From contig JAZNWL010000067.1 of NCBI GenBank assembly GCA_045593325.1, forward strand, positions 1,149 through 65,148: a DNA stretch of 64,000 nucleotides, read 5' to 3'. The stretch comes from Acutalibacteraceae bacterium (GTDB lineage Bacteria > Bacillota > Clostridia > Oscillospirales > Acutalibacteraceae). The position numbers and the translations under genes are program-made. Below are positions 1 to 64,000 of this stretch, in pieces; positions within the stretch are counted from its first letter, which is position 1; each line of letters starts with the position of its first letter. Below the pieces are notes generated by a model, which had not been told where the DNA came from, ran no database searches, and saw only the letters and a program-made list of their open reading frames with translations.

Positions 1-3000
1 AGCGTTATCTTCAGCCAATTTTACATCACTGGGAGTTACCAGAGCGGTATTTGCTTCGATGAAAGCATCCCAGCCTTTTACAAGAGCTTGATATTCAGCA
101 TCCAAGCTATTGTAAGCAACGTAGATAGCATAGAAATCATCAGCAGTTGCATCGGCAGGATAGTTGCGGATATCGTCGGTGATACCGGCTGCGATGGCGC
201 GTTGAGCGTCGCTGGTGGCAAGAGCCAAGCCGTTCACAAAGTGGATATCATCCATACCGGCAACAAAACCGGTGGGAATGGTGATGTTGTTGATGTAGAA
301 ACGGAAGCTTTCCAGTCGAATGGCAGTGCCTTCAAATTTTTCGCCTTTGGCTTTGTTGGCCCATTCAAGAGGAAGAACAACGTGGTTCCAACCGTCTTCC
401 AATTCTTTGATCATGTCTTTGACATCACTGCTTTTCACTTTCAAGGTGTTGCCCCATTGGCTGGAGCCGCCGCCTTCTTTGGTGTCAATACCAAAGCCGG
501 CATCGTTGGTGGCTTTCAGAACGTCAGCGTCGGATACGTAGAAGTCGAAGGTAATGTACATATCTTCAACGTCACCAACAACCAATCTTACAGTACCTTC
601 TGCGTTGTTACCGTTAGCATCCACGAATTCATTTTGTTTGTGACCGTAAACATACAGGAACAAACGATTGGTGTCTTTCAAGGATTCTACCCAGAAATAT
701 CTGTCGCCCAAAACAGGAATATCGGATTTTTGACCGGCATTCCAAACACCGGCACCAATATCTTCAACGTTCAAGTCGTTGAGACGAGTTTGGTCGAAGG
801 TACGGAAGGTGATGTCATAGGCAGTGTTGGCAAGCAACATTTTGTTGTATTTTACGGAAGTTTCAGCATCCAACAAAGCAATAGCTTCTGCGGAAGCAGC
901 GTTGTACAAGTCGATAACGGCTTGCTTTTCAGCTTTAGAAGAATCATCGGTCAAAGCGTTGATGGCGGCAGTAAGTTCTGCAGCAGCGGCATCGTCGGCT
1001 ACCAATTTATCCATAGCGGCAACAGCGTTAGCCAAAGCATCTTTACCTTCAACGGAAAGTTTTGCGTTTTCGTTCAATGCAGCGTAGGCGTCACGAACGG
1101 CATAAACAGCATCTTTGTTTTCCAAAGTAATGTCAGCGGGAAGTTCAGCAATCAAAGCGTCCACTTCTGCGGCAGCAGTGGCGTCAGCTTCCAAAGCATC
1201 CAACATAACAACTACAGAGTAGAGTTTCTTGAAGGAGAATTCGCTTACCAAAGCTTTAGCGCCTTCGGGCAAAGCATTGTATTTGTCAGCAACGCGGTTG
1301 ATCAATTCGGCATCAGCCAAAGTGACTTCTTCAGCGTAAGGCAATTTAGCGATAGCTTTTTCCATGGCAGCAGCTCTGATATCATCAGAAGCAGCGTCGA
1401 TCAATTCTTGGATTTTTTCTTCAGCGGCAACCAGAACGTCGGTAGCGGATACGGTTACAGCGGCTTTGGTATCGTCTGCCAAAGCATCGTAGGATTCACG
1501 AGCAATTTCAACAACTGCTTCATCAGCCAATTCCAATTCATCCAAAGTGGGAATGGCATCGATTTTTGCATATACGTCATCCAAAGCGGCTTGTTCGGCA
1601 TTGATGGTTTCTACCAAGACGTTCAAGCCGGTGGTGTCTACATAGAGTTTTACATCGTCGCCCATAGCGTTGTATTCTTCAACAAGAGCGGCAACAGCAT
1701 CTTTGTCGGCATAAGTAACTTCGCCCATTTCGGCAACTTTTGCTTCAAAAGCATCAGCAACTTCAACCGCAGCTTCTTTAGCTTCCAGAACAGACAGGTT
1801 GGTTACGTAGGCTTTGTAGTCGTCACCCAAAGCGGTGTAAGCAGCTCTGGCTGCGGCAACGGTTTCCACAGTGTTAGCACCTGCGATTGCAGAAATAACG
1901 GGTTTGGCAACGTTGCGGTCTTGAACGTTCAACAAACCATTGTTATTCACGGCGCGAATGTCGTCGATGATAGCATAAGCTTTATCGGTACCGGCAACAA
2001 CAGCGTCGGAGAATACTACGGAATTTTCAAAGAACAAGCGCATATTACCAACGCCGTCTTTTTTAGCGCCGGAAGCGATGGGCAATACCAAGTGGTTCCA
2101 GCCTTCTTTTAAGGTAGAAATGCCGGCATTCCACAAATTGTCTTTGCCAATCCAGCCCAGGTCTTGGTTACCCCAAGAAGCGGGATCGTTTTTGCTACCA
2201 AAACCGAAGTTAAAGTCGGTATCGCCGGTCTTTTTCACGCTCCAACCGTGAACGTACAAGTCCATGGTGATGTAATTGGCTTTGCTCAAATCCCAATATT
2301 TGTCAACACCCATGATAGAAAGGTGCATTTTGGGGGTATCACCGTTAGCCCATTGCACTTTACCGGCACCGGTACCTTCGGTGTAGTTTTCGGTCCAAGG
2401 GGTGGGAGTGGTAGCATAAGGAGTATTTTCTTGAGGACCTGCGGGAACCATGATCCAACCCATGCCACAGTCAACACCTTCAACGCTGTAGAGGGATTGA
2501 TCAACAACCAAGGTAATTTCGTCGAATTTTTCCAGGTTGGTTACTTGTGCCAATTCATTGGCGGACAATTTTGCAAGAGCGGCTTTGGCAGCAGCAATGC
2601 CTTCAGCATCTTTAATGTTTTCAACTTCATTGATGGCGCCGATGGCGTCTTTGATTTTGTTTTCGGAAGCAGCTGTGGCTTCGTAAGCTTCAACGGTCAT
2701 GAAACGGATATCGTCCAAACGAATTTGAACGGTACCGTTTGTGCCATTGGGGTCTTGCCAGTTGAGTTGTTGATAGTTGAATTTGATACCCCAGATAGCA
2801 GTGGGATCCCAATAAGTTTCCCGACCGGCTTTCATGTAGGAAGTGCCCTCGGCGTTATCGGTAATCTTGATAGCCAAGTGGTTCCAACCGGGTTGGAGGC
2901 CGTTTTCAAGGCCCCAGATAGACCAGTCGGTACCTTTAACCTTGTCGATTTCAATGGATTCTTTGGCATTACCGAGATCTTTATCATACGAACCGTTTGC

Positions 3001-4536
3001 ATTATCAGAAGCACGGGTGATCAAACCAACAACCAAACGGCCGGCATTCAAACCGCCTTGAACAGTTTTGTCGAAATCGCCGCTGTATACATCTTTACCA
3101 TTTTCATCTTTATATACTTTGTAACTGTCACCACTGTTAAGGAATTCGGGATCTGCCCACAAATCGAATGCCAGGTAGAATTCGCCGTTTTCGTTGTAAA
3201 GGCTGGTAATATCCAAAGTATCGGTATCAGCAGTTCTGCCGTCGATACTACCCAACCAAGCGTTCATGACTTTGGTGCCGGAACGATGGTCAAGGTCTAC
3301 CAGGATGGAGCCGGTGCCTTCTACATAGTTTTCGGTATCTTTGTAGAAGTCCCCACGGGGGGTGTTTTGCCAACCGGTATCGTCGCAAGAACGGAGTTGA
3401 AGAGTTTGACCTTCGGTGGAAAGAATTTCGAACCCTACAGCTTTACCGGTGGCTTTCAAAGGAGCTTCTTCAGCAGTGTACAACGTACCTGCGGAATCGA
3501 AGCGTTTGTGTCTGTACAAATCATGACCTTCTGTGTCGCCACCGCAAGCAATGGCAACAATGCCGTCGCTGCTCTTGGAAACGAACCAGAAGCATAAGTA
3601 GTAAGTGCTGCCGGGAGCAACGCTAACGTTTTCACCAAAGTTCAAGGTGTAGAAATGGTTGTTAACGTCCCCAACACTGGTAACTTCAACTTCAGTGCTG
3701 AAGAAAGCTGCAGCGGTGGGAGTATCTTTGCGAAGTTCAACGTGAACAACGGCAGAGCCACTGGTCAGGTTGAAGTTCAATTTTGCACCGCAAATGGTGG
3801 AAGTGGTAGGAACAAATTCTTGGGCAAGGTATTGCATATCAATTGCATTGGGAGCGCTCAAATCTGCAGCAGCAAGAGAAGCCATGTGGTACAGTTGAGT
3901 GCCACTAACGGCAGATTTGGTGTAAGCTTCTTTTACCAAAACTACGTTGTCAATAGCAATGTAATCGGAAGCAGAACCGGTGAACAAGCTGTAAAAACGC
4001 AAGCATACTTGTTCAATGGTTTGGTCATCATCGGGATCTACAGGGATGGTAACGGTATTCCAGCCAGTAGTAACGTCTGCCAGATAGGTTTTCATAGCCA
4101 CTTTGGCATTGGCTTGGGTGGCGGAAGCAAGGTTAGTGTCCCCACCGTTGGTTTTGGTGGTTTGAACAGACAAGTTGCCCCAACCATCATTCAAGGACAT
4201 ACCGTCAGATAAGAACAAATCGAACTTAACAGCAGTAACGCCTTTAGCGGCAATACCGTTGCCGGAAGCACGCCAAATACCAATGTTAAGTTCTTCAACA
4301 CCGTCTTTGCTCTTAGTAAATTTAATAGCATTGCCGGTTTTGCCTGTGATGGATTCGCCGGCTCTATTACCGGAGAAGTTCACAGTGTTTGTTGTTTCGT
4401 CGCAAGTATGGAAAGAAACATCAACGGTTTCTGCTACTGCTTCTTCTGCAGAAACGGTGATAACGCCGGAGAACATGGTGATAACCATCATCAGCGCCAA
4501 AACCATTGCAAGCGAACGTTTGAACAATTTTTGCAT
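1..4536 (-). CDS. Large secreted multidomain surface protein, truncated at its 3' end by the window edge (at least 1512 codons)
   Basis: Absent from the ORF track because there is no stop inside the window. ATG at 4536 sits 7 nt downstream of AGGAGGA (rc of 4544-4550). Hand translation reads MQKLFKRSLAMVLALMMVITMFSGVITVSAEEAVAETV..., a signal peptide. I translated 4536-3901, 3600-3421, 1140-1021 and 60-1 by hand and the frame stays open. The + ORFs 88..2112, 2164..3597 and 3655..4212 lie in the complementary codon phase, so they are antisense shadows. Confidence 0.8.
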   Translation of the reverse strand, partial: MQKLFKRSLAMVLALMMVITMFSGVITVSAEEAVAETVDVSFHTCDETTNTVNFSGNRAGESITGKTGNAIKFTKSKDGVEELNIGIWRASGNGIAAKGVTAVKFDLFLSDGMSLNDGWGNLSVQTTKTNGGDTNLASATQANAKVAMKTYLADVTTGWNTVTIPVDPDDDQTIEQVCLRFYSLFTGSASDYIAIDNVVLVKEAYTKSAVSGTQLYHMASLAAADLSAPNAIDMQYLAQEFVPTTSTICGAKLNFNLTSGSAVVHVELRKDTPTAAAFFSTEVEVTSVGDVNNHFYTLNFGENVSVAPGSTYYLCFWFVSKSSDGIVAIACGGDTEGHDLYRHKRFDSAGTLYTAEEAPLKATGKAVGFEILSTEGQTLQLRSCDDTGWQNTPRGDFYKDTENYVEGTGSILVDLDHRSGTKVMNAWLGSIDGRTADTDTLDITSLYNENGEFYLAFDLWADPEFLNSGDSYKVYKDENGKDVYSGDFDKTVQGGLNAGRLVVGLITRASDNANGSYDKDLGNAKESIEIDKVKGTDWSIWGLENGLQPGWNHLAIKITDNAEGTSYMKAGRETYWDPTAIWGIKFNYQQLNWQDPNGTNGTVQIRLDDIRFMTVEAYEATAASENKIKDAIGAINEVENIKDAEGIAAAKAALAKLSANELAQVTNLEKFDEITLVVDQSLYSVEGVDCGMGWIMVPAGPQENTPYATTPTPWTENYTEGTGAGKVQWANGDTPKMHLSIMGVDKYWDLSKANYITMDLYVHGWSVKKTGDTDFNFGFGSKNDPASWGNQDLGWIGKDNLWNAGISTLKEGWNHLVLPIASGAKKDGVGNMRLFFENSVVFSDAVVAGTDKAYAIIDDIRAVNNNGLLNVQDRNVAKPVISAIAGANTVETVAAARAAYTALGDDYKAYVTNLSVLEAKEAAVEVADAFEAKVAEMGEVTYADKDAVAALVEEYNAMGDDVKLYVDTTGLNVLVETINAEQAALDDVYAKIDAIPTLDELELADEAVVEIARESYDALADDTKAAVTVSATDVLVAAEEKIQELIDAASDDIRAAAMEKAIAKLPYAEEVTLADAELINRVADKYNALPEGAKALVSEFSFKKLYSVVVMLDALEADATAAAEVDALIAELPADITLENKDAVYAVRDAYAALNENAKLSVEGKDALANAVAAMDKLVADDAAAAELTAAINALTDDSSKAEKQAVIDLYNAASAEAIALLDAETSVKYNKMLLANTAYDITFRTFDQTRLNDLNVEDIGAGVWNAGQKSDIPVLGDRYFWVESLKDTNRLFLYVYGHKQNEFVDANGNNAEGTVRLVVGDVEDMYITFDFYVSDADVLKATNDAGFGIDTKEGGGSSQWGNTLKVKSSDVKDMIKELEDGWNHVVLPLEWANKAKGEKFEGTAIRLESFRFYINNITIPTGFVAGMDDIHFVNGLALATSDAQRAIAAGITDDIRNYPADATADDFYAIYVAYNSLDAEYQALVKGWDAFIEANTALVTPSDVKLAEDNA

Positions 4537-4720
4537 AATATCTTCCTCCTAAAATATAGTGTGACCGAGCGCCCTGTATGTTGCTGCCCATATAACACAC
4601 CCAGTCTGCATTACGCATAATCAGTATATCACACTAAATTGGAAAAGTAAATAGGTTGTTCCCCTAAAATATGCAATTTTTTTTGTGAATTTTAACGAAA
4701 AGGAACTAAATATTACGATT

Positions 4721-4750
4721 CAAAAAAACAGCCCCCAAAAGGGGGCTGTT
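4721..4750 (-). terminator. Rho-independent terminator downstream of 4760..6199
   Basis: 10-bp GC-rich stem (acagccccc / gggggctgt) with an aaaa loop. It is followed on the minus strand by a T-run (A-run 4722-4727 on +) and lies 10 nt after the stop codon. Confidence 0.75.
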
Positions 4751-4759
4751 AGGATACTT

Positions 4760-6199
4760 TTACATGATAGGGGGTGCATAATATTGGTCTAACGCCGAAG
4801 GTTTTCCCACGGCAAATTTCAGCATTTCCAAGGCATCCTTGGCATTGATGCTGTTATTGGCGTCAATATCGGCAACAAAAAACTGAATATAGGAAGGAGT
4901 AGCCTTGTTTACTGCAAATTTCAATGCCAGCAAGGCATCCTTGGCATTTACCGCCTGATCGGCATTCAGGTCGCCCATATTATATTGCTTCCATTCTTCC
5001 ACAACGGCAATGACTGCGGTTAATTTTTCCACCAAGTCTTGATTCACAAGGGCTTTTTGGTCATCGGTCAAGGCGTTAAAGGCATCGCCGGCTTGTGCGA
5101 TGGCTTGTATATCATCCAAGGTAACGTCGGTGGGGGTGGGCAGGGCTTCGATCAAAGCTTCCACCCTACTTGCTTCGCGAGAATCCACTACCATTTGCAC
5201 CGCCGAAACCGCCTGACTTAATTTTTCTTTCGTCGCCTGGGATACCAGTTCTTTTTGAGTGGCGGTCAAGGCATCAAAGGATTCTTTTGCTTCCAATACC
5301 GCTTGTTCATGAGCAAGAGTAATGTCAGAAGGGGAGACCAATGCAGAAATTTGATCTTCTACTTTGGTGGCTGCTTCCAAATCTTTGGCATATTGTTCTT
5401 TGGCGGTGTTCAAAGCGTCCATGGCGGCGTTCAAATCATCCAATTTCATAACCAAGGCTTTGGCGTCGCCATTCAATGCACCGTAAGCAGCTACACAATT
5501 TACAATAGCTTCTTCATCGTTTACGGTGATTTTTTGGGGCAAAGCGGAAATCATTTCATCCACCTTCATAGCTGCCATTTTATTGGGGGTTAAAATTTCA
5601 AAACCTACGGTATAGCCGGTGGTTTTTAAGGGCAAATCCTTTTCTTCGTACAAAGTACCATAGGGATTGTCACCCGAACTGTGTTCGAACCGTTTATGAC
5701 GCCACAAATCCAAGCCCTCGTTGCAGGTAAAACTACCAACAGCAATGCAAACGGCTCCTGTGGATTTGGAAGAAAGCCAGAAGGTTAAGGCATATTTTTG
5801 ACCGGGAGTAACGGTAACGGTTTCCCCAAAATCGAAGGTATACCAAGCGGCCACGTTACCCAAGGCAACAATTTCCACGTCTTTTTGGAAAATGGCTTGA
5901 CCGTTGGCATCACCCTCACGAATTTCCAGGTGCATAGTACCTTGACCGCCACCATATTTTAACCGAAGCATGGCGCCGGAAATGGTTTCTTCGGCAGGGA
6001 CAAAATGTTGTGCCATATATTGGCCGTCCACGCCCTTGGGGTCATCGTTCACCGTAGCAAAACTCGTGCTGGTAACGTGATACAAATCCGCGTCATCCCC
6101 CACAAAGGCAGTGAAGGGGTCTAACGTTTCGGCAGACGTCACGGTGAACAAGGAAGCCACCATAAGCATAGCCAACACAAAAGAGACTGCTTTTTTCAT
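4760..6199 (-). CDS. Secreted protein with an N-terminal beta-rich domain paralogous to 1..4536, helical repeats and a C-terminal dockerin
   Basis: Start moved to the ATG at 6199 (MKKAVSFVLAMLMVASLFTVTSAE signal peptide) with AGGAGGAA upstream. The C-terminus reads GDLNADQAVNAKDALLALKFAV...DIDANNSINAKDALEMLKFAVGK, the duplicated Ca-loop/helix pattern of a dockerin. Confidence 0.85.
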   Translation of the reverse strand: MKKAVSFVLAMLMVASLFTVTSAETLDPFTAFVGDDADLYHVTSTSFATVNDDPKGVDGQYMAQHFVPAEETISGAMLRLKYGGGQGTMHLEIREGDANGQAIFQKDVEIVALGNVAAWYTFDFGETVTVTPGQKYALTFWLSSKSTGAVCIAVGSFTCNEGLDLWRHKRFEHSSGDNPYGTLYEEKDLPLKTTGYTVGFEILTPNKMAAMKVDEMISALPQKITVNDEEAIVNCVAAYGALNGDAKALVMKLDDLNAAMDALNTAKEQYAKDLEAATKVEDQISALVSPSDITLAHEQAVLEAKESFDALTATQKELVSQATKEKLSQAVSAVQMVVDSREASRVEALIEALPTPTDVTLDDIQAIAQAGDAFNALTDDQKALVNQDLVEKLTAVIAVVEEWKQYNMGDLNADQAVNAKDALLALKFAVNKATPSYIQFFVADIDANNSINAKDALEMLKFAVGKPSALDQYYAPPIM

Positions 6200-6221
6200 A
6201 ACAAATTCCTCCTGAATCTTT

Positions 6222-7151
6222 TTATTCCTCAAACAACGGGGTTGAAAAATATCGTTCGGCGGTATCGGGAAGCACCGTTACCACCCGTTTGCCTTTGCCA
6301 AGCAATCGAGCCAGGCGCAAAGCGGCTGCCACGTTGGTTCCACTGCTGATGCCGCATAAGATGCCTTCTTTGGCGGCCAGATCTTTGGAAGTTTTTAAGG
6401 CTTCTTCGTCTTTTACAATACAAACACTGTCAATGATTTCCTGATTTAAAATTTCGGGAATAATACCGTCCCCAATGCCCATTTGCACGTGGGTGCCGAT
6501 GGAGCCCCCGGAAAGGATGGCGGCATTTTCCGGTTCCACCGCCCAGATGATCATATCGGGGTTACGTTCTTTCAGCACTTCCCCAATGCCGGTAATGGTG
6601 CCCCCGGTTCCGATGCCGGAACAAAAACCGTGAATGGGGCCGTCCACCTGTTCCAGAATTTCCATGGCGGTGGCGGTACGTTGAATGGCGGGGTTGGCGG
6701 GATTTTCAAACTGTTGGGGAACGAACACGTTGGGGTCTTCAGCTTTCATTTTCAAAGCCAGTGCCAGACATTCTTCAATGCAAAGACCAATGTTGCCGGC
6801 GTCGTGAACCAGAATCACTTGGGCACCGTATTGGCGAACCAATTTCCGCCGCTCTTCGCTGACCGAGTCGGGCATGATGATCTTCACTTGCAACCCCATT
6901 ACCGCCCCTACCAAGGCAAGACCAATGCCCTGGTTGCCGCTGGTGGGTTCCACAATGATGGTGTTCTCATGAATTTTGCCGTCTTCCATGGCTTTGCGAA
7001 TCATATTATAAGCGGTACGGGTTTTAATGGACCCGCCCACGTTGAGCCCTTCAAATTTCACTAAAATTTCCGCATCTTCGGGACCGACCAACCGGTTCAG
7101 CCGAATGATGGGGGTATTGCCCATGGCATCTAAAATGGTGTTGCTGATCAT
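6222..7151 (-). CDS. cysK: Cysteine synthase / O-acetylserine sulfhydrylase family PLP enzyme
   Basis: 309 aa. Contains GNTPIIRLNRL, the PLP-lysine segment NVGGSIKTR, SGNQGIGLA and a GIGTGGTITG glycine loop. KTR instead of the usual KDR is noted. Confidence 0.8.
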   Translation of the reverse strand: MISNTILDAMGNTPIIRLNRLVGPEDAEILVKFEGLNVGGSIKTRTAYNMIRKAMEDGKIHENTIIVEPTSGNQGIGLALVGAVMGLQVKIIMPDSVSEERRKLVRQYGAQVILVHDAGNIGLCIEECLALALKMKAEDPNVFVPQQFENPANPAIQRTATAMEILEQVDGPIHGFCSGIGTGGTITGIGEVLKERNPDMIIWAVEPENAAILSGGSIGTHVQMGIGDGIIPEILNQEIIDSVCIVKDEEALKTSKDLAAKEGILCGISSGTNVAAALRLARLLGKGKRVVTVLPDTAERYFSTPLFEE

Positions 7152-7170
7152 AAATTACCTCGCGTTTATT

Positions 7171-7731
7171 TTATTCAACAGAACTATCGTATTCTGCAAT
7201 GTAGGGTAAATTGCGGTATTCTTCGTGGCAATCCAAACCGTAACCGATTACGAATTTATCTTCAATGGTAAACAGGGAAACGTCAGCTTTAAAATCCACA
7301 ACACGGCGTTCGGGTTTATCCAACAAGGTTACCACTTTTAACGAAAGAGGATTTCTTGCCTTCAACATTCTTACCACATCGTTTAACGTTCTGCCGGTAT
7401 CTAAAATATCCTCTACTATAATTACATGATATTTGCTGACGTCATATTCCAGATCCATGGTGATTTTTACCACCCCGGTGGAGACGGTGCCGCTGTAATA
7501 ACTTTTGGCACACATAAAACCGATTTCACAAGGCACGGTGATGGCACGGCACAGGTCAGCCATGAACACAAAGGCGCCTTTTAAAATGCTCACCAACAAA
7601 ATGGGGCGACCGTCATAGGAATCGCTGATGTCTTTCCCGGCTTTGGCAATGGCGGCATCAATTTCCTCTTTGGAAATCAAAACCCCTTTGATATGTTTTT
7701 CGTAATTTTCAATGTTTTTATGTTGTGCCAT
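7171..7731 (-). CDS. hpt: Hypoxanthine phosphoribosyltransferase
   Basis: PRPP-binding motif VIIVEDILDTGRTL plus FVIGYGLDCHEEYRNLPYI. Start set to the ATG at 7731 (MAQHKNIENYEK) behind AAGGAGAA. Confidence 0.9.
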   Translation of the reverse strand: MAQHKNIENYEKHIKGVLISKEEIDAAIAKAGKDISDSYDGRPILLVSILKGAFVFMADLCRAITVPCEIGFMCAKSYYSGTVSTGVVKITMDLEYDVSKYHVIIVEDILDTGRTLNDVVRMLKARNPLSLKVVTLLDKPERRVVDFKADVSLFTIEDKFVIGYGLDCHEEYRNLPYIAEYDSSVE

Positions 7732-7872
7732 AAAAGGATTCTCCTTTATTTTACAAAGTATGAGTTCAGTATAATACAAGTTACAACAAATTTCAACCTT
7801 TTCCCAAAAGGTGATTTACTTTTTGCAATAATTATGGTATGGTGGTTAAAACTTTATATGGGAGGGGATTTT

Positions 7873-9114
7873 ATGCCGTCAAAAAATCCTTTTGCCAAAA
7901 CCAAATACACTTGTTATTACACCTATCTTGCCATGTCTTCGATTTTCAGCCTGCCCCCTGTTTTGCTGGTAACCCTGCGGGAGACGTATGGCATTTCTTA
8001 CACCCTGTTGGGCACATTGGTATTGACCAATTTCTGCACCCAACTGCTGGTGGATCTGATTTTCACCTTTTTTGCCAAACGGTTCAACATTCATGCTACC
8101 ATTAAGATCATGCCGTTGCTGACCTCTTTGGGGGTGGGGGTCTACGCCATTCTGCCCAACCTATTTCCCCAGTACGCATTTTGGGGGTTGTTTGCAGGCA
8201 CGGTGATCTTCTCGGTGGCGGCGGGGCTGTGCGAAGTATTATTAAGCCCCTTGGTGGCGGCGTTGCCTTCGGAGGATCCGGGGAAAGACATGAGCACCCT
8301 GCACTCCCTTTACGCTTACGGAGTGGTAACGGTGGTGGTCATCAGCACGGTGTTCCTGGAACTGTGCGGGCGGGAACACTGGATGTACCTGGCGTTGTTC
8401 TGGGCAATTCTCCCCATTGTTTCCTGTTATTTATACTGCACCTCTCCCTTGCCGGACATGGACCTTTCCCACGGGGGAACTGCCAAGGGTTCTTCCAAAA
8501 CAGGAGTTGGGCTGGCTTTATGCGTGGGCTGTATTTTCCTGGGAAGCGCTTCGGAAAACGCCATGACCAACTGGATCTCGGGATTTGCAGAAAATGCCTT
8601 GGGGATTTCTAAGATCCTTGGGGATATTTTTGGTCTTGCCTTGTTTGGCATTTTGTTGGGACTGGGGCGAACTGCCTATGCCAAATACGGGAAGAATATT
8701 TTAAAGGTTTTATTATTCGGTATGATGGGCGCTGTTCTTTGTTACCTGGTTACGGGGCTTGTGAACAACTCGGTGGTGGCACTGATTGCCTGTGTACTCA
8801 CCGGGATTTGCACCTCCATGTTATGGCCCGGCACCCTGATTGCCATGGAAGAAAACATTCCCCACGTGGGGGTTGCGGCGTATGCCCTCATGGCGGCAGG
8901 AGGTGACCTGGGCGGTTCGGTGGCTCCCCAACTGTTGGGCATCATCGTGGACACGGTCAGCCAAACCAACTGGGCGGTTTCTTTGGGAAACACCTTTTCC
9001 CTGACCCCGGAACAGATTGGCATGAAAGCGGGCATGCTCACCGCCGCTTTGTTCCCCTTGCTGGGAATTGGAATCCTGCTGATTATGATGCGGTATTTTA
9101 AGAAAAAGGCATAA
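7873..9114 (+). CDS. MFS-type transporter (about 12 hydrophobic segments)
   Basis: Start set to the ATG at 7873, behind GGAGGGG. The protein is uniformly hydrophobic, about 413 aa, with an MFS-like arrangement. The ORF upstream of 7873 overlaps the hpt promoter region and is probably not translated. Confidence 0.7.
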   Translation: MPSKNPFAKTKYTCYYTYLAMSSIFSLPPVLLVTLRETYGISYTLLGTLVLTNFCTQLLVDLIFTFFAKRFNIHATIKIMPLLTSLGVGVYAILPNLFPQYAFWGLFAGTVIFSVAAGLCEVLLSPLVAALPSEDPGKDMSTLHSLYAYGVVTVVVISTVFLELCGREHWMYLALFWAILPIVSCYLYCTSPLPDMDLSHGGTAKGSSKTGVGLALCVGCIFLGSASENAMTNWISGFAENALGISKILGDIFGLALFGILLGLGRTAYAKYGKNILKVLLFGMMGAVLCYLVTGLVNNSVVALIACVLTGICTSMLWPGTLIAMEENIPHVGVAAYALMAAGGDLGGSVAPQLLGIIVDTVSQTNWAVSLGNTFSLTPEQIGMKAGMLTAALFPLLGIGILLIMMRYFKKKA

Positions 9115-9260
9115 GTAAAAAGCAAAATCCCGAGGAGAAAGCGTAATGTCGTTAGCGAAGTTTTTATTTTAACACAGATAAATATAATGTGTTAGAAGAA
9201 CCAGCATCGCATTTGTAAGTACAAATACAGTTGGGCAAAGCCCAAACCCACTAACAACAG

Positions 9261-9303
9261 AGAAAGAGAAGACTCAAACGAGTGAGCCTTCTCTTTCTTT
9301 TTT
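9261..9303 (+). terminator. Rho-independent terminator, about 150 nt downstream of the MFS stop
   Basis: Perfect 11-bp stem agaaagagaag (9261-9271) / cttctctttct (9288-9298) running into a T-run at 9298-9303. Confidence 0.7.
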
Positions 9304-9311
9304 ATCTGTAA

Positions 9312-9479
9312 AGTGGTATTCCGACTTTGTCGGAGTGATATTTTTGCGGTGCAAAAGTGATATTAAAACCTACGGTTTTAGTGATATTTTATTCGCCACC
9401 AAAACTTGCGAAGCAAATAACACTCGGCATTAAGCCGAATACCACTGCGAAGCAATAGAACTCGCCATAAGGCGAATAA
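9312..9479. repeat. Iteron-like array: four direct AGTG(G/A)TATT 9-mers, each followed by a different small palindrome, plus an inverted copy and flanking inverted repeats
   Basis: 9-mers start at 9312 (AGTGGTATT), 9334, 9356 and 9380 (AGTGATATT), with periods of 22, 22 and 24 nt. Hairpins lie between them: tccgac-ttt-gtcgga, ttttgc-ggt-gcaaaa and aaaacc-tac-ggtttt. An inverted AGTGGTATT lies at 9438-9446. TTATTCGCC at 9389-9397 pairs with GGCGAATAA at 9471-9479. Confidence 0.6.
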
Positions 9480-9486
9480 AACTTTA

Positions 9487-9513
9487 GGGAAATGTTCGCT
9501 AAGAACATTTCCC
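9487..9513 (-). terminator. Hairpin downstream of 9545..10621 (probable terminator)
   Basis: Perfect 11-bp stem gggaaatgttc / gaacatttccc with a gctaa loop, 32 nt after the stop. The minus-strand tail is only moderately T-rich. Confidence 0.5.
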
Positions 9514-9544
9514 TAATTCCTGGGATTTCTTTATGTTTATTTTA

Positions 9545-10621
9545 CTACCCTTCAATGGGGAATTTGGTGATTTTTTTCACTGCGTATTTTAAAATTTGCA
9601 GAGCGTCTTTGGCATTGATGCCCTCTTTGCCATCCACTTCGGCGGCTTTTTGTTGGTCGGCGGTAAGGTCGGTCTTCCCAACAGCAAACTTCAATACTTC
9701 CAAGGCATCTTTGGCGTTTACAGCATCATCCCCGTTTACGTCGCCCAAGGTGATATCTGTGGGGGTGGGAACATCGGTATCAGTGGGGGTATCGGTATTG
9801 GTAACAGGATCATTGGGAATATCGGTATCGGTAACGGGATCTTGGGGTTGTTCGGGATTTTCAGGATCTTCAGGTTCAACCGGGTCGGCAGGAGCAACAA
9901 TGGTAGAGGTACCGTAGCCGTTCAGGTTGGCATTGTTCATAATGGAAGCAAAATCGTAATCTTTTACATAATCCAAAGCCACGGTGCCTTCCACGCCACT
10001 CACTTCACCGAAAGCATATTCGCAAATGTGATAGTAGCCGGTATAAGAGGGGTCGGCAATATCGGTGGCGGTAACCGAAGCATTGGCGGCTTCAGTAAAC
10101 CAGGTGTCATAAGCACCCAAAGCGGTCATAACGGTTTCATTATTATTGGCAAAATCAGCAGTTACAAACACGGTGAGATACAAACGACCGCCTTCGCTCA
10201 ATTTTTCCATGATTGCCAACACCAACTCTGCCACGTTGGCGGAAGCGGTTTCGGGAAGTTGCACACAAACGGGATATTCAAATTGTTTGCCGGCAATAAC
10301 TTTTAACATACCAACGGCTTCCCCTTGGGCTTCTTCCACTGTGGTGGCGTTCATTACAAGGTAAGCGCCCACTTCAACCCCTGCGGCTTTTGCACCGGCA
10401 TAGTTTTGTTCAAAAGCGGAATCAGCACCGCCGTTATAAGCGCACAACATGGCAAAATCGCCGTTTTCGTCTGCGGCAACGGCAGTCCAATCGATGTTTG
10501 CGGTTTCGGGAGCAACGGTGAAACCTTTGGCGGTTACGTTTACTTCGGCAGAGGCAGTCATGGTGAACAAGGCGGTGAAAGCCATAACCATTGCCAAAGT
10601 AATTGCTAATACTTTTTTCAT
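9545..10621 (-). CDS. Secreted GH25-like (lysozyme-fold) protein with a Pro/Thr/Asp linker and a C-terminal dockerin
   Basis: Signal peptide MKKVLAITLAMVMAFTALFTMTASA. FEQNYAGAKAAGVEVGAYLV..TTVEEAQGEA...GKQFEYPVCVQLPE and TVALDYVKDYDF resemble the GH25 muramidase pattern (by eye). The C-terminus reads GDVNGDDAVNAKDALEVLKFAVGK...EVDGKEGINAKDALQILKYAVKK. Confidence 0.75.
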   Translation of the reverse strand: MKKVLAITLAMVMAFTALFTMTASAEVNVTAKGFTVAPETANIDWTAVAADENGDFAMLCAYNGGADSAFEQNYAGAKAAGVEVGAYLVMNATTVEEAQGEAVGMLKVIAGKQFEYPVCVQLPETASANVAELVLAIMEKLSEGGRLYLTVFVTADFANNNETVMTALGAYDTWFTEAANASVTATDIADPSYTGYYHICEYAFGEVSGVEGTVALDYVKDYDFASIMNNANLNGYGTSTIVAPADPVEPEDPENPEQPQDPVTDTDIPNDPVTNTDTPTDTDVPTPTDITLGDVNGDDAVNAKDALEVLKFAVGKTDLTADQQKAAEVDGKEGINAKDALQILKYAVKKITKFPIEG

Positions 10622-10665
10622 GATACATTTCCTCTTTCATCAATAAATTTAAATACAGGAATTTC

Positions 10666-10694
10666 AGTATAACAAAGTTTCCAACATTTGTCAA
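10666..10694 (-). promoter_or_regulatory. Sigma-A type promoter for 9545..10621
   Basis: On the minus strand: TTGACA (10689-10694), a 17-nt spacer, then TATACT (10666-10671), about 45 nt upstream of the ATG. Confidence 0.5.
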
Positions 10695-10713
10695 TCAAAC
10701 AATGGGCATACAT

Positions 10714-11466
10714 TTAAGATTGAGGAAAATCGAATTGCGACAAGGAGTACTTTCGATACATATCCCCTACTGTGCATTTTCTCATCACCACGGTAGTAAC
10801 GGCGTTATCGCCTTTTTTATAATGAAACCCGTATACTTTATCAATGGCATGTTCAAAATCAATCACACAAGTACCATAAGGAACAATATCCAAATACACA
10901 CAATCCCCTTTAACAAAGGCGCCTTTATAATGGAGAGATCCTGTTGTCATCCCCGACATGCGATACCAGAGCACCAAACTATAGGTTTCAAAAAACGCTG
11001 CGTTGAACGTGGACTCCGCTTCCTCTTTATTGATATACCCTAAGTCCAAAAAATTTTGATATTCCTCATAAGTTTCAAAATGCCATGCTTGTTCGGTGGT
11101 ACAAATATCATCCTCTACTACTTTCCAGTAGGCAAAGGCAGAGTTAGAAGCAAAGGTAGTCTGTACCGCGCCCTGGTACAGTGGCGATTCTTTTCCCACT
11201 GCATACTTCAAAATGTTCAAGGCATCCACCGCATTCACTACGTCATCATCGTTGGTTTGGGCGGCATGCAAAGCACCAAGAGAGAGACTTTCTTTTTCCA
11301 CCGCATACCGTAGGATACACAAAGCATCTATGGCATTAACGGCACCGTCCAGGTTCACATCACCCAAATAGCCCTTGGTTACGGGGTCGTTTTTTTCTGC
11401 CGCCGAAACCCAAAGGGGCGCACAGAGCAATAACAGGGATAAGAACAAAGCGACCATTCTTTTCAT
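10714..11466 (-). CDS. Secreted protein with an N-terminal dockerin and a C-terminal domain of unknown function
   Basis: Start set to the ATG at 11466 (MKRMVALFLSLLLLCAPLWVSAAE) behind GGGGGA. Directly after the signal peptide: GDVNLDGAVNAIDALCILRYAV...TNDDDVVNAVDALNILKYAVGK. Confidence 0.75.
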   Translation of the reverse strand: MKRMVALFLSLLLLCAPLWVSAAEKNDPVTKGYLGDVNLDGAVNAIDALCILRYAVEKESLSLGALHAAQTNDDDVVNAVDALNILKYAVGKESPLYQGAVQTTFASNSAFAYWKVVEDDICTTEQAWHFETYEEYQNFLDLGYINKEEAESTFNAAFFETYSLVLWYRMSGMTTGSLHYKGAFVKGDCVYLDIVPYGTCVIDFEHAIDKVYGFHYKKGDNAVTTVVMRKCTVGDMYRKYSLSQFDFPQS

Positions 11467-11573
11467 ATTGATTCCCCCTTTGTGTAAAAGCACAGAAAAC
11501 TTCTTTCTATTACTTAAACAAACAAACCTGCCATTTATCTCACCAATTCCCAAAATTTATAAATAAAAAGAAA

Positions 11574-11599
11574 AAGCCTTGCCCAAAAGGACAAGGCTT
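11574..11599 (-). terminator. Terminator after rplL
   Basis: Hairpin aagccttgcc-caaaa-ggacaaggctt (one mismatch), followed on the minus strand by a T-rich run, 19 nt after the rplL stop. Confidence 0.6.
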
Positions 11600-11617
11600 T
11601 GAAAGCGAAAACTGAAC

Positions 11618-11995
11618 TTATTTCAATTCAACTTTAGCGCCAACTTCTTCCAATTTAGCTTTGATAGCATCAGCATCTTCTTTGGAAGCAGCTTCTTTCA
11701 AGGTTTTGGGAGCGCCATCAACCAGAGCTTTGGCTTCGCCCAAGCCCAAACCGGTGATTTCACGAACCTCTTTGATAACTTTGATTTTTTCTGCGCCAAC
11801 TTCAGCCAGAACAACATCAAATTCGGTTTTTTCTTCAGCGGCAGCAGCGCCAGCAGCGGCACCACCGGCAACAACTGCTACGGGAGCAGCGGCAGATACG
11901 CCAAATTCTTCTTCGATAGCTTTAACCAATTCGTTCAATTCCAGAACGGTCATTTCTTTTACAGCATCAATGATAGATGTGATTTTTTCAGACAT
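11618..11995 (-). CDS. rplL: 50S ribosomal protein L7/L12
   Basis: [33 protein letters not shown]..., an Ala-rich hinge, and C-terminal [12 protein letters not shown]. Confidence 0.97.
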
Positions 11996-12049
11996 GATAA
12001 TACCTCCATGTTTTTGTTATAAATTTTATAAATTCGTTCCAAACGAAGC

Positions 12050-12577
12050 TTATGCTTCGGCAGTTTCGGCGGGAGCACCCTCGCCCTTGGATTCTGCAAC
12101 TGCATTGATGACACGAGCAAAGCCTGCGATCATTTGACTCAAGCTGCCTGCCAACATACCAAGCAATTCTTCTTTGCCGGGTACTTTGGACAATGCTTCA
12201 ACGGTAGCGACATCCAATGCTTTCCCTTCAGAGAAACCTGCTTTGATGGTGAAGTTTTTGTTGTCTTCGGCATATTTGCAAAGAACCTTTGCAGCAGCCA
12301 ATTCATCATTGCTGAAAGCAATAGCGGTAGTTCCTTCCAGAACACTGTCAAGACCTTCAATACCAACACTGTTCAAAGCGAAACGCAAGTAGGAGTTTTT
12401 CACTACGCGATAGGTAACGCCTGCTTCACGCAATTTCTTACGAAGTTGAGTGTCTTCGGTAACGGTGATACCTTTATAGTCAACGATAACACCGGCACAA
12501 GCGTTAGCCAGTTGTTCGGTCAATTCGGCAACTAATGCTTTCTTTTGTTCTAAAATCTTTTCACTAGGCAAATTCAT
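12050..12577 (-). CDS. rplJ: 50S ribosomal protein L10
   Basis: Typical L10 sequence upstream of rplL. The start is ambiguous: the ATG at 12577 is only 3 nt from GGAGG, and the TTG at 12571 has better spacing. Confidence 0.93.
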   Translation of the reverse strand: MNLPSEKILEQKKALVAELTEQLANACAGVIVDYKGITVTEDTQLRKKLREAGVTYRVVKNSYLRFALNSVGIEGLDSVLEGTTAIAFSNDELAAAKVLCKYAEDNKNFTIKAGFSEGKALDVATVEALSKVPGKEELLGMLAGSLSQMIAGFARVINAVAESKGEGAPAETAEA

Positions 12578-12736
12578 TCACCTCCTGTAATGAATACAAA
12601 AAGCCTTCCCCGCTTTGCGAGGAAGGCACAATGACATAATACCCCAAAAATTGGGTTGACATTTGCTTTTCCTCGGCAGGCGGTTTAGCACCATTATGCT
12701 TTAAAAGCACCTGCTGTCTTTGAAAACAGCATGGGA
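12578..12736 (-). promoter_or_regulatory. Structured rplJ 5' leader (L10-leader-like attenuator)
   Basis: A leader of about 155 nt lies between the promoter and rplJ. It ends in the hairpin gccttcc-N11-ggaaggc followed by TTTTT (12601-12628 on +), immediately before the SD. Firmicute L10 leaders act by transcription attenuation. Confidence 0.55.
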
Positions 12737-12765
12737 ATCATATCACAAACGGTAAGGTTTGTCAA
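12737..12765 (-). promoter_or_regulatory. Promoter of rplJ-rplL
   Basis: On the minus strand: TTGACA (12760-12765), a 17-nt spacer, then TGaTATGAT (-10 at 12737-12742). Confidence 0.55.
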
Positions 12766-12789
12766 GCATCTTTTGCAAAATCAATAAAA

Positions 12790-13482
12790 TTATTGATATT
12801 TAGCAGGATTGATGCGGATGCCGGGGCCCATGGTGGTGGCAATAACGCAAGATTTTACGTATTGACCTTTGGCGGCGGCAGGACGAGCCTTAACGATGGC
12901 ACCCATCAAGGTGTCAAAGTTTTCTTGGAGTTTTTCTACACCGAAGGAAACTTTACCAATGGGGCAGTGAATGATGTTGGTTTTATCCAAACGATATTCG
13001 ATTTTACCGGCTTTGGCTTCGGTAACTGCACGAGCAACGTCGGGAGTAACGGTACCGGCTTTTGGGGTAGGCATCAAGCCACGGGGACCCAGCACTTTAC
13101 CCAAGCGACCTACAACACCCATCATGTCGGGAGTGGCAATTACAACGTCGAAGTCCATAAAACCTTCGTTTTGGATTTTTGCAGCCAGTTCTTCGGCACC
13201 TACGATTTCAGCGCCGGCATCCAGGGCTGCTTTTTCATTGTCGCCTTTGGCGAAAACGCATACGCGAACCTTTTTACCGGTTCCGTTAGGCAATACAACA
13301 GCGCCACGAACTTGTTGGTCAGCGTGACGGGAATCTACGCCCAGACGAACGTGGATTTCCACAGTTTCGTCAAACTTAGCAGTTTTGGTTTTTACTGCCA
13401 GATCCAATGCTTCATTTGCATCGAATAATTGAGCTTTATCGAATAATTTACAGCTCTCAGTATATTTTTTACCGTGTTTCAT
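12790..13482 (-). CDS. rplA: 50S ribosomal protein L1
   Basis: [10 protein letters not shown]... and [27 protein letters not shown]. Confidence 0.97.
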
Positions 13483-13540
13483 TAAACCTTATCCTCCTTA
13501 ATAAGTGGTTAAATCGGAAATTTCCTCCCACCCAGGAGCA

Positions 13541-13966
13541 CTAATCGACGACTTCAACGCCCATGCTGCGTGCAGTACCTGCGATCATGCTCATTGCAGC
13601 CTCAATGGATGCGGCATTCAGGTCGGGCATTTTCTGTTCGGCAATTTTTCTGATTTGCTCGCCGGTGATCTTTGCAACCTTTGTCTTGTTGGGAACGCCC
13701 GATGCTTTGTCTAAGCCGCATGCTTTTTTGATGAGCACGGGAGCAGGGGGAGTTTTAGTGATAAAGGTGAAGGAGCGATCGGCATAGACCGTGATAACAA
13801 CAGGGATTACAAGACCCACGTCGTTCTTCGTACGCTCGTTGAATTCTTTGGTGAAAGCCATGATGTTAACACCGTGTTGACCGAGCGCAGGACCTACCGG
13901 GGGGGCGGGTGTAGCCTTACCGGCAGGAATTTGGAGTTTAATGTAGCCCGTAACTTTTTGAGCCAT
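13541..13966 (-). CDS. rplK: 50S ribosomal protein L11
   Basis: [34 protein letters not shown]. Confidence 0.97.
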
Positions 13967-14092
13967 AGTTTAGCACCTCCGTAATATCGTGGTAATTGGC
14001 GGAACAGTTATAAAAAGAATTCTGTTCCTCCCACAATAAGGAAAAGGCTTTTCCTTATTTCAAGCGGCGACCACGCCGCATATTACCAAATG

Positions 14093-14611
14093 TTAGTCTT
14101 CAGGTTCAACCTGATCCAATTCCAGCTCAACGGGGGTTTCCCGACCGAACATGGAAATGGTGATTTTAACTTGATTATTGGTCAAGTCAATTTCGTCTAC
14201 TATGCCGGTAAAGCCGGTAAGAGGACCGTCAACGATTTTGATGCTGTCACCCACGTTGTAGGAAACTTCAACCGTTTTGGTTTCAACCCCTAAGCGGCGA
14301 ACCTCTTCATCGGTAAGGGGAACGGGTTTGGATGCAGGGCCAACAAACCCGGTGCAACCGTGAACGTTCCGTACCACGTACCAGGAATCATCGGTTACGA
14401 TCATTTTTACCATAACATAGCCGGGGAAAATTTTTCTTTCCACTTCTTTTTTCTTGTTATCCTTAATTTCCACCACGGTTTCGGTGGGCACCTTGATCTC
14501 ATGAATCAAATCATGCATCTTACGGTTTTCCACCAATTTTTCCAGGTTGCTGGCTACTTTGTTTTCATAGCCTGCATAGGTGTGGATAACATACCATTTT
14601 GCTTCAGCCAT
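14093..14611 (-). CDS. nusG: Transcription termination/antitermination factor NusG
   Basis: KWYVIHTYAGYENKV... and FPGYVMVKM, with a C-terminal KOW segment (GDSIKIVDGPLTGFTGIV). Confidence 0.95.
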   Translation of the reverse strand: MAEAKWYVIHTYAGYENKVASNLEKLVENRKMHDLIHEIKVPTETVVEIKDNKKKEVERKIFPGYVMVKMIVTDDSWYVVRNVHGCTGFVGPASKPVPLTDEEVRRLGVETKTVEVSYNVGDSIKIVDGPLTGFTGIVDEIDLTNNQVKITISMFGRETPVELELDQVEPED

Positions 14612-14648
14612 TTGCTGTTCTCCTTTCTAATGTTTGAAAGGATTCATC

Positions 14649-15350
14649 CTATGCACTTGCATTGTTGCCGAAACACAACTCGAACAATTCGCCCAGTCCC
14701 AAGTCTACCAGCCAGATGATGACCAAAGCGATGGCACAGAAACCCAAAACAACCAGAGTGTTTTTCACAACACTGCGGGGGCCGGGCCATACAACTTTTT
14801 TCAGTTCCGACTTGTATTCCCGCACAAATTTGAAAATCTTGCGGGGAATGGTCAGAGCGCCGGTTTCTTTGCATACCACTGCGTCATGTGCCAACACGCC
14901 TGCTGCGCAAACCACAACAGAAGCGATGCTGCCGATTACGGCCAGCAACATAAACATAGTGTAAGAAAGAGTTGCGCCTGCCACGCGGCCCATGTCAACA
15001 TAAGCCACGGGGTCATCTGCAATAAACACAACCAGCAAAATGCTTGCCAGTACACCGGTTACCAAAGCGGTTCCGTTCCAGCCTTTTTTCTTGGAAACAA
15101 GGCCCAACACCATGGAAAGTGCGGTTAAAATAACCAGAACAAACGCACCGAAGAAATAGCCGCCTTTAAAGGTGGTCATCCCGGCACCAAGTTGTTCGGA
15201 CAGATCGCCGCCCATGGCGCATTGCAACCCGTTCAAGGTTGCGGTTTGTTCGGAAACGGTCACGTCAACAAAGGGGAAGAAAAATGCCACTAAAGTTCCA
15301 ACTGCCAAAAGAACAGCCAAAACCCGCAATACGTTACTTGCAAATTTCAT
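14649..15350 (-). CDS. secE: SecE translocon subunit with a long multi-TM N-terminal extension
   Basis: The C-terminal roughly 60 aa read KIFKFVREYKSELKKVVWPGPRSVVKNTLVVLGFCAIALVIIWLVD, the SecE signature plus a TM. They are preceded by about 165 aa with four hydrophobic segments. ATG at 15350 lies 7 nt after AGGAGGA, between rpmG and nusG. Confidence 0.8.
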   Translation of the reverse strand: MKFASNVLRVLAVLLAVGTLVAFFFPFVDVTVSEQTATLNGLQCAMGGDLSEQLGAGMTTFKGGYFFGAFVLVILTALSMVLGLVSKKKGWNGTALVTGVLASILLVVFIADDPVAYVDMGRVAGATLSYTMFMLLAVIGSIASVVVCAAGVLAHDAVVCKETGALTIPRKIFKFVREYKSELKKVVWPGPRSVVKNTLVVLGFCAIALVIIWLVDLGLGELFELCFGNNASA

Positions 15351-15362
15351 CACTTTGTCCTC

Positions 15363-15512
15363 CTATTTGGTTTCCCGATGGAGTGTGTGCTTCCTGCAAA
15401 ATCTGCAATACTTGTTCATCTCAAGACGATCGGGATTGTTCTTCTTGTTTTTGATGGTGTCGTAATTGCGTTGTTTGCACTCTGTGCATGCCATTGTAAT
15501 TTTTACTCTCAT
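15363..15512 (-). CDS. rpmG: 50S ribosomal protein L33 (Cys-containing form); too short for the ORF track
   Basis: Hand translation: [49 protein letters not shown], 49 aa. AGGAGGTG lies upstream and the gene sits directly 5' of secE. Confidence 0.92.
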
Positions 15513-15695
15513 TCATGGCACCTCCTGATTTTCGGAATTTTACCCTCGGCAAGGTGGAAACCTTGCCGAAAGATCCTCCCTCTTCCTTAGGCGATTTTCG
15601 GTGAAATTCTTTCGCAAAGATGCCCAATCTTATAGCCGTTTGACCACGGCGCGAAAAAAGTTGTACAAAAAAAAGACCCTCGGAGAGGTATAGTC

Positions 15696-15724
15696 AATAT
15701 ACCACACTCCTCCCCAAAGGTCAA
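15696..15724 (-). promoter_or_regulatory. Promoter of rpmG-secE-nusG
   Basis: On the minus strand: TTGACC (15719-15724), a 17-nt spacer, then TGgTATATT (-10 at 15696-15701). This leaves a leader of about 180 nt. Confidence 0.5.
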
Positions 15725-15837
15725 GAGTTTTTTTGCCATTTTTCCCTGGTTTTCCTTGATTTTTCTTGACTCTTGTGGCATATCGGGCTTTTTTATCCCA
15801 TATCTTGTGGAAGAAAGAAATCATAATCCCGGAAACA

Positions 15838-15866
15838 TTGACAAAAAACCGTATTTGTATTATTAT
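15838..15866 (+). promoter_or_regulatory. Promoter of the phosphoglucomutase gene
   Basis: TTGACA (15838-15843), a 17-nt spacer, then TATTAT (15861-15866), 40 nt upstream of the ATG at 15907. Confidence 0.5.
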
Positions 15867-15906
15867 TTACATATAATAATGTATCATATAAGGAGGCAGT
15901 CAAAAC

Positions 15907-17610
15907 ATGGATATTCAAGAATTATATAACCAATGGTTAAAAGAGGCCACCGAGGATGCCGATTTAATTCCCGAACTTACCGACATTCAGGGAAAAGAAG
16001 ATGAAATCTTCGACCGCTTTTATCGGGAACTGGAATTCGGTACCGCAGGGCTTCGGGGTGTGATTGGTGCGGGAACCAACCGCATGAACATTTACACCGT
16101 TCGCAAAGCCACCCAGGGTCTCGCCCAATATATTCTGTCCGAAGGGGGCAACTCTGCCGCCATCGCTTACGACAGCCGCATTAAATCCGACCTGTTTGCA
16201 CGGGAAGCCGCCCGGGTGCTGGCCGCCAACGGCATTACCGTTCACCTTTACAAAGAACTGATGCCCACCCCCATGCTTTCCTACGCTGTGCGTCAACTGG
16301 GTTGCACCGCCGGCATCGTGGTCACCGCCAGCCACAACCCCTCCAAATACAACGGCTACAAAGCCTATGGCAGTGACGGTTGCCAACTGAGTGTGGAAAA
16401 CAGCGCAAAGGTGCTGGACTTTGTGGATCAGGTTGCCATGTTCGGGGGGGCCAAGCTTGTGGATTTTGACAAAGCTCTGGCAGACGGCACCATTCAATAT
16501 ATTTCCGACCAGCTCATTGAAAAATATCTGAACGAAGTGGCTTCCTATGCCATTGAACCGGTCACCACCGACCTGAAGGTGATTTACACCCCCTTGAACG
16601 GCACCGGGAACAAGCCCGTTCGCGCTATTTTGGATAAAATCGGCGTGAAAAACGTTACCATTGTAAAAGAACAGGAATTGCCCGACGGCAACTTCCCCAC
16701 CGCGCCTTATCCCAATCCTGAAATTCGCCAGGCCTTTGAATGTGCTTTGAATCTTGCCAAAACCGTTCCTGCCGACCTGCTTCTTGCCACCGACCCCGAT
16801 GCCGACCGTGTGGGTATTGCCGTGGCAGACGGGGACGGATATACCTTGATGAGCGGCAACGAAGTAGGGGCATTGCTGCTGGATTACGTTTTGTCCCGCC
16901 GTGCCGCCAAAGGCACTTTGCCCCAAAATCCCGTGGCAGTAAAAACCATTGTTTCCACCCAACTGGCCGCCAAGGTTGCCGCCAAATACAACTGCCAACT
17001 GATTGACGTTCTTACAGGGTTCAAATACATTGGGGAACAAGTTGGTTTGCTGGAAGCCAAAGGGGAAGAAAACCGCTTTGTGTTCGGCTTTGAAGAAAGT
17101 TACGGCTACAACATGAGCACTTGCGTGCGGGATAAAGACGCCGTGATCACTTCCATGATGATTTGTGAAATGGCTGCCTACTACAAAGGCCAAGGTAAAT
17201 CTTTACTGACGGTTCTTGCTGACCTTTACAAAGAACACGGCATTTTCTGCTGCAGCCAGAACAGTTTCACCTTCGAAGGTGCCGCCGGTATGGAAAAAAT
17301 GAAAAACATTATGGCTTCTCTCCGTGCCAACCCTCCCAAAGAAGCTGCCGGGGAACCCATCACCGCCATTCTGGACTACGGTACCCGTTTGGAAACCAAC
17401 ACCGTCACCGGGGAACAAACCCCCATCACCCTGCCCAAATCCGAAGTGCTGTACTATCGCCTGGGCAATGACGGAGACAATATTATTGTTCGTCCTTCCG
17501 GCACCGAACCCAAAATCAAAATTTATATCACCGCCATCGCCGATACCGAAGAAAAGGCAAAAGCCAAATCGGACGCTTGGCTGAATGAATTCAAAGCCAA
17601 GTTTAACTAA
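15907..17610 (+). CDS. Phosphoglucomutase/phosphomannomutase family protein (PgcA-like)
   Basis: 567 aa. Contains the active-site serine loop TASHNPSKYNGYK, the metal loop ATDPDADR and GFEESYGY. Confidence 0.9.
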   Translation: MDIQELYNQWLKEATEDADLIPELTDIQGKEDEIFDRFYRELEFGTAGLRGVIGAGTNRMNIYTVRKATQGLAQYILSEGGNSAAIAYDSRIKSDLFAREAARVLAANGITVHLYKELMPTPMLSYAVRQLGCTAGIVVTASHNPSKYNGYKAYGSDGCQLSVENSAKVLDFVDQVAMFGGAKLVDFDKALADGTIQYISDQLIEKYLNEVASYAIEPVTTDLKVIYTPLNGTGNKPVRAILDKIGVKNVTIVKEQELPDGNFPTAPYPNPEIRQAFECALNLAKTVPADLLLATDPDADRVGIAVADGDGYTLMSGNEVGALLLDYVLSRRAAKGTLPQNPVAVKTIVSTQLAAKVAAKYNCQLIDVLTGFKYIGEQVGLLEAKGEENRFVFGFEESYGYNMSTCVRDKDAVITSMMICEMAAYYKGQGKSLLTVLADLYKEHGIFCCSQNSFTFEGAAGMEKMKNIMASLRANPPKEAAGEPITAILDYGTRLETNTVTGEQTPITLPKSEVLYYRLGNDGDNIIVRPSGTEPKIKIYITAIADTEEKAKAKSDAWLNEFKAKFN

Positions 17611-17619
17611 ATATAAAAA

Positions 17620-17659
17620 ACAGCGGGTAACCTCTAACCGGGTTGCCCGCTGTTTTTTT
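17620..17659 (+). terminator. Terminator between the convergent pgm and AraC genes
   Basis: 13-bp stem acagcgggtaacc / ggttgcccgctgt (one G-U) followed by TTTTTTT. The right arm overlaps the last codons of the AraC gene. Confidence 0.7.
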
Positions 17660-18473
17660 GTTGCCTATACGTTCGGGGGCTGACCCCCACCCGTTTTTTA
17701 AACATCCGGGAAAAGGTAAGGATATCCTTATACCCGCAGGCGGCCGCCACTTCCCCCACGGTGAATGCGGTATACTGTAACAACCGTTTTGCCTGCTCCA
17801 CCCGTTTGCTCATGATAAAATCATTGGTGGTGGTTTGGCAAAATTCCCGAAACAAAGTAAGTAAATACTTCCGACAAATGGGGATTTGCGCCGCCACACA
17901 TTCGGCAGACAAAGATTCCTCCTCCAAGTGGTTCATAATATAGTCCACTGCTTTATTGAAATATACCCTTCGTTTGGTAACTTCGGTGGGTCGGTCAGAA
18001 GAAAGCCGGCGATTTTCTATCATCCCTTTGAAAAAAGCATACAGCCGTATTTTGTGTTCGATTTGCCATGCAAAATCATCAAAGGGAATCTGTTCGGTTT
18101 TTTGATGCAAGCCATGAAGGTGCTCCAAATCCCCAAAGGTACCAATGGGGTGTTCCCGTGAAAACCCCATGGCCCGACAAAGTTCTTCGCATTCGGTGCC
18201 GTCAAAATGCACCCAAACATATTGCCAAGGGTCTTTATCGTCCGACTGATAAACAAAAGGCGTTTGAGGATAAATCAAAAAGGCGTCTCCTTTTTGGGGT
18301 GTGTAGGTTTTTCCGTTTACCGTGAACCGCCCTGAACCACCCAATACCAGATGAAGCAAATAGTCATCGCGACAACCACTCACTTTGTTTCCTTTTTGTG
18401 TGGTTTCATGCCACGACACTTTATGCACCAATCCTTGTTGTTTTTCAACAGTAGGATTTTCTTTTACCAACAT
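17634..18473 (-). CDS. AraC family transcriptional regulator (cupin N-domain plus HTH)
   Basis: C-terminal AraC-type HTH (TVGEVAAACGYKDILTFSRMFKKRVGVSPRTYR). Divergent from the GH31 gene. Confidence 0.85.
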   Translation of the reverse strand: MLVKENPTVEKQQGLVHKVSWHETTQKGNKVSGCRDDYLLHLVLGGSGRFTVNGKTYTPQKGDAFLIYPQTPFVYQSDDKDPWQYVWVHFDGTECEELCRAMGFSREHPIGTFGDLEHLHGLHQKTEQIPFDDFAWQIEHKIRLYAFFKGMIENRRLSSDRPTEVTKRRVYFNKAVDYIMNHLEEESLSAECVAAQIPICRKYLLTLFREFCQTTTNDFIMSKRVEQAKRLLQYTAFTVGEVAAACGYKDILTFSRMFKKRVGVSPRTYRQQKNSGQPG

Positions 18474-18616
18474 TTTTCTTTTCCTTTCTCGGAGTATTTT
18501 AACGTCATTTTACCATGTTTCCATGTTCTTTGTCTATAGAAAAGTTCGTTTTTCCTTTTATACTGAAATTGAAAAAAGGATTTCTTCTACTAATTTCCAA
18601 GGAAGGTTGAGAAACG

Positions 18617-21600
18617 ATGAAGTTTGGTTCGATCACCCGTCTGTTGATAATACTATTGGCATTGTGCCTTGCACTGCCAACGCCCTTGACGGCATTGGCA
18701 TCAGAATCCTCAAATAATTCGGTTGAACAGATTGAAGAAAGGAGCGGTTCCGCTGTGACCACTGCATCTACCACCGGTGCCATTGGTAAGTTAATGGGTA
18801 CCTATACCAAGTCCGGCAGCAAAATCACCCTGCAAGCCCAAAACGGGGTTATGACCTTGAATTTCTGCAAGGACAACATGGTGCGGGTACGCATTGCCCC
18901 CACCGAAAAGGATTTCCTGGCTGACAACCCCAACCTGCAAGCAGTTAAAAAATTTGACAGCGACTTTGATGCCGTTGCCTTGACGGTAAAAGATACCGAA
19001 ACTGCCCTGGAAATCAAGACCAACGGGTTGACCGTCTTGGTGAACAAAACCACCCTGGCTTTAACCTACAAAGACAAAAACGGTTCGGTGATCACCAAAA
19101 ACACCGCCACAAATCCCACGGGATTTGAAGGAGAAGGCAAGTGGGTAAACTTCCAACGGGATGCCGGTGGCATCGAGGAACACTTCTATGGCCTGGGCGC
19201 CGCACCCACCAGCGGTTTTACCTCGGTGGATTGGCGAAACAGATCTTATGATCTATGGATGCTGGACACCGGGGTTCACGCCATTACCCCCTTTTATTAT
19301 TCCACAGCGGGTTACGGTATTTACCTGAACAATTCTAACAAGGGTAAAATTTCTTTCAGAACCACCTGTGCCATTGAAATCGAAGGTGGAGAACTGGACT
19401 ATTACTTTATTTACGGCCCTTCGTTCAAAGACATTCAGTCAAACTTCGGAGAACTGTGCGGCACCATTGCCATGCCTCCTTTGTCTTCCTTAGGATTGAC
19501 CTATCGCGGGGCTTTGAATTTCACCGATGAACAGTTGATTTCGGCAATTAAAGATTTTCAGAATGCGGATATCGCGGTGGACACGGTGGGGGTTGAACCC
19601 GGTTGGCAAACCGCCACCTACCCCTGCACCTACGTGTGGAGCAACAAATTCCCCGATCCCGCCGAATTCATCAAATCCATTCATAATTTAGGCGTGAAGG
19701 TAAACCTGTGGGAACATCCCTTCGTTCACACCCAATCTCCCATTTATGATTCCATTAAGCCCTATTCTTTGACTTCCGAAACCTTGAGTGTAAATGCCGG
19801 CGATAAAAATTATGGTTTTCAGGGATTGGTTCCTGACTTCACCCTGCCTGACACCAAAGAGATCTATTGGCAGATCCACAATCAAAATCTGGCATCCATC
19901 GGGGTGGACGGTTTTAAAATCGACGAAACCGACAGTTGGGTTTGCGGCTCTGAATTGGACATTACCTTTCCCGGTGGTTTGTCTGCCAACGCCTATCACA
20001 ATATCATGGGAACGTTAACGGTCAACAACATGGCTGACCATTACAAGACGGAATACAACAAGCGAATTTTCACCTTTAGCCGAGGAAATTACACCGGCAT
20101 GCAACGGTATGCCACCACCGCCTATTCCGACACTTACGGCTTCAGTCAATATTTGATGACAGTAATTGCCCAATCCTATTCCGGCACCTATTTTACCCCG
20201 GAAGTACGGGGTGCTTCCACTTCCAATGATGTGGATTATATGCGCCGCACCCAGATGATGTTTATGACTCCCTTTGCCATGAACAACGAATGGATCGACG
20301 GACAAGACGTGTTGGACCGTTCCCAGGCAGTCATTGATAACTACAAAAAATACAACCACCTTTACTATTCTTTGATTCCCTATAAATACTCCCTGTTCTG
20401 GCAACAGCACACCAAGGGGCTTTCGGTGATTCGTGCCTTACCTATGGAATTTCAAGAAGACCAAGAAACCTATTCGGTGAAAAATCAATTCCTGTTGGGA
20501 GATTCTATTCTGGTTGCGCCCATCAACAGCACCAACCAAAAAGCTGCCCGCTCCATTTACCTTCCCGCCGGTGCCCATTGGGTAGATTACGAAACCGGAT
20601 ACGTTTATGAAGGAGGGCAATCCATCTCCTATACTGCCAATGCCGACGTTTTGCCCTTGTTTATTCGCAAAGGAGCAATTATTCCCACCGGGGCGGTAGG
20701 AAAAAACACCTCAGACAAAGGCGATACCACCATTACTTATGACCTATACCCCACCGATGCGAAAACCGATTTCACGTTGTACGAAGATGACGGTGAAAGT
20801 TACGATTACGAAAAAGGCAAATATGCCACCACCGAACTTTCTTTGGAAAAAAGCGCCAACACCATTACCTTTACTGCCGCTCAACGTACCGACGGTTATA
20901 AAATTGCCAACCGAAATGCCGTTGCCAAAGTTCATTACCGCACCAAGCCCTATGCCGTCGCCCTGAACGGAACCAATCTGGAACAAGTGGCATCCTTTGA
21001 CGCCTTTGAAAGTGCAACCGGCAACGTTTGGTTTTATAACGACGGCGAGAAAGATTCCGAAAAAATCGTATACGTAAAATACAACGATACCGGGAAAACA
21101 CAAACAGTCACCTTGAACGTTGGGGAAGAACCGGAACAAATCTTACCGGGAGAAACGCCCTCCACCGCCGTTCGCTTCGAATGTGAAGATACCGGCAACA
21201 AATTCAGAGGTACCACCACCAAATCGCTGGCATCCGCTTCCGGTGAAAAAGTGGTTGCCAACGTGGGCAACAATGGACGCAATCATTTCACCATGAATAT
21301 CACCATGGAAGAAGATGGTGTGTATCCGGTAGATATTGCCTTTGCTAACGGCGAACAACTCCGCACCTGTTACCTTGAGGTCAACCAAGAAGAAGGGCGC
21401 GAGTTCTATTTCTATTCCACCGGCGGCTTTGACAGAATCTCCACCATTTGCACCAATTTGCCTTTGAAAAAAGGTACCAACACCTTGCGGTTTTACACCC
21501 TGCAAGGAGAAGGTTGGGCACCTGATTTTGACTACATTGACGTGTATGAGGATTCCCCCGTACAACAAACAACAGGTGGAATATACCGCTTACCCTCACA

Positions 21601-22183
21601 AGGAACAGCCATAGGTACATTTGTGGAAGAAAACCCATTCGCCATGGAAAAACAAGTAATTAACGGCTTGGCAGGAGAAACCAAACAATTCCAATTTAAC
21701 GGGATTTTTTCTCAAAAGAATCAACCGGGCGAAGTTACCCTTTGCTATGCCAATATCGGTGACAAAAACGGTTCCCTTACCATTACGGTAAACGGGCAAT
21801 CTAAAGTATTGTACCTGCCTCCCACCCATTCTCCCCATCAATTCAGTAGAGTTTCGGTTGCCATGGATTTCGTAACCGGAGAAAACACCGTTACCTTAAC
21901 CGGGGATATCCAAACGGATTGTGATAACACGGGAATTACCGTAGAAGCCATTATGGTTCCTTCCATTGGATTTACCGATACACCATTCACCTACGGTGAC
22001 GTAAACCAAGATACTAAAATTGATGCCAAAGATGCCTTGCAAGTATTGAAATATGCGGTGGATCAAATTGATTTAACCGAAATCCAAAAGAAAGCCGCTA
22101 ATGTAAACAAGGATGATGCCATCAATGCCAAAGATGCCTTGGAAATTTTGAAAAAGTCGGTAAATAAACCCGCTTGTTTCTAA
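18617..22183 (+). CDS. Secreted GH31 alpha-glycosidase with two CBM-like modules and a C-terminal dockerin
   Basis: Signal peptide MKFGSITRLLIILLALCLALPTPLTALA. The GH31-like core includes GVDGFKIDETD. Two beta-sandwich-like segments follow after aa 850. The C-terminus reads GDVNQDTKIDAKDALQVLKYAV...NVNKDDAINAKDALEILKKSV. Confidence 0.85.
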   Translation: MKFGSITRLLIILLALCLALPTPLTALASESSNNSVEQIEERSGSAVTTASTTGAIGKLMGTYTKSGSKITLQAQNGVMTLNFCKDNMVRVRIAPTEKDFLADNPNLQAVKKFDSDFDAVALTVKDTETALEIKTNGLTVLVNKTTLALTYKDKNGSVITKNTATNPTGFEGEGKWVNFQRDAGGIEEHFYGLGAAPTSGFTSVDWRNRSYDLWMLDTGVHAITPFYYSTAGYGIYLNNSNKGKISFRTTCAIEIEGGELDYYFIYGPSFKDIQSNFGELCGTIAMPPLSSLGLTYRGALNFTDEQLISAIKDFQNADIAVDTVGVEPGWQTATYPCTYVWSNKFPDPAEFIKSIHNLGVKVNLWEHPFVHTQSPIYDSIKPYSLTSETLSVNAGDKNYGFQGLVPDFTLPDTKEIYWQIHNQNLASIGVDGFKIDETDSWVCGSELDITFPGGLSANAYHNIMGTLTVNNMADHYKTEYNKRIFTFSRGNYTGMQRYATTAYSDTYGFSQYLMTVIAQSYSGTYFTPEVRGASTSNDVDYMRRTQMMFMTPFAMNNEWIDGQDVLDRSQAVIDNYKKYNHLYYSLIPYKYSLFWQQHTKGLSVIRALPMEFQEDQETYSVKNQFLLGDSILVAPINSTNQKAARSIYLPAGAHWVDYETGYVYEGGQSISYTANADVLPLFIRKGAIIPTGAVGKNTSDKGDTTITYDLYPTDAKTDFTLYEDDGESYDYEKGKYATTELSLEKSANTITFTAAQRTDGYKIANRNAVAKVHYRTKPYAVALNGTNLEQVASFDAFESATGNVWFYNDGEKDSEKIVYVKYNDTGKTQTVTLNVGEEPEQILPGETPSTAVRFECEDTGNKFRGTTTKSLASASGEKVVANVGNNGRNHFTMNITMEEDGVYPVDIAFANGEQLRTCYLEVNQEEGREFYFYSTGGFDRISTICTNLPLKKGTNTLRFYTLQGEGWAPDFDYIDVYEDSPVQQTTGGIYRLPSQGTAIGTFVEENPFAMEKQVINGLAGETKQFQFNGIFSQKNQPGEVTLCYANIGDKNGSLTITVNGQSKVLYLPPTHSPHQFSRVSVAMDFVTGENTVTLTGDIQTDCDNTGITVEAIMVPSIGFTDTPFTYGDVNQDTKIDAKDALQVLKYAVDQIDLTEIQKKAANVNKDDAINAKDALEILKKSVNKPACF

Positions 22184-22200
22184 ACTTCATTCACCAAAAA

Positions 22201-22225
22201 GGGACAGTTCCGATGGAACTGTCCC
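22201..22225. terminator. Bidirectional terminator hairpin between GH31 and the ABC operon
   Basis: Perfect 11-bp stem gggacagttcc / ggaactgtccc with a gat loop, an A-run upstream and a T-rich stretch downstream. Confidence 0.75.
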
Positions 22226-22242
22226 TTTATTAATTCTTGCGT

Positions 22243-24453
22243 TTACGAAACGCCCTTTTCCACGCTTTTCACCGCGTGCATTTCCAACTGGGCTTCCACA
22301 AGCCCTTTGTAAATGCCCTTTTCTTTTTGCATCAATTCCTCATGACTGCCCATTTCGGCAATGGTATGCTCATCAATTACAAAAATACGGTCGCACCCTT
22401 TCAAGGTGGAAAGGCGGTGGGCAATGGCAAAGGTGGTTCTGCCTTTTTTCAGCCGTTCCAATGCTTTTTGAATCATAAATTCGCTTTCGGTATCCAAGCT
22501 GGAAGTGGCTTCATCCAAAATTAAAAGGCGGGGATTTACAAGCACCGCACGGGCAATGGCAATCCGTTGCCGTTCCCCACCCGAAAGCCGCTGGCCTTTT
22601 TCCCCTACGGGGGTTTGGTAACCGTAAGGAAACTTGCAAATAAAATCGTGTGCCCCCGCCACCTTGGCGGCGTGAATCACTTCTTCCACGGTGGCGTCCG
22701 GTTTGGCAAACCGAATGTTATCCAACACGGTGCCCGCAAACAAATAATTCTCCTGCAACACCACACCGATTTGGCTGTGCAAACAGGTGGTATCCCAAGT
22801 GCGAATGTCTTTCCCGTCTATGAGTATCTTCCCTTGATTCACATCATAAAGTCGCATAATCAGGTTGATCATGGTGGATTTTCCCGTCCCGGAAGCCCCT
22901 ACCAAACCAATGGATTCTCCCGCTTTTACGGTAAAGGAAATATCTTTCAGCACCGGCTCATACGCCCGATACCCAAAGGTTACGTTCTCAAAGGCAACGT
23001 CCCCTGTAATGGGTTGGGCAACAGGGGTTTCCTGTACCGAAAGGCTCTCGGTTTGCCCCATTACGTCATCAATACGGGCAAGGCTGATTCGCAAATCCAT
23101 CAACATTCGGGGAAGCCATGTAAACCACCCCAACGGGCCGAACATCATATTGGCATAGGAAATATACTGTGCCATTTGCCCCACGGTAAATCCCGTACCG
23201 CTCAGCACCTTCCATCCCCCTGCCAATAACACAAGGGAAGTGCCTAAGTTAAGCAGAAATCCCATAGTGGGATTAAACTTTGCCCAAAACACTTCACTTT
23301 TTTCCTGAATGGCGGCAAGGTTTCCCGCTTCTTGTTCAAATGCCTTGGTTTCTTTTTCTTCCTTGCCGAAGGTTTTTACCACCCGAATGCCCTGCAACAC
23401 ATCCTGCAGGTGACTGTTCAGGCGGTCGTCCCTGCGGCGAACCAAGGAAAACATACGATGCATCGGTCTGCGAAGGGTACGGAACATCACCCAAATGAAG
23501 GGCACAAATACCACCGAAATTAAGGTGAGCTTCCAATCCATATATAACATCATACCAAAAGCACCCAAAAAGGTGATAATATAGGTAAACATATTGGTGA
23601 ACACGTTTTCCATAAACCGCCGCACGGTGCCGGTATCCCCCACAATGCGGTTCATCAAATCTCCGGGTTTTCGGGAATCGTGGTAAGCAAGGGAAAGGGC
23701 TTGTACCTTTTGGAACAAAGCCGACCGCAACGCATTGCTGATTTTCGACCCTAACACCACCCCGTAATACCGTTTTACTAAATCGATTACCACAGCAAGC
23801 GCGGTGAATAAAGCAAGTACCCCCACAAAGGTGAGAATGGCACTCCAGCTCCCCTTTGCAGGGAGCAAATGTTCATCAATAAAAACCTGTTGCCATTTGG
23901 CGGTGTAAAGGGAAATGCCGGCCGCCGAAAGCATAAGAACCCAAATCACAACAAATCGGGGTAAAAAGGGCTTGCAAATCTCAAACAAGCGTTTGAGCCC
24001 TGCGGTTTTTCCTTCACAAACAGGGCAAGAGGACACCCCGTGCATCACCTTGCCGCATTTTTTGCAAACCGTTTCGGCTTCCCCGCTTTCCACAAGGCGA
24101 AAATCCCCTTCCATAAAACGGGTGATGCCTCGCACTACGTAGGAAAATTTAGCAAGCAAAGCGGTGGTAAAACGGCAAAGCACCAACGGCTCTCCGCCCA
24201 CGGTAAGGGTAACGTACCCAACCCCAATTCCCTTTTGGCATTCTGCCTTTTCCAGGGAAGAAAGAGGGTAAAACGCCGTTACGGTATCCCCCTCAAAAAT
24301 CCCCAAAGCGGTGTGGGATACCGCCAACCATCTGTCCTTTGCAAAAGTTCCTTGTTCATCCAGGTCAAAGGGAATACAATACACCATTTCGTTGGCATCG
24401 TTTTTCTTCCAATTTTCCATTTGCTTTGCCGATAGGTCAACACATAAATTCAC
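22243..24453 (-). CDS. ABC exporter half-transporter (TMD-NBD) with an N-terminal cytoplasmic domain and a zinc ribbon
   Basis: Walker A GASGTGKST, signature LSGGERQRIAIARA, Walker B LLILDEATSSLD. N-terminal extension of about 165 aa containing CKKCGKVMHGVSSCPVC. GTG start at 24453, 7 nt after GGGGAGGTG. Confidence 0.88.
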   Translation of the reverse strand: MNLCVDLSAKQMENWKKNDANEMVYCIPFDLDEQGTFAKDRWLAVSHTALGIFEGDTVTAFYPLSSLEKAECQKGIGVGYVTLTVGGEPLVLCRFTTALLAKFSYVVRGITRFMEGDFRLVESGEAETVCKKCGKVMHGVSSCPVCEGKTAGLKRLFEICKPFLPRFVVIWVLMLSAAGISLYTAKWQQVFIDEHLLPAKGSWSAILTFVGVLALFTALAVVIDLVKRYYGVVLGSKISNALRSALFQKVQALSLAYHDSRKPGDLMNRIVGDTGTVRRFMENVFTNMFTYIITFLGAFGMMLYMDWKLTLISVVFVPFIWVMFRTLRRPMHRMFSLVRRRDDRLNSHLQDVLQGIRVVKTFGKEEKETKAFEQEAGNLAAIQEKSEVFWAKFNPTMGFLLNLGTSLVLLAGGWKVLSGTGFTVGQMAQYISYANMMFGPLGWFTWLPRMLMDLRISLARIDDVMGQTESLSVQETPVAQPITGDVAFENVTFGYRAYEPVLKDISFTVKAGESIGLVGASGTGKSTMINLIMRLYDVNQGKILIDGKDIRTWDTTCLHSQIGVVLQENYLFAGTVLDNIRFAKPDATVEEVIHAAKVAGAHDFICKFPYGYQTPVGEKGQRLSGGERQRIAIARAVLVNPRLLILDEATSSLDTESEFMIQKALERLKKGRTTFAIAHRLSTLKGCDRIFVIDEHTIAEMGSHEELMQKEKGIYKGLVEAQLEMHAVKSVEKGVS

Positions 24454-24483
24454 GGGTTTTCACCTCCCCGAACCAAAAAACAG

Positions 24484-25023
24484 CTACATATACAAATCCA
24501 CCATCCGCAATTCTTTTGCGGAAAGCTTTGTTACGTCGGGCAATTCAAAACGGTTGCCGTCCACATCCGAAACAATTAAGCGGGTGCTTGAGAGTTTGGA
24601 AACCCCGTTTTGGTCCACCGTAAAACGGCATACCCCTTTATCGGTATTCACATACCAATAGGAATAGCCGTATTGTTCTTTAATTTCAAAAATCCTCTGA
24701 ATTTTGGGCATAAAATATCGCAAATTCAGTTGATATTCAATGGCTTTTACCGTTTCCTCATCAAATACATTCAAGCGGGCAATGATGCCGATTTCCCGAT
24801 TGTTTTCATCCTCCTGCCGCACCGAAAGATATTCGTTTTCCCCGCTAAACGGGAAGGTGCGGAAAAAGAGAACCCGCGGGTATTCCTTGCCACGGTAGTG
24901 CAAGGTAACAAATCCACCTGAAGTTTTGGTAAACACAGCATTTTGGGGTGTAAGAAAGCGGGTTTCCAAAAGGTCGTCTGCCAACTGTTCTTCCTGTTTT
25001 AAAACCGAATTGTTTTTCTTCAT
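24484..25023 (-). CDS. DUF1854-like protein (ABC-transporter-associated)
   Basis: 179 aa, wedged between the two ABC genes. FRTFPFS...IGII...LNLRYFMPKIQRIFEIKEQYGYSYWYVNTDKG matches my recollection of the DUF1854 pattern. Confidence 0.7.
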   Translation of the reverse strand: MKKNNSVLKQEEQLADDLLETRFLTPQNAVFTKTSGGFVTLHYRGKEYPRVLFFRTFPFSGENEYLSVRQEDENNREIGIIARLNVFDEETVKAIEYQLNLRYFMPKIQRIFEIKEQYGYSYWYVNTDKGVCRFTVDQNGVSKLSSTRLIVSDVDGNRFELPDVTKLSAKELRMVDLYM

Positions 25024-25034
25024 TTTCCGTCCCC

Positions 25035-27377
25035 CTATTCAATCACAATATTTTCTTCCTGTTGCCCTTTTAAGGAAAGGGCTTTGGTTTGCAGTTCCAC
25101 CAATTTATAATAAATCCCTTGATTGTTTATCAATTCCCGGTGGGTGCCGTATTCGGCAACCTTGCCTTCCTCCAGCACCAACAGTTTGTGTGCCCCCCGC
25201 AAGGTGGAAAGGCGGTGGGCAATGGAAATGGTGGTACGCCCTTGCACCAATTTATCCAAAGCATTTTGAATGTTCCGTTCGGTGGCGGTATCCACCGAAG
25301 CGGTGGCTTCGTCTAAAATCAAAATGGGACTGTTTGCCAGAATGGCACGGGCAACCGAAAGCCGTTGCCGCTCCCCACCCGAAAGCTGCCGCCCCGAAGA
25401 ACCGATTACCGTTTCGTAACCGTCGGGCATTTGGCAAATAAAATCGTGTGCCCCTGCGTGAATGGCGGCTTTGATGATATCCTCACGGGTAGCATTGGGG
25501 CAGGCATAGGCAATGTTTTCTGCCACCGTGCCCATAAACACGTAACTGTCTTGAGAAACGGTGGAAACACATTGATGTAAGGTTTCCATGGAAAGGTCTT
25601 TTAGGGGAATCCCGTCAATGGTAATTTCCCCGCTGTCCACGTCATACAGCCGAGAAATTAAACTCACAAGGGTGGATTTCCCTACCCCCGATTTTCCTAC
25701 AATGCCCAGCATTTCTCCTGCGGGAATATCCACCGAAATGTTGTGCAAAACAGGTTTCCCCGCTTGGTAGGAAAAGGTAACGTTATTTATGGAAACATCC
25801 CCCCGAATGGTATCCAAGGAAACGGGATTTTTCTTTTCTTCCACTTGGGGTTTGGTATCCATAATTTCAAAAATTCTGCCTGCGGCATTCATGGAAGAGG
25901 TTCCCCAACGAAACAGGTCGGTCATAGAACCCAGCAGTTGGGAAAGCATTCCCACGTAGCTTAAAAACACCGCCAACATCCCGTAGGACATCCCCGTGTG
26001 CCCGCCTTTGATAATCAAATAGGCACCCAAGCCCCATACCCCCAAATTCAGCAGGTTGCCACCCACCGCAGAAAGGGCAAAATAACGGTTTTCATAAGCC
26101 ACCACCGAAACCTCGGTTTCCTGCATCCGATTGTTTTCTTTTTCAAATTCAAAAACGGCAGCTTGCTCCTGCCCAAAGGCTTTGATCACCCGACTGCCCG
26201 TGAGGGTATCGTTCAGCACCCCGCTCATATTGCGGTTTGCTCGGTGCCGTTTGCCGTGCAAATGCCATAACATGGGTTGCAGCTTGGTGGAAATGAAGGT
26301 AAGCACCGGCACCACCGCCACCGCCAACACCGCCAACTGCCAGTTTAAGGAGAACATCATAACCACCAATGCAGTGGCGTGAATGGTGTTGCCGAATACG
26401 TAGGGAAGGCCGTCAATAAAAAATCCCGTAACCTCTCCCGCATCCCCCAACACACGGGTCATCAGTCCTCCTGTTTTGCGGTCGGTAAAAAAGGAAAGAG
26501 AAAGCCGCCGCAAGGCGGAAAACACATCCTCTTTGATTCTTCGTACCACACGGGGCACAATTTTCCCCACCAAGGCAAACTGAAATATGCTGATAATCCA
26601 GGTGACAATGCGAACCGCCAAAAAGGAGCCCATTACCAATAACAAAAGGGTAAGAAAATCCCCTCCCGCCAAGGACCAAACCCCCGTAAAGGTGGATTTT
26701 TTCCCCAACACGTCATCAAAATACACCGCCCCTGAAAGATAAGGCATAATCACGCTAAAAACCGCACTGAACAGAATCAAAAGGGAAACCCCCGCCATTT
26801 TCCATTTGTGGGGTTTAAAATAGGAAAGGGTTCGCACAAATAAACTCCGATGGTCGGTGCATTTGGGGCAAATTTTCCGTTCTTTATCCAAGTAAGGTGC
26901 ACCGCATATTTCGCAAAAATCACTGTGTTCTTTGTCTTTGGTGTCCTCTTCTTTCAGTTCTTCCCCTTTTTTCACCTTGTCCGCAAGGGATGCCATTCGA
27001 TTAGCATCGGTGTTCAGCCCACTTGTAAAGCAAAATAAAGGTTGTTCCCCCGCCGCGGTTTTGATGCAAAGCATCCCTCCGCCAAGGAAAGACTGTATCC
27101 AAATTTTTTCAATATCCTGCAAAGCAAATTCGGTAACCGAAGAAACCGTTCCATCCTCTTGAATGGGCTTGTTTTTCCCAATATACCCTCCGTACACTTT
27201 TGCGGGAATACGGGTTTGCCCCTGTGCCAAAACCAGCTTCTCTTTGGTGAGCAACAAATAAAAGTCGGCAAATTCCCCATTGGAATTCAAATCCCCCTTG
27301 CAGGCATACAAAACGTCTTCATCGGGAAAGGATTTCTTTTTCAATTTTTCATAGTCCTTAGAACCGAAAAAACCCAT
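25035..27377 (-). CDS. ABC exporter half-transporter (TMD-NBD) with an N-terminal cytoplasmic domain and a zinc ribbon
   Basis: Walker A GKSGVGKST, LSGGERQRLSVARA, ILILDEATASVD. N-terminal extension of about 190 aa with CEICGAPYLDKERKICPKC. Start set to the ATG at 27377 (MGFFGSK), 8 nt after AAAGGAG. Confidence 0.88.
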   Translation of the reverse strand: MGFFGSKDYEKLKKKSFPDEDVLYACKGDLNSNGEFADFYLLLTKEKLVLAQGQTRIPAKVYGGYIGKNKPIQEDGTVSSVTEFALQDIEKIWIQSFLGGGMLCIKTAAGEQPLFCFTSGLNTDANRMASLADKVKKGEELKEEDTKDKEHSDFCEICGAPYLDKERKICPKCTDHRSLFVRTLSYFKPHKWKMAGVSLLILFSAVFSVIMPYLSGAVYFDDVLGKKSTFTGVWSLAGGDFLTLLLLVMGSFLAVRIVTWIISIFQFALVGKIVPRVVRRIKEDVFSALRRLSLSFFTDRKTGGLMTRVLGDAGEVTGFFIDGLPYVFGNTIHATALVVMMFSLNWQLAVLAVAVVPVLTFISTKLQPMLWHLHGKRHRANRNMSGVLNDTLTGSRVIKAFGQEQAAVFEFEKENNRMQETEVSVVAYENRYFALSAVGGNLLNLGVWGLGAYLIIKGGHTGMSYGMLAVFLSYVGMLSQLLGSMTDLFRWGTSSMNAAGRIFEIMDTKPQVEEKKNPVSLDTIRGDVSINNVTFSYQAGKPVLHNISVDIPAGEMLGIVGKSGVGKSTLVSLISRLYDVDSGEITIDGIPLKDLSMETLHQCVSTVSQDSYVFMGTVAENIAYACPNATREDIIKAAIHAGAHDFICQMPDGYETVIGSSGRQLSGGERQRLSVARAILANSPILILDEATASVDTATERNIQNALDKLVQGRTTISIAHRLSTLRGAHKLLVLEEGKVAEYGTHRELINNQGIYYKLVELQTKALSLKGQQEENIVIE

Positions 27378-27413
27378 ATTTGTCACTCCTTTTTATAAAT
27401 CTTATTTTTCTTC

Positions 27414-27442
27414 GTTATAACATACCGAAAAAATGTTGTCAA
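27414..27442 (-). promoter_or_regulatory. Promoter of the ABC/DUF1854 operon
   Basis: On the minus strand: TTGACA (27437-27442), a 17-nt spacer, then TATAAC (27414-27419), 37 nt upstream of the ATG. Confidence 0.55.
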
Positions 27443-27452
27443 CCTAAAATCC

Positions 27453-27488
27453 TTGTCTGATATAAAAAAATTATTATCTAAAATTCAA
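27453..27488 (-). promoter_or_regulatory. Candidate LytTR-type operator, copy 1 (two half-sites 21 nt apart)
   Basis: The minus strand reads TTGAATTTTAGATAA-N15-AGACAA and ends 10 nt upstream of the -35. The 15-mer is identical to 29257-29271. Confidence 0.5.
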
Positions 27489-27598
27489 CTGCATTTCCAA
27501 AATAAAAAACAAATATTTACTGTAATCGTTTCTTTCCAACGCGGCAAAAACGGTGGTGTTTTGTATTGATAAAAGGCTTTTTCGGCTATTCTGCTGAT

Positions 27599-28198
27599 TT
27601 ATTCAAAATTGATAGGCATTTTTACAAGGGTATGGCTACAATGGGAGCATTCATCTTGCTGAATATTATTATAAGAACCGCACACGGCACATTGAACTCG
27701 AAAGTCCGATGAAGCGGGTAACACAATGGTGTGTGCCGTACCTGAAAGGTGAAACACCTTGTCCCCTATCCGATACTTTTCAATATTAGGCGACAATTTT
27801 TCTTGTTTACTATACACTTCTGCCCGCTCGTAATATACTTGGCGGGAAATACGTTTTCCATTGATAAGCCGTATATCCAAAATAATGGTGTTCCTTCGAG
27901 GCTGTGTCCAAGGTCTTTTAAATCTCCAATCCATATCCACGCCTGTTTTGATGGTAATATCGGTCACTTCACCCAAGAAACTATTGTCGGTTATTTGGGG
28001 AAACACCTTTGCAAAAACAACCCCCAATAAAAACAAAAGAAGAGCAGCAATAGATGTTTTTTCGGCGGGGGTGTTCAATTCCAAAGAACAGTAAATCCCG
28101 GTGGATACCCCTACAACCAACGCCAACAGAAGCATTCGTTTAATTCTTTGTTTCACCGAAATGTTTCTTAAATCAGACGGCAACAGTTTCTTGTTCAT
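27599..28198 (-). CDS. Two-TM membrane protein with a cytoplasmic beta-rich domain and a C-terminal zinc ribbon
   Basis: Start set to the ATG at 28198 (MNKKLLPSD) behind GAGGTGG. Two hydrophobic helices near the N-terminus. C-terminal CAVCGSYNNIQQDECSHC. No family recognised. Confidence 0.65.
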   Translation of the reverse strand: MNKKLLPSDLRNISVKQRIKRMLLLALVVGVSTGIYCSLELNTPAEKTSIAALLLFLLGVVFAKVFPQITDNSFLGEVTDITIKTGVDMDWRFKRPWTQPRRNTIILDIRLINGKRISRQVYYERAEVYSKQEKLSPNIEKYRIGDKVFHLSGTAHTIVLPASSDFRVQCAVCGSYNNIQQDECSHCSHTLVKMPINFE

Positions 28199-28261
28199 AA
28201 TCTTCCACCTCTTTTTCAATTATCATCCAATTCCCATGCAATTGTCAAGAATTGAGGCCAA

Positions 28262-28290
28262 AAACGGGCAGTTGTGATAACCGCCCGTTT
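28262..28290 (-). terminator. Terminator after 28328..29101
   Basis: Stem aaacgggc / gcccgttt. On the minus strand it reads gcccgtttttgg. Confidence 0.5.
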
Positions 28291-28327
28291 CCCTTCTGCT
28301 TGTGATTTAAAAAAACTTGCCTATTGG

Positions 28328-29101
28328 TTACTCAGGGAAAATCTTATCTAACGGCCATTCCACAACCCGTTTCCCTACTGCCGATTGCAATGCCCACAAA
28401 GCATCCACCGCATTGATTTCTCCATCAGCATTTACATCATCCTTACGATTGATGGAGCCTTCTTCTTTCCCAACGGCAGCTCTTAAAATATGCAGTGCCG
28501 ATACAGCGGTGTATTTGTAAATGTAACTTGTGCCGGTATAAATTTCGGTTACATCATTGCCAAGGTCGGTAGCGGTAACGTCGGTTGGGGTCTCAACATC
28601 CGGCACAGGGATTTCATCTTCAAACCACAGAATAAAAGCAACCCGTTCCTGTTCTGCGAGGCGAAGAATTTCGGCTTTGGTGGTTCTAAAGGTTACCGAA
28701 ACACCTACAATTACCATATCTTCGGTTTTTTCCAAATCAACCGCTTCAAAAAACTCCTTGTAGAAAGTTTCTTCTGCTTCTTTTTGGAATTGTTTTTCTA
28801 GCGCAATCAATTGGTTTACTTGTTCGGTATATTTAGGGCTGCCGGTTAAAGCCAACCGATAATTCTCTTCCCCCATAACAGCAATTGCTTTTGCTTCATA
28901 GTCTTCCTGAGAAAGTTGAGGAAGGTCTCCGATTGCGTACACTGCAATTTCGGCGGTATCGGTATCGTTCATAGTTTCCAAATGCGTCCTAAAATCTTCG
29001 CCTAATTTATCGGTATGTTCTTCTGCAAAAACAACGCCGAAACTCATAGAAATTGCCAATACCAAGCCTAACAATAGCATTTGTTTGAAAATCTTCTTCA
29101 T
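28328..29101 (-). CDS. Secreted protein with a degenerate (half) dockerin at the C-terminus
   Basis: Start at the ATG at 29101 (MKKIFKQMLLLGLVLAISMSFGVVFAEE). The C-terminus reads TAVSALHILRAAVGKEE...DDVNADGEINAVDALWALQSAVGK. The second repeat is canonical. The first keeps the helix but lacks the Ca loop. Confidence 0.75.
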   Translation of the reverse strand: MKKIFKQMLLLGLVLAISMSFGVVFAEEHTDKLGEDFRTHLETMNDTDTAEIAVYAIGDLPQLSQEDYEAKAIAVMGEENYRLALTGSPKYTEQVNQLIALEKQFQKEAEETFYKEFFEAVDLEKTEDMVIVGVSVTFRTTKAEILRLAEQERVAFILWFEDEIPVPDVETPTDVTATDLGNDVTEIYTGTSYIYKYTAVSALHILRAAVGKEEGSINRKDDVNADGEINAVDALWALQSAVGKRVVEWPLDKIFPE

Positions 29102-29197
29102 AAATATCACGCTCCTTAAATCAATTGAAAAGGTTCATTTTCTACTACTTAAACACAAAAGGAGGGAAAAATACTCACGATAATTAGAATTTTTTTC

Positions 29198-29206
29198 ATT
29201 ATATCA
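29198..29206 (-). promoter_or_regulatory. Extended -10 (TGaTATAAT) in front of 28328..29101, with no recognisable -35
   Basis: The minus strand reads TGATATAAT at 29206-29198, about 97 nt upstream of the ATG. It lies 32 nt downstream of the proximal operator half-site. Confidence 0.45.
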
Positions 29207-29235
29207 TAAAAAACCGTGAAATCATTCGCCATTAT

Positions 29236-29271
29236 TTATCTCTGATGAAATTTTATTTATCTAAAATTCAA
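29236..29271 (-). promoter_or_regulatory. Candidate LytTR-type operator, copy 2
   Basis: The minus strand reads TTGAATTTTAGATAA-N15-AGATAA, that is AGATAAATAA twice with a 21-nt period. It lies about 200 nt from the divergent LytTR regulator gene. Confidence 0.5.
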
Positions 29272-29407
29272 TGATACTTCTAAAAATACTCCACATCGGA
29301 ATTCTCCTCCTTGCAGTTTAGATGATGCCCACTTTCATTTAATATGCAAATTTGTGTGCTGTCAATAGATATTGCCTATTCGTTGCCTCAAACGTCCTAT
29401 TCGATAT

Positions 29408-29436
29408 TTGACAATAAATTTTTAACCTTGTATACT
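29408..29436 (+). promoter_or_regulatory. Promoter of the LytTR two-component operon
   Basis: TTGACA (29408-29413), a 17-nt spacer, then TATACT (29431-29436), 32 nt upstream of the TTG start. Confidence 0.55.
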
Positions 29437-29468
29437 TTATATAATGAAACCAACAAGGAGGATTTGCT

Positions 29469-30179
29469 TTGAACATTGCCATTTGCGACGATAACATAAC
29501 CCACCGAGATGCGGTGATTAACAACATACAACAAAACAACCCAACCGATGCGACCCTAACCATTTCCCAATTTGAAAATGCAGAAGCTCTTTTGCAAGCA
29601 TATAGGAAAGGGAACCGATATGATTTGATTTTTTTGGATGTGGAAATGGGTAAGGTGAACGGCATTGATGCTGCTATGGAAATTCGCAAATGCCAACCCA
29701 ATGTATTGCTTGTTTTTATTTCGAGCCACCCTCAATATGCCATTCCCGCTTACGATTGCCAGCCCTTATATTTCATTACCAAACCCATTAACTCCGCTCG
29801 ATTTTCTCATATTTTTGCCAAGGTGATGGAACGGTATAAACAATTGCACCAATATTACGTCATTCAAAACAAAGGGCAAATCATTAAACTGTTAATTGAA
29901 GAGATTACCTATGTGGAAGTGTTCCGAAAACACGTTATTTTTCACACTGCCAAGGAAACCTATGAAACCACCGGTACCACCTTGCAAAAAACCGTGGAGT
30001 CTCTTTTACCTTATGGGTTTTGTCAAGTGCATCAAAGTATACTGGTAAATATGGAACACATCAAAGCCATTGAACAATATGATATTATTTTAGACGACGA
30101 TACCACCGTACCCATCAGTGTGCGAAAAAAATCCCAAGTATTAAAAACCTTTGCAGAATATATTGAAAGGACGATGTAA
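29469..30179 (+). CDS. LytTR-family response regulator (REC plus LytTR DNA-binding domain)
   Basis: TTG start 6 nt after AGGAGGA. The receiver domain reads MNIAICDD...DLIFLDVEM. The C-terminal LytTR-like segment includes KLLIEEITYVEV, HTAKETYE and FCQVHQSILVNMEHI. Confidence 0.88.
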   Translation: MNIAICDDNITHRDAVINNIQQNNPTDATLTISQFENAEALLQAYRKGNRYDLIFLDVEMGKVNGIDAAMEIRKCQPNVLLVFISSHPQYAIPAYDCQPLYFITKPINSARFSHIFAKVMERYKQLHQYYVIQNKGQIIKLLIEEITYVEVFRKHVIFHTAKETYETTGTTLQKTVESLLPYGFCQVHQSILVNMEHIKAIEQYDIILDDDTTVPISVRKKSQVLKTFAEYIERTM

Positions 30180-30181
30180 TC

Positions 30182-31462
30182 ATGAGTGATTTGTTATACA
30201 ACGCAATCAATGGCGGATTGGAAGTTGTTTTAATTTGTTTGTTTTTTCAAACCTTTGTTCACCCCATCGCGTGGCAAGGCAGAAAATGGACTTTGGGATG
30301 TATTGGTTGTTTATTTGTTGGTCTTCTTGCCATTCCCAAGCCTACCCCTGTAAACTTTGTGCTTATACTCCTTTTAATATTTTTTATTTCCATGCTATAC
30401 AAAATGAAATGGTATCAACATATTTTCTTTAGCGTGATTATTGTTACCCTGTATTCCTTGGCAGAGGTAATTGTAGTTGTTATTAGCAGCATGATATTAA
30501 ACGTGGAACTGGTTCTTCTTAAAACCGGCAACTATTTATTATTTGGTATGTTGGCGTCCAAATTAATTATTTTAATCATGATTCTTATTTTAAAATTCGG
30601 ACGTCATAAATTACCCTTAAAACATTTGGGGAGTGTTTGGGGATATGTGATTTTTGTTTTAATTACTTCCATTGTTTCCATTTTTCTTGTGCTTGACTAT
30701 ATGCACCTAATTCTTGGTAACACCACAAAACAGTTTGTAACCCTTTTGGCGGTTTCCTTGATTATTGTAATGAACATTATGTTGTTTTATATCATTGATA
30801 AAATCAACGAACACTTTGAAACCAAACACAATTTGGACACCGCCAAAGAATTGATAGAAAGCCAAAAAGCAACCTACAAAACCTTATATGAAAATCAACA
30901 GGAAATCCGAAAAGTTCGTCATGATTTAAAAAATTCCATGGTGGGAATTTTATACGAATTGGAAAACAAAAAAACAGATGATGCCATAAGTCGGATGAAA
31001 GGAATTCTTGAATTATTCGAAGAACAACGCTTCTCCTTTTCAGGGAACAACATTATTGATACGTTGATGAATTTCAAGAAAAAAGAAGCAGCTAACTACA
31101 ACATTCAATGGGAAGAATCCATTCATTTATCGGAATCATTGAACATTGACCCCATAGATTTTTCGGTTTTATTGGGCAATGCTTTAGACAATGCCATAGA
31201 AGCCACTGCAAAGCAAACCACGCACCCAAAAACCATTTTTGTATCCATGGCTTATAAGCAAGAGAATTTGTTAATGGTCATAAAAAATCCGGTGGACGCC
31301 CTCATTGACACAACCAATTTACAATCCACCAAACAAAATAAAACCCATCACGGTTTTGGCATATTGCAAATGAAACAGTTAGCCCAAAAGTATAACGGCG
31401 AAGTGTTTTTGGAATGCACTAACGAACAGTTTAAAACCTCTATTCTTATTGGGAAAATTTAA
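30182..31462 (+). CDS. AgrC/ComD-like (HPK10-type) membrane sensor histidine kinase
   Basis: 6-7 N-terminal TM segments, H-box VRHDLKNSM, N-box LLGNALDNAIEAT and G-box HGFGILQMKQLAQKYNGE. The start lies 2 nt after the RR stop. Confidence 0.88.
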   Translation: MSDLLYNAINGGLEVVLICLFFQTFVHPIAWQGRKWTLGCIGCLFVGLLAIPKPTPVNFVLILLLIFFISMLYKMKWYQHIFFSVIIVTLYSLAEVIVVVISSMILNVELVLLKTGNYLLFGMLASKLIILIMILILKFGRHKLPLKHLGSVWGYVIFVLITSIVSIFLVLDYMHLILGNTTKQFVTLLAVSLIIVMNIMLFYIIDKINEHFETKHNLDTAKELIESQKATYKTLYENQQEIRKVRHDLKNSMVGILYELENKKTDDAISRMKGILELFEEQRFSFSGNNIIDTLMNFKKKEAANYNIQWEESIHLSESLNIDPIDFSVLLGNALDNAIEATAKQTTHPKTIFVSMAYKQENLLMVIKNPVDALIDTTNLQSTKQNKTHHGFGILQMKQLAQKYNGEVFLECTNEQFKTSILIGKI

Positions 31463-31487
31463 AGACGAATTTCCAATAAAACACCAC

Positions 31488-31516
31488 TTGCACACCCTTT
31501 GTCCTTTTCATACAAT
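31488..31516 (+). promoter_or_regulatory. Promoter of the MecA-like gene
   Basis: TTGCAC (31488-31493), a 17-nt spacer, then TACAAT (31511-31516). This places the TSS downstream of the ORF-track start at 31499. Confidence 0.45.
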
Positions 31517-31546
31517 GATAGTACACAGAAAGGACGGGGATGCCCT

Positions 31547-32077
31547 TTGCATATTCAAAAAGAAGCGGGGAACAGCTTTATGGTGGAGTTAACCGCAACC
31601 GAATTACAGCAATATCACTTAACATACAGTCAACTGCATTTGCAAAACAAAAAAACCAAATGTTTATTGCAGTCCCTACTTTGCAACGCCGGTAAAATGG
31701 TGGGATTTTGTAAGGGAGAGGGGAAATTATTGATAGAAGTTTATCCCGCGCCTGCACAGGGGTGCACCATTTATTTCACCAACCTACCCTTTGGGGACAA
31801 ACGGTATCGGAAAATCTCCCCCTACGTTTTCCGCTTTGAAACCTGCGATGATTTATTGCAAGGGGCGGCGTGTTTCGGGGAACATCATCCCCAAAGCGAA
31901 GCCTACCGTTACGGAGAACACTACCTGTTGATACTACATAGTGCGCCCGTACACGGTCTGAAAGAATTCGCGAAACCATTGCCTTCTTCCAAACCTTTTC
32001 TTGCTCACATACGGGAACACGGGCAGTTGCTTTGTAAACCCAACGCAGTGGAGAGGTTGCAGGGAAAAACCATATAA
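31547..32077 (+). CDS. MecA-family adaptor protein (short form)
   Basis: With the TTG start at 31547 (6 nt after AGGACGGGGA) the N-terminus (M)HIQKEAGNSFMVELTATELQQYHLTY parallels MecA MEIERINEHTVKFYMSYGDIEDRGF. C-terminal YRYGEHYLLIL and IREHGQLLCKPNAVERL also look MecA-like. ATG at 31580 is an alternative start. Confidence 0.6.
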   Translation: MHIQKEAGNSFMVELTATELQQYHLTYSQLHLQNKKTKCLLQSLLCNAGKMVGFCKGEGKLLIEVYPAPAQGCTIYFTNLPFGDKRYRKISPYVFRFETCDDLLQGAACFGEHHPQSEAYRYGEHYLLILHSAPVHGLKEFAKPLPSSKPFLAHIREHGQLLCKPNAVERLQGKTI

Positions 32078-32086
32078 ACGCAAAAC

Positions 32087-32116
32087 GAGCACAGGATTTC
32101 CTGTGCTCATTTTTTT
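32087..32116 (+). terminator. Terminator between the convergent mecA-like and rdgB genes
   Basis: Stem gagcacag / ctgtgctc with a 6-nt loop, followed by aTTTTTTT. Confidence 0.7.
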
Positions 32117-32705
32117 ATCCCAATTTTTGTTGCAATTCTTGTTGCAGTTTTATAAGTGCTCTGCCACGGTGACTAACCGCATCTTTTTCTTCTGCCGTAA
32201 GCTGGGCAAAACTTTTTTCTCCCACCATGAAAACAGGGTCATAACCAAAACCGTTTTCTCCCAAAGGAGAAAAGCCAATGGTGCCTTCACATTCTCCCCG
32301 AACAGAGAGGGTATCCCCATTTGGCCAGACACAGCACACAGCCGAAACAAAACGAGCTGTGCGATGCTCCTTTGGCACGTCCTGTAAATTTTCCAGGAGT
32401 TTTTCGATTCGCTGACCGTCGGTGGCATTTTCCCCTGCATAACGGGCGGAGTACACCCCGGGTTGCCCGTTTAAGGCATCCACACACAGACCCGAATCAT
32501 CCGCCACGGCGGGAAGACCTGTTTTGTCACAAGCCGCCTTGGCTTTGATATAGGCATTTTCTTCAAAGGTTTCCCCGGTTTCTTCTACGTCATCCAAAGA
32601 AATCCCCAGGGTTTTGGTGGACACGGCATCGATCCCCAAAGGGGCTAAGATCCGTTCCAATTCCAATAATTTGTGGGCGTTGCCCGTGGCAATGATAAAT
32701 TGCAT
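32115..32705 (-). CDS. rdgB: Non-canonical purine NTP pyrophosphatase (RdgB/HAM1 family)
   Basis: MQFIIATGNAHKLLELERIL, DDSGLCVDALNGQPGVYSARY and GFGYDPVF. Confidence 0.92.
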   Translation of the reverse strand: MQFIIATGNAHKLLELERILAPLGIDAVSTKTLGISLDDVEETGETFEENAYIKAKAACDKTGLPAVADDSGLCVDALNGQPGVYSARYAGENATDGQRIEKLLENLQDVPKEHRTARFVSAVCCVWPNGDTLSVRGECEGTIGFSPLGENGFGYDPVFMVGEKSFAQLTAEEKDAVSHRGRALIKLQQELQQKLG

Positions 32706-32843
32706 ATCTCACTCACCTTTTCCGGTTCTTGCCTCCCTTGCCTAAAGGTACTCCCCTGTTAGGGGAGATGCCCGTAGGGCAGAGAGGTTGCGGCATCCGC
32801 AGGATGGGGGGACCAACGCGTAGCGTTGGTGGAGGGATCGTTC

Positions 32844-33746
32844 TTACAATATCCCGGCGGCAAATTCGGCGGGGTCAAAAGGCATCAAATCGTCGATGCC
32901 TTCCCCTACGCCCACCAATTTCACGGGGATTCCCAATTCTTGTTTAATGGCAACCACAACCCCGCCTTTGGCGGTGCCGTCCAGTTTGGTCAACACAATT
33001 CCGGTAATACCTGCGGCATTGGCAAACTCTTTGGCTTGGTTGAGGGCGTTTTGCCCGGTGGTGGCATCCAGCACCAACAAAGTTTCGCGGGAAGCCCCCG
33101 GCAATTCACGGTCGATGACCCGTGAGATCTTATTCAGTTCGTCCATCAGGTGTTTTTTGTTATGCAGACGCCCTGCGGTATCGCAAAGCACCACGTTACA
33201 CCCACGGGATTTGGCGGAAGAAATGGTATCGAACACCACGGCGGCGGGGTCGGACCCTTCATTTTGCCGAATCATAGGCACCCCGGCTCTGTCTGCCCAA
33301 ACGCCAAGTTGTTCAATGGCGGCGGCGCGGAAGGTATCGGCGGCACCCAAGATCACCGAGTTACCTTTGTTCTTCAAAGAAAGTGCCAATTTGCCGATGG
33401 TGGTGGTTTTGCCTGCCCCGTTGACCCCGATCATCACAATGACCGAAGGGTTGGTTTCCAGATTCAGGGAATGGTCTTCCCCTAAAATTTCCACAATAAT
33501 TTCCCGAAGGGCATCTTTGATCATGGCGGGCTCGGTGATTTTTTCGGCTTTCACCTTTTCCCGCAATTTTCCGCAAATAAATTCGGCGGTAGGCATACCC
33601 ATATCTGCCATGATTAAAATTTCTTCCAATTCTTCAAACAGTTCTTCGTCCACCTTGGTAAAGGCGGAAAGCATACTGTCAATGGCGCCCGACAGGGTCT
33701 CTCTTGTTTTTTTCAGTCCTGCCGCAATTTTTCCGAAAAAACCCAT
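32844..33746 (-). CDS. ftsY: Signal recognition particle receptor FtsY
   Basis: GVNGAGKTTTIGKLA, DTAGRLH, TKLDGTAKGG. Lies downstream of smc. Confidence 0.95.
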   Translation of the reverse strand: MGFFGKIAAGLKKTRETLSGAIDSMLSAFTKVDEELFEELEEILIMADMGMPTAEFICGKLREKVKAEKITEPAMIKDALREIIVEILGEDHSLNLETNPSVIVMIGVNGAGKTTTIGKLALSLKNKGNSVILGAADTFRAAAIEQLGVWADRAGVPMIRQNEGSDPAAVVFDTISSAKSRGCNVVLCDTAGRLHNKKHLMDELNKISRVIDRELPGASRETLLVLDATTGQNALNQAKEFANAAGITGIVLTKLDGTAKGGVVVAIKQELGIPVKLVGVGEGIDDLMPFDPAEFAAGIL

Positions 33747-33758
33747 GGTTCTTCTCTC

Positions 33759-36700
33759 CTATCCTTTGGAAAGCATAGCATCTGCTTCCCGTACATTGAG
33801 TTTTAATAATTTGGAAACCCCTTTTTCCTGCATGGTGACCCCATACAGGGTATCGGCTTCCTCCATGGTGCCCCGACGGTGGGTCACCACGATAAATTGA
33901 GAACGACCGCTCATTTTCCGCAAATAGTTGGCGAAACGGTCTACGTTGACGTCGTCCAGGGCGGATTCCACCTCGTCCAGCATACAGAAGGGGGGAGGGG
34001 CAACCTTCATCATGGCAAAATAGATTGCCAATGCCACAATGGATTTTTCCCCGCCCGACAGTTGCTCAATGCTGGCAACGTTTTTACCGGGAGGTTGCAC
34101 CTTAATATCAATGCCCGAATTGAGAACGTCCAGAGGTTCGGTTAAAATCAACTGGGCGGTACCGCCCCCAAAGAGTTCCACAAAGGTGCCTGAAAAATGC
34201 CCGTTGATCTCATTGAATTTTTCAATGAAGGCGGTTTGCATATTACCGGTTAACTGGTTGATGAGTTGTTCCAGTTCTTTCTTGGCGGTTTCCACGTCGC
34301 CGATCTGGGTTTTCATGAACTCATACCGTTCACTGACCTGGGCATATTCTTCAATAGCCCCCACGTTCACCGAACCCAAAGAACGGATTTTGGATTTTAA
34401 TTCCTGGAGGCGTTTGCCTGCGGCGGCGGGGTCTTCCAGTTCAATATGAAGTTCCTCTGCCTGACGGCGGGACAATTCGTATTTATCAAAGAGTTTGGTA
34501 AGAATTTGTTCGCTCTCGGCAGACATGGCGTCTTCCCGTTCTTCCAACCGCACCAATTCTGCCGAAAGGTGTTCCCGATTCAGGGTACATTCCCGCTCTT
34601 TGGCGGTAAAGCCGGAAACAGCGGTTTCCAATTCAGAACGACGAGCAGTCTTATCAGCAATGGCTTGTTCCTGTTCCTTGGCTTTTGCCCGTAAATCGGC
34701 AGCCTGGTTCAGCAAAGATTCCTTTTGTTCCTGTTGCAACAGGTTTGCCTGTTCATACACTGACAGTTGTTCATTCAAAGAAAGTCGTTTTTCCCCTGCG
34801 TCTTCCTGGCGGCGAAGCAAGGCTTCCTGTAATGCCAGGGTGGCTTCCTTTTCTTTTTCCAAAGCCATGATTTCCAAACGAACCCCGCCGTTTTGCCCGG
34901 TGAGTTCTTCCCTACGGGTGGCAATTTCTTCGCTTTGTTTCAGCAGATCCTCTTGGGCTTTGTTGGCACCTTCCAGGCGTTCTTCCAGGGTTTTTGACAA
35001 AGTGTCGGCATCCACCGCTTGTTTGCGAAGTTGTTCCAGACGGGTGGCAGATTCTTTTTGTTCGAGTTCGAGTTCTTGCAAGGTTTCTTTGGTTTGTGAA
35101 ACCTGTTCTTCCAGACGTTTACATTCTGCCAACACACGAATTTTATCTTCGTTAAGGGTGGTCATTTCACTGCGGATGGCTTCTACCTGGGCTTTGCGGT
35201 TTTCCACGTCGGCAACCGCTTTGCGATAGTCTTCCAGACAAGCCTGGGCTTTGTTTTTGGTTTTCTCGGCATTGGCTTTTAATTCTTCAATTTCTCCCCG
35301 ACGGGAAAGGAGCCCTGCCCCTCGGTTAAAAGAGCCCCCGGTCATGGAACCGCCGGTGTTGACCACCTGGCCGTCCAGGGTGACAATGCGGAACCGATAG
35401 CCGTATTGTTTGCCCATGGCGGCGGCGCTTTCCAAATCTTCTGCCACCACAATGGCGCCAAGCAAAGAGGAGATAATATCCCGATACACAGGGTCAGCGG
35501 ATACCAGGGTATCTGCCACCCCCACGTAACCCACGCAATCTTCCAGGCCCTTTTCTTTAAAGTCACGGGGTTTCACCGTATCCAAAGGCAGGAAGGTGGC
35601 ACGGCCTGCGTTTTCCCGTTTTAAGAAAGCAATGGCGCGTTTGGCGTCCTGTTCTTTGGCGGTAACGATATGTTGCACCGCGTTGCCCAGGGCAACTTCA
35701 ATGGCGGTGGCGTATTCTTCTTTTACCTGAATCAAGCGGGAAATGGGACCTTTGATGCCCCCCAGCACCCCTTTGGCACCCTCGGCGGACACGCGACGAA
35801 CCGTGCGGCTGAATCCTTCCAGGGAGTTTTCCATTTCCTCCAGCAGTTGCACCCGACGAAGCTTGGTCTGGGCTTCCAAATTCAGTTCGTCGGCTTTTTG
35901 TTTTAATTCATCGGCGGTTTTTTCCAAGGAGTTCAGCAACATATTGTTGCCTTTGAGCATGTTTTCACATTCCGCCTGTTTTTCTTCTATATTTTTCAGA
36001 TCCTGTTGCAAGGCAGTTTGTTCGGCTTCATAATCCTGCAACTGGGTTTGTTTTGCCTGAAAGGCTTCTTCCACCGCACTGCCCCGATGGCTGATTTCGG
36101 TAACCGAAGACATGGCGGTAACGTTTTGCATTTGGCTTGCGGAAAGTTCTTCCCGTAGGCGGGTGATTTCCCGATTTTGTTCCTCGGTCTTGCGGGAAAT
36201 TTCTTCCAGTTGCAATAGCAATTCTTCCAAATGGGCGGCGGAAGTTTCCAACACCTTGCTCTTAGCGGCAATTTCCGCGTCCTTTTGGGCAATGGTTTCT
36301 CCGTGGATGGCCATTTCCTTCATCAGGTCCGCATCGCTATCCCGGGAGGTTTCAATTTCTTTTTTCAACCGTTCCATATTTTCTTTATTATGGAACAGGG
36401 TGTTTTCCGCTACGGCGGCTTGTCCTTCCAGGCGGGCGGCTTCTTCTTCCATTTGCGCAATATTCCGACGGGTAGCATCCATTTGCACCGTAAGCAGTCG
36501 GGCTTCCCCTGTGGCTTCTTCGGTTTGCTCCTGCAGTTTGGCAATTTGCCGTTCCATTTCCTGGTATTGAGCCTGGGCAATTTCAATTTTTTCCTTTTGC
36601 CCTTGTAATTTTTCTTCCAATTTGGTTAAAGACCGCAACCACAGCCCAATTTCCAAATTCTTTTCTTCCCCTGCATAAAGCAAAAACTTTTCTGCTTTTT

Positions 36701-37328
36701 TGCTTTGTTCTGCCAAGGGGCCAACCCGTTCTTCCAATTCGTTCATGATATCCCGCAAACGAACCAGATTTTCTTCGGTGGCTTTTAATTTCCGTTCAGC
36801 TTCCTGTTTCCGATAGCGGAAACGGGAGATTCCTGCGGCTTCTTCAAACATATCCCGCCGTTCGTCCGAGCGTCGGGAAACAATATCACTGATTTTCCCT
36901 TGACCGATCATGGAATACCCGTCCCGTCCCAGGCCGGTATCCATAAACAGCTCATTCACGTCTTTCAAGCGCACGGTAGCGCGGTTGATCTGATATTCAC
37001 TTTCCCCCGAGCGATAGTACCGACGGGTAATCAACACTTCGTCGGTATCGCAAGGCAAAGCGCGGTCGGTATTATCCAGGCAAAGGGTAACAGACGCCAT
37101 CCCTTGGGGTTTTCGGGTGGCGGTGCCGTTGAAAATAACGTCTTCCATTTTTTCGCCACGCAGTTGTTTGTTGGATTGTTCCCCCAACACCCATCGAATG
37201 GCGTCTGAAATATTACTTTTCCCACTTCCGTTGGGGCCAACTACCCCTGTGATTCCCTGTTCAAAGGTGAGAAGGGTTTTATCGGGAAAGGATTTGAAGC
37301 CCTGTGCTTCCAAGGATTTCAGGAACAT
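33759..37328 (-). CDS. smc: Chromosome segregation protein SMC
   Basis: Start set to the ATG at 37328 (MFLKSLEAQGFKSF...GPNGSGKSNISDAIRWVLGEQS). Long coiled coils, a hinge, and C-terminal LSGGEKS...LDEVESALD. Confidence 0.95.
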   Translation of the reverse strand: MFLKSLEAQGFKSFPDKTLLTFEQGITGVVGPNGSGKSNISDAIRWVLGEQSNKQLRGEKMEDVIFNGTATRKPQGMASVTLCLDNTDRALPCDTDEVLITRRYYRSGESEYQINRATVRLKDVNELFMDTGLGRDGYSMIGQGKISDIVSRRSDERRDMFEEAAGISRFRYRKQEAERKLKATEENLVRLRDIMNELEERVGPLAEQSKKAEKFLLYAGEEKNLEIGLWLRSLTKLEEKLQGQKEKIEIAQAQYQEMERQIAKLQEQTEEATGEARLLTVQMDATRRNIAQMEEEAARLEGQAAVAENTLFHNKENMERLKKEIETSRDSDADLMKEMAIHGETIAQKDAEIAAKSKVLETSAAHLEELLLQLEEISRKTEEQNREITRLREELSASQMQNVTAMSSVTEISHRGSAVEEAFQAKQTQLQDYEAEQTALQQDLKNIEEKQAECENMLKGNNMLLNSLEKTADELKQKADELNLEAQTKLRRVQLLEEMENSLEGFSRTVRRVSAEGAKGVLGGIKGPISRLIQVKEEYATAIEVALGNAVQHIVTAKEQDAKRAIAFLKRENAGRATFLPLDTVKPRDFKEKGLEDCVGYVGVADTLVSADPVYRDIISSLLGAIVVAEDLESAAAMGKQYGYRFRIVTLDGQVVNTGGSMTGGSFNRGAGLLSRRGEIEELKANAEKTKNKAQACLEDYRKAVADVENRKAQVEAIRSEMTTLNEDKIRVLAECKRLEEQVSQTKETLQELELEQKESATRLEQLRKQAVDADTLSKTLEERLEGANKAQEDLLKQSEEIATRREELTGQNGGVRLEIMALEKEKEATLALQEALLRRQEDAGEKRLSLNEQLSVYEQANLLQQEQKESLLNQAADLRAKAKEQEQAIADKTARRSELETAVSGFTAKERECTLNREHLSAELVRLEEREDAMSAESEQILTKLFDKYELSRRQAEELHIELEDPAAAGKRLQELKSKIRSLGSVNVGAIEEYAQVSERYEFMKTQIGDVETAKKELEQLINQLTGNMQTAFIEKFNEINGHFSGTFVELFGGGTAQLILTEPLDVLNSGIDIKVQPPGKNVASIEQLSGGEKSIVALAIYFAMMKVAPPPFCMLDEVESALDDVNVDRFANYLRKMSGRSQFIVVTHRRGTMEEADTLYGVTMQEKGVSKLLKLNVREADAMLSKG

Positions 37329-38325
37329 GGAAATTCTCCTTTCGTGTAATACCAATGCTGTGAGGGGGAATGGTGTCTACCCCCACCACAGTGCAATTTC
37401 GTCCCATTTTTTCCAGACGAATAAGATTATTTCGTTTTTGCCCAATCATTTTGGAAAGGCAGGTGGGATGTACCAACACCGTCGCCTGTTCCCATTCATT
37501 GGGCAACAGGTTGCAAAGGGTTTGAAAATACAGCTCCCCTTCGCACAATTCCCGCAGGGCGGGATGACAGGGGCCAATACCCCCTTCCAGGGAACTGTCC
37601 CCATGAAGTCCCAGGCGAATCACCGAAACCCCAGCCGATTCAAACAGCACCAGCAATTCACTGCAAAGTTCCACCGTTTGGTTTAAAGTTGGGGGGATAT
37701 ACGCCCCTTGCTGAACCAGTTCATATAACCGGGTCCCGGGGAAGGTGACAGTGGGATAGATCCGCATGGTTTTTGGCTTTAATGCCAATAAATCTTTGGC
37801 GGTTTGACGGTCCGATTCCAAAGTAGAGCCATACAATCCCGTCATCATTTGCAGACCCAGTTCAAACCCAAATTCATGGATCAGGCGGGACGCCTCTGTA
37901 ATATGGCGGGCAGTATGTCCCCGCTGATTTTTCAAAAGCACGGTGTCATTGGTGCTTTGGGCTCCCAGTTCAATGGCGGTGACTCCGTATTCTTTCAGAA
38001 TGGTTAAAATTTCGGGAGAAATAGCGTCAGGACGGGTAGACACCCGAATACCCGTGATCTGTTCCTCCTGCAAAAAGGGATGCGCCGCTTGTAACAGAGC
38101 GGTCATCTCCTCCTGCTCCAGGGCGGTGAAACTCCCGCCGAAAAAGGCGATCTCTGCCTGTCGGTCAGGGGCAAGCCCTGCCACGGCTTTTTGCAAGATC
38201 TTGGTTACTTCCCCCGGTGTGGGGGGTGTTTGGTGCCCCGAAATCAGCCGTTGATTACAAAAACTGCACTGATGAGGACACCCCCCATGGGGAATAAACA
38301 AAGCAATATTAGCCTTTTTGCTCAT
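37279..38325 (-). CDS. Radical SAM protein (ELP3-like family commonly found between rnc and smc in Clostridia)
   Basis: The CPHQCSFCNQ motif (CxxxCxxC) lies near the N-terminus. Start ambiguous (ATG 38325 or TTG 38331). The 3' end overlaps the smc start by 50 nt. Confidence 0.8.
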   Translation of the reverse strand: MSKKANIALFIPHGGCPHQCSFCNQRLISGHQTPPTPGEVTKILQKAVAGLAPDRQAEIAFFGGSFTALEQEEMTALLQAAHPFLQEEQITGIRVSTRPDAISPEILTILKEYGVTAIELGAQSTNDTVLLKNQRGHTARHITEASRLIHEFGFELGLQMMTGLYGSTLESDRQTAKDLLALKPKTMRIYPTVTFPGTRLYELVQQGAYIPPTLNQTVELCSELLVLFESAGVSVIRLGLHGDSSLEGGIGPCHPALRELCEGELYFQTLCNLLPNEWEQATVLVHPTCLSKMIGQKRNNLIRLEKMGRNCTVVGVDTIPPHSIGITRKENFHVPEILGSTGLQILSR

Positions 38326-39001
38326 AATCAATGCCCATCAATTCCAAGGCTTCCTTGGCGGCGGCTTGTTCGGCTTCTTTTTTGCTTCTGCCTACCCCGG
38401 TGCCCACCAGGTTGGAGTTGATGTGTACCTCGTATTTAAAACTTTTATCATGGTCGGGGCCGCTTTCTTCCACCAATAAATAGGTCAAGCGGTCCTCGGG
38501 ATTTTGCTGAATGACTTCCTGTAAAAGGGTTTTAAAATCTTTATATGCCCCTTTGCTGTGATGGTCCAAAGCGGGAGTTACGTATTTGAGAATAAACGCC
38601 TTGGCAGGCTCTATGCCGCCATCCAGATAAATGGCGGCAATCAACGCCTCAAAGGCATCCGCCAGAATGGAAGGACGATTGCGCCCCCCTGTGTTTTGTT
38701 CCCCACGGGAAAGGAGAAGGGCTTCTCCCAGTCCGATTTGTTTGGCGAACTTGTACAGGGCTTTTTCACAAACCGAAGCCGCCCGAATACGGGTCAATTC
38801 CCCTTCCGGGGTGTTGGGATAATTGTGAAACAAATAATCCGAAACCACTACAGACAACACCGAGTCCCCCAGAAATTCCAACCGTTCATTACAACTGTCG
38901 GGATTTTTCCGTTCGTGGGCAAAGGAAGAATGGGTCAGGGCTTGTTTCAGCAACTCTTCTTTTTTGAATTGATAGCCGATGGTTTTTTGGAGCGTTTTCA
39001 C
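38309..39001 (-). CDS. rnc: Ribonuclease III
   Basis: ERLEFLGDSVL signature and a C-terminal dsRBD. Start moved to the GTG at 39001, one nt after the plsX stop, giving (M)KTLQKTIGYQFKKEELLKQALTHSSFA, a canonical RNase III N-terminus. Confidence 0.92.
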   Translation of the reverse strand: MKTLQKTIGYQFKKEELLKQALTHSSFAHERKNPDSCNERLEFLGDSVLSVVVSDYLFHNYPNTPEGELTRIRAASVCEKALYKFAKQIGLGEALLLSRGEQNTGGRNRPSILADAFEALIAAIYLDGGIEPAKAFILKYVTPALDHHSKGAYKDFKTLLQEVIQQNPEDRLTYLLVEESGPDHDKSFKYEVHINSNLVGTGVGRSKKEAEQAAAKEALELMGIDYEQKG

Positions 39002-39002
39002 G

Positions 39003-40004
39003 TTAATCCCTCTTCTCTGCGGCAACGGCGGTAACCGCTTCAATCAAGCCCGAAGCGGCAAAGGTGGCCCCTTGACGAATGGCATTTTTAATGGCTTTGG
39101 CATTGGAACTGCCGTGGGCTTTGATAACAGGAGCCCGCACTCCCAACAAGGGAGCACCGCCGTGTTCGGAATAGTCTAACATACCTTTTAAGCCCTTTAA
39201 ATTTTTCTTAATAAGCAAGGCACCGATTTTGGTTTTCAAAGATGCCATCATGACCTTTTTAATCAAGCCAAAGAAAGTAACTGCTACCCCTTCGGTGAGT
39301 TTCAGCACCACGTTTCCGGAGAAACCGTCGGTCACCAGTACGTCACAGCCCCCTGAGGGAACGTCTCTGGCTTCCACGTTGCCTACGAAATTATAGTCCG
39401 ATTGTTTTAACATCTGATAGGTTTCCTGGCGAAGGGTATCCCCTTTGGTATCTTCGGTGCCCACGTTGAGAAGGCCGATGCGGGGGGATTCCAGACCTAC
39501 CACCCGTTTCATATATTCATTGCCCATCAAAGCAAAATCCATGAGCATTTCAGGGCGACATTCGGCATTGGCACCGCAATCCAACAGCAGGTAACATCCT
39601 GTGGGGGTAGGAACGGCGGTGGCAAGAGCGGGACGTTTGATTCCCTTAATGCGTTTCACCAACAAGGTTGCCCCCACCAGCAGACCCCCTGTGGAACCTG
39701 CCGAAACAAAGGCATCTCCTTCTCCACGGGCAACCATTTGCAGGCCCAACCCCAGGGAAGTGTTCCGTTTGGATTTGACAATTTCGGTAGGGGTGTCGTG
39801 CATATCCATCACTTCATCGGTATGCACAATGGAAATGCCTTCCAGGGAAATGTTGTTTTCCTTGGCGCAGGCAAGAATTTCAGGTTCTTTCCCTACTAAA
39901 ACCACTTCTACGCCGTATTCTTTCACGGCATCGGCTGCCCCTTGCACGTTGCAAAGGGGAGCATTGTCCCCGCCGAAAGCATCTACAATAATTCGTTTAG
40001 CCAT
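39003..40004 (-). CDS. plsX: Phosphate acyltransferase PlsX
   Basis: MAKRIIVDAFGGDNAP..., SAGSTGGLL and GVRAPVIKAHGSS. Confidence 0.93.
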   Translation of the reverse strand: MAKRIIVDAFGGDNAPLCNVQGAADAVKEYGVEVVLVGKEPEILACAKENNISLEGISIVHTDEVMDMHDTPTEIVKSKRNTSLGLGLQMVARGEGDAFVSAGSTGGLLVGATLLVKRIKGIKRPALATAVPTPTGCYLLLDCGANAECRPEMLMDFALMGNEYMKRVVGLESPRIGLLNVGTEDTKGDTLRQETYQMLKQSDYNFVGNVEARDVPSGGCDVLVTDGFSGNVVLKLTEGVAVTFFGLIKKVMMASLKTKIGALLIKKNLKGLKGMLDYSEHGGAPLLGVRAPVIKAHGSSNAKAIKNAIRQGATFAASGLIEAVTAVAAEKRD

Positions 40005-40022
40005 GATAAATCCTTCTTTCCT

Positions 40023-41090
40023 TTAAGCGTTTTCTGCCTGCAGTTGTGCCGCCCGGTCGGCGGTGATCAAAGCATCGATAATTTCTTCCAGATCCCCGTT
40101 CAAAATGGCTTCCAAACGGTACAGGGTCAAGCCGATACGATGTTCGCTGACCCGCCCTTGGGGATAGTTATAGGTGCGGATGCGCTCCGAACGGTCCCCC
40201 GTGCCAACCTGGGAACGACGTTGGGAAGCAATCTGGTCGTTTTGTTTAGCCAGTTCTGCTTCATACAAACGGGACCGCAACACTTTCATGGCTTTTTCGC
40301 GGTTTTTATGCTGACTGCGTTCATCCTGACATTCTACGATCAAACCTGTGGGAAGGTGGGTGATACGAATGGCAGATTCGGTTTTATTGATATGCTGACC
40401 GCCTGCCCCGCTGGAACGGAAGGTATCCACCTGCAAGTCGGCAGGGTTAATATCTACCTCTACGTCTTCTGCCTCAGGGAGCACCGCCACCGTAACGGTG
40501 GAAGTATGAATCCGACCCTGGGTTTCGGTTTCGGGAACCCGTTGCACCCGATGTACACCGCTTTCGAATTTCAGGCGGGAATAGGCACCTTCCCCCATAA
40601 TCATGAAACTAACTTCTTTAAAGCCGCCAAGTTCGGTTTCGTTGGCGCTGACAATTTCGGTTTTCCAACCTCTGGCTTCGGCATACATGGTGTACATGCG
40701 ATACAGCACCCCGGCAAACAAGGCGGCTTCATCCCCGCCTGCGCCGCCGCGGATTTCCACAATAACGTTTCGTTCATCGTTGGGGTCCACGGGAAGCAGA
40801 AGTATTTTCAATTCTTCCCCCAACCGTTCCATATCCGCCTTGGATTCCGCCAGTTCTTCTTCTGCCAATTCTTTCAGTTCCTTATCGGAAGAAGAAAGTA
40901 ATTCTTTGGCTTCTTCCTGACGGGATTTGGCAGACTGATACGCCCGAAAGGTTTCCACGATGGGGGTCAGCTGTTTATATTCTTTCATTAGGTTTTTATA
41001 TTGCTCTTGATTGCCCACTACGTCAGGGTCTTGCAAGGCGCTATTAACGTCTTCATACCGCGCTTCCACTTGAGTTAATTTGTCAAACAT
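40023..41090 (-). CDS. prfA: Peptide chain release factor 1
   Basis: [17 protein letters not shown] (PxT tripeptide region) and [23 protein letters not shown] (GGQ). A single uninterrupted frame. Confidence 0.95.
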
Positions 41091-41107
41091 ACCGATTCCT
41101 CCGTTAT

Positions 41108-41293
41108 TTATGTGGGTTGACTTAAAATCTTCTTAATGCCTTTTTCACATTGGGAGCGGGGCATCATCACTTCTCGTCCGCATTTTTCGCATCGGATCTT
41201 AAAATCCATGCCAATGCGGGTTACGGTGAAAATATTACTGCCGCAAGGGTGATTCTTTTTCATTTGCACCCGACATCCTACCTGAATATTCAC
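41108..41293 (-). CDS. Small DUF951-like protein
   Basis: 61 aa with the HPCGS...CEKCGR pattern. GTG start 8 nt after AAGGAGG. Confidence 0.65.
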
Positions 41294-41449
41294 AAAAGCC
41301 CCCTCCTTATTTCAGCAAATGATTATTCAGTTTATTATACCACATCTCCGTTTCCAATGCAAATATTATTTGAACTGCCTTTTGTCATTTCTCCTTTGGT
41401 TTTTGCATATATTGAAACCAGCAAAACCAAAACCATAGGAACGGATGAA

Positions 41450-42385
41450 ATGAATATGTTTTTTCCCGAAGGAATACTGTATCAAACTGCTAAAAATCAA
41501 AAATTCCTGCAAACCCCGGAGGGGTTACAGGAAGCCATGAGCGAAGACCGCGTATTGGAAGCCCGCGCCATTCTTTGCGACAACGAACATAATTTATGGG
41601 TAGACCTCCCCTGTGGCAAGGGGATGATTCCCCGCACCGAGGGGGCATTGGGCATTGCTGAAGGTACCGTGCGGGATATTGCTCTGATCGCCCGCGTAAA
41701 CCGCCCTGTCTGCTTTACGGTGACCTCCATCACCACCGACCAAAACGGAGAACCCTTGGCATTTCTTTCCCGACGGGCGGTACAGGAAAAATGCCGCAGG
41801 AACTACATAAGCACCCTGCTCCCCGGGGACGTCATTGACGTTGCCATCACCCATTTGGAGCCCTTTGGTGCCTTTTGTGATATTGGGTGCGGGTTGCCTT
41901 CTTTTATTCCCATTGACAACATTTCGGTGTCCCGCATTTTTCACCCTGCCGACCGCTTTCAAGTGGGGCAACACATTAAAGCGGTGGTGAAAGAACTGCT
42001 GCCAGACGGCAAAATCAGCCTGACCCACAAAGAACTGTTGGGAACCTGGGAAGAAAATGCCGCGCTGTTTCAAGCGGGGGAAACCGTTTCGGGCATGATC
42101 CGTACGGTGGAAAGTTACGGCAGTTTTGTGGAACTGACCCCCAACCTGGCAGGGTTGGCAGAACCCAAAGAAGGCATTGTCCCGGGGCAACAGGCAGCGG
42201 TGTTTATCAAAAACATCATTCCCGAAAAAATGAAGATCAAGTTGATTATTGTGGATGCCTTTTCTGCACCGCGGGAACAGAACGCTCCCGAATATTATTT
42301 TCAGGGAAACCACATGAACCGTTGGCAATATTCTCCCCCAGGGTGTCATAAAACCATTGTTACCGAATTTGAAGAATACTTATAA
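41450..42385 (+). CDS. S1 RNA-binding domain protein (three S1-like repeats)
   Basis: Start set to the ATG at 41450 (MNMFFPEG). Contains GDVIDVAITHLEPFGAFCDIG and GETVSGMIRTVESYGSFVEL. The ORF-track extension 41150-41449 is antisense to DUF951 and its promoter region. Confidence 0.8.
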   Translation: MNMFFPEGILYQTAKNQKFLQTPEGLQEAMSEDRVLEARAILCDNEHNLWVDLPCGKGMIPRTEGALGIAEGTVRDIALIARVNRPVCFTVTSITTDQNGEPLAFLSRRAVQEKCRRNYISTLLPGDVIDVAITHLEPFGAFCDIGCGLPSFIPIDNISVSRIFHPADRFQVGQHIKAVVKELLPDGKISLTHKELLGTWEENAALFQAGETVSGMIRTVESYGSFVELTPNLAGLAEPKEGIVPGQQAAVFIKNIIPEKMKIKLIIVDAFSAPREQNAPEYYFQGNHMNRWQYSPPGCHKTIVTEFEEYL

Positions 42386-42389
42386 AAAA

Positions 42390-42425
42390 TGCCACCATTT
42401 TCGAATACAATCGGAAATGGTGGCA
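42390..42425. terminator. Bidirectional terminator hairpin
   Basis: Perfect 11-bp stem tgccaccattt / aaatggtggca between convergent genes. Confidence 0.65.
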
Positions 42426-42453
42426 TAACAGTTTTATAAACCTAACAAATCAA

Positions 42454-43197
42454 TTAGTCTCTTTTTTTGAGAACTACCAAAGCACCCAAAGCAACCACGC
42501 CGGCTACTACAACGCCAGCAACAGAGCTGCTGCCGGTTTCGGGGTTGTCAGTTTCAGTAACAACTTCTTCAACTTCAACTTCTTCTTTAACGGTTTCGTC
42601 TTCAGAAGGTTCGTCAACGATTTCTTCGCCGCCTTCCCACATAGCATACAATACTAAGTCGGATTCGATTTCGAACATTTCGTCTTCGATGTAGGAAGTA
42701 CCGGAACCGTCTTTAGCGGTGTTCCAACCAAGGAAGGTTGCGCCGGCTTTTTTAAAGTTGTTGTATGCGGTGTAAGCATAACCACCGGCAATGTAGGGAC
42801 CAAATTCGTCCAAAGTTTCGCCGGTACCGCCGTTAGCATCATAAGTGATGGTGTATTCGATGATTTGAGCATCTTTATGTTGCCATTGAGCATACAGTTT
42901 CATGGTTTCTTTCAAAGTGATTTCATCACCGGCTGCGTAGGAATCACCGGCACCGTCAGCGGTGGTGTTCCAACCCATGAAATTGTAGTTGTCATTGGTG
43001 AAAGCGTGTTCGGGAACAACAACAACGCCTTCATCGTTAGCAAGGATATCATCCATTTTGCCTTGAGCGCCGTTGGGTTCTAATTGCAAATAGATTTCTA
43101 CCACGTCGGTAGGAGTTTCAGCAGCAAAAGCCATCATGCTGCAAGCAGTTACCATAACAGCCAAAGCCACTACAACTGCAAGAATTTTCTTAGTCAT
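42454..43197 (-). CDS. Cell-wall-anchored protein with two Listeria-Bacteroides type repeats
   Basis: Start at the ATG at 43197 (MTKKILAVVVALAVMVTACSMMAFA). Repeats FMGWNTTADGAGDSYAAGDEITL..LYAQW and FLGWNTAKDGSGTSYIEDEMFEI..LYAMW. C-terminus NPETG, then a hydrophobic stretch, then KKRD. Confidence 0.8.
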   Translation of the reverse strand: MTKKILAVVVALAVMVTACSMMAFAAETPTDVVEIYLQLEPNGAQGKMDDILANDEGVVVVPEHAFTNDNYNFMGWNTTADGAGDSYAAGDEITLKETMKLYAQWQHKDAQIIEYTITYDANGGTGETLDEFGPYIAGGYAYTAYNNFKKAGATFLGWNTAKDGSGTSYIEDEMFEIESDLVLYAMWEGGEEIVDEPSEDETVKEEVEVEEVVTETDNPETGSSSVAGVVVAGVVALGALVVLKKRD

Positions 43198-43337
43198 AAC
43201 TATAACCTCCAAAAAAATATTCATGAAACAATTCTATTCCATGATGCTTCAAAATCATTCTACCCCTTTCCGCAAAAAATGTCAAGCATTATTTTCTGTT
43301 AATTCCGGGGTTACACCACGACAAAAAGGGCAGAATA

Positions 43338-43366
43338 TTGACAGATTGATGGTTTTATGATATAAT
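43338..43366 (+). promoter_or_regulatory. Promoter of the degV-like gene
   Basis: TTGACA (43338-43343), a 17-nt spacer, then TGaTATAAT (-10 at 43361-43366). Confidence 0.55.
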
Positions 43367-43420
43367 ATACGACAATTTCAAGGTGTATTCTGTTAAGTAA
43401 ATGAAGAGAGGATTTCGTTT

Positions 43421-44287
43421 ATGGAAAGAAAAGTTATTATTTCTACCGACAGCACTGCCGACCTGACCCAGGAATTGGTTGAACAATACAACATTAAAGT
43501 TGTTCCTTTAGGTCTTGAAATGGACGGCAATTTATATCGCGACGGGCTGGATATCACCCCTGACGATTTATATGCCTATCATGAAAAAACCGGAAAAATT
43601 GCCCATACCAGTGCCTACAACATTGGGGAATATGAAGAACATTTTTCCGCCCTGGTAGACCAAGGGTATGACGTGGTTCACATTGGTCTGGCAGATTATT
43701 TATCCTGCACCTTGCGCAATGCCCAGTTAGCCGCCGAAGAAATGGAACACGTTTTTGTTGTAAATTCCAAACGGCTTTCCACAGGGATCGGTCTTCTGGT
43801 ATTGAAAGCCAGCGAATTGGCAAAGGAAGGAATGTCTGCCAAAGAAATCAGCGAAACCATTACCGAACTTGCCTATCACGTGGACGCGTCTTTCGTGGTG
43901 GACACTTTAGAATTCCTGCATGCAGGCGGTCGTTGTTCCTCGGTTGCCAAATTAGGGGCAAACCTTTTGAAAATCAAACCTCAGATCGTTGTATATGACG
44001 AAAAAATGGATACCGGCAAAAAATATCGGGGAAAGATCACTGCTTGCCGCAACCAATATATGGAAGACCAACTTCATGATTTGGACGATGTTTACCTGGA
44101 TCGTATTTTCCTGACCCATTCGGGTATGCCTCAGGAAGAAATTGATATGGCTTTGGATCACCTTCGTTCCCTTGCCGATTTCAAAGAAATTCTTGTGACC
44201 CGCGCAGGTTGTGTTATTTCCTGCCATTGCGGTCCCGGGACCATGGGTATTTTATTTATGCGGAAATCACGGGTGTTTGGCGAGTAA
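43421..44287 (+). CDS. DegV family fatty-acid-binding protein
   Basis: 288 aa. KVIISTDSTADL..., typical DegV length and layout. Confidence 0.85.
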   Translation: MERKVIISTDSTADLTQELVEQYNIKVVPLGLEMDGNLYRDGLDITPDDLYAYHEKTGKIAHTSAYNIGEYEEHFSALVDQGYDVVHIGLADYLSCTLRNAQLAAEEMEHVFVVNSKRLSTGIGLLVLKASELAKEGMSAKEISETITELAYHVDASFVVDTLEFLHAGGRCSSVAKLGANLLKIKPQIVVYDEKMDTGKKYRGKITACRNQYMEDQLHDLDDVYLDRIFLTHSGMPQEEIDMALDHLRSLADFKEILVTRAGCVISCHCGPGTMGILFMRKSRVFGE

Positions 44288-44328
44288 CCTCCATTAGTCA
44301 TGCCCTTTGTGAAGGAGGGCGAACCGAT

Positions 44329-46443
44329 ATGCGCAGACCATTGGCATTGGCAGGATTTTCCCTGTTGCTTTCCACTCTGCTGTGTATTCTGTTGGGAACC
44401 CGCTTTGCCCTGATACTGGGCAGCGTTTCTCTGGTTCTTCTGTTTCTTCTTTTCTTAAAATCAACAAACAACAGCCGCCTGGTTACCTCCTTGCGTGGCT
44501 GTTGTTTCTTTTTTCTATGCGGATGTTTGGGATTTTTTCTGCAATTTCAAATGCAGGTGGCACCTTTGCTTCCCTTGGAGAATCAAACAAAATACGTGCA
44601 ATACACCGTTTTGGAAGAGCAGGGGACTTATGACGACGTTGCCTACTACACCGTTTCCGCCAAAGGATTGTACCCCGACCCCGATAAAGACTGTCAATTC
44701 CGCTTATCCATGGCATATCCCCATCGGGTTGCAGTGGGAGACCATGCAGGAGGGATGGTAACCTTTTCCACGTCTTCTTCCCCCACCCTGATGGCAGACC
44801 ATGTGTACCTTACGGCTACCGCCTTGGAAGAGGTTTCTCCCACCCTTTACGGGAAAGAGTTTTCTTTTTCCTATTACACCCATCAGGTTCGGGAATCCAT
44901 ATCCGCCCTGTTTGCACAGCAGGGAACCAAAGACACCCTTTCTCTGGTCAAGGGAATTTGTTTGGGAAATGCCGACGGCATGTCGGAAGAATTACAAAAT
45001 GCTTTTTACTCCTGCGGGTTAGGGCATCTGGTGGCGGTTTCAGGATTACATACGTCGCAAATCGGTGGGGTATTCATTGCTTTGTTCCTCTTTTTGACCA
45101 AAAGCAAACGTTGGGTTAAACTTTGCAGTTTAGGATTCGTCTGGGGATTCGTGGAAATTACAGGGTTTTCCTATTCCTCCTTGCGGGCGGCTATTATGTT
45201 TTCCTTTTTCGCGGTGGGCAGTTGCGTTTTCCGCCGAATGGATTCTTTGAACACCTTGGGCGGCGCAGTTACCGCTATTGTATTGTGTAATCCTTTTGCC
45301 GCTTATAACTTAGGATTTTTGGCATCGGTGGGCGCTTGCTTGGGGATCATTCTGTTTACTACTCCTTTGCAACAAAAACTGCAAAAGCTGCTCCCCGAAG
45401 TTTTTCAAACCAACAAAATTCTATCCTACCTTCTGACGGGATTTTGTACCACTCTGTCTGCAACCGCTACCACCATTCCCTGTAATTTACTGGCATTCCA
45501 TACGCTTTCTCCCATTGCGCCCCTGTCCAACCTGTTGTGCATCCCCCTTGGCACCGCCATTCTGGTATTGGGACTTTGCGGCGCTGTGATGAGTTTCATT
45601 CCACCCTTTTCTTTTGTGGGAACGCTTTGTCTTTGGGTTGCCCACGGTCTGGCATTTTTGATTGCCCAATTTGCCACCATTCTTTCAAAAATACCTTATC
45701 ACGTATTGCCTCAAAGCACGCCCATCACCTTTTTCATCATTGTGTTGTGCGGTGTTGGAATTGCCTGGATTTTGTTGTATCCCAACCGATTCAAAGGGGT
45801 GAGCAAACTGCTGGTTGTCGTCCTTCTTTGTTTGGGAATCCTTTCGTCCTCTTTCCTGCCGGCGTTGCCTCAAAACACCCAGGAAATTTGTATTCTTGCT
45901 ACGGAATATGATGCCGCCATGGTGGTGATGGACAAAGATACTACCATTCTCATTGGCAGTATCGCCCCACGGGATTTGGACCGCTATCTGGGGTCAAGAG
46001 GAATTACCCATATTGACCTTTGGGTGTTGCCACAGCGGGACAACTATTCCACCGCCCTCACCTCCCTGCCCAAACAATATCAGGTGGATGAGATCATGAC
46101 CTTTTTATATGCCGATACGTTAGGGCTGCTTTCCAACGTAGATAAAAATATACCCATTCATTTTCTTAATTCCATGACCCTTGGCAAAGTTAAGATTACC
46201 GCTTTGGATAACTATTCCGTATTTGTCATTAAAACTCCAAACACCACCTTATACTTCGGCGATACCCGGGGCAATGAGCAACAACTGCAGGAGTATCCCT
46301 TTGCTTTTCTTAATCGCAAAAGCGGCTATGCCGACGTCCACATTCTTCATGATGGAAAAGAAGTTTATCCCATCAACCAAACCACCGTTATTCGCGCCAC
46401 ACCCAATGGGTGTCAGGTGTATCAACCCCGATTTGTGTTTTAA
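44329..46443 (+). CDS. comEC: ComEC/Rec2 family DNA internalisation channel protein
   Basis: Start at the ATG at 44329 behind GAAGGAGGG. Polytopic, with the competence-domain motif GLGHLVAVSGLHTSQIGG. The C-terminal domain lacks an HxHxDH motif. Confidence 0.85.
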   Translation: MRRPLALAGFSLLLSTLLCILLGTRFALILGSVSLVLLFLLFLKSTNNSRLVTSLRGCCFFFLCGCLGFFLQFQMQVAPLLPLENQTKYVQYTVLEEQGTYDDVAYYTVSAKGLYPDPDKDCQFRLSMAYPHRVAVGDHAGGMVTFSTSSSPTLMADHVYLTATALEEVSPTLYGKEFSFSYYTHQVRESISALFAQQGTKDTLSLVKGICLGNADGMSEELQNAFYSCGLGHLVAVSGLHTSQIGGVFIALFLFLTKSKRWVKLCSLGFVWGFVEITGFSYSSLRAAIMFSFFAVGSCVFRRMDSLNTLGGAVTAIVLCNPFAAYNLGFLASVGACLGIILFTTPLQQKLQKLLPEVFQTNKILSYLLTGFCTTLSATATTIPCNLLAFHTLSPIAPLSNLLCIPLGTAILVLGLCGAVMSFIPPFSFVGTLCLWVAHGLAFLIAQFATILSKIPYHVLPQSTPITFFIIVLCGVGIAWILLYPNRFKGVSKLLVVVLLCLGILSSSFLPALPQNTQEICILATEYDAAMVVMDKDTTILIGSIAPRDLDRYLGSRGITHIDLWVLPQRDNYSTALTSLPKQYQVDEIMTFLYADTLGLLSNVDKNIPIHFLNSMTLGKVKITALDNYSVFVIKTPNTTLYFGDTRGNEQQLQEYPFAFLNRKSGYADVHILHDGKEVYPINQTTVIRATPNGCQVYQPRFVF

Positions 46444-46519
46444 CCGAAAAAGTTCGCACAAAATGTCGGGCAACGGTTGGAGGGAACCCTTATAATGATG
46501 ACAGACAAGGAGGGGAACT

Positions 46520-47410
46520 ATGATGCATTGGGTCACAGAATTAAACAACGCCATCAACTATATTGAAGGACATTTGACCGAGAATATCAAGTACGAAACG
46601 ATAGCCGCCAAATGTTATTGTTCGGTATATCATTTTCAGCGTGTATTTCATGCTCTCAACGGATTCACCTTGGGAGAATACATCCGCAACCGGAGGCTGA
46701 CTCTGGCAGGGATTGAACTTACCAAAGGAAAGAAACGAGTCATTGATATTGCCTTGCAATACGGTTATGAAAACCCAGACAGCTTTGCCAAAGCCTTTCA
46801 AAAATTTCATGGTGTTTCTCCTTCCCAAGCCAAAAACCATGGTGTAGAACTGCGTTCTTTTTCCCCTCTTGTTCTACAAACATCATTACAAGGAGGTAAA
46901 ACCATGAACTACAAAATCAAGCAACTTTCACAATTATGCATTACGGGGCAAAGTGTAGTATTTGACGGCATTCCCAAAAACAGAAAACAGCAACAACATG
47001 ATTTCATGGTGGACGGAAACGTGCGATTTATACGGTACGCTTTACAAGGTATGGCAGGGGATTGCGACACCGAATATTGCGTTATTTCTCATGTCACGGA
47101 AGATTCCTTTCAATTCACCATTGGAACGGTTGTTCCCACTTATTTTTCCAACCATCTCGAAAAGACAGTTGGGAACTATGCTCAAAAATTAGAAACCCTT
47201 TTGATTCCCGCCGAAACCTATGTTTCTATGGAAACCACTCAAAGTGTCGATTATATGAACGAACAGGCAGAGCTTTATAAGAGAATGGTAGAAGAATGGC
47301 TTCCCGATTCAGGCTATTTGTTGAAAAACGCTCCTGAACTTACCATTCTACATCATGCCAGGGAACATTCGTATGTTGAAGTGCTAATTCCTATTGAAAA
47401 ATCCGAATAA
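46520..47410 (+). CDS. AraC family regulator with a GyrI-like effector-binding domain
   Basis: N-terminal HTH (ETIAAKCYCSVYHFQRVFHALNGFTLGEYIRNRRL, YGYENPDSFAKAFQKFHGVSP). The C-terminal 150 aa look GyrI-like. Confidence 0.85.
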   Translation: MMHWVTELNNAINYIEGHLTENIKYETIAAKCYCSVYHFQRVFHALNGFTLGEYIRNRRLTLAGIELTKGKKRVIDIALQYGYENPDSFAKAFQKFHGVSPSQAKNHGVELRSFSPLVLQTSLQGGKTMNYKIKQLSQLCITGQSVVFDGIPKNRKQQQHDFMVDGNVRFIRYALQGMAGDCDTEYCVISHVTEDSFQFTIGTVVPTYFSNHLEKTVGNYAQKLETLLIPAETYVSMETTQSVDYMNEQAELYKRMVEEWLPDSGYLLKNAPELTILHHAREHSYVEVLIPIEKSE

Positions 47411-47414
47411 AGCG

Positions 47415-47450
47415 CTCCCCCGAAACGCTAATCGTTTCGGGGGAGTTTTT
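47415..47450 (+). terminator. Rho-independent terminator
   Basis: Perfect 13-bp stem ctcccccgaaacg / cgtttcgggggag followed by TTTTT. Confidence 0.85.
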
Positions 47451-47476
47451 CAAATATCATTTCAAAATATCACTTG

Positions 47477-49396
47477 TTAAAAACTTGCAGAAAGTCCCAC
47501 AGCTTTTTTCAGGATTTCCAAGGCATCCTTGGCATTGATATTTCCATCCTTCGTTACGTCTCCTGCAACTTTTTGAGCGGCGTAGGGAATTTCTTTTTCC
47601 ACGGCAATCTTTAAAACCATCAAGGCGTCCTTGGCATCAACGGCTTGGTCATTATTAAGATCTCCCAAGGGTAATTCTTCTCCCAAGGCAAGAAACGTAA
47701 TCCTTTTGCTTTGGGAATATTCTTCCACTAAAGACCCTGCATACCCGCGAAGAACAATGTGATCGCAACTGGGTTCATCGGCACAGTCTTTGGTACATTG
47801 GAAAGCCCCTTCGCCGATGGATTCAACTCCCAGTATGGTGACTAAGGTTAATTGATGACAATTAGAAAATGCAAAATCGCCGATTTTCTTGACGCTTTCA
47901 GGAAGGGAAACAGTGGAAAGAGCGGAACAACGAGCGAAGGCGTTTTTCCCAATTTCTTCCAACGAAAGCGGGAAGTTGACGGTTCGAAGGGAAGAAATAT
48001 TATTAAAAGCTTCTTCACCAATCACCTTCACCCCCGCAGGAAGAGTATACTCTGTACGACTGGTTTTTCCTGCAGGGTATCGCAACAGAATTTCTTTCTC
48101 AAAGTCAAACAAAACTCCGTTGTCCGATTTATACCAATAATTATTGGCTGCTACGGTAAAAGAAATCACGGGACACCCTTCGAAGGCCTGCGGTGTTAGC
48201 CACTGCACTTTGGCTGGAATATACACCAACACAGGCTGAGTACAGCTACTTAAAGCATTATCGGCAATCAAGCGGGTTTCGTTACGGAAACAAATTTCAC
48301 GGCTTTCTTCTTCCACATTGGCCTCCAAACAATAGGGACCGATATACAGAGAATTTTTATACCAATTCTCATGATTATTATAATACGCGGTACCACACAA
48401 TATTGAACGGCCGATATACGAAAGAGAATCGGGCAACTGAATGGTTGATAAGCCCTCGCAATTCACAAAGGCTTGTTCTCCAATGGAGGTGACACTTTGG
48501 GGGATGGAAACCTGGGTTAACGACGTACACCAAGCAAACATATGACTGCCGATGGCTGTTACTCCTGATTCAATAGTTGCCTTTACCAGATTTTTACAAG
48601 AATCAAATAGAGAAAAACCAACTTCTTTAACACTACCCGGAATGGTAACCTCTGTAATATTAGATTGTTCAAAGGCCCTGGAACCGATGATTTCCACACT
48701 ATCGGGAATGATTATCTTTTGCACGAGTGTCCCTTCAAAGGCTCTGAAACCAATTTCTTTTACCCCTTGAGGAATTTGGTAAATCTCATTCTCTTTTTGG
48801 GAGGGGTACCAAATCAAAGTGGTTTTTTCTTTATCCAATAAAACGCCATTCTGAGAAGCGTACTGTTGGTTTTCTTCAGCCACAAGAATTTCTTTTAAAG
48901 ACGAACAAGCCCAAAATGCCAGGTTCCTGATGGAAGTGACCGACTTGGGAATTACTACTTGTTGCAATGCTTCACATTCGGCAAAAGCACTTTCTCCTAT
49001 AGATTCCAAACCATCTGGCAAAACGAGAGTTTCTAATTTGGTGCAACGCTCAAAGGCACCGTATCCCAAGGTTTTTATACTGTTAGGCAAATGTACCGTT
49101 TTCAAGGACGGACAATAGGCAAAGGCGCAACTTTTAATGGTTTCAATCCCTTCTTCAAGAGTAACCGATTGAAGAGAACCATGAGCAAAAGCGTATCCGC
49201 CAATAGCAATTACCGGAACGCCGTCGATCTCAGAAGGAATCTCTACTTGAGTTGCCGAGCCTTGATACCCTGTAATGGTTGCTTGGCCGTTTTCCACTTG
49301 ATAAAGGAACTCTTGCGCTTGCTGGGCACCAACCATAACAGGCATTCCCAGGGTAAAAATCAAAACAGCTAAAAACAATGACAATATTCGTTTCAT
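47477..49396 (-). CDS. Secreted BspA-type leucine-rich-repeat protein with a C-terminal dockerin
   Basis: Signal peptide, then about 20 repeats of the type IP.SV..IG..AF..C..L. C-terminus GDLNNDQAVDAKDALMVLKIAV...GDVTKDGNINAKDALEILKKAVG. Confidence 0.85.
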   Translation of the reverse strand: MKRILSLFLAVLIFTLGMPVMVGAQQAQEFLYQVENGQATITGYQGSATQVEIPSEIDGVPVIAIGGYAFAHGSLQSVTLEEGIETIKSCAFAYCPSLKTVHLPNSIKTLGYGAFERCTKLETLVLPDGLESIGESAFAECEALQQVVIPKSVTSIRNLAFWACSSLKEILVAEENQQYASQNGVLLDKEKTTLIWYPSQKENEIYQIPQGVKEIGFRAFEGTLVQKIIIPDSVEIIGSRAFEQSNITEVTIPGSVKEVGFSLFDSCKNLVKATIESGVTAIGSHMFAWCTSLTQVSIPQSVTSIGEQAFVNCEGLSTIQLPDSLSYIGRSILCGTAYYNNHENWYKNSLYIGPYCLEANVEEESREICFRNETRLIADNALSSCTQPVLVYIPAKVQWLTPQAFEGCPVISFTVAANNYWYKSDNGVLFDFEKEILLRYPAGKTSRTEYTLPAGVKVIGEEAFNNISSLRTVNFPLSLEEIGKNAFARCSALSTVSLPESVKKIGDFAFSNCHQLTLVTILGVESIGEGAFQCTKDCADEPSCDHIVLRGYAGSLVEEYSQSKRITFLALGEELPLGDLNNDQAVDAKDALMVLKIAVEKEIPYAAQKVAGDVTKDGNINAKDALEILKKAVGLSASF

Positions 49397-49524
49397 AAAA
49401 ACGCCTCCTTCGTAATAGGAAATGAGGCAGAACTGCTCTGCTATCTATTAAACACACAACCTGCGAATTTTTCTCACTAATTTTTAAATTTTTTTTATTT
49501 TTATTTGTTTTTTAATTTTATACA

Positions 49525-49559
49525 ACAAAAACCCCCTTGGTTACAAAACCAAGGGGGTT
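49525..49559 (-). terminator. Terminator of the alpha operon (after rplQ)
   Basis: Perfect 11-bp stem aacccccttgg / ccaagggggtt followed by a minus-strand T-run, 28 nt after the rplQ stop. Confidence 0.8.
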
Positions 49560-49587
49560 CAAGCATTTATTTTACCTTAAACAGCAA

Positions 49588-49929
49588 TTAAACCAATTCG
49601 ATAACTGCCATTTCTGCGGCGTCACCACGACGGGGTCCGATGCGGGTTACACGAGTGTAACCGCCGTTCCGGGAAGCGTAAGAAGGTGCGATTTCGTCGA
49701 ACAATTTCTTAACAACATCTTCCTTGGTGATAAAGGACAAAGCTTTGCGTTTGGAAGCAAGAGTATTGTCCTTGCCGATGGTAATATATTTTTCGGCCAT
49801 AGCTTGGACTTCTTTTGCACGGGTAACGGTGGTTTCTAACTTACCGTTTTCCAACAAAAAGGTTACCATAGCCCGCAGCATAGCTTTTCTGCTGTCGGTT
49901 TTTCTACCGAGTTTTCTGGTACCTGGCAT
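49588..49929 (-). CDS. rplQ: 50S ribosomal protein L17
   Basis: Typical L17 sequence downstream of rpoA. Confidence 0.96.
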
Positions 49930-49964
49930 TGCAATTCACTCCTTTTCTTGAGTTGGCAGGTTAA

Positions 49965-50912
49965 TTAAAGTTCCTCTTTTTTCAGGGTGAAGCCCAAAGA
50001 ATCCAGTTTATTGATAACTTCTTCCAAGGACTTACGGCCCAAGTTACGAACCTTCATCATTTCGTCTTCGGTCTTGTTGATCAAGTTTCCAACGGTATTG
50101 ATGCCGGCACGTTTCAGGCAGTTGAAGGAACGAACCGAAAGATCCAATTCCTCAATGGTCATATCAAGAACTTTTTCCTTGCCGGATTCACCTTTTTCAA
50201 CCATAATATCGGCACCTGCGCCTTCGGCTGAAAGGTTCACAAACAGATTCAGGTGTTCTGTGATAATTTTTGCAGCAAGCGAAACCGCATCTTCAGCAGA
50301 AATGGTTCCGTTTGTCCAGACTTCCAAGGACAATTTATCGAAGTCGGTAATTTGTCCCACACGGGTATTGTCAACAGTGTAGTTCACTTTGTTTACCGGT
50401 GTGTAAATGGAGTCCATGGGGATGACACCGATGGTGTTGATTTCTTGTTTATTGCGGTCAGCAGGAACATAGCCACGGCCTTTGTCCAAAGACAGTTCCA
50501 TAAAGAACCGTGCATTTTCCGAAAGGGTTGCAATGTGCATTTCGGGGTTGAGGATTTCAACCTCGCTGTCTGCCTTAATGTCGGCAGCGGTCACTTCGCA
50601 GGGACCTTCTGCTTCGATATAAACAATTTTGGGACCGTCGCCATGAATTTTGGCGGTTAAGCCTTTCAAGTTCAAAACAATTTCGGTGACATCTTCTTTA
50701 ACGCCGTCGATTGTGGAAAATTCGTGTACTACGCCGTCAAATTTTACCGAAGTCGCGGCAACACCGGGCAAAGAAGAAAGGAGCACTCTGCGCAAACTGT
50801 TGCCAAGAGTGGTACCGTAGCCTCTTTCCAAAGGTTCAACCACAAAGCGACCATAGGAACCGTCTTCCGACAGTTCTTCGGTTTCAATTCGGGGCTTCTC
50901 GATTTCTATCAT
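49965..50912 (-). CDS. rpoA: DNA-directed RNA polymerase alpha subunit
   Basis: [30 protein letters not shown], with a C-terminal domain [16 protein letters not shown]. Confidence 0.97.
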
Positions 50913-50983
50913 TCAGAACCCTCCTTAATAATTGTACGAATAATTCGCCAAAAATTGAATAGCCAAACAGGAATCCTGCACGA

Positions 50984-51610
50984 TTATTTACTGTAGAACT
51001 CAACGATCAGATGTTCTTCGATGGGAACATCGATTTGGTCACGGTTGGGCAGGTTTACAATTTTGGCCTCAAGGGTATCGGCATTAACGCTGATCCATTC
51101 AGGTTTTACGCGGGAAGCGCAAGCTTCCACAACCGTTTTGATCTTTTCGGAAGAACGGCTTTTTTCGCAAACTGCGATAACGTCGCCGGCCTTAACCAGA
51201 TAAGACGGTACATTAACTTTTTTACCGTTTACGGTGAAGTGGTTGTGAACAACCAACTGACGGGCTTCAGCACGGGAGGAAGCCCAACCGCAACGGTATA
51301 CAACGTTGTCCAAACGGCTTTCCAACAAGCGGAGAAGGTTATCACCGGTTACGCCGGTTTTCCGTTCGGCAATTTCAAAATAGTGATGGAATTGGTTTTC
51401 CAAAACACCATAATATCTTCTGGCTTTTTGCTTCATGCGAAGTTGCAAACCATATTCAGAAGCCTTTTTGCGGCTTTGACCATGTTGGCCGGGAGCGTAA
51501 GCTCTGCGGTCAATCGAGCATTTGCTGGAGTAGCATCTGTCGCCTTTCAAGAAAAGCTTTTGGCCTTCACGGCGGCATAATCTACAAACTGCTCCGGTAT
51601 ATCTTGCCAT
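50984..51610 (-). CDS. rpsD: 30S ribosomal protein S4
   Basis: [26 protein letters not shown]. Confidence 0.97.
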
Positions 51611-51627
51611 ATCCTTACACCTCCAAA

Positions 51628-52023
51628 TTATACACGACGTCTTTTAGGCGGACGGCATCCGTTGTGGGGAATGGGAGTTACGTCTTTAATCATGGTAACT
51701 TCCAAGCCGGCGGCCTGCAGAGCACGGATAGCGGCTTCACGTCCGGAACCGGGCCCTTTAACGAATACTTCAACAAATTTCAAACCATGTTCCATAGCAG
51801 CTTTTGCAGCGGTTTCAGCAGCAGTTTGGGCTGCGAAGGGAGTGGATTTCCGAGAACCACGGAAGCCCATTTCACCGGCAGATGCCCAAGAAATAGCGTT
51901 GCCGTTTACATCAGTGATGGTAACGATGGTGTTGTTGAAGGTGGATTGGATATGGGCGGCGCCGCGTTCAATATTTTTACGGTCGCGGCGACGGGTGGTA
52001 GTTTTTTTACCCTTAGTTGCCAT
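51628..52023 (-). CDS. rpsK: 30S ribosomal protein S11
   Basis: [18 protein letters not shown] and [14 protein letters not shown]. Confidence 0.97.
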
Positions 52024-52040
52024 ATTATTTTACCTCCTGC

Positions 52041-52409
52041 TTACTTCTTCTTGTTTGCTATGGTCTTGCGGGGACCTTTACGAGTACGAGCGTTGGTTTT
52101 AGAACGTTGTCCTCTTACAGGAAGCCCTTTGCGGTGACGAACACCACGATAGCAGCCAATTTCAATAAGCCGTTTGATGTCAAATGCTACATCACGACGC
52201 AAGTCACCTTCAACGGTGAGGTTGTGTTCGATGTATTCACGCAATTTAGAAACATCATCTTCGGTCAAATCCTTAACTCTGGTGTCAGGATTAACACCGG
52301 TTGCAGCAAGAATATCTTTTGCTGTTTTGGGGCCGATACCGTAAATATAGGTAAGGCCGATTTCTACCCGTTTTTCACGAGGCAGGTCTACACCTGAAAT
52401 ACGTGCCAT
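52041..52409 (-). CDS. rpsM: 30S ribosomal protein S13
   Basis: [26 protein letters not shown]. Confidence 0.97.
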
Positions 52410-52442
52410 TTACTATTGCACCTCCAAAATGTGTTGCAAGGA

Positions 52443-52556
52443 TTAACCTTGACGCTGTTTGTGCTTGGGGTTTTCGCAAATTACCATAATGCGTCCCTTG
52501 CGTTTGATGACTTTGCATTTATCGCAAATCTTTTTGACAGAAGGTCTGACTTTCAT
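52443..52556 (-). CDS. rpmJ: 50S ribosomal protein L36 (Cys form); too short for the ORF track
   Basis: Hand translation: [37 protein letters not shown], 37 aa, between infA and rpsM. Confidence 0.93.
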
Positions 52557-52588
52557 TGTTTTTACCTCCTAGAAATTTTGCCTTTCGG

Positions 52589-52807
52589 CTATTTGGATCG
52601 CCAAGTGATTCTGCCCTTTGTTAAGTCGTATGGCGACATTTCGACTGTAACTTTATCTCCGGGCAAAATGCGGATAAAGTTCATACGCAATTTGCCGGAA
52701 ATGTGGGCGGTAATTACATGACCGTTGGGAAGCTCTACCTTAAATACTGCGTTGGGCATGGCTTCTCGAACGATACCTTCAACTTCGATCATGTCTTGCT
52801 TGGACAT
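52589..52807 (-). CDS. infA: Translation initiation factor IF-1
   Basis: [13 protein letters not shown]...[16 protein letters not shown]. Confidence 0.97.
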
Positions 52808-52820
52808 TAAAAAATCCCCC

Positions 52821-53084
52821 TCACATTACATCATCCTGGGCGACGCCTGAATACTCATTCAGTGCCCGTCGCAATGATCGGTTTGTGGACATTGAGCCGC
52901 TGTCTAATACGGTATTGGTCAGGCCAATGTGTTTCCGATTTTTCTTCTTGGGCCGTTCTAAGGGACGGTCTTTGCCGTTGCACACAAGCAAGGTTTCTCC
53001 TTCGCTTCCCACAACTGCTAAAAACTCGCCTTGATCACGGCCGGCCCGTGAATACACCACGCGACCGATTTGAATTTCCATCAT
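52821..53084 (-). CDS. KOW-domain RNA-binding protein (Clostridial map-infA spacer gene)
   Basis: 87 aa with [20 protein letters not shown] (KOW-like). Its position between map and infA is conserved. Confidence 0.7.
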
Positions 53085-53096
53085 GCCGCTTCCTCC

Positions 53097-53846
53097 TTAC
53101 GGTTTGGTCAGAATGACCGGGCCGTTGGTGGTAATGGCGATGGTGTGTTCAAAATGGGCAGACAGGGCGCCGTCGATAGTTTCTACCGTCCATCCGTCCT
53201 TCAGTGTTTTCACACCGGGTGTACCCATATTAATCATCGGTTCAATGGCTAATGTCATACCGGGAATCAGTCGTACCCCTCTTCCGGCAGTGCCGAAATT
53301 GGGAACCTCAGGTTCTTCGTGGAGTTTTTTTCCCACGCCGTGGCCGACAAACTGCCGGACCACCGAATAGCCTGCTCCCTCCGCATGCTGCTGAACCGCA
53401 GCGGATATATCGCCGATTCTACCGCCGGATACTGCCGCTTCGATACCTTTGTACAAGGCTTCTTTGGTAATATCCATCAGCCGCTGTGCTTCCGGTGCAA
53501 CCGCACCGACTGCAAAAGTGGCGGCATTATCGCCGTGGTAACCGTGAAGGCACGCGCCAAGGTCAATGCTGACAATGTCGCCTTCCTTCAAAATCACCTT
53601 TTTGGAAGGGATACCGTGAATCACCTGATGGTTCACCGATATGCAAGCGGTGGCAGGATAGCCGCTGTATCCCAGGAAACTGGGAATACCGCCGTGTTTC
53701 ACAATAAAATCATGGGCGATTTTATCAATCTCCCAGGTGGAAATCCCGGGGCGAACCGCTTCTCCTGCTATCTGAAGAGCTTGTGCCGATAAAACACAGG
53801 CTTCCTTCATTAAAGAAAGTTCATTGGATGTTTTCAGAACGATCAT
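53097..53846 (-). CDS. map: Methionine aminopeptidase type I
   Basis: Metal ligands lie in a [14 protein letters not shown] context, with HGVG and EPM. 4-nt overlap with adk. Confidence 0.95.
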
Positions 53847-54481
53847 ACCAAATCCTCAACCGCTTTCATCATCAAAGCGGTAGTGTCAGCCAGTTCTTCC
53901 TGACCTTCCACAGTACGGAGCATATTCCGTTCCTGATAGAAGGCGGAAAGCGGCGCGGTTTGTTCATGGTAGATCCGAAGCCGTTCCAAAACGGTTTCGG
54001 GTTTATCGTCTGCCCGTTGTACCAGGGTTTCTCCGCACACATCGCAAACCTCATCCTGTTTGGGAGGGTTATATTGAACGTGATAGGAAGCACCGCAAGT
54101 AAGGCAGGTACGGCGACCTGACATACGGGAAACGATGGTTTCATCCGCTAATTGGATCTCAATGGCGGCGTCAATTTTAACGTCCATTGCTTCCAGGGCT
54201 TTGGCTTGAGGAATGGTACGGGGGAACCCGTCTAAAATAAATCCCTTTGCACAATCGGGCTGAGCCAACCGTTCTTTTACAATTTCCACAACAATATCAT
54301 CTGCCAGCAGTTCACCACGGTCAATCACCGCTTTGGCTTCCAGACCCATGGGGGTTTGGTTTTTGATGGCTTCCCGAATCATGTTCCCGGTGGAAATGGT
54401 GGGGATTTGAAACCGTTCACGCAACATCTCAGCCTGGGTGCCCTTTCCGGCACCCGGAGGACCGATTAGAATAATGTTCAT
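53843..54481 (-). CDS. adk: Adenylate kinase (zinc-lid type)
   Basis: [17 protein letters not shown]. The lid contains C..C....C..C (CLTCGASYH...CDVCG). Confidence 0.96.
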
Positions 54482-54508
54482 AGCCGTTTCCTCCTTATTT
54501 TTGGGTGG

Positions 54509-54535
54509 GGTTGCAGGGAAGACATCCCTGCAACC
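54509..54535 (-). other. Stable intercistronic hairpin between secY and adk
   Basis: Perfect 11-bp stem ggttgcaggga / tccctgcaacc with a 5-nt loop and no T-run. Confidence 0.6.
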
Positions 54536-54557
54536 AATTCCCCGAATGATTCTCAGA

Positions 54558-55862
54558 TTAGTCCAAGAATCCTTTGTAGTAACGCATCATCATTTGAGAT
54601 TCGATGGATTTTACGGTATCCAGGGCTACACCAACCAAGATCAGGATGGAAGTACCGCCCAAGGCAACGTTCATGCCACCGATGGACCCAACGATGTTGG
54701 GGAGAACTGCCATTACACCCAAGAACATGGCGCCCACCAAGGTAATTTTGGAAATAACCTTGCCGATGAAGTCGGAAGTGGGTTGACCGGGACGAATACC
54801 GGGGATAACACCGGAATTTTTCCGCAGGTTGTTTGCCATTTCAACGGGATTGTATTGAATGGTTACGTAGAAATAGGCAAAGAACACGATCAAAACCAGG
54901 TTCAATACAATGTAAATGGGTCCGCCGAATGCGAATAAGTTCAGCACTTTGGCAAAGGTACTTGTGCTGTTACCCATGAATGCCAAGATGGTGCTGGGAA
55001 TGGAAAGAATGGAGCTGGCGAAAATGATGGGCAAAACCCCTGCCATATTCACTTGGATGGGCAAGTGGGTGTTTTGACCGCCGTACATTTTACGACCAAC
55101 AACTTTTTTAGCATATTGTACGGGAATTCTACGTTCAGCCGCAGTCATAAATACAATGAAAGCGATGATGAGAAGGAACAATACGCAAATGATCAGAACC
55201 ATGGGCCATTTGCCAGCCACAGCATTGTAGTACAAAGCAGCGAAGGCGGTGGGACCACGGGAAATGATACCGGCGAACAAGATCATGGAGATACCGTTAC
55301 CGATACCTTTTTCGTCGATTTGTTCACCCAACCACATGATCAAAGCGGAACCTGCGGTGAAGCAGAGAACGATGATCACTGCGGTGAAGATTTGTGCAAA
55401 CACGGGAGCACCGGCACCGTAAGTCAGGTAACCGGAACCGCTGTTGCGCAAATAGAAGTAGTAGGCAACACCTTGGATCAAAGCCAAGATGACGGTTGCA
55501 AAACGAGTATATTTTGCAATTTTCTTTTTGCCTTCTTCCCCTTCTTTGGAAATACGTTCCAAAGCGGGAATGGCTACGGTCAACAACTGCATAATAATGG
55601 AGCTGTTGATGTAGGGGGTAACACCCATGGCAAAAATGGCGCCATATTCCAATGCACCACCGGTGAGGATGGACAAGTAGCTGAACAGGGTAGTACCACC
55701 GTCCGAACCGCTTAAATCCGCACTCAGGCGAGCAGCGTCAATGAAGGGAGCGGGAATGTAAGAACCAATACGGAATATAATGATGACCAGAAGGGTAAAG
55801 AAGATTTTCTTACGAAGATCTGCCAATTTCCAGCCGTTACGAATTGTTTCCAGCAGTTGCAC
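54558..55862 (-). CDS. secY: Preprotein translocase subunit SecY
   Basis: 434 aa, 10 TM segments. N-terminus ..[28 protein letters not shown] start directly after the rplO stop. Confidence 0.96.
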
Positions 55863-55863
55863 C

Positions 55864-56304
55864 TTACATCACCTCAGCCTTTCCGCCGGCAGCCTCAATT
55901 TTAGCTTTGGCTGACGCAGAGAAGGCAGCGGCCTTAACGGTCAGGTTTTTGCTAATTTCGCCTTGACCCAGAACTTTGATGCCGTCCAAGGGTTTTTTCA
56001 CCAAGCCGGCTTCTTTCAAAGCTTGAGCGTCAACGACTGAGCCGTTTTCGAATTTTTCAAGATCTGCTACATTGATAATGGCATATTTGGTTGCGAAAAT
56101 GTTGTTGAAACCTCTTTTGGGGATACGGCGTTGTAAAGGCATTTGGCCGCCTTCGAATCCGATGCGAACACCGCCGCCGGAACGAGCTTTTTGACCTTTA
56201 TGACCTTTACCTGCAGTTTTACCCTGCCCGGAGGCGGGACCACGACCAATACGCTTGGAAGCTTTATTGGCACCGTAAGAGGGAGAAAGTTCATGCAGTT
56301 TCAT
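55864..56304 (-). CDS. rplO: 50S ribosomal protein L15
   Basis: [32 protein letters not shown]. Confidence 0.97.
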
Positions 56305-56321
56305 ACTTGCACCTCCTTAGT

Positions 56322-56519
56322 TTACGCTTCGGTTACCTCGACAAGGTGGCTGATTTTTGCAATCTTGCCTTTTGTCTGGGGGCAATCCGGCTGAACAGCA
56401 ACGTCGCCGATTTTGGAAAGACCCAGGGCCTTTGCATTGGCAATTTGTTTGCTGTTAGAGCCAATCAAGCTCTTTTTCAAAGTAATTTTAAGGCTTGCAG
56501 CCTGAGATTTATTAGCCAT
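56322..56519 (-). CDS. rpmD: 50S ribosomal protein L30
   Basis: LKITLKKSLIGSNSKQIANAKALGL. Confidence 0.95.
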   Translation of the reverse strand: MANKSQAASLKITLKKSLIGSNSKQIANAKALGLSKIGDVAVQPDCPQTKGKIAKISHLVEVTEA

Positions 56520-56532
56520 CTTTGCTGCCTCC

Positions 56533-57036
56533 TTAACCTAAAATTTCCTTAACGGTCTTGCCGCGGGTAGCAGCTACTTGTTCAGCGTCACGCAAAGAAG
56601 CGAGACCTTGAATGGTAGCGCGTACTACGTTGCAAGGGTTGTTGGAACGAAGTGCTTTGGTACGGATATCTTTGATACCAACGGTTTCCAAAACAGCACG
56701 AACGGGGCCGCCGGCGATAACACCGGTACCGGGGGCAGCGGGTTTCAAGAGAACCCGGCCAGCGCCGTAAGCACCAATTACTTCGTGGGGGATGGTGGTG
56801 CCGCGAAGAGCAACTTTCATCAAGTTTTTCTTGGCATCTTCAATCCCTTTGCGGATAGCGTCGGGAACTTCACCGGCTTTACCCAGGCCGAAGCCTACGA
56901 TGCCGTTGCCGTCACCAACAACTACGATGGCGGAGAACTTGAAAATACGACCGCCCTTGACCGTTTTGGATACACGGTTGATAGCAACCACGCGTTCGGT
57001 CAAATCCAAGGTAGATGCGTCAATAATGTTTGCCAT
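56533..57036 (-). CDS. rpsE: 30S ribosomal protein S5
   Basis: [28 protein letters not shown]. Confidence 0.97.
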
Positions 57037-57053
57037 AATGTTCTCCTCCTTAC

Positions 57054-57413
57054 TTAGAATTCAAGGCCACCCTCACGGGCGCCGTCGGCCAGTTCTTGAA
57101 CACGGCCATGATAAATGTTACCGCCACGGTCGAAAACAACTTTGGTAATACCGGCTGCTTTGGCACGTTCGGCAACCAAAGCGCCAACTTTTTTGGCAGC
57201 TTCTTTGTTACCGCCGTACATGCCGAAGTCTTTTTCCAGACTGGAAGCAGCAGCTAAAGTAACACCTTTGGTGTCATCGATCACCTGTGCGCTAATGTTG
57301 GCAAGGGAGCGGAACACACACAAACGGGGACAATCAGCAGTACCGCTGATTTTGCCGCGGACTCTCTTATGACGAATCGCACGTGCTTTTTTAGTGTCGG
57401 GTCTATTAACCAT
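57054..57413 (-). CDS. rplR: 50S ribosomal protein L18
   Basis: [33 protein letters not shown]. Confidence 0.97.
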
Positions 57414-57434
57414 AATAGATTTACTCCTTTACCT

Positions 57435-57971
57435 TTATTTACCGGATTTACCCTCTTTGCGACGAACGTATTCGTCAACATAGCGGATACCTTTGCCCTT
57501 ATAGGGTTCGGGGGGTCTCTTTTTACGAACCTCAGCTGCGAACTGACCTACAGCTTGCTTATCAGCACCCGAGATAATGATTTTGTTGGGGTTGGGAACT
57601 TCAATGGAAATACCGTCGATTTCTTCCATAACCACTTGATGGGAGAACCCTAAGTTCATAACCAAGGATTTTCCTTGTTTGGCTACACGGTAGCCAACGC
57701 CGATTACGTCTAACTCTTTGGTGTAGCCCTTGCTAACGCCTTCGATCATGTTGGCGATGAGGGTACGGGTCAGACCGTGCAGGGAGCGGTTTTCTTTTTC
57801 GTCGTTGGGACGGGTAACAACCACTTGGTTCCCTTCGATTGCAACGTCAATGCTGCTAACCACTTCATGTTCCAGGGTGCCTTTAGCGCCTTTCACGATA
57901 ACTTTTTTACCGTCAAGTTTCACTTCAACACCGGCAGGAATTTCAACGGGTTTTTTACCGATTCGTGACAT
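57435..57971 (-). CDS. rplF: 50S ribosomal protein L6
   Basis: Start at the ATG at 57971 ([15 protein letters not shown]) behind GGAGGTG. Confidence 0.97.
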
Positions 57972-57985
57972 CTCTCTGCACCTCC

Positions 57986-58384
57986 TTACCAAACGAAAGC
58001 CAAAACTTCGCCGCCAACGTTTTCTTTACGGGCGAGTTTGTCAGTCATAACACCTTTAGAGGTGGAGATAATAGCGATACCAAGGCCTTTCATTACCTTG
58101 GGCAGCTCCTCGCAGCTGGCATAGATGCGAAGGCCGGGTTTGCTGACACGACGAAGACCTGTAATGGCAGGGGTCTTGCCAGCGTTGTATTTCAGTGTAA
58201 GACGGATCATACCTTGTTTTCCGTCATCGATAACCTGAAAGCTTTTCACATAACCTTCGTCCACAAGAATTTGAGCAATGGTCTTTTTCATGTTAGACGC
58301 AGGCACATCCACCGAGTCGTGCTTAGCAGAATTCGCATTGCGGATTCTGGTGAGCATATCGGCTATAGTATCGGTGATTTGCAT
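57986..58384 (-). CDS. rpsH: 30S ribosomal protein S8
   Basis: [19 protein letters not shown]. Confidence 0.97.
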
Positions 58385-58430
58385 ACCGGTTTTCCTCCTT
58401 TAATCTTGCAATAATAATTGGTAGGGCAGC

Positions 58431-58616
58431 TTACCAGCTTGCCTTCTTGACGCCGGGAATCTGGCCTTTGTAAGCCAATTCACGGAAGCAGATACGGCAG
58501 ATACCGTATTTGCGAAGATAGGCATGAGGACGGCCACAGATTTTGCATCTGTTGTACGCTCTGGTTGAAAACTTGGCAGGTCTGGCTTGACTTACCTTTT
58601 TAGATGTTTTTGCCAT
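58431..58616 (-). CDS. rpsN: 30S ribosomal protein S14 type Z (zinc form, 61 aa)
   Basis: [23 protein letters not shown]. Confidence 0.96.
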
Positions 58617-58631
58617 TTATCTTCCCTCCCC

Positions 58632-59171
58632 TTATTTCGCAAACGGAGCACCGAGCAATGTCAGCAGCTCACGGGCTTCTTCGTCGGTATTAGCAGTGGT
58701 GACAAAGCAGATATCCATACCACGAATCTTGTCGATTTTGTCGTAGCTGATTTCCGGGAAGATCAGTTGTTCTTTCAGACCCATGGAGTAGTTACCACGG
58801 CCGTCGAAAGAGTTGGCATTGATCCCACGGAAGTCACGTACACGAGGAAGTGCGATATTGAACAAACGGTCAATGAATTCGTACATTCTCTCGCCACGCA
58901 AGGTAACTTTTGCACCAATGTTCATGCCTTCACGCAACTTAAAGTTAGCAACGGATTTACGGGCTTTACAAACCACGGCTTTTTGACCGGTGATTTGAGC
59001 AAGGTCAGAAAGAATAGCGTCAATTACTTTGGCGTTATCTCTGGCTTCGCCGGCGCCAACGTTGATTACAACTTTGTCAAGTTTCGGAATTTGCATAACA
59101 CTCTTATAACCAAATTTGGTCATCAGAGCAGGAGCGACGTCTTTTTTGTAAGTTTCTTGTAATCTTGTCAT
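58632..59171 (-). CDS. rplE: 50S ribosomal protein L5
   Basis: [30 protein letters not shown]. Confidence 0.97.
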
Positions 59172-59190
59172 TTCAATACGCCCTCCTCAA

Positions 59191-59508
59191 TTAAAAGATT
59201 TCCTTGCATTTTGCGCACATACGGTCTTTTTTACCATCTTCGTAGAACTTGGTAGCAATACGAGTGGGTTTACCGCATTTGGGGCAAACGCAAACAACTT
59301 TGCAAGCATGCATGGCAGCTTCGGCTTTTACCAAACCGGCAGGTGCACCGGGTTTACGAGCTTTCAGATGCTTGGTAGCAATGTTACGGCCTTCAACAAT
59401 TACTTTACCTTCGGTAGGACTTACTTCCAAAACCTTACCGGTTTTGCCGGCGTCTTTACCGCTGAGGATCATAACTGTATCACCGGTTTTAATATGCATT
59501 TTTTTCAT
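59191..59508 (-). CDS. rplX: 50S ribosomal protein L24 (variant with a CxxC...CxxC pattern)
   Basis: N-terminal KOW segment IKTGDTVMILSGKDAGKTGKV. The C-terminal part contains CPKCGKPTRIATKFYEDGKKDRMCAKC. ATG at 59508, 8 nt after GGGAGG. Confidence 0.95.
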   Translation of the reverse strand: MKKMHIKTGDTVMILSGKDAGKTGKVLEVSPTEGKVIVEGRNIATKHLKARKPGAPAGLVKAEAAMHACKVVCVCPKCGKPTRIATKFYEDGKKDRMCAKCKEIF

Positions 59509-59522
59509 GTCAAGTACCTCCC

Positions 59523-59891
59523 TTAAAGCACTTCGGGAGCCAAGGACAAGATTTTGAGATAATCCTTGTCACGGAGCTCACGGGCCACCGGTCCAAAAAT
59601 ACGGGTGCCTCTCGGGTTTTTGTCTTCACGGATAATAACGGCTGCATTTTCATCAAAACGGATATAGGTACCGTCTGCACGATGAACGCCCTTTGCGGTA
59701 CGAACGACAACGGCTTTTACAACGTCGCCCTTTTTAACCATACCACCGGGTGCTGCCTTTTTAACACTGGCAACTACTACGTCGCCGATATTGGCGTACC
59801 TCCGGCCGGAACCGCCCAGAACACGGATACACATCAGTTCCTTTGCTCCGGTGTTGTCGGCTACTTTGAGGTAACTCTGTTGTTGAATCAC
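59523..59891 (-). CDS. rplN: 50S ribosomal protein L14
   Basis: [27 protein letters not shown]. Confidence 0.97.
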
Positions 59892-59905
59892 AGTGGTTTC
59901 CTCCT

Positions 59906-60163
59906 TTACTTGGCCTTTTCGATGATTTCAACCAAACGCCATCTCTTGTCTTTGGAAAGAGGACGGGTTTCCATAATCATTACACGGTCGCCGATATTGC
60001 AGGCATTTTCTTCGTCATGAGCTTTAAACTTTACAGTACGTTTTACGATTTTGTTGTAAAGCGGATGTTTTACATTGTCTTGCACGGCAACAACGATGGT
60101 TTTATCCATTTTATTGCTGGCAACAATGCCAGTACGGGTTTTACGCAAATTTCTTTCGCTCAT
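59906..60163 (-). CDS. rpsQ: 30S ribosomal protein S17
   Basis: [19 protein letters not shown]. The second ATG (60163) has the better SD spacing. Confidence 0.96.
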
Positions 60164-60165
60164 CA

Positions 60166-60378
60166 TTATACCTCCGTTCCATTGGCGGCCTTGATTTCAT
60201 TTTCCCGCAAAATGGTTTTTACACGGGCAATGTCTTTCTTTACAGCCTTAATGCGCATGGGGTTTTCCAACTGATTGATTGCAAGTTGGAAACGCAACTG
60301 GAAGAGTTCCTGTTTCAGGGAAGCCAGTTCGTTATTCAATTCATTAACGCTTTTTTCTCTATAATCATTTGCTCTCAC
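60166..60378 (-). CDS. rpmC: 50S ribosomal protein L29
   Basis: [28 protein letters not shown]. Confidence 0.96.
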
Positions 60379-60380
60379 AG

Positions 60381-60800
60381 TTACTCACCACCATTCTCTT
60401 TTTTAATGAATTTGCATTTGATCGGAAGTTTGTTGGCAGCCAGACGCATAGCTTCACGAGCTTGAGTTTCGTCGATGCCACCGATTTCAAACATTACACG
60501 ACCGGGCTTAACCACAGCCACCCAGTATTCCGGAGAACCTTTACCGGAACCCATGCGGGTTTCAGCGGGTTTTTCGGTAATGGGCTTATCGGGAAAAATT
60601 TTGATCCACACTTGACCGGCACGTTTGGTGTAACGGGTCATAGCGATACGGGCTGCTTCGATTTGGTTAGAGGTGATCCATGCGGGCTCGGTTGCTTGTA
60701 AACCGAAATCACCGTAAGTTACGGTGTTACCGCGCATTGCTTTACCTTTTAAACGACCGCGATGAACTCTGCGGTATTTCACACGTTTAGGCAATAACAT
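60381..60800 (-). CDS. rplP: 50S ribosomal protein L16
   Basis: [19 protein letters not shown]. Confidence 0.97.
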
Positions 60801-61468
60801 TAGCGAGCCCCTCCTTCCTTTTTAGCGGGACGGCGGTTGTCACGAAGAACTTCGCCGTTATACAGCCAAACCTTAACACCGATTCGGCCATAAGTGGTTT
60901 TTGCTTCTGCAAAACCGTAGTCGATGTCGGCACGCAAAGTTTGAAGAGGAATGGTGCCTTCATGATAGCTTTCGGTACGGGCGATTTCAGCACCGCCAAC
61001 ACGACCGGAGATTTGAATTTTGATACCTTTAGCGCCGAATTTCATGGCACGGCCAATAGCCATTTTCATGGCACGACGGAAAGAAGCACGTTTTTCCAAT
61101 TGGAGAGCAACACCGGCTGCTACCAATTGAGCATTCAAATCGGGGTTTTTGATTTCTACGATGTTGATGATAACCGGACGGCCTAACATCTTTTCGCAGG
61201 TAGCTTTGAGCTTGTCGATTTCTGCACCGCCGCGGCCGATTACGATACCGGGTTTAGCGCAGTGGATAAAAATGCGAACACGAGAAGCGTCACGTTCGAT
61301 TTCAACCTTGGGAACACCAGCGGGTTCAAGGAGCTTCAAGAGGTAGTTACGAAGCTTATAGTCCTCGACCAGGGTATCGCCAAAGACACTGTCTTTCACG
61401 AACCAGCGGGAATCCCAGTTTTTAATAACGCCCACACGAAGACCGTGGGGATTTACTTTCTGTCCCAT
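60800..61468 (-). CDS. rpsC: 30S ribosomal protein S3
   Basis: [23 protein letters not shown]. Confidence 0.97.
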
Positions 61469-61488
61469 TCTAATTACCTCCTCCTTGA

Positions 61489-61824
61489 TTATTCAGCTTC
61501 TGCGAGAACCAAAGTAATGTGAGAGGTTCTCTTCAGAATGCGGTAAGCACGACCTTGTGCTCGGGGACGGAACCGTTTCAAAGTGGGGCCGGCAGTAACA
61601 AAACACTGAGAAACCACCAGGTTTTTACCGTCCATGTTGAAGTTGTTTTCGGCATTAGCGATTGCCGATTTCAGCAGTTTTTCAAGGCATTCACACGCAG
61701 CTTTGGGGGTGTGGCGGAGAATCGCCATGGCCTTGTCAACCGGCTGATTACGAATCAAGTCCAGTACGATCTGCACTTTACGAGGCGAGATGCGAATATA
61801 TTTCGCAGTTGCCTTTGCTTCCAT
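61489..61824 (-). CDS. rplV: 50S ribosomal protein L22
   Basis: Start at the ATG at 61824 ([17 protein letters not shown]), 8 nt after AAGGAGAG. Confidence 0.96.
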
Positions 61825-61844
61825 AGTCAATACTCTCCTTTCGC

Positions 61845-62126
61845 CTATTTACCGTTGTTGGTGGTCTTAGAACCTGCGTGACCGCGGAAGGTTCTGGTGG
61901 GAGCGAATTCACCCAATTTGTGACCAACCATATCTTCGGTTACATATACCGGAACATGCTTACGACCGTCGTGCACCGCAAAGGTGTGGCCTACGAAGTC
62001 CGGGAAAATGGTGGAAGAACGGCTCCAAGTTTTGAGAACACGTTTTTCACCGGCAGCGTTCATTTCAAGAACTCTTTTCATGAGAACCGGTTGAACAAAA
62101 GGTCCTTTTTTAGTACTTCTACTCAT
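61845..62126 (-). CDS. rpsS: 30S ribosomal protein S19
   Basis: [11 protein letters not shown] and [29 protein letters not shown]. Confidence 0.97.
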
Positions 62127-62147
62127 GATAATAACTCCTTTCGTCCA

Positions 62148-62984
62148 CTACTTCGTGTTACGACGCTTAACAATAAGCTTATCGGAACTCTTGTGTTGTT
62201 TACGAGTTTTGTAACCCAGGGCAGGTTTACCCCAAGGAGGTACAGAGCCGGAACGACCAATGGGGGATTTCCCTTCACCATTATCGTGGGGGTGATCGCA
62301 GGGGTTCATTACAGAACCGCGAACGGTGGGTCTCCAACCCATGTGACGTTTTTTACCGGCTTTACCAATGTTCACGTTGCTGTGGTCAATGTTGCCAACC
62401 TGGCCAACAGTTGCCATGCAGTTTACGGGAACGTAGCGCATTTCACCGGAGGGAAGACGAATCAAAGCGTATTTGTTGCCTTCTTTACCCATCAGCTGAG
62501 CCATGCAACCGCCGGCACGAGCTAATTGAGCGCCTTTACCGGGATACAATTCAACGTTGTGAATGAAAGTACCGGTAGGAATTGCGTACAAAGGTAATGC
62601 GTTACCGGGAACGATATCAGCGCCTTCGCCGCTAACGATGGTGTCGCCAACTTTCAGGCCTTGGGGGGCGATGATGTAGCGTTTTTCGCCATCTTCGTAT
62701 TGCAACAAAGCAATGTTAGCGGTACGGTTGGGATCGTACTCAATGGTCAATACCTTTGCGGGGATTTGGTTCTTGTCACGTTTGAAGTCGATCAAACGAT
62801 ACTTTCTGCGATTGCCGCCGCCACGATGACGAACGGTGATGCGGCCATAAGAGTTACGGCCGGAATTTTTCTTTAAGGACACCAACAAACTACGTTCGGG
62901 AGCAACCTTGGAAAGTTCGGAATAATCCACAACCGACATGCCACGACGACCGGGGGTTGTCGGTTTATAATGCTTAATAGCCAT
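62148..62984 (-). CDS. rplB: 50S ribosomal protein L2
   Basis: [18 protein letters not shown] and [15 protein letters not shown]. Confidence 0.97.
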
Positions 62985-63004
62985 TTCTCTTCACTCTCCT
63001 TCTC

Positions 63005-63304
63005 TTACATCATGCCCTCGAAGAATTCGATGTTCTTAGAGTCAGCAGTCAAGGTAACAACAGCCTTTTTCCAGGAGGCTTTGTAGCCTTCGAAACGACC
63101 GTAGCGACGTTGTTGGCCGCGTACGTTTACGGTGTTAACCTTTTTCACTTCTACTTTGAACAATTCTTCGACCGCTTTCGCGATTTCGATTTTGTTTGCA
63201 TCTTTAGCAACCTTAAAGGTGTACTTTTTCAAATCTCTTGCGCCGGCCATGCTTTTTTCGGTAATAACCGGAGCGAGGATGATTTCCTGAGCAGCTTTAC
63301 TCAT
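63005..63304 (-). CDS. rplW: 50S ribosomal protein L23
   Basis: ILAPVITEKSMA..KYTFKV....NKIEIAKAVEELF. Confidence 0.96.
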   Translation of the reverse strand: MSKAAQEIILAPVITEKSMAGARDLKKYTFKVAKDANKIEIAKAVEELFKVEVKKVNTVNVRGQQRRYGRFEGYKASWKKAVVTLTADSKNIEFFEGMM

Positions 63305-63927
63305 TATGCGTATACCTCCTCAAGTTTTTCCACAGCATCTTTCACAATAACCAAGCTATCGGCATTGAGGATGTCATAGGTGTTGATGGTGTTCACACCG
63401 GCGGCTTTCACACCGGCAATGTTGCGGGTGCTGTTTACCAGAACTTTGTTAGCATCAGCATAAACAACCAAAGTCTTTTTGGCAGCGCCGATGTTAGCCA
63501 ATGTTTCAACCACAGTTTTGGTTTTGTAGCTTTCCAGGGTCATAGCGTCCAGAACGATCAAAGCGTCATTGGCAACTTTATCAGACAAAGCAGAAAGCAA
63601 AGCCAATTTGCGAACCTTTTTGTTCAAAGACAAGCGATAATCGCGGGGCTTGGGAGCGAATGCGATACCACCGTGGGTCCATTGAACAGCACGGGTGGAA
63701 CCTTGACGGGCGTGACCGGTGCCTTTTTGTCTCCAGGGCTTTTTACCGCCACCGGCTACTTCTGCACGAGTCAAAGCAGATTGGGTTCCTTGACGTTGGT
63801 TGGCAAGGTAGTTTACCACTGCCAGGTGCATGGCCTTTTCGTTGGGTTGAATTCCGAAGATGGAATCGTTCAGTTCGATTTCGCCGGTTTTCTTGCCGGT
63901 CATATCGACTACTTGTACCTTAGGCAT
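63304..63927 (-). CDS. rplD: 50S ribosomal protein L4
   Basis: GGGKKPWRQKGTGHARQGSTRAVQWTHGG. Confidence 0.97.
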   Translation of the reverse strand: MPKVQVVDMTGKKTGEIELNDSIFGIQPNEKAMHLAVVNYLANQRQGTQSALTRAEVAGGGKKPWRQKGTGHARQGSTRAVQWTHGGIAFAPKPRDYRLSLNKKVRKLALLSALSDKVANDALIVLDAMTLESYKTKTVVETLANIGAAKKTLVVYADANKVLVNSTRNIAGVKAAGVNTINTYDILNADSLVIVKDAVEKLEEVYA

Positions 63928-63946
63928 CTATAAACTCTCCTTTCCC

Positions 63947-64000
63947 TTACGCTTTCACGCTATCGGCGATCATCACGATGCCGCCTTTAGGACCGGGGAT
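63947..64000 (-). CDS. rplC: 50S ribosomal protein L3, C-terminal 17 codons only (5' part outside the window)
   Basis: Hand translation: ...IPGPKGGIVMIADSVKA*. Lies directly upstream of rplD. Confidence 0.85.
   Translation of the reverse strand: MPGPKGGIVMIADSVKA

Follow-up and report, generated by a model that had tools for sequence, protein, structure and literature searches.

The 64-kb window analyzed here (64,000 nt, the whole stretch of DNA under study) contains, side by side, an operon of two ABC half-transporter genes separated by a DUF1854-like gene and a histidine kinase/LytTR regulator pair, which raises the question of whether this two-component system (TCS) controls its neighbor. 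The first-pass annotation had joined five adjacent transcription units into one self-contained module under such control. Its gene descriptions proved sound: all eight ORFs are present, the start codons chosen for the first ABC gene (ATG 27377), a secreted protein (ATG 29101), and a Zn-ribbon membrane protein (ATG 28198) have proper ribosome-binding sites and agree with the gene calls in relatives, and the described genes and domains are real, including the PH-like and zinc-ribbon N-terminal domains of both half-transporters (Pfam, hhalign, and AlphaFold2). Comparative genomics does not support the union of the five units into one module. Instead, we favor, at a probability of roughly 0.7, two independent units placed side by side, namely a stand-alone exporter operon (22243-27442) and an orphan-agr island (27501-31468).

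The exporter operon lies on the minus strand and has a GC content of 48%. Its first gene, ABC1 (25035..27377, 780 aa), matches both ABC_membrane and ABC_tran in Pfam and starts with a PH-like and Zn-ribbon domain (approximately residues 1-190). In ABC2 (22243..24453, 736 aa; ABC_membrane 1.5e-44, ABC_tran 7.4e-34), a domain of the same kind (approximately residues 1-165) precedes a six-helix exporter transmembrane domain and a nucleotide-binding domain, and the translation carries the canonical motifs (Walker A GASGTGKST, signature LSGGERQR, Walker B LLILDE, and H-loop AHRLST). A CxxC...CxxC motif closes the N-terminal cytoplasmic domain in both proteins, and hhalign shows the two domains to be homologous (probability 99.9%, E 1e-32). 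Modeled with AlphaFold2, the ABC1 domain (pLDDT 87.8) consists of seven strands and one helix, and every one of its top PDB matches is a PH domain (probability 1.0, TM 0.5-0.64 against isolated PH domains). The gene between the two, correctly recognized as DUF1854-like (24484..25023, 179 aa; PF08909, 115.9 bits), encodes a soluble cytoplasmic accessory subunit, modeled (pLDDT 89) as two beta-rich lobes with a helix after each; no sequence match and no fold match (E>0.04) were found for it in the PDB. Together, ABC1 and ABC2 would form a heterodimeric exporter-fold ABC transporter, and both nucleotide-binding sites are canonical. The predicted promoter P1 (TTGACA-17-TATAAC, 27414..27442, minus strand) is a near-consensus core sigma-70-type promoter, its -35 box being perfect and its -10 box good, and its -35/-10/RBS block is kept in all eight aligned related loci, with or without the TCS.

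All 80 other Clostridia species loci compared (GTDB), taken from at least 545 confirmed matches, show the same gene order and architecture as ABC1–DUF1854–ABC2 (22243–27377), and no neighboring gene is conserved across them. The suggested co-occurrence of LytTR TCS genes with DUF1854-ABC operons fails in the same set, as a LytTR regulator and kinase lie within 10 kb of the operon in only 1/80 loci, where they are more than 8 kb away and not adjacent. Thus, ABC1–DUF1854–ABC2 is a core stand-alone operon with its own promoter.

That DUF1854 and its ABC partners are without an assigned function no longer holds, since NCBIfam names related families and a polymer-export role has been proposed for an ABC/DUF1854 system of beta-proteobacteria associated with cyanophycin synthetase, in which DUF1854, the ABC gene, and cphA/cphA' show cofitness (Price et al., bioRxiv 10.1101/072470). 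The closest named families of our operon are the "cyanophycin metabolism-associated" ABC and DUF1854 families NF052233 and NF052234. NF052233 is the top NCBIfam match of ABC2 (495 bits, residues 19-726) and matches ABC1 at 508 bits (residues 14-774); these alignments are full-length, including the N-terminal domain (E 1e-148 to 1e-152), and both systems share the exporter-type transmembrane and nucleotide-binding domains and a DUF1854 partner in the same operon. The equivalog cut-offs are nonetheless far from reached (495-508 vs 880 bits for the ABC proteins; 79 vs 150 bits for DUF1854 against NF052234). Unlike the single ABC-like transporter gene of the system of Price et al., two paralogous ABC genes flank DUF1854 here, which implies a heterodimer. 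A further difference concerns cphA/cphA', which are absent from the window and are not conserved neighbors in the 80 Clostridia loci; because there is no cphA in the window, the analogy to polymer export carries little weight for Clostridia. By homology to the cyanophycin-associated system, the PH-like/Zn-ribbon domains and DUF1854 may constitute a cytoplasmic substrate-recruitment or gating platform, and the exported cargo would be some cytoplasmic product. The peptidase-containing ABC transporters (PCAT) likewise have an extra N-terminal cytoplasmic domain, which by analogy only could dock cargo, whereas the N-domain here is PH-like with a Zn ribbon instead of a C39 peptidase, and a leader-peptide substrate gene is absent.

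The TCS resides on a strain-variable island of 3,968 bp (27501..31468) with a low GC content (37.5% vs 46.5% for the window). The island is bordered by an 8-bp direct repeat, TTGGAAAT, with the left copy at 27493..27500 and the right copy at 31469..31476 (both minus strand), and the empty site in the related locus L002 has one TTGGAAAT copy. At 91% DUF1854 identity, the whole island is missing in L002 and L003, and the TCS alone is missing in L001; the dockerin cargo differs in the TCS-bearing relatives L004, L088, and L090. Beyond the far side of the island lies a conserved core neighbor, a MecA-like adaptor gene (31488..32077, plus strand; probable start ATG 31580, 165 aa; Pfam MecA 1e-12) with a predicted promoter (TGCACA-16-TACAAT, 31489-31516), which directly adjoins the ABC operon in L002, L003, L005, and L006. 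The island lies between the promoters of the MecA-like gene and of the ABC operon, which are divergent.

The island carries four genes, which encode the Zn-ribbon membrane protein and the secreted half-dockerin protein as well as the two components of the TCS, a response regulator and a histidine kinase. The Zn-ribbon protein (27599..28198, minus strand, 199 aa) has two transmembrane helices and a C-terminal CxxC...CxxC motif, matches no Pfam or NCBIfam family, and is preceded by its own predicted promoter (TTGACA-18-GATAAT, 28219-28248); its orthologs are found in the islands of L001, L004, and L090. Upstream of this gene, a hairpin with a T-run resembling an intrinsic terminator (28262..28290, minus strand; inverted repeat I18) lies 3' of the secreted-protein gene and is predicted to separate its transcript from the units downstream. 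The secreted protein (28328..29101, minus strand, 257 aa) has an N-terminal hydrophobic segment, a signal peptide. Its description as half-dockerin holds for one canonical repeat, preceded by a degenerate one, although the Pfam match is below threshold (Dockerin_1, 16.9 bits against a cut-off of 22.9). Orthologs occur in L088 and L090, and its C-terminal ~100 aa are common to 417-422-aa proteins of L004 and L001.

The regulator gene (29469..30179, plus strand, 236 aa) encodes an AgrA-type receiver-LytTR protein (Response_reg 4.1e-15, LytTR 4.3e-18), and the adjoining gene (30182..31462, plus strand, 426 aa) an AgrC-type kinase with 6-7 transmembrane helices (HATPase_c_5 2.6e-21). Their operon has a predicted promoter with 11/12 consensus matches (TTGACA-17-TATACT, 29408..29436, plus strand). 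The regulator is 93, 84, and 61% identical to its counterparts in L088, L090, and L004, respectively, and ~50% identical to the regulators of full agr operons. TCS and ABC operon are adjacent in several lineages (the window, L088/89, L090, and L004), in which TCS divergence broadly parallels DUF1854 divergence. The next-closest kinase homologs (45-50% identity) belong to complete agrA-agrC-agrB-agrD operons with typical AgrD peptides, and therefore the pair is an orphan AgrCA-type receptor similar to VirSR and RgaSR. The first-pass annotation had noted that AgrB/AgrD and a C39-peptidase ABC transporter are lacking next to the pair; neither AgrB/AgrD (tblastn) nor a C39 peptidase domain (Pfam) occurs anywhere in the 64-kb window, and the window holds no second response regulator; the pair at 29469..31462 is thus best described, from its domains and homologs, as an agr-type (HPK10/LytTR) receptor without AgrBD. 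Like VirS/VirR of Clostridium perfringens and RgaS/RgaR of Clostridioides difficile, it combines an AgrC-like polytopic kinase with a LytTR regulator, lacks agrBD at the locus, and has a small set of predicted target promoters in which a pair of direct repeats, spaced by 21 bp, immediately precedes the -35 box. It differs from both in its location on a strain-variable island and in its cargo of dockerin-bearing secreted proteins instead of toxins or sporulation factors, and from RgaS/RgaR, whose genes are unlinked, in the adjacency of kinase and regulator.

A candidate AgrA-type operator, DR-A (CGAATAGG-N13-CGAATAGG, 29375-29403, minus strand), is part of a predicted promoter (29337..29403, minus strand) in which it is followed by N9, the -35 box TTGACA (29360-29365), 17 nt, and TTAAAT (29337-29342), and which is oriented toward the secreted-protein gene. 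DR-A is single in the window at up to three mismatches, so that the ABC promoter has no copy, and its half-site presumably differs from the VirR box. Seven loci retain it at an identical distance from the -35 box: four of orphan type (the window and its relatives L088/L089, L090, and L004) and three, L091-L093, upstream of agrBD. These full agr operons share with our locus a kinase and a regulator that are 45-52% identical and an identical DR-A-N9-TTGACA-17-TTAAA(A/T) promoter architecture; unlike them, the window has no AgrB/AgrD, and the DR-A promoter, which drives agrBD there, is predicted to drive the secreted dockerin protein here. In L091, DR-A also faces dockerin genes. The regulator-kinase promoter abuts DR-A on the opposite side, a divergent arrangement like that of S. 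aureus agr P2/P3, and the operon is probably autoregulated. With start sites that are predicted only, the DR-A half-sites fall at ~-73/-52, matching the G-72/G-51 positions that matter for C. difficile RgaR (PMC10602386). DR-A is therefore likely to be the operator of the regulator and an element different from the motif highlighted earlier, and control of the divergent secreted-protein gene by the TCS through DR-A is plausible.

That motif, a 15-mer described as a shared operator, indeed occurs exactly twice (TTGAATTTTAGATAA, 27474-27488 and 29257-29271, both minus strand) and is the longest k-mer common to the two promoter regions; it is, however, only a portion of a longer 21-bp-phased direct repeat, DR-B, that does not track the regulator family. 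At P1, DR-B (AGATAATAAT-N11-AGACAAGGAT, 27449..27479, minus strand; half-sites at ~-72/-51) includes the 3' part of the first 15-mer. The second copy (AGATAAATAA-N11-AGATAAATAA, 29232-29262), including the 3' part of the other 15-mer, precedes the extended -10 promoter P2 (29198..29262, minus strand; TGaTATAAT, -10 at 29198-29203). The geometry of both copies is LytTR-like, with 10-bp half-sites, a 21-bp phase, and an end 4-6 bp before the -35 position. Given this geometry and the exact shared 15-mer, co-regulation of P1 and P2 in this strain is plausible. L088, L090, and the TCS-less L001 show footprint conservation of the P2 half-sites, -10 box, and leader but divergence of the segment between them, which points to DR-B as a real cis-element. 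At the ABC promoter, an orthologous copy is present in the TCS-less L002/L003, and none is found in the TCS-bearing L088, L090, and L004. DR-B presence does not follow TCS presence, and the factor that binds it would not be what moves along with the TCS. The pattern of motif and synteny in relatives is therefore largely the one that the first-pass annotation itself had named as a sign of fortuitous adjacency.

Could the original proposal nevertheless apply to this strain? The local AgrA-like regulator would then bind DR-A and, in addition, the DR-B repeats at P2 and the ABC promoter, and quorum signaling would co-induce the secreted dockerin protein and the exporter through lineage-specific rewiring. 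The equivalent positions of the 15-mer and the phased repeat at both promoters, the conserved half-sites at P2, and the status of the regulator as the only response regulator in the window speak for this, as does the count of two DR-B matches against 0.04 expected in the window, for a pattern derived post hoc. Both the shared binding and the co-induction are nonetheless doubtful: DR-B (AGAYAA...) and DR-A agree at only 3-5/8 positions, DR-B persists at P2 of L001 after loss of the TCS, its distribution at ABC promoters runs opposite to that of the TCS, and the strong -35 and -10 boxes of P1 are unlike those of typical activator-dependent promoters. Also unlikely is the action at DR-B of a different factor encoded elsewhere, such as a further LytTR regulator or the AgrA belonging to a complete agr locus. 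Such a factor would need no input from the neighboring orphan TCS to co-regulate the P2 cargo together with, in some strains, the ABC operon. DR-B is under apparent purifying selection beside no TCS (L001 at P2, L002/L003 at P1), and the sample that yielded the TCS-bearing L088 also contains, at similar coverage, a complete agr operon, L091; yet neither L004 nor any of the full agr loci L091-L093 has a match to the DR-B pattern, no candidate factor was found, and conservation in L001-L003 could reflect recent TCS loss.

HPK10/LytTR systems often adjoin peptide exporters, and the ABC genes have sub-threshold NCBIfam matches to bacteriocin/NHLP exporters, so that an export/immunity module of the peptide-pheromone or bacteriocin type, in which the kinase senses a peptide exported by the ABC pair, was also considered. 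This is highly improbable and already contradicted by the comparative data: the operon is conserved in 80 species without such a partner, its best full-length NCBIfam match is another family, the small ORFs that follow the DR-A promoter lack reading-frame conservation, and a double-glycine peptide is lacking along with the C39 domain and AgrB/AgrD.

We therefore return to two independent units. TCS control of the ABC/DUF1854 operon as a self-contained module is not supported, and the operon does not appear to be part of the conserved circuit of the island. Within that circuit, the kinase would sense a cyclic autoinducing peptide that is produced away from this locus, whether by neighboring cells or by a complete agr locus of the genome itself, and phosphorylate the regulator, which would bind CGAATAGG-N13-CGAATAGG and from there activate the divergent promoters of its own operon and of the dockerin-type cargo gene. 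In C. difficile, RgaS is unresponsive to AgrD1 (PMC10602386). With no conserved link between the two units, the island would represent a strain-variable agr receptor and its dockerin cargo, lodged beside a widely conserved exporter.

The window and the related locus L002 differ, in an alignment of the junctions, by a 3,968-bp segment (27501-31468), referred to below as the island, which encodes the Zn-ribbon membrane protein, the secreted half-dockerin protein (28328-29101; the cargo), the LytTR regulator (29469-30179), and the kinase (30182-31462). The island is flanked by an 8-bp direct repeat, TTGGAAAT (27493-27500 and 31469-31476), one copy of which is present in the 'empty site' locus L002. 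Beyond this repeat, imperfect similarity runs for approximately 10 bp more (TGTTTT(TT)AT(TT)TGGAAAT). The repeat may be a target duplication or a substrate for microhomology deletion, and L002 may represent either the ancestral empty site or the outcome of a deletion between the 8-bp repeats. Another sequence, TTGAATTTTAGATAA, was rejected as the target-site duplication of the island, since its second copy is internal to the island and the true flanking repeat is TTGGAAAT. No mobility genes, neither transposase nor integrase, were found in the island, whose GC content is 37.5%, versus 48% for the ABC operon (22243-27377) and 46.5% for the window.

Closely related loci differ in what lies between the ABC operon and the MecA-like gene. 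In L002 and L003, whose DUF1854 proteins are 91% identical to that of the window, the MecA-like gene abuts the operon with nothing between them, and it is located immediately beside the operon in L005 and L006 (61-62% identity). The cargo genes are present and the two-component system (TCS) is absent in L001 (91%). The MecA-like, kinase, and regulator genes of L004 (75%), L088/L089, and L090 are placed as in the window, with differing sets of dockerin-bearing genes between the regulator and the ABC operon. Since the MecA-side junction is common to all TCS-bearing loci, this comparison favours one acquisition in an ancestor, with turnover of the cargo and losses afterwards. The proximity of the LytTR TCS to the DUF1854/ABC genes reflects a variable island inserted beside a core operon, and not a conserved regulatory design.

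Pfam matches the 257-aa secreted protein only at a single dockerin repeat, below threshold; the Zn-ribbon membrane protein has two hydrophobic segments and no Pfam match. Other dockerin-bearing proteins of the window are encoded at 4760-6232, 9545-10621, 18617-22183, and 47477-49396. In this set, a 1,188-aa GH31 protein combines a CBM13-like module and a full dockerin, a BspA-type LRR_5 protein also carries a dockerin, and two further proteins are recognised by the dockerin alone. The source organism is evidently a cellulosome/amylosome-type uncultured member of Clostridia, and the nearest genome matches are MAGs from the rumen and hindgut. Two large adjoining ORFs at 88-2112 and 2164-3597 (674 and 477 aa) have no Pfam match at E≤1e-5.

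The gene 3' of the kinase is MecA-like by Pfam. Its promoter (TGCACA-16-TACAAT, 31489-31516), located directly 3' of the kinase gene, formed the original divergent pair of the core locus with that of the ABC operon (core TTGACA-17-TATAAC, 27414-27442). The true start of the MecA-like gene is probably ATG 31580 (165 aa, as called in L088/L090), because the mechanical ORF start, TTG 31499 (31499-32077), falls within this promoter. Conservation of the MecA-like gene as a neighbour of the ABC operon is confined to the closest clade (L001-L006 and L088-L090) and does not extend to the other 79 species loci. The same window also encodes, at 44209-46443, a ComEC-type competence protein (PF03772).

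The first-pass annotation had read the operon and the TCS as a single sensing and export module. When GTDB representative genomes were scanned with an alignment of DUF1854, at least 545 confirmed matches were obtained, and the best 80 loci were analysed. The order ABC(N-domain)-DUF1854-ABC(N-domain) was observed in all 80, as far as the contig permits, in Lachnospiraceae, Oscillospiraceae, Ruminococcaceae, and other groups. When all flanking ORFs of these loci were clustered, no conserved neighbour gene of the operon was found, cphA included; the biggest real neighbour family, with the operon itself and antisense artefacts set aside, is a tRNA synthetase (8 loci). The TCS survey of the same loci, conducted by phmmer and then by custom HMMs of three domains (LytTR, receiver, and kinase catalytic), covered approximately 0.8 Mb of flanks, including 38 loci with at least 5 kb past the operon on both sides. 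A LytTR regulator and kinase pair was detected in L067 only, more than 8 kb downstream of the operon, and lone LytTR-only ORFs were detected in L046 and L080. Co-occurrence of LytTR TCSs with DUF1854-ABC operons is thus not general. In gut and rumen Clostridia, the ABC(PH+Zn)-DUF1854-ABC(PH+Zn) arrangement constitutes a self-contained exporter operon that is very widespread.

Every ORF listed in the first-pass annotation was found in the window, and its choice of ATG 27377 (ABC1), ATG 29101 (secreted protein), and ATG 28198 (Zn-ribbon protein) as starts was upheld by proper ribosome-binding sites (RBSs) upstream and by the gene lengths called in relatives. ABC1 (780 aa) and ABC2 (736 aa) are paralogues that each match ABC_membrane and ABC_tran in Pfam, and the 179-aa protein encoded between them matches DUF1854 (PF08909, 115.9 bits). 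Read in the translations, the two paralogues have the Walker A motifs GKSGVGKST and GASGTGKST, the Walker B motifs ILILDE and LLILDE, and an identical signature (LSGGERQR) and H-loop (AHRLST). With intact motifs in both NBDs, the pair is predicted to form a heterodimer of exporter-fold half-transporters.

The top NCBIfam matches were NF052233 ('cyanophycin metabolism-associated ABC transporter') for ABC2 and ABC1 (495 and 508 bits, below the equivalog cut-off of 880) and NF052234 ('cyanophycin metabolism-associated DUF1854 family protein') for the DUF1854 protein (79 bits, below the cut-off of 150). Judged by these scores, all three proteins are homologues, not equivalogs, of the two families. 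The NF052233 alignments span protein residues 14-774 (ABC1) and 19-726 (ABC2) and model positions 22-751 of 766, the N-domain included. What is shared with the cyanophycin-associated system is the full-length arrangement of N-domain, exporter TMD, and NBD, together with a DUF1854 partner in the operon. Unlike that system, the operon has no association with cphA/cphA' among the large window ORFs or the neighbours of the 80 Clostridia loci; a Pfam scan of large window ORFs gave no cyanophycin-synthetase-type match. In two beta-proteobacteria, DUF1854, an ABC transporter, and cphA/cphA' were reported to show cofitness, and export of an amino-acid polymer was proposed for that DUF1854/ABC system (Price et al., bioRxiv 10.1101/072470). 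The earlier statement that DUF1854 and its ABC partners have no assigned function is outdated in view of this proposal, which covers beta-proteobacteria and not Firmicutes; our literature search on DUF1854/PF08909 found nothing beyond it.

The N-domains of ABC2 and ABC1 (the first ~165-195 residues) are mutually homologous (hhalign probability 99.9%, E 1e-32), and no homology between the N-domain and DUF1854 was detected (hhalign probability about 1%). The AlphaFold2 model of the ABC1 N-domain (pLDDT 87.8, built on 37 sequences) contains seven strands (residues 27-121) and a long capping helix (122-139), followed by the CxxC...CxxC knuckles. PH or PH-like domains make up the overwhelming majority of its top 50 Foldseek matches in the PDB (probability about 1.0, E 1e-3 to 2e-2), with TM scores of 0.5-0.64 against isolated PH domains. 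Because of this predominance, the description of the N-domains as PH-like with a Zn ribbon is borne out, as agreement at the fold level only. A word-indexed homologue search with the ABC1 N-domain gave two fragments only, and an exhaustive phmmer search of representatives was used instead; it placed the domain in 158 representative clusters, every time at the N-terminus of the protein. In the DUF1854 model (AlphaFold2, pLDDT 89), a helix follows each of two beta-rich lobes, and a fold search of solved structures with this model returned nothing with E<0.04. Neither DUF1854 nor the N-domain has a sequence match among solved structures. The N-domains and DUF1854 would constitute the cytoplasmic part of the exporter, serving cargo recruitment or gating.

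The kinase of the island matches HATPase_c_5 (PF14501, 2.6e-21) and has a sensor part of 6-7 hydrophobic segments (residues 1-205); the regulator combines a receiver (PF00072, 4.1e-15) and a LytTR domain (PF04397, 4.3e-18). Among 8,000 candidates scored, 1,013 kinase homologues were found at E≤1e-10, and a metagenome scan with the kinase gave two short contigs only. Homologues at 82-90% and 59% identity are the positional orthologues in L088/L089, L090, and L004. The next tier (P0062, P0070, and P0073; 45-50% identity) belongs to the complete agr operons L091, L092, and L093, which encode a regulator, a kinase, AgrB (PF04647), and a 49-aa AgrD-like ORF whose sequence (for example, ...SACILYYHQPKVPAAMNQYKK) is typical of AgrD. 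When three sequences each of AgrB and AgrD were searched against the 64-kb window by tblastn, no match had an E value under 0.7. Because the next-tier homologues occur in complete agr operons and the window has no AgrB/AgrD, the TCS is an orphan AgrC/AgrA-type receptor. Its nearest described analogues are VirS/VirR and RgaS/RgaR, which likewise combine an AgrC-like kinase and a LytTR regulator without linked agrBD; they act on repeat-bearing target promoters, as is predicted here. Both units of the region are of known kinds: the TCS is one of the orphan agr-type receptors, the operon one of the DUF1854-associated ABC exporters. The kinase would sense a cyclic autoinducing peptide produced elsewhere; locus L088, which bears the TCS, and L091, a complete agr operon, come from one sample and have similar coverage.

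A perfect direct repeat on the minus strand, CGAATAGG-N13-CGAATAGG (DR-A, 29375-29403), is located in the regulator-cargo intergenic region. It is part of a predicted minus-strand promoter directed at the cargo gene, DR-A-N9-TTGACA-17-TTAAAT (29360-29403 from DR-A through the -35 box), and its other side abuts the promoter of the regulator operon (11/12 consensus). The half-site CGAATAGG appears to differ from the VirR-box sequence. DR-A is unique within the window, even with three mismatches allowed, and is kept in seven loci, among them L088/L089, L090 (CGATTGGG...CGAATAGG), and L004. All three complete agr operons have the arrangement repeat-N9-TTGACA-17-TTAAA(A/T) in the agrC-agrB interval, where it is expected to be the autoinduction promoter. 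The predicted half-sites are located at about -73/-52, in agreement with positions G-72/G-51 needed by RgaR (PMC10602386). Given its conservation in orphan and complete agr loci and its RgaR-like spacing, we infer that DR-A is the operator of this regulator family, through which the regulator would act on its own operon and the dockerin cargo.

Small ORFs past the DR-A promoter (MKVGII, and MWSIFRSIIEF with a strong RBS) were rejected as pheromone genes, since a 1-nt deletion in L088 breaks the frame and none is present in L004. In the interval between the DR-A promoter and the cargo-gene promoter P2, neither an Rfam match to a structured leader or sRNA nor a folding energy different from that of shuffled sequences (z -0.45) was found. 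In the complete agr operons, a strong hairpin with a T-run is located right after the agrC-agrB DR-A promoter (L091 11282-11380, L092 11287-11385, L093 about 11273-11375), its 5' arm beginning approximately at the predicted transcription start; it could stop read-through from agrAC and be skipped by transcripts from the AgrA-dependent promoter.

As a peptide-pheromone or bacteriocin export module, the region was rejected, since the ABC proteins have no C39 match in Pfam and the candidate small ORFs are not frame-conserved. Control of the operon by the TCS had been proposed from a 15-mer shared by the ABC-operon promoter (P1) and P2. This motif is real, with two exact copies, and is the longest word common to both promoter regions. 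It is the upstream half of DR-B, a 21-bp-phased repeat (AGAYAAnnnn-N11-RGAYAA) ending just before the -35 position, at 27449-27479 in P1 and at 29232-29262 in P2, an extended -10 promoter. The degenerate pattern has 2 matches in the window versus 0.04 expected, a post hoc statistic, and DR-A and DR-B agree at just 3-5 of 8 positions. The P2 half-sites, the -10 box, and part of the leader are kept in L088, L090, and L001, with diverging sequence between them, a genuine phylogenetic footprint. The P2 copy remains in L001, where the regulator, the kinase, and DR-A are lost. The P1 copy occurs only in the window and the TCS-less L002/L003, and the TCS-bearing L088, L090, and L004 have other sequence upstream of the same ABC core promoter. 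Judging from the nine distinct loci compared for TCS presence and DR-B at the ABC promoter, the distribution of DR-B does not follow the TCS. The motif is therefore not conserved upstream of ABC orthologues alongside the TCS, and, with the TCS absent near most operons, its control of the ABC/DUF1854 operon is not supported.

The ABC core promoter and RBS are kept in all eight aligned loci, whatever sits upstream, and the operon would be transcribed from this strong promoter of its own, independently of the TCS. The sequence 5' of the -35 box is swapped among strains, the core promoter being constant: in L001 (7560-7600) and L090 (about 4590-4640, 5' of ABC1), AACAAATT-N8-AACAAATT takes the place of DR-B. 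In L004 (2765-2790), an (AT)n microsatellite of about 13 units occupies the regulator-cargo intergenic position of P2 and DR-B in the window. A coupling confined to this strain, in which DR-B ties P1 and P2 to the local regulator, appears improbable. It is likewise doubtful that binding of DR-B by the AgrA-like regulator of the island or by a paralogous AgrA places the PH/Zn-ribbon ABC-DUF1854 exporter and the dockerin surface proteins of this strain under peptide quorum sensing. If true, such coupling would amount to a regulatory capture specific to the lineage and offer a first clue to the physiology of the DUF1854 exporter in Firmicutes.

L091 has a second DR-A-type promoter (9100-9167, minus strand; CGATGAGG-N13-CGAACGGG-N9-TTGACA-17-TAAATT), directed at a pair of genes that are divergent from agrA and encode dockerin proteins of 556 and 419 aa, which suggests that dockerin proteins are recurrent targets of agr control in this clade. 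Our literature searches gave no description linking agr to dockerin proteins. AgrA-box promoters facing dockerin-protein genes are seen in both orphan and complete agr loci of this uncultured clade, and these DR-A promoters suggest quorum control of cellulosome/amylosome-associated surface components.

Follow-up and report, generated by a model that had tools for sequence, protein, structure and literature searches.

The two exact copies of a 15-mer in the window, which is the whole stretch of 64,000 nt analyzed here (Acutalibacteraceae bacterium, GCA_045593325.1, contig JAZNWL010000067.1, positions 1,149 to 65,148 of the forward strand), most plausibly belong to an activator-type promoter head present as two paralogues, in each of which the 15-mer is the invariant distal repeat, and the neighboring response regulator (RR) is probably not the protein binding to them. 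We give this reading a probability of roughly 0.55. The module has a defined layout, is conserved block by block, is restricted to one locus in a narrow lineage, and carries rearrangement junctions at its edges. We infer that a protein binds the module, that this protein is an activator, and that the activator is of the LytTR type. A direct-repeat-binding protein would occupy both repeats on one helix face (21-bp period) and would recruit RNA polymerase to promoters with a dispensable -35 element. The promoter head would drive different cassettes of a variable locus, namely those encoding an ABC exporter and several secreted dockerin proteins, and crossovers at the 15-mer may shuffle these cassettes, which share no other identical stretch.

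Layout of the two copies and the genes around them

The 15-mer reads TTATCTAAAATTCAA on the plus strand and occurs exactly at 27474-27488 and 29257-29271; no further copy was found in the 64-kb window when up to 2 mismatches were allowed. Likewise, the minus-strand pattern AGATAA-N15-AGAYAA was found in the window only at 27453-27479 and 29236-29262 with 1 mismatch tolerated. The elements of the two copies are as follows.

27474-27488, minus strand: distal repeat of copy 1, the 15-mer TTGAATTTTAGATAA (exact match; 15/15 in the four variants compared below and in L096)
27453-27467, minus strand: proximal repeat of copy 1, TTTTATATCAGACAA, placed 21 nt beyond the distal repeat, with AGACAA (27453-27458) as its core
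27414-27442, minus strand: promoter of copy 1 read from the sequence, with the -35 TTGACA at 27437-27442, a 17-nt spacer, and the -10 TATAAC at 27414-27419
29257-29271, minus strand: distal repeat of copy 2, the same 15-mer (exact match; identical in L081, L100, and L104)
29236-29250, minus strand: proximal repeat of copy 2, TTTCATCAGAGATAA, with the core AGATAA at 29236-29241 (sequence reading and pattern scan)
29198-29206, minus strand: extended -10 of copy 2, TGATATAAT, without a -35; the hexamer TATAAT lies at 29198-29203 (kept in L081, L088, L100, and L104)

The -10 follows the proximal hexamer at a distance of 33 nt in copy 1, against 32 nt in copy 2. In copy 1, the proximal repeat matches the distal one at 10/15 positions and is separated by 10 nt from the start of the -35 TTGACA. 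The 9-bp cores of the module, TTTAGATAA and NNNAGAYAA, are identical at 6/9 positions in both window copies. In the full head, 6 nt separate the 15-mer from a weaker 15-bp version of it that ends in AGAYAA; the -35 position comes after another 10 nt and is followed by a 17-nt spacer, TATAAY, and GAARAAA. The sequence-only reading had already noticed the positions of both 15-mers, the AGATAA followed 21 nt later by AGA(C/T)AA, the two distances to the -10, the contrast between the TTGACA of copy 1 and the extended TG -10 without a -35 in copy 2, and the lack of further copies, and all of these observations were reproduced here.

The genes around the two copies are listed below.

22243-27377, minus strand: operon downstream of copy 1, encoding ABC_A (25035-27377), a DUF1854 protein (24484-25023), and ABC_B (22243-24453) (Pfam ABC_membrane and ABC_tran, DUF1854)
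28328-29101, minus strand: gene downstream of copy 2, encoding the secreted 257-aa protein Doc260 (translation)
about 28262-28290, minus strand: terminator after Doc260
27599-28198, minus strand: TM206, 199 aa, containing a pair of transmembrane helices and, toward its C-terminus, a CxxC...CxxC motif

The ABC exporter is related to the 'cyanophycin-associated ABC' family with a score below the cut-off of that family. The TTGACA-N17 promoter 5' of ABC_A is kept with the -10 TATAAC in L081, L103, and L096 and with the -10 TATGAT in L082, and L081 and L082 keep it despite different DNA upstream. Copy 1 was absent upstream of ABC_A in L081, L082, and L104. The C-terminus of Doc260 is dockerin-like (a weak match to Pfam Dockerin_1; member of the dockerin repeat family D1), and its N-terminal part is variable and not alignable with L081 or L100. 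TM206 has its own promoter (TTGACA-N18-GATAAT at 28219-28248), yielded no match in Pfam and NCBIfam, and has homologues only in L082, L103, and L104. This protein was considered and dropped as a DNA-binding candidate; its AlphaFold model had a pLDDT of 48 and was unusable.

Conservation of the module among relatives

A shared exact 15-mer by itself is weak evidence. Exact 15-mers shared within the window are common (63 observed, approximately 10 in first-order Markov simulations), and the blastn-short search for the pair gave an E-value of 0.03, both in line with a chance resemblance within AT-rich intergenic DNA. In shuffled sequences, AGATAA-N15-AGAYAA matched 0.45 times on average, and two or more matches were present in 3 of the 100 shuffles. 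Against chance, the local alignment of the two upstream regions scored above all 500 shuffles (p < 0.002), the second hexamer lies in register (p = 0.026), and the whole layout recurs in the independent variants of L103 and L104. The latter effectively refute this explanation, to which we assign a negligible probability.

We compared four variants, namely window copies 1 and 2, the variant upstream of a 696-aa dockerin gene in L103, and copy 2 of L104 (assembly GCA_054265715.1, of which 20 kb was compared). In all six pairs, the 15-mer was identical at 15/15 positions and both the proximal core and the -10 at 5-6/6 positions, while the 32-33 nt from the proximal core to the -10 displayed only 25-47% identity among the four. 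The repeat period is exactly 21 bp in every variant. The gap from the proximal repeat to the -35 is 10 bp in L103, where the latter reads TTGATG, and L104 copy 2 has no -35, like window copy 2, and retains the spacing of 32-33 nt up to the -10. Compared with the window, L104 (approximately 84% DNA identity) keeps the 15-mer, AGATAA, and the extended -10, and the 26 nt in between are scrambled. Between the window and L096, there are no changes in the 15-mer and AGACAA and changes at 4/15 positions of the spacer. The distal repeat of L088 copy 2 bears one substitution, resulting in AGACAA. Orthologue conservation alone says little, because the whole copy-2 intergenic region is approximately 90% conserved between the window and L104, and the argument rests mainly on the paralogues. 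The blocks kept in the L103 and L104 variants and the scrambled sequence between them make a convincing case that the AGAYAA element is a real operator-like promoter module of LytTR-type geometry, 9-12-9-10-(-35).

In the window and the related loci scanned, AGAYAA-N15-AGAYAA was confined to the modules, and all module instances are from one narrow lineage (approximately 84% DNA identity or more). The module was absent, with up to 3 mismatches allowed, from the orthologous loci L082, L084, L085, L089, and L091, in which the RR identity is 61-79%. Among 11 matches to the strict pattern in a metagenome scan, 2 were homologous, both at orthologous positions, and 9 were unrelated. The sequence-only reading had named a dispersed repeat at many unrelated loci as an outcome that would refute it; the element is no such repeat, with two copies in the window and two orthologous metagenome matches. 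The AGATAA-N15-AGAYAA matches in L001 and L002 lie inside a coding region and are regarded as chance.

Several other readings of the region were discarded. For a leader RNA structure, the fold of 29095-29345 (minus strand) had a z-score of -1.1, and Rfam gave no match in 27200-29600. An inverted imperfect copy, TTGCAGTTTAGATGA at 29311-29325, is merely part of the conserved leader of the divergent promoter described below. Alignments of the 15-mers as relics of the 3' end of the kinase gene (p = 0.14) or of the 3' ends of dockerin genes (..TTAGATAAGGATTT..; p = 0.38) were not significant. A third upstream repeat, TTTTRGAART, lies 19 nt upstream, not 21 nt, and was given no weight because its copy-1 instance belongs to a duplicated mecA fragment. 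An 11-aa ORF running from 29298 to 29263 (MWSIFRSIIEF) terminates within copy 2 and is preceded by a strong ribosome-binding site. This ORF is frameshifted in L088, has 4/11 residues changed in L104, and was rejected as a gene because copy 1 has no equivalent.

The AgrA-like regulator and the candidate binders

The RR is the only LytTR regulator in the 64 kb, and the histidine kinase (HK) encoded next to it is a multi-pass protein with HATPase_c_5. The following features belong to this side of the locus.

29469-31462, plus strand: AgrA-like LytTR RR (29469-30179) and AgrC-like HK (30182-31462) (Pfam Response_reg and LytTR, HATPase_c_5)
29375-29405, plus strand: predicted LytTR operator, CCTATTCGTT at 29375-29384, 11 nt, and CCTATTCGAT at 29396-29405, with a period of 21 bp (invariant block in 9 orthologous loci)
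29408-29436, plus strand: RR-HK promoter, TTGACA-N17-TATACT, of which the -35 begins 2 bp after box 2
29337-29365, minus strand: divergent promoter P_div, with the -35 TTGACA at 29360-29365 (9 nt from box 1), 17 nt, and the -10 TTAAAT at 29337-29342

Neither the RR nor the HK was on record in an exact-protein look-up. The orthologous locus L085 encodes AgrB (PF04647) together with a peptide that resembles AgrD and contains the motif SSCIVFY. The window has no complete agrBDCA, as neither agrB nor agrD is present and mecA directly follows the kinase gene; tblastn with the AgrB of L085 and the translations of two L072 ORFs gave no match in the window.

The pair of boxes starting at 29375 lies on the right side of copy 2, at a distance of 105 bp, and had been overlooked in the sequence-only reading. 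In the RR orthologues the operator has the consensus CCTATTCGTT-N11-CCTATTCGWT, with CCYATTCGTY as the box consensus. Boxes of this type are kept in orthologues sharing 61-99% RR identity and in distant relatives at 39-51%, and are found upstream of agrB/agrD in relatives, including L085 and L072. The pair consists of direct repeats of a 21-bp period with a CGTT core, abuts the -35, and takes an autoregulatory position. Over the window, a weight matrix of the boxes detected a single pair, which scored 41 (29373-29408; the runner-up scored 16), and the scores were at most 1.4 near copies 1 and 2, with nothing near the TM206 promoter. Two box-like half-sites on the plus strand, CTTCGTT (27410) and ATTCGCC (29224), were rejected for wrong spacing and negative matrix scores. 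The layout of P_div recurs in all orthologues (reverse complement of box 1, 9 nt, -35 of TTGACA or, in L085, TTGAAA, 17 nt, and a -10-like hexamer), and the agrB promoter of L085 shares its geometry. The pair is thus probably the operator of the RR, predicted to serve both the RR-HK promoter and the back-to-back P_div, and transcription from P_div would continue across copy 2 and reach the dockerin gene.

The sequence-only reading had described the architecture of the AGAYAA repeats as LytTR-type and had taken them for the binding sites of the RR encoded at 29469-30179. LytTR sites are paired imperfect direct repeats with a 12-13-bp spacer, located just upstream of the -35 of genes under activator-dependent transcription, and have the half-site consensus [TA][AC][CA]GTTN[AG][TG] (PMC5600425). 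Such operators comprise 9-bp repeats, a 12-bp spacer, and 4-11 bp (often 10) to the -35 (PMC6193735). The AGAYAA module has this geometry, with a 21-bp period in four variants and the proximal repeat 10 bp before the -35 position, but the GTT core is absent from both repeats on both strands. The architectural part of the earlier proposal is strengthened by this spacing and by the recurrence of the layout in four promoter variants.

We consider it doubtful that the AGAYAA repeats are operators through which the adjacent RR would activate the dockerin gene and the ABC operon besides its own promoter. The module geometry is what a LytTR protein would use, and every known module resides in this one locus, beside the sole LytTR regulator in 64 kb, as expected if that RR were the binder; the strict-pattern metagenome scan gave no copy elsewhere. 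There is also a precedent in HdrR/BrsR of the S. mutans type, in which the repeats of a regulator's own operon can diverge from those of target promoters (PMC6193735). Nevertheless, the RR orthologues conserve a different repeat, the pair at 29375-29405, and for this reason the RR is probably not the binder. The boxes of that pair and the AGAYAA sites agree at approximately 4-5/10 positions in any register, with the invariant C..ATTCG positions missing from the latter, and the low matrix scores near both copies point in the same direction, as does the half-site without the core of the LytTR family. Furthermore, the boxes can be followed down to RR identities of 39-51%, while the module is gone below approximately 84% DNA identity, and L096 has copy 1 although the RR-HK block is missing at that position. 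A second RR-dependent promoter at the dockerin gene would be redundant, because the box-dependent P_div already feeds it.

Comparison with known LytTR systems separates the two repeat types. Against the AgrA boxes of S. aureus agr P2/P3, the pair at 29375-29405 fits fully (autoregulatory position, CGTT core, agrB/agrD in relatives), whereas the AGAYAA module has the same geometry but lacks the GTT core, has a 15-bp distal element, and is unlike the boxes of the neighboring RR. S. aureus agr has two separate box pairs, whereas the locus studied here has one pair for two back-to-back promoters. HdrR/BrsR resemble the module in 9-bp repeats, the 12-bp spacer, and commonly 10 bp to the -35, but their repeat sets share an ACC..TTA core, whereas the two repeat types in the window share almost nothing, and they are paired with a membrane inhibitor, whereas the RR studied here belongs to a classical two-component system. 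The repeats upstream of 80 more distant LytTR genes comprised many different motifs, none like AGAYAA.

Operators of the AraC/XylS family consist of two direct repeats upstream of an activator-dependent promoter, with the proximal repeat overlapping the -35, and 15-17-bp direct repeats with a 21-bp period are also used in this family. The AGAYAA module can be regarded as two 15-bp direct repeats of a 21-bp period, the proximal matching the distal at 10-11/15 positions across a 6-bp gap, and the window contains two AraC-family genes (17634-18473 and 46520-47410). However, the proximal repeat ends 10 bp upstream of the -35 without overlap, the module adjoins neither AraC-family gene, and no similar motif was found in the interval 18474-18616, which separates the GH31 gene from the AraC gene at 17634-18473. 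Reading the 15-mer as a CodY, ArgR, Fur, or alternative-sigma site was rejected on the grounds of at least 5 mismatches or wrong spacing, judged by eye against the respective consensus sequences, and the poor box matches for the first three count against non-LytTR binders in general. An activator outside the LytTR family, such as one of the AraC/XylS type, is accordingly very unlikely in our estimate.

Rearrangements at the 15-mer and a possible small regulon

Three rearrangement junctions lie within a few nucleotides of the 15-mer, one of which is the edge of a duplicated mecA fragment.

27485-27565, plus strand: diverged 81-nt duplicate of the internal mecA segment 31630-31712 (local alignment scoring 75, with at most 29 in shuffles; 77% identity)

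The left end of the duplicate overlaps the copy-1 15-mer by 4 nt. The window and L103 share 98% identity up to 3 nt past the 15-mer and are unrelated beyond, and the junction in L096 lies 4-5 nt upstream of the 15-mer. The set of genes lying between the RR and the ABC operon is different in each relative. These junctions could instead point to a role in recombination, i.e., the 15-mer might mainly be a cassette-junction element or a relic and no transcription-factor site, with the AGAYAA and -10 likeness owing to common descent of the promoters. No recombinase gene was found in the locus or the 64-kb window, and a stretch of 15 bp is a short substrate for homologous recombination. The combination of 15/15 identity with spacers at chance level is not explained by neutral descent, nor are the fixed 21-nt and 33-nt registers, and junctions are expected to cluster at the edges of a selected element anyway. 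We therefore consider a mainly recombinational element quite unlikely, and return to the promoter head as the preferred reading.

The blp locus of S. pneumoniae and the pln locus of L. plantarum combine a LytTR two-component system near an ABC exporter with strain-variable operons for secreted proteins; these operons all carry the same direct-repeat operator at their head, and their cassettes are reshuffled through recombination. The locus in the window likewise has a LytTR system, an ABC exporter, and variable secreted-protein cassettes under a shared operator. It differs in its cargo, which is dockerin-bearing proteins and not bacteriocins, in the lack of a pheromone gene, in an exporter without a detectable C39 peptidase domain (Pfam), and in a cassette operator that differs from the regulator's own. 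Two bolder readings, that the 15-mer/AGAYAA head is the crossover point of a cassette-exchange system or that one AgrA-type regulator reads two unrelated classes of half-sites, appear unlikely. If cassette exchange were true, dockerin surface proteins and the exporter would be swapped between strains under common quorum-sensing-linked control, in a cellulosome-type counterpart of the variable blp and pln bacteriocin regions.

The AGAYAA module is a further example of an already known kind of element. The plausible assignment of this module to the neighboring RR is probably wrong, and the module would stand as a control element in its own right beside the operator of the RR. Should it prove to be an activator site, a small regulon restricted to this locus would emerge, consisting of variable dockerin proteins and an ABC exporter beside an orphan agrCA pair in an uncultured gut or rumen lineage of Clostridia. 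Through such a regulon, the display of surface proteins of the cellulosome type would come under the control of cell-cell signalling or another input, and the shared operator would provide a seam for the exchange of gene cassettes.

A common module upstream of two promoters

The 15-mer TTATCTAAAATTCAA, singled out in a sequence-only reading, is present exactly at 27474-27488 and 29257-29271, and no other match was found in the window with up to two mismatches allowed. On the minus strand, both copies read TTGAATTTTAGATAA-N15-AGAYAA, including the second half-site claimed in that reading, and a search tolerating one mismatch located the pattern at no other place in the window. The proposed promoters were recovered as well: in copy 1, TTGACA lies 10 nt beyond AGACAA, and TATAAC (27414-27419) a further 17 nt on; in copy 2, 32 nt separate AGATAA from TGATATAAT, and a -35 hexamer is lacking. 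The genes concerned are as follows.

22243-27377, minus strand: heterodimeric ABC exporter operon including a DUF1854 gene, faced by copy 1
27599-28198: TM206, a 199-aa two-helix membrane protein between the copies, with its own promoter
28328-29101, minus strand: Doc260, secreted, 257 aa, dockerin-like at the C-terminus, faced by copy 2
29469-30179: LytTR response regulator (RR), right of the copies
30182-31462: HATPase_c_5 histidine kinase (HK), right of the copies

An exact common 15-mer alone is weak evidence, because the window contains 63 such 15-mers (approximately 10 in first-order Markov simulations). The pair received only an E of 0.03 in short-word BLAST. The combination of features is stronger: aligned locally, the two upstream regions outscored all 500 shuffles, and a further hexamer from the 15-mer, at an identical register in the two copies, gave p = 0.026. 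The decisive support comes from the loci of relatives.

Two such loci, L103 and L104, were reached via homologues of TM206. In L103, TTGAATTTTAGATAA-N15-AGATAA-N10-TTGATG-N17-TATAAC comes after the membrane-protein gene and drives a 696-aa dockerin protein. In L104, a window orthologue of ~84% DNA identity, the copy-2 site retains the 15-mer (15/15), AGATAA, and TGATATAAT, and the 26 nt between the latter two are scrambled. Between window and L096, 4 of the 15 spacer positions have changed, but the 15-mer and AGACAA are unaltered.

Block identities among four distinct module variants (six pairs)
15-mer: 15/15 in 6/6 pairs
Proximal core: 5-6/6
-10 hexamer: 5-6/6
Spacer separating the two repeats (15 nt): 40-73%
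Stretch from the proximal core to the -10 (32-33 nt): 25-47%

AGAYAA-N15-AGAYAA is confined to these modules in the window and the related loci scanned. When each repeat is taken as 15 bp long, proximal and distal copies agree at 10-11 of 15 positions. The -35 shows no conservation, a feature to be expected if the promoter depends on an activator. We regard the AGAYAA module, on alignment evidence, as a real, conserved element.

The operator of the neighbouring RR

A database look-up of the RR and HK proteins returned no record, and the closest relatives of the RR in the genome collection (metagenome-assembled genomes of Acutalibacteraceae and Clostridia, recovered from animal guts) share only 47-51% identity. 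A protein search yielded nearer relatives of 99, 93, 79, 64, 63, 61, and 61% identity, of which the contigs were retrieved. The alignment of nine RR upstream regions contained a single invariant block, namely minus-strand TTGACA, 9 nt, CCYATTCGTYG, 11 nt, CYYATTCG.., 2 nt, TTGACA, 17 nt, and TAtAaT. Its components in the window are listed below.

29337-29365: P_div, conserved divergent promoter reading toward Doc260
29375-29384: RR operator box 1, CCTATTCGTT
29396-29405: RR operator box 2, CCTATTCGAT, at a 21-bp period with box 1
29408-29436: RR promoter

The CCTATTCGTT-N11-CCTATTCGAT pair is flanked by two back-to-back -35 hexamers, one of them 2 bp away and the other 9 bp away (29337-29436), and this bidirectional layout is kept in 9/9 orthologous loci. 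Distant relatives (L001-L004) carry (W)TTCGTK repeats of 21-bp period upstream of RR genes. The same boxes, reversed and with the same 9-nt linker to TTGACA, precede agrB and an AgrD-like peptide (MAKYGVALSAFALLIGTASVNSSCIVFYHQPKVPAAMNRFKK) in L085, and lie, again reversed, before another AgrD-like ORF in L072. The CGTT core agrees with the LytTR family consensus [TA][AC][CA]GTTN[AG][TG] (PMC5600425). Since the boxes are conserved in orthologues, precede agrB/AgrD-like genes, and fit this consensus, the RR is AgrA-like, and the box pair is its autoregulatory operator. Judging from the geometry, the pair probably controls P_div as well. As AgrA-type operators go, it is of the ordinary autoregulatory type, notable for being one pair for two back-to-back promoters. 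A weight matrix of the boxes found one pair in 64 kb (score 41; next best 16), with no match in the vicinity of either module copy or of the TM206 promoter.

Neither agrB nor agrD was found in the window, where the two-component system stands as an orphan agrCA pair with mecA directly after the kinase (29469-32077). The agrB gene and AgrD-like peptide (SSCIVFY) of L085, a 63%-identical orthologue, lie at 6359-7088, and the AgrD-like ORF of L072 (SACRWGFY) at 4931-5080.

Distribution of the module and history of the locus

Copy 2 is present in L081, L088 (with one substitution, AGATAA to AGACAA), L100, and L104, and absent from L082, L084, L085, L089, and L091; in L084 and L091, P_div leads almost straight into the divergent gene. 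Copy 1 is absent upstream of ABC_A, the first gene of the exporter operon, in L081, L082, and L104, despite which the TTGACA -35 is kept in all three. The module is restricted to a narrow lineage. A strict-pattern scan of a metagenome collection gave 11 matches, of which nine were unrelated and two homologous (L100, copy 2; L096, copy 1), and thus the worry that the 15-mer might be a dispersed repeat was not borne out.

L096 is colinear with the window minus 27511-31468 (membrane protein, dockerin gene, RR, and HK), with a junction, a few nt upstream of the 15-mer, that fuses its mecA promoter region to the copy-1 module. Positions 1-1237 of L096 correspond to 27178-27510 plus 31469-32400 of the window, joined at a common TTTTATT(TT)GGAAAT. 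The 15-mer is the site of two further junctions. In the first, identity between window and L103 is 98% as far as 3 nt beyond the 15-mer, after which the sequences are unrelated. The second is formed by a direct duplicate (27485-27565, 81 nt, 77% identity) of a segment from within mecA (31630-31712); it is located between copy 1 and the membrane-protein gene, overlaps the 15-mer by 4 nt at its end, and looks like a rearrangement scar. The gene content from RR to the ABC operon differs in every relative examined.

Several other features were observed. The 15-mer has stop codons in all three frames. An 11-codon ORF in the P_div leader (MWSIFRSIIEF; 29263-29298, minus strand), with a strong AAGGAGG ribosome-binding site and its stop codon inside copy 2, was rejected as a gene; it is frameshifted in L088 and probably a stub. 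In L082 (61% orthologue), P_div and the divergent dockerin gene are separated by a long leader, which contains a (TA)n microsatellite of ~17 units (9700-9735). The N-terminal two-thirds of Doc260 (28594-29101) are not alignable at the DNA level with L081, L100, and L104, strains 92-98% identical on both sides, which would mark a hypervariable secreted domain. Dockerin-type repeat pairs (45-nt units, 102 nt apart) occur in at least six window genes (4805-4951, 9575-9721, 11194-11340, 21994-22168, 28373-28417, and 47495-47641), one encoding a GH31 enzyme and another a BspA-type LRR protein among them. Their setting is a core chromosomal stretch that also encodes ribosomal proteins, SecY, RpoA, SMC, and FtsY, which suggests a cellulosome-like organism. 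The two ABC half-transporter genes at 22243-27377 are paralogues with long common DNA repeats 2798 nt apart; together with the DUF1854 gene they are homologous to the NCBI 'cyanophycin metabolism-associated' ABC and DUF1854 families, with scores well below the cut-offs.

Candidate binders and comparison with known systems

The module layout, 9-12-9-10-(-35)-17-(-10), is as published for LytTR-dependent promoters (PMC6193735). Of the LytTR-type architecture proposed in the sequence-only reading, this geometry stands, but in sequence the module departs from the family consensus and from what a member of the neighbouring RR's regulon should carry. That the RR (29469-30179) binds the module, as was proposed, agrees with the LytTR-like geometry and with the position of every known site beside the only LytTR gene in the window. 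However, the half-site is wholly unlike the RR operator, which is conserved at RR identities as low as 39%; orthologous loci lack the module; copy 1 is kept where the locus has no RR; and, with P_div upstream, another promoter under RR control would be superfluous. We consider the RR an unlikely binder. An AraC/XylS-type activator, a weaker alternative, would suit the length and period of the repeats, but the proximal repeat stops short of the -35, and in the one AraC intergenic region inspected the motif was absent.

No report of the motif, or of agr-type control of dockerin genes, was found in the literature searched. Loci of the blp and pln types combine a LytTR two-component system with an ABC exporter and with variable cassettes for secreted proteins, governed by one shared repeat. 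The present locus is similar in overall organisation; unlike them, it has dockerin proteins as cargo and lacks a pheromone gene, and the operator of the cassettes differs from that of the regulator.

Three points about the module are inferences: that a protein binds it, that this protein activates transcription, and which family the protein belongs to. A direct-repeat-binding protein would occupy the two sites on one helix face and recruit RNA polymerase. Crossovers preserving function would fall at or beside the 15-mer, because it is the only identical stretch between cassettes. We read the module as a putative functional operator-plus-promoter head common to interchangeable cassettes.
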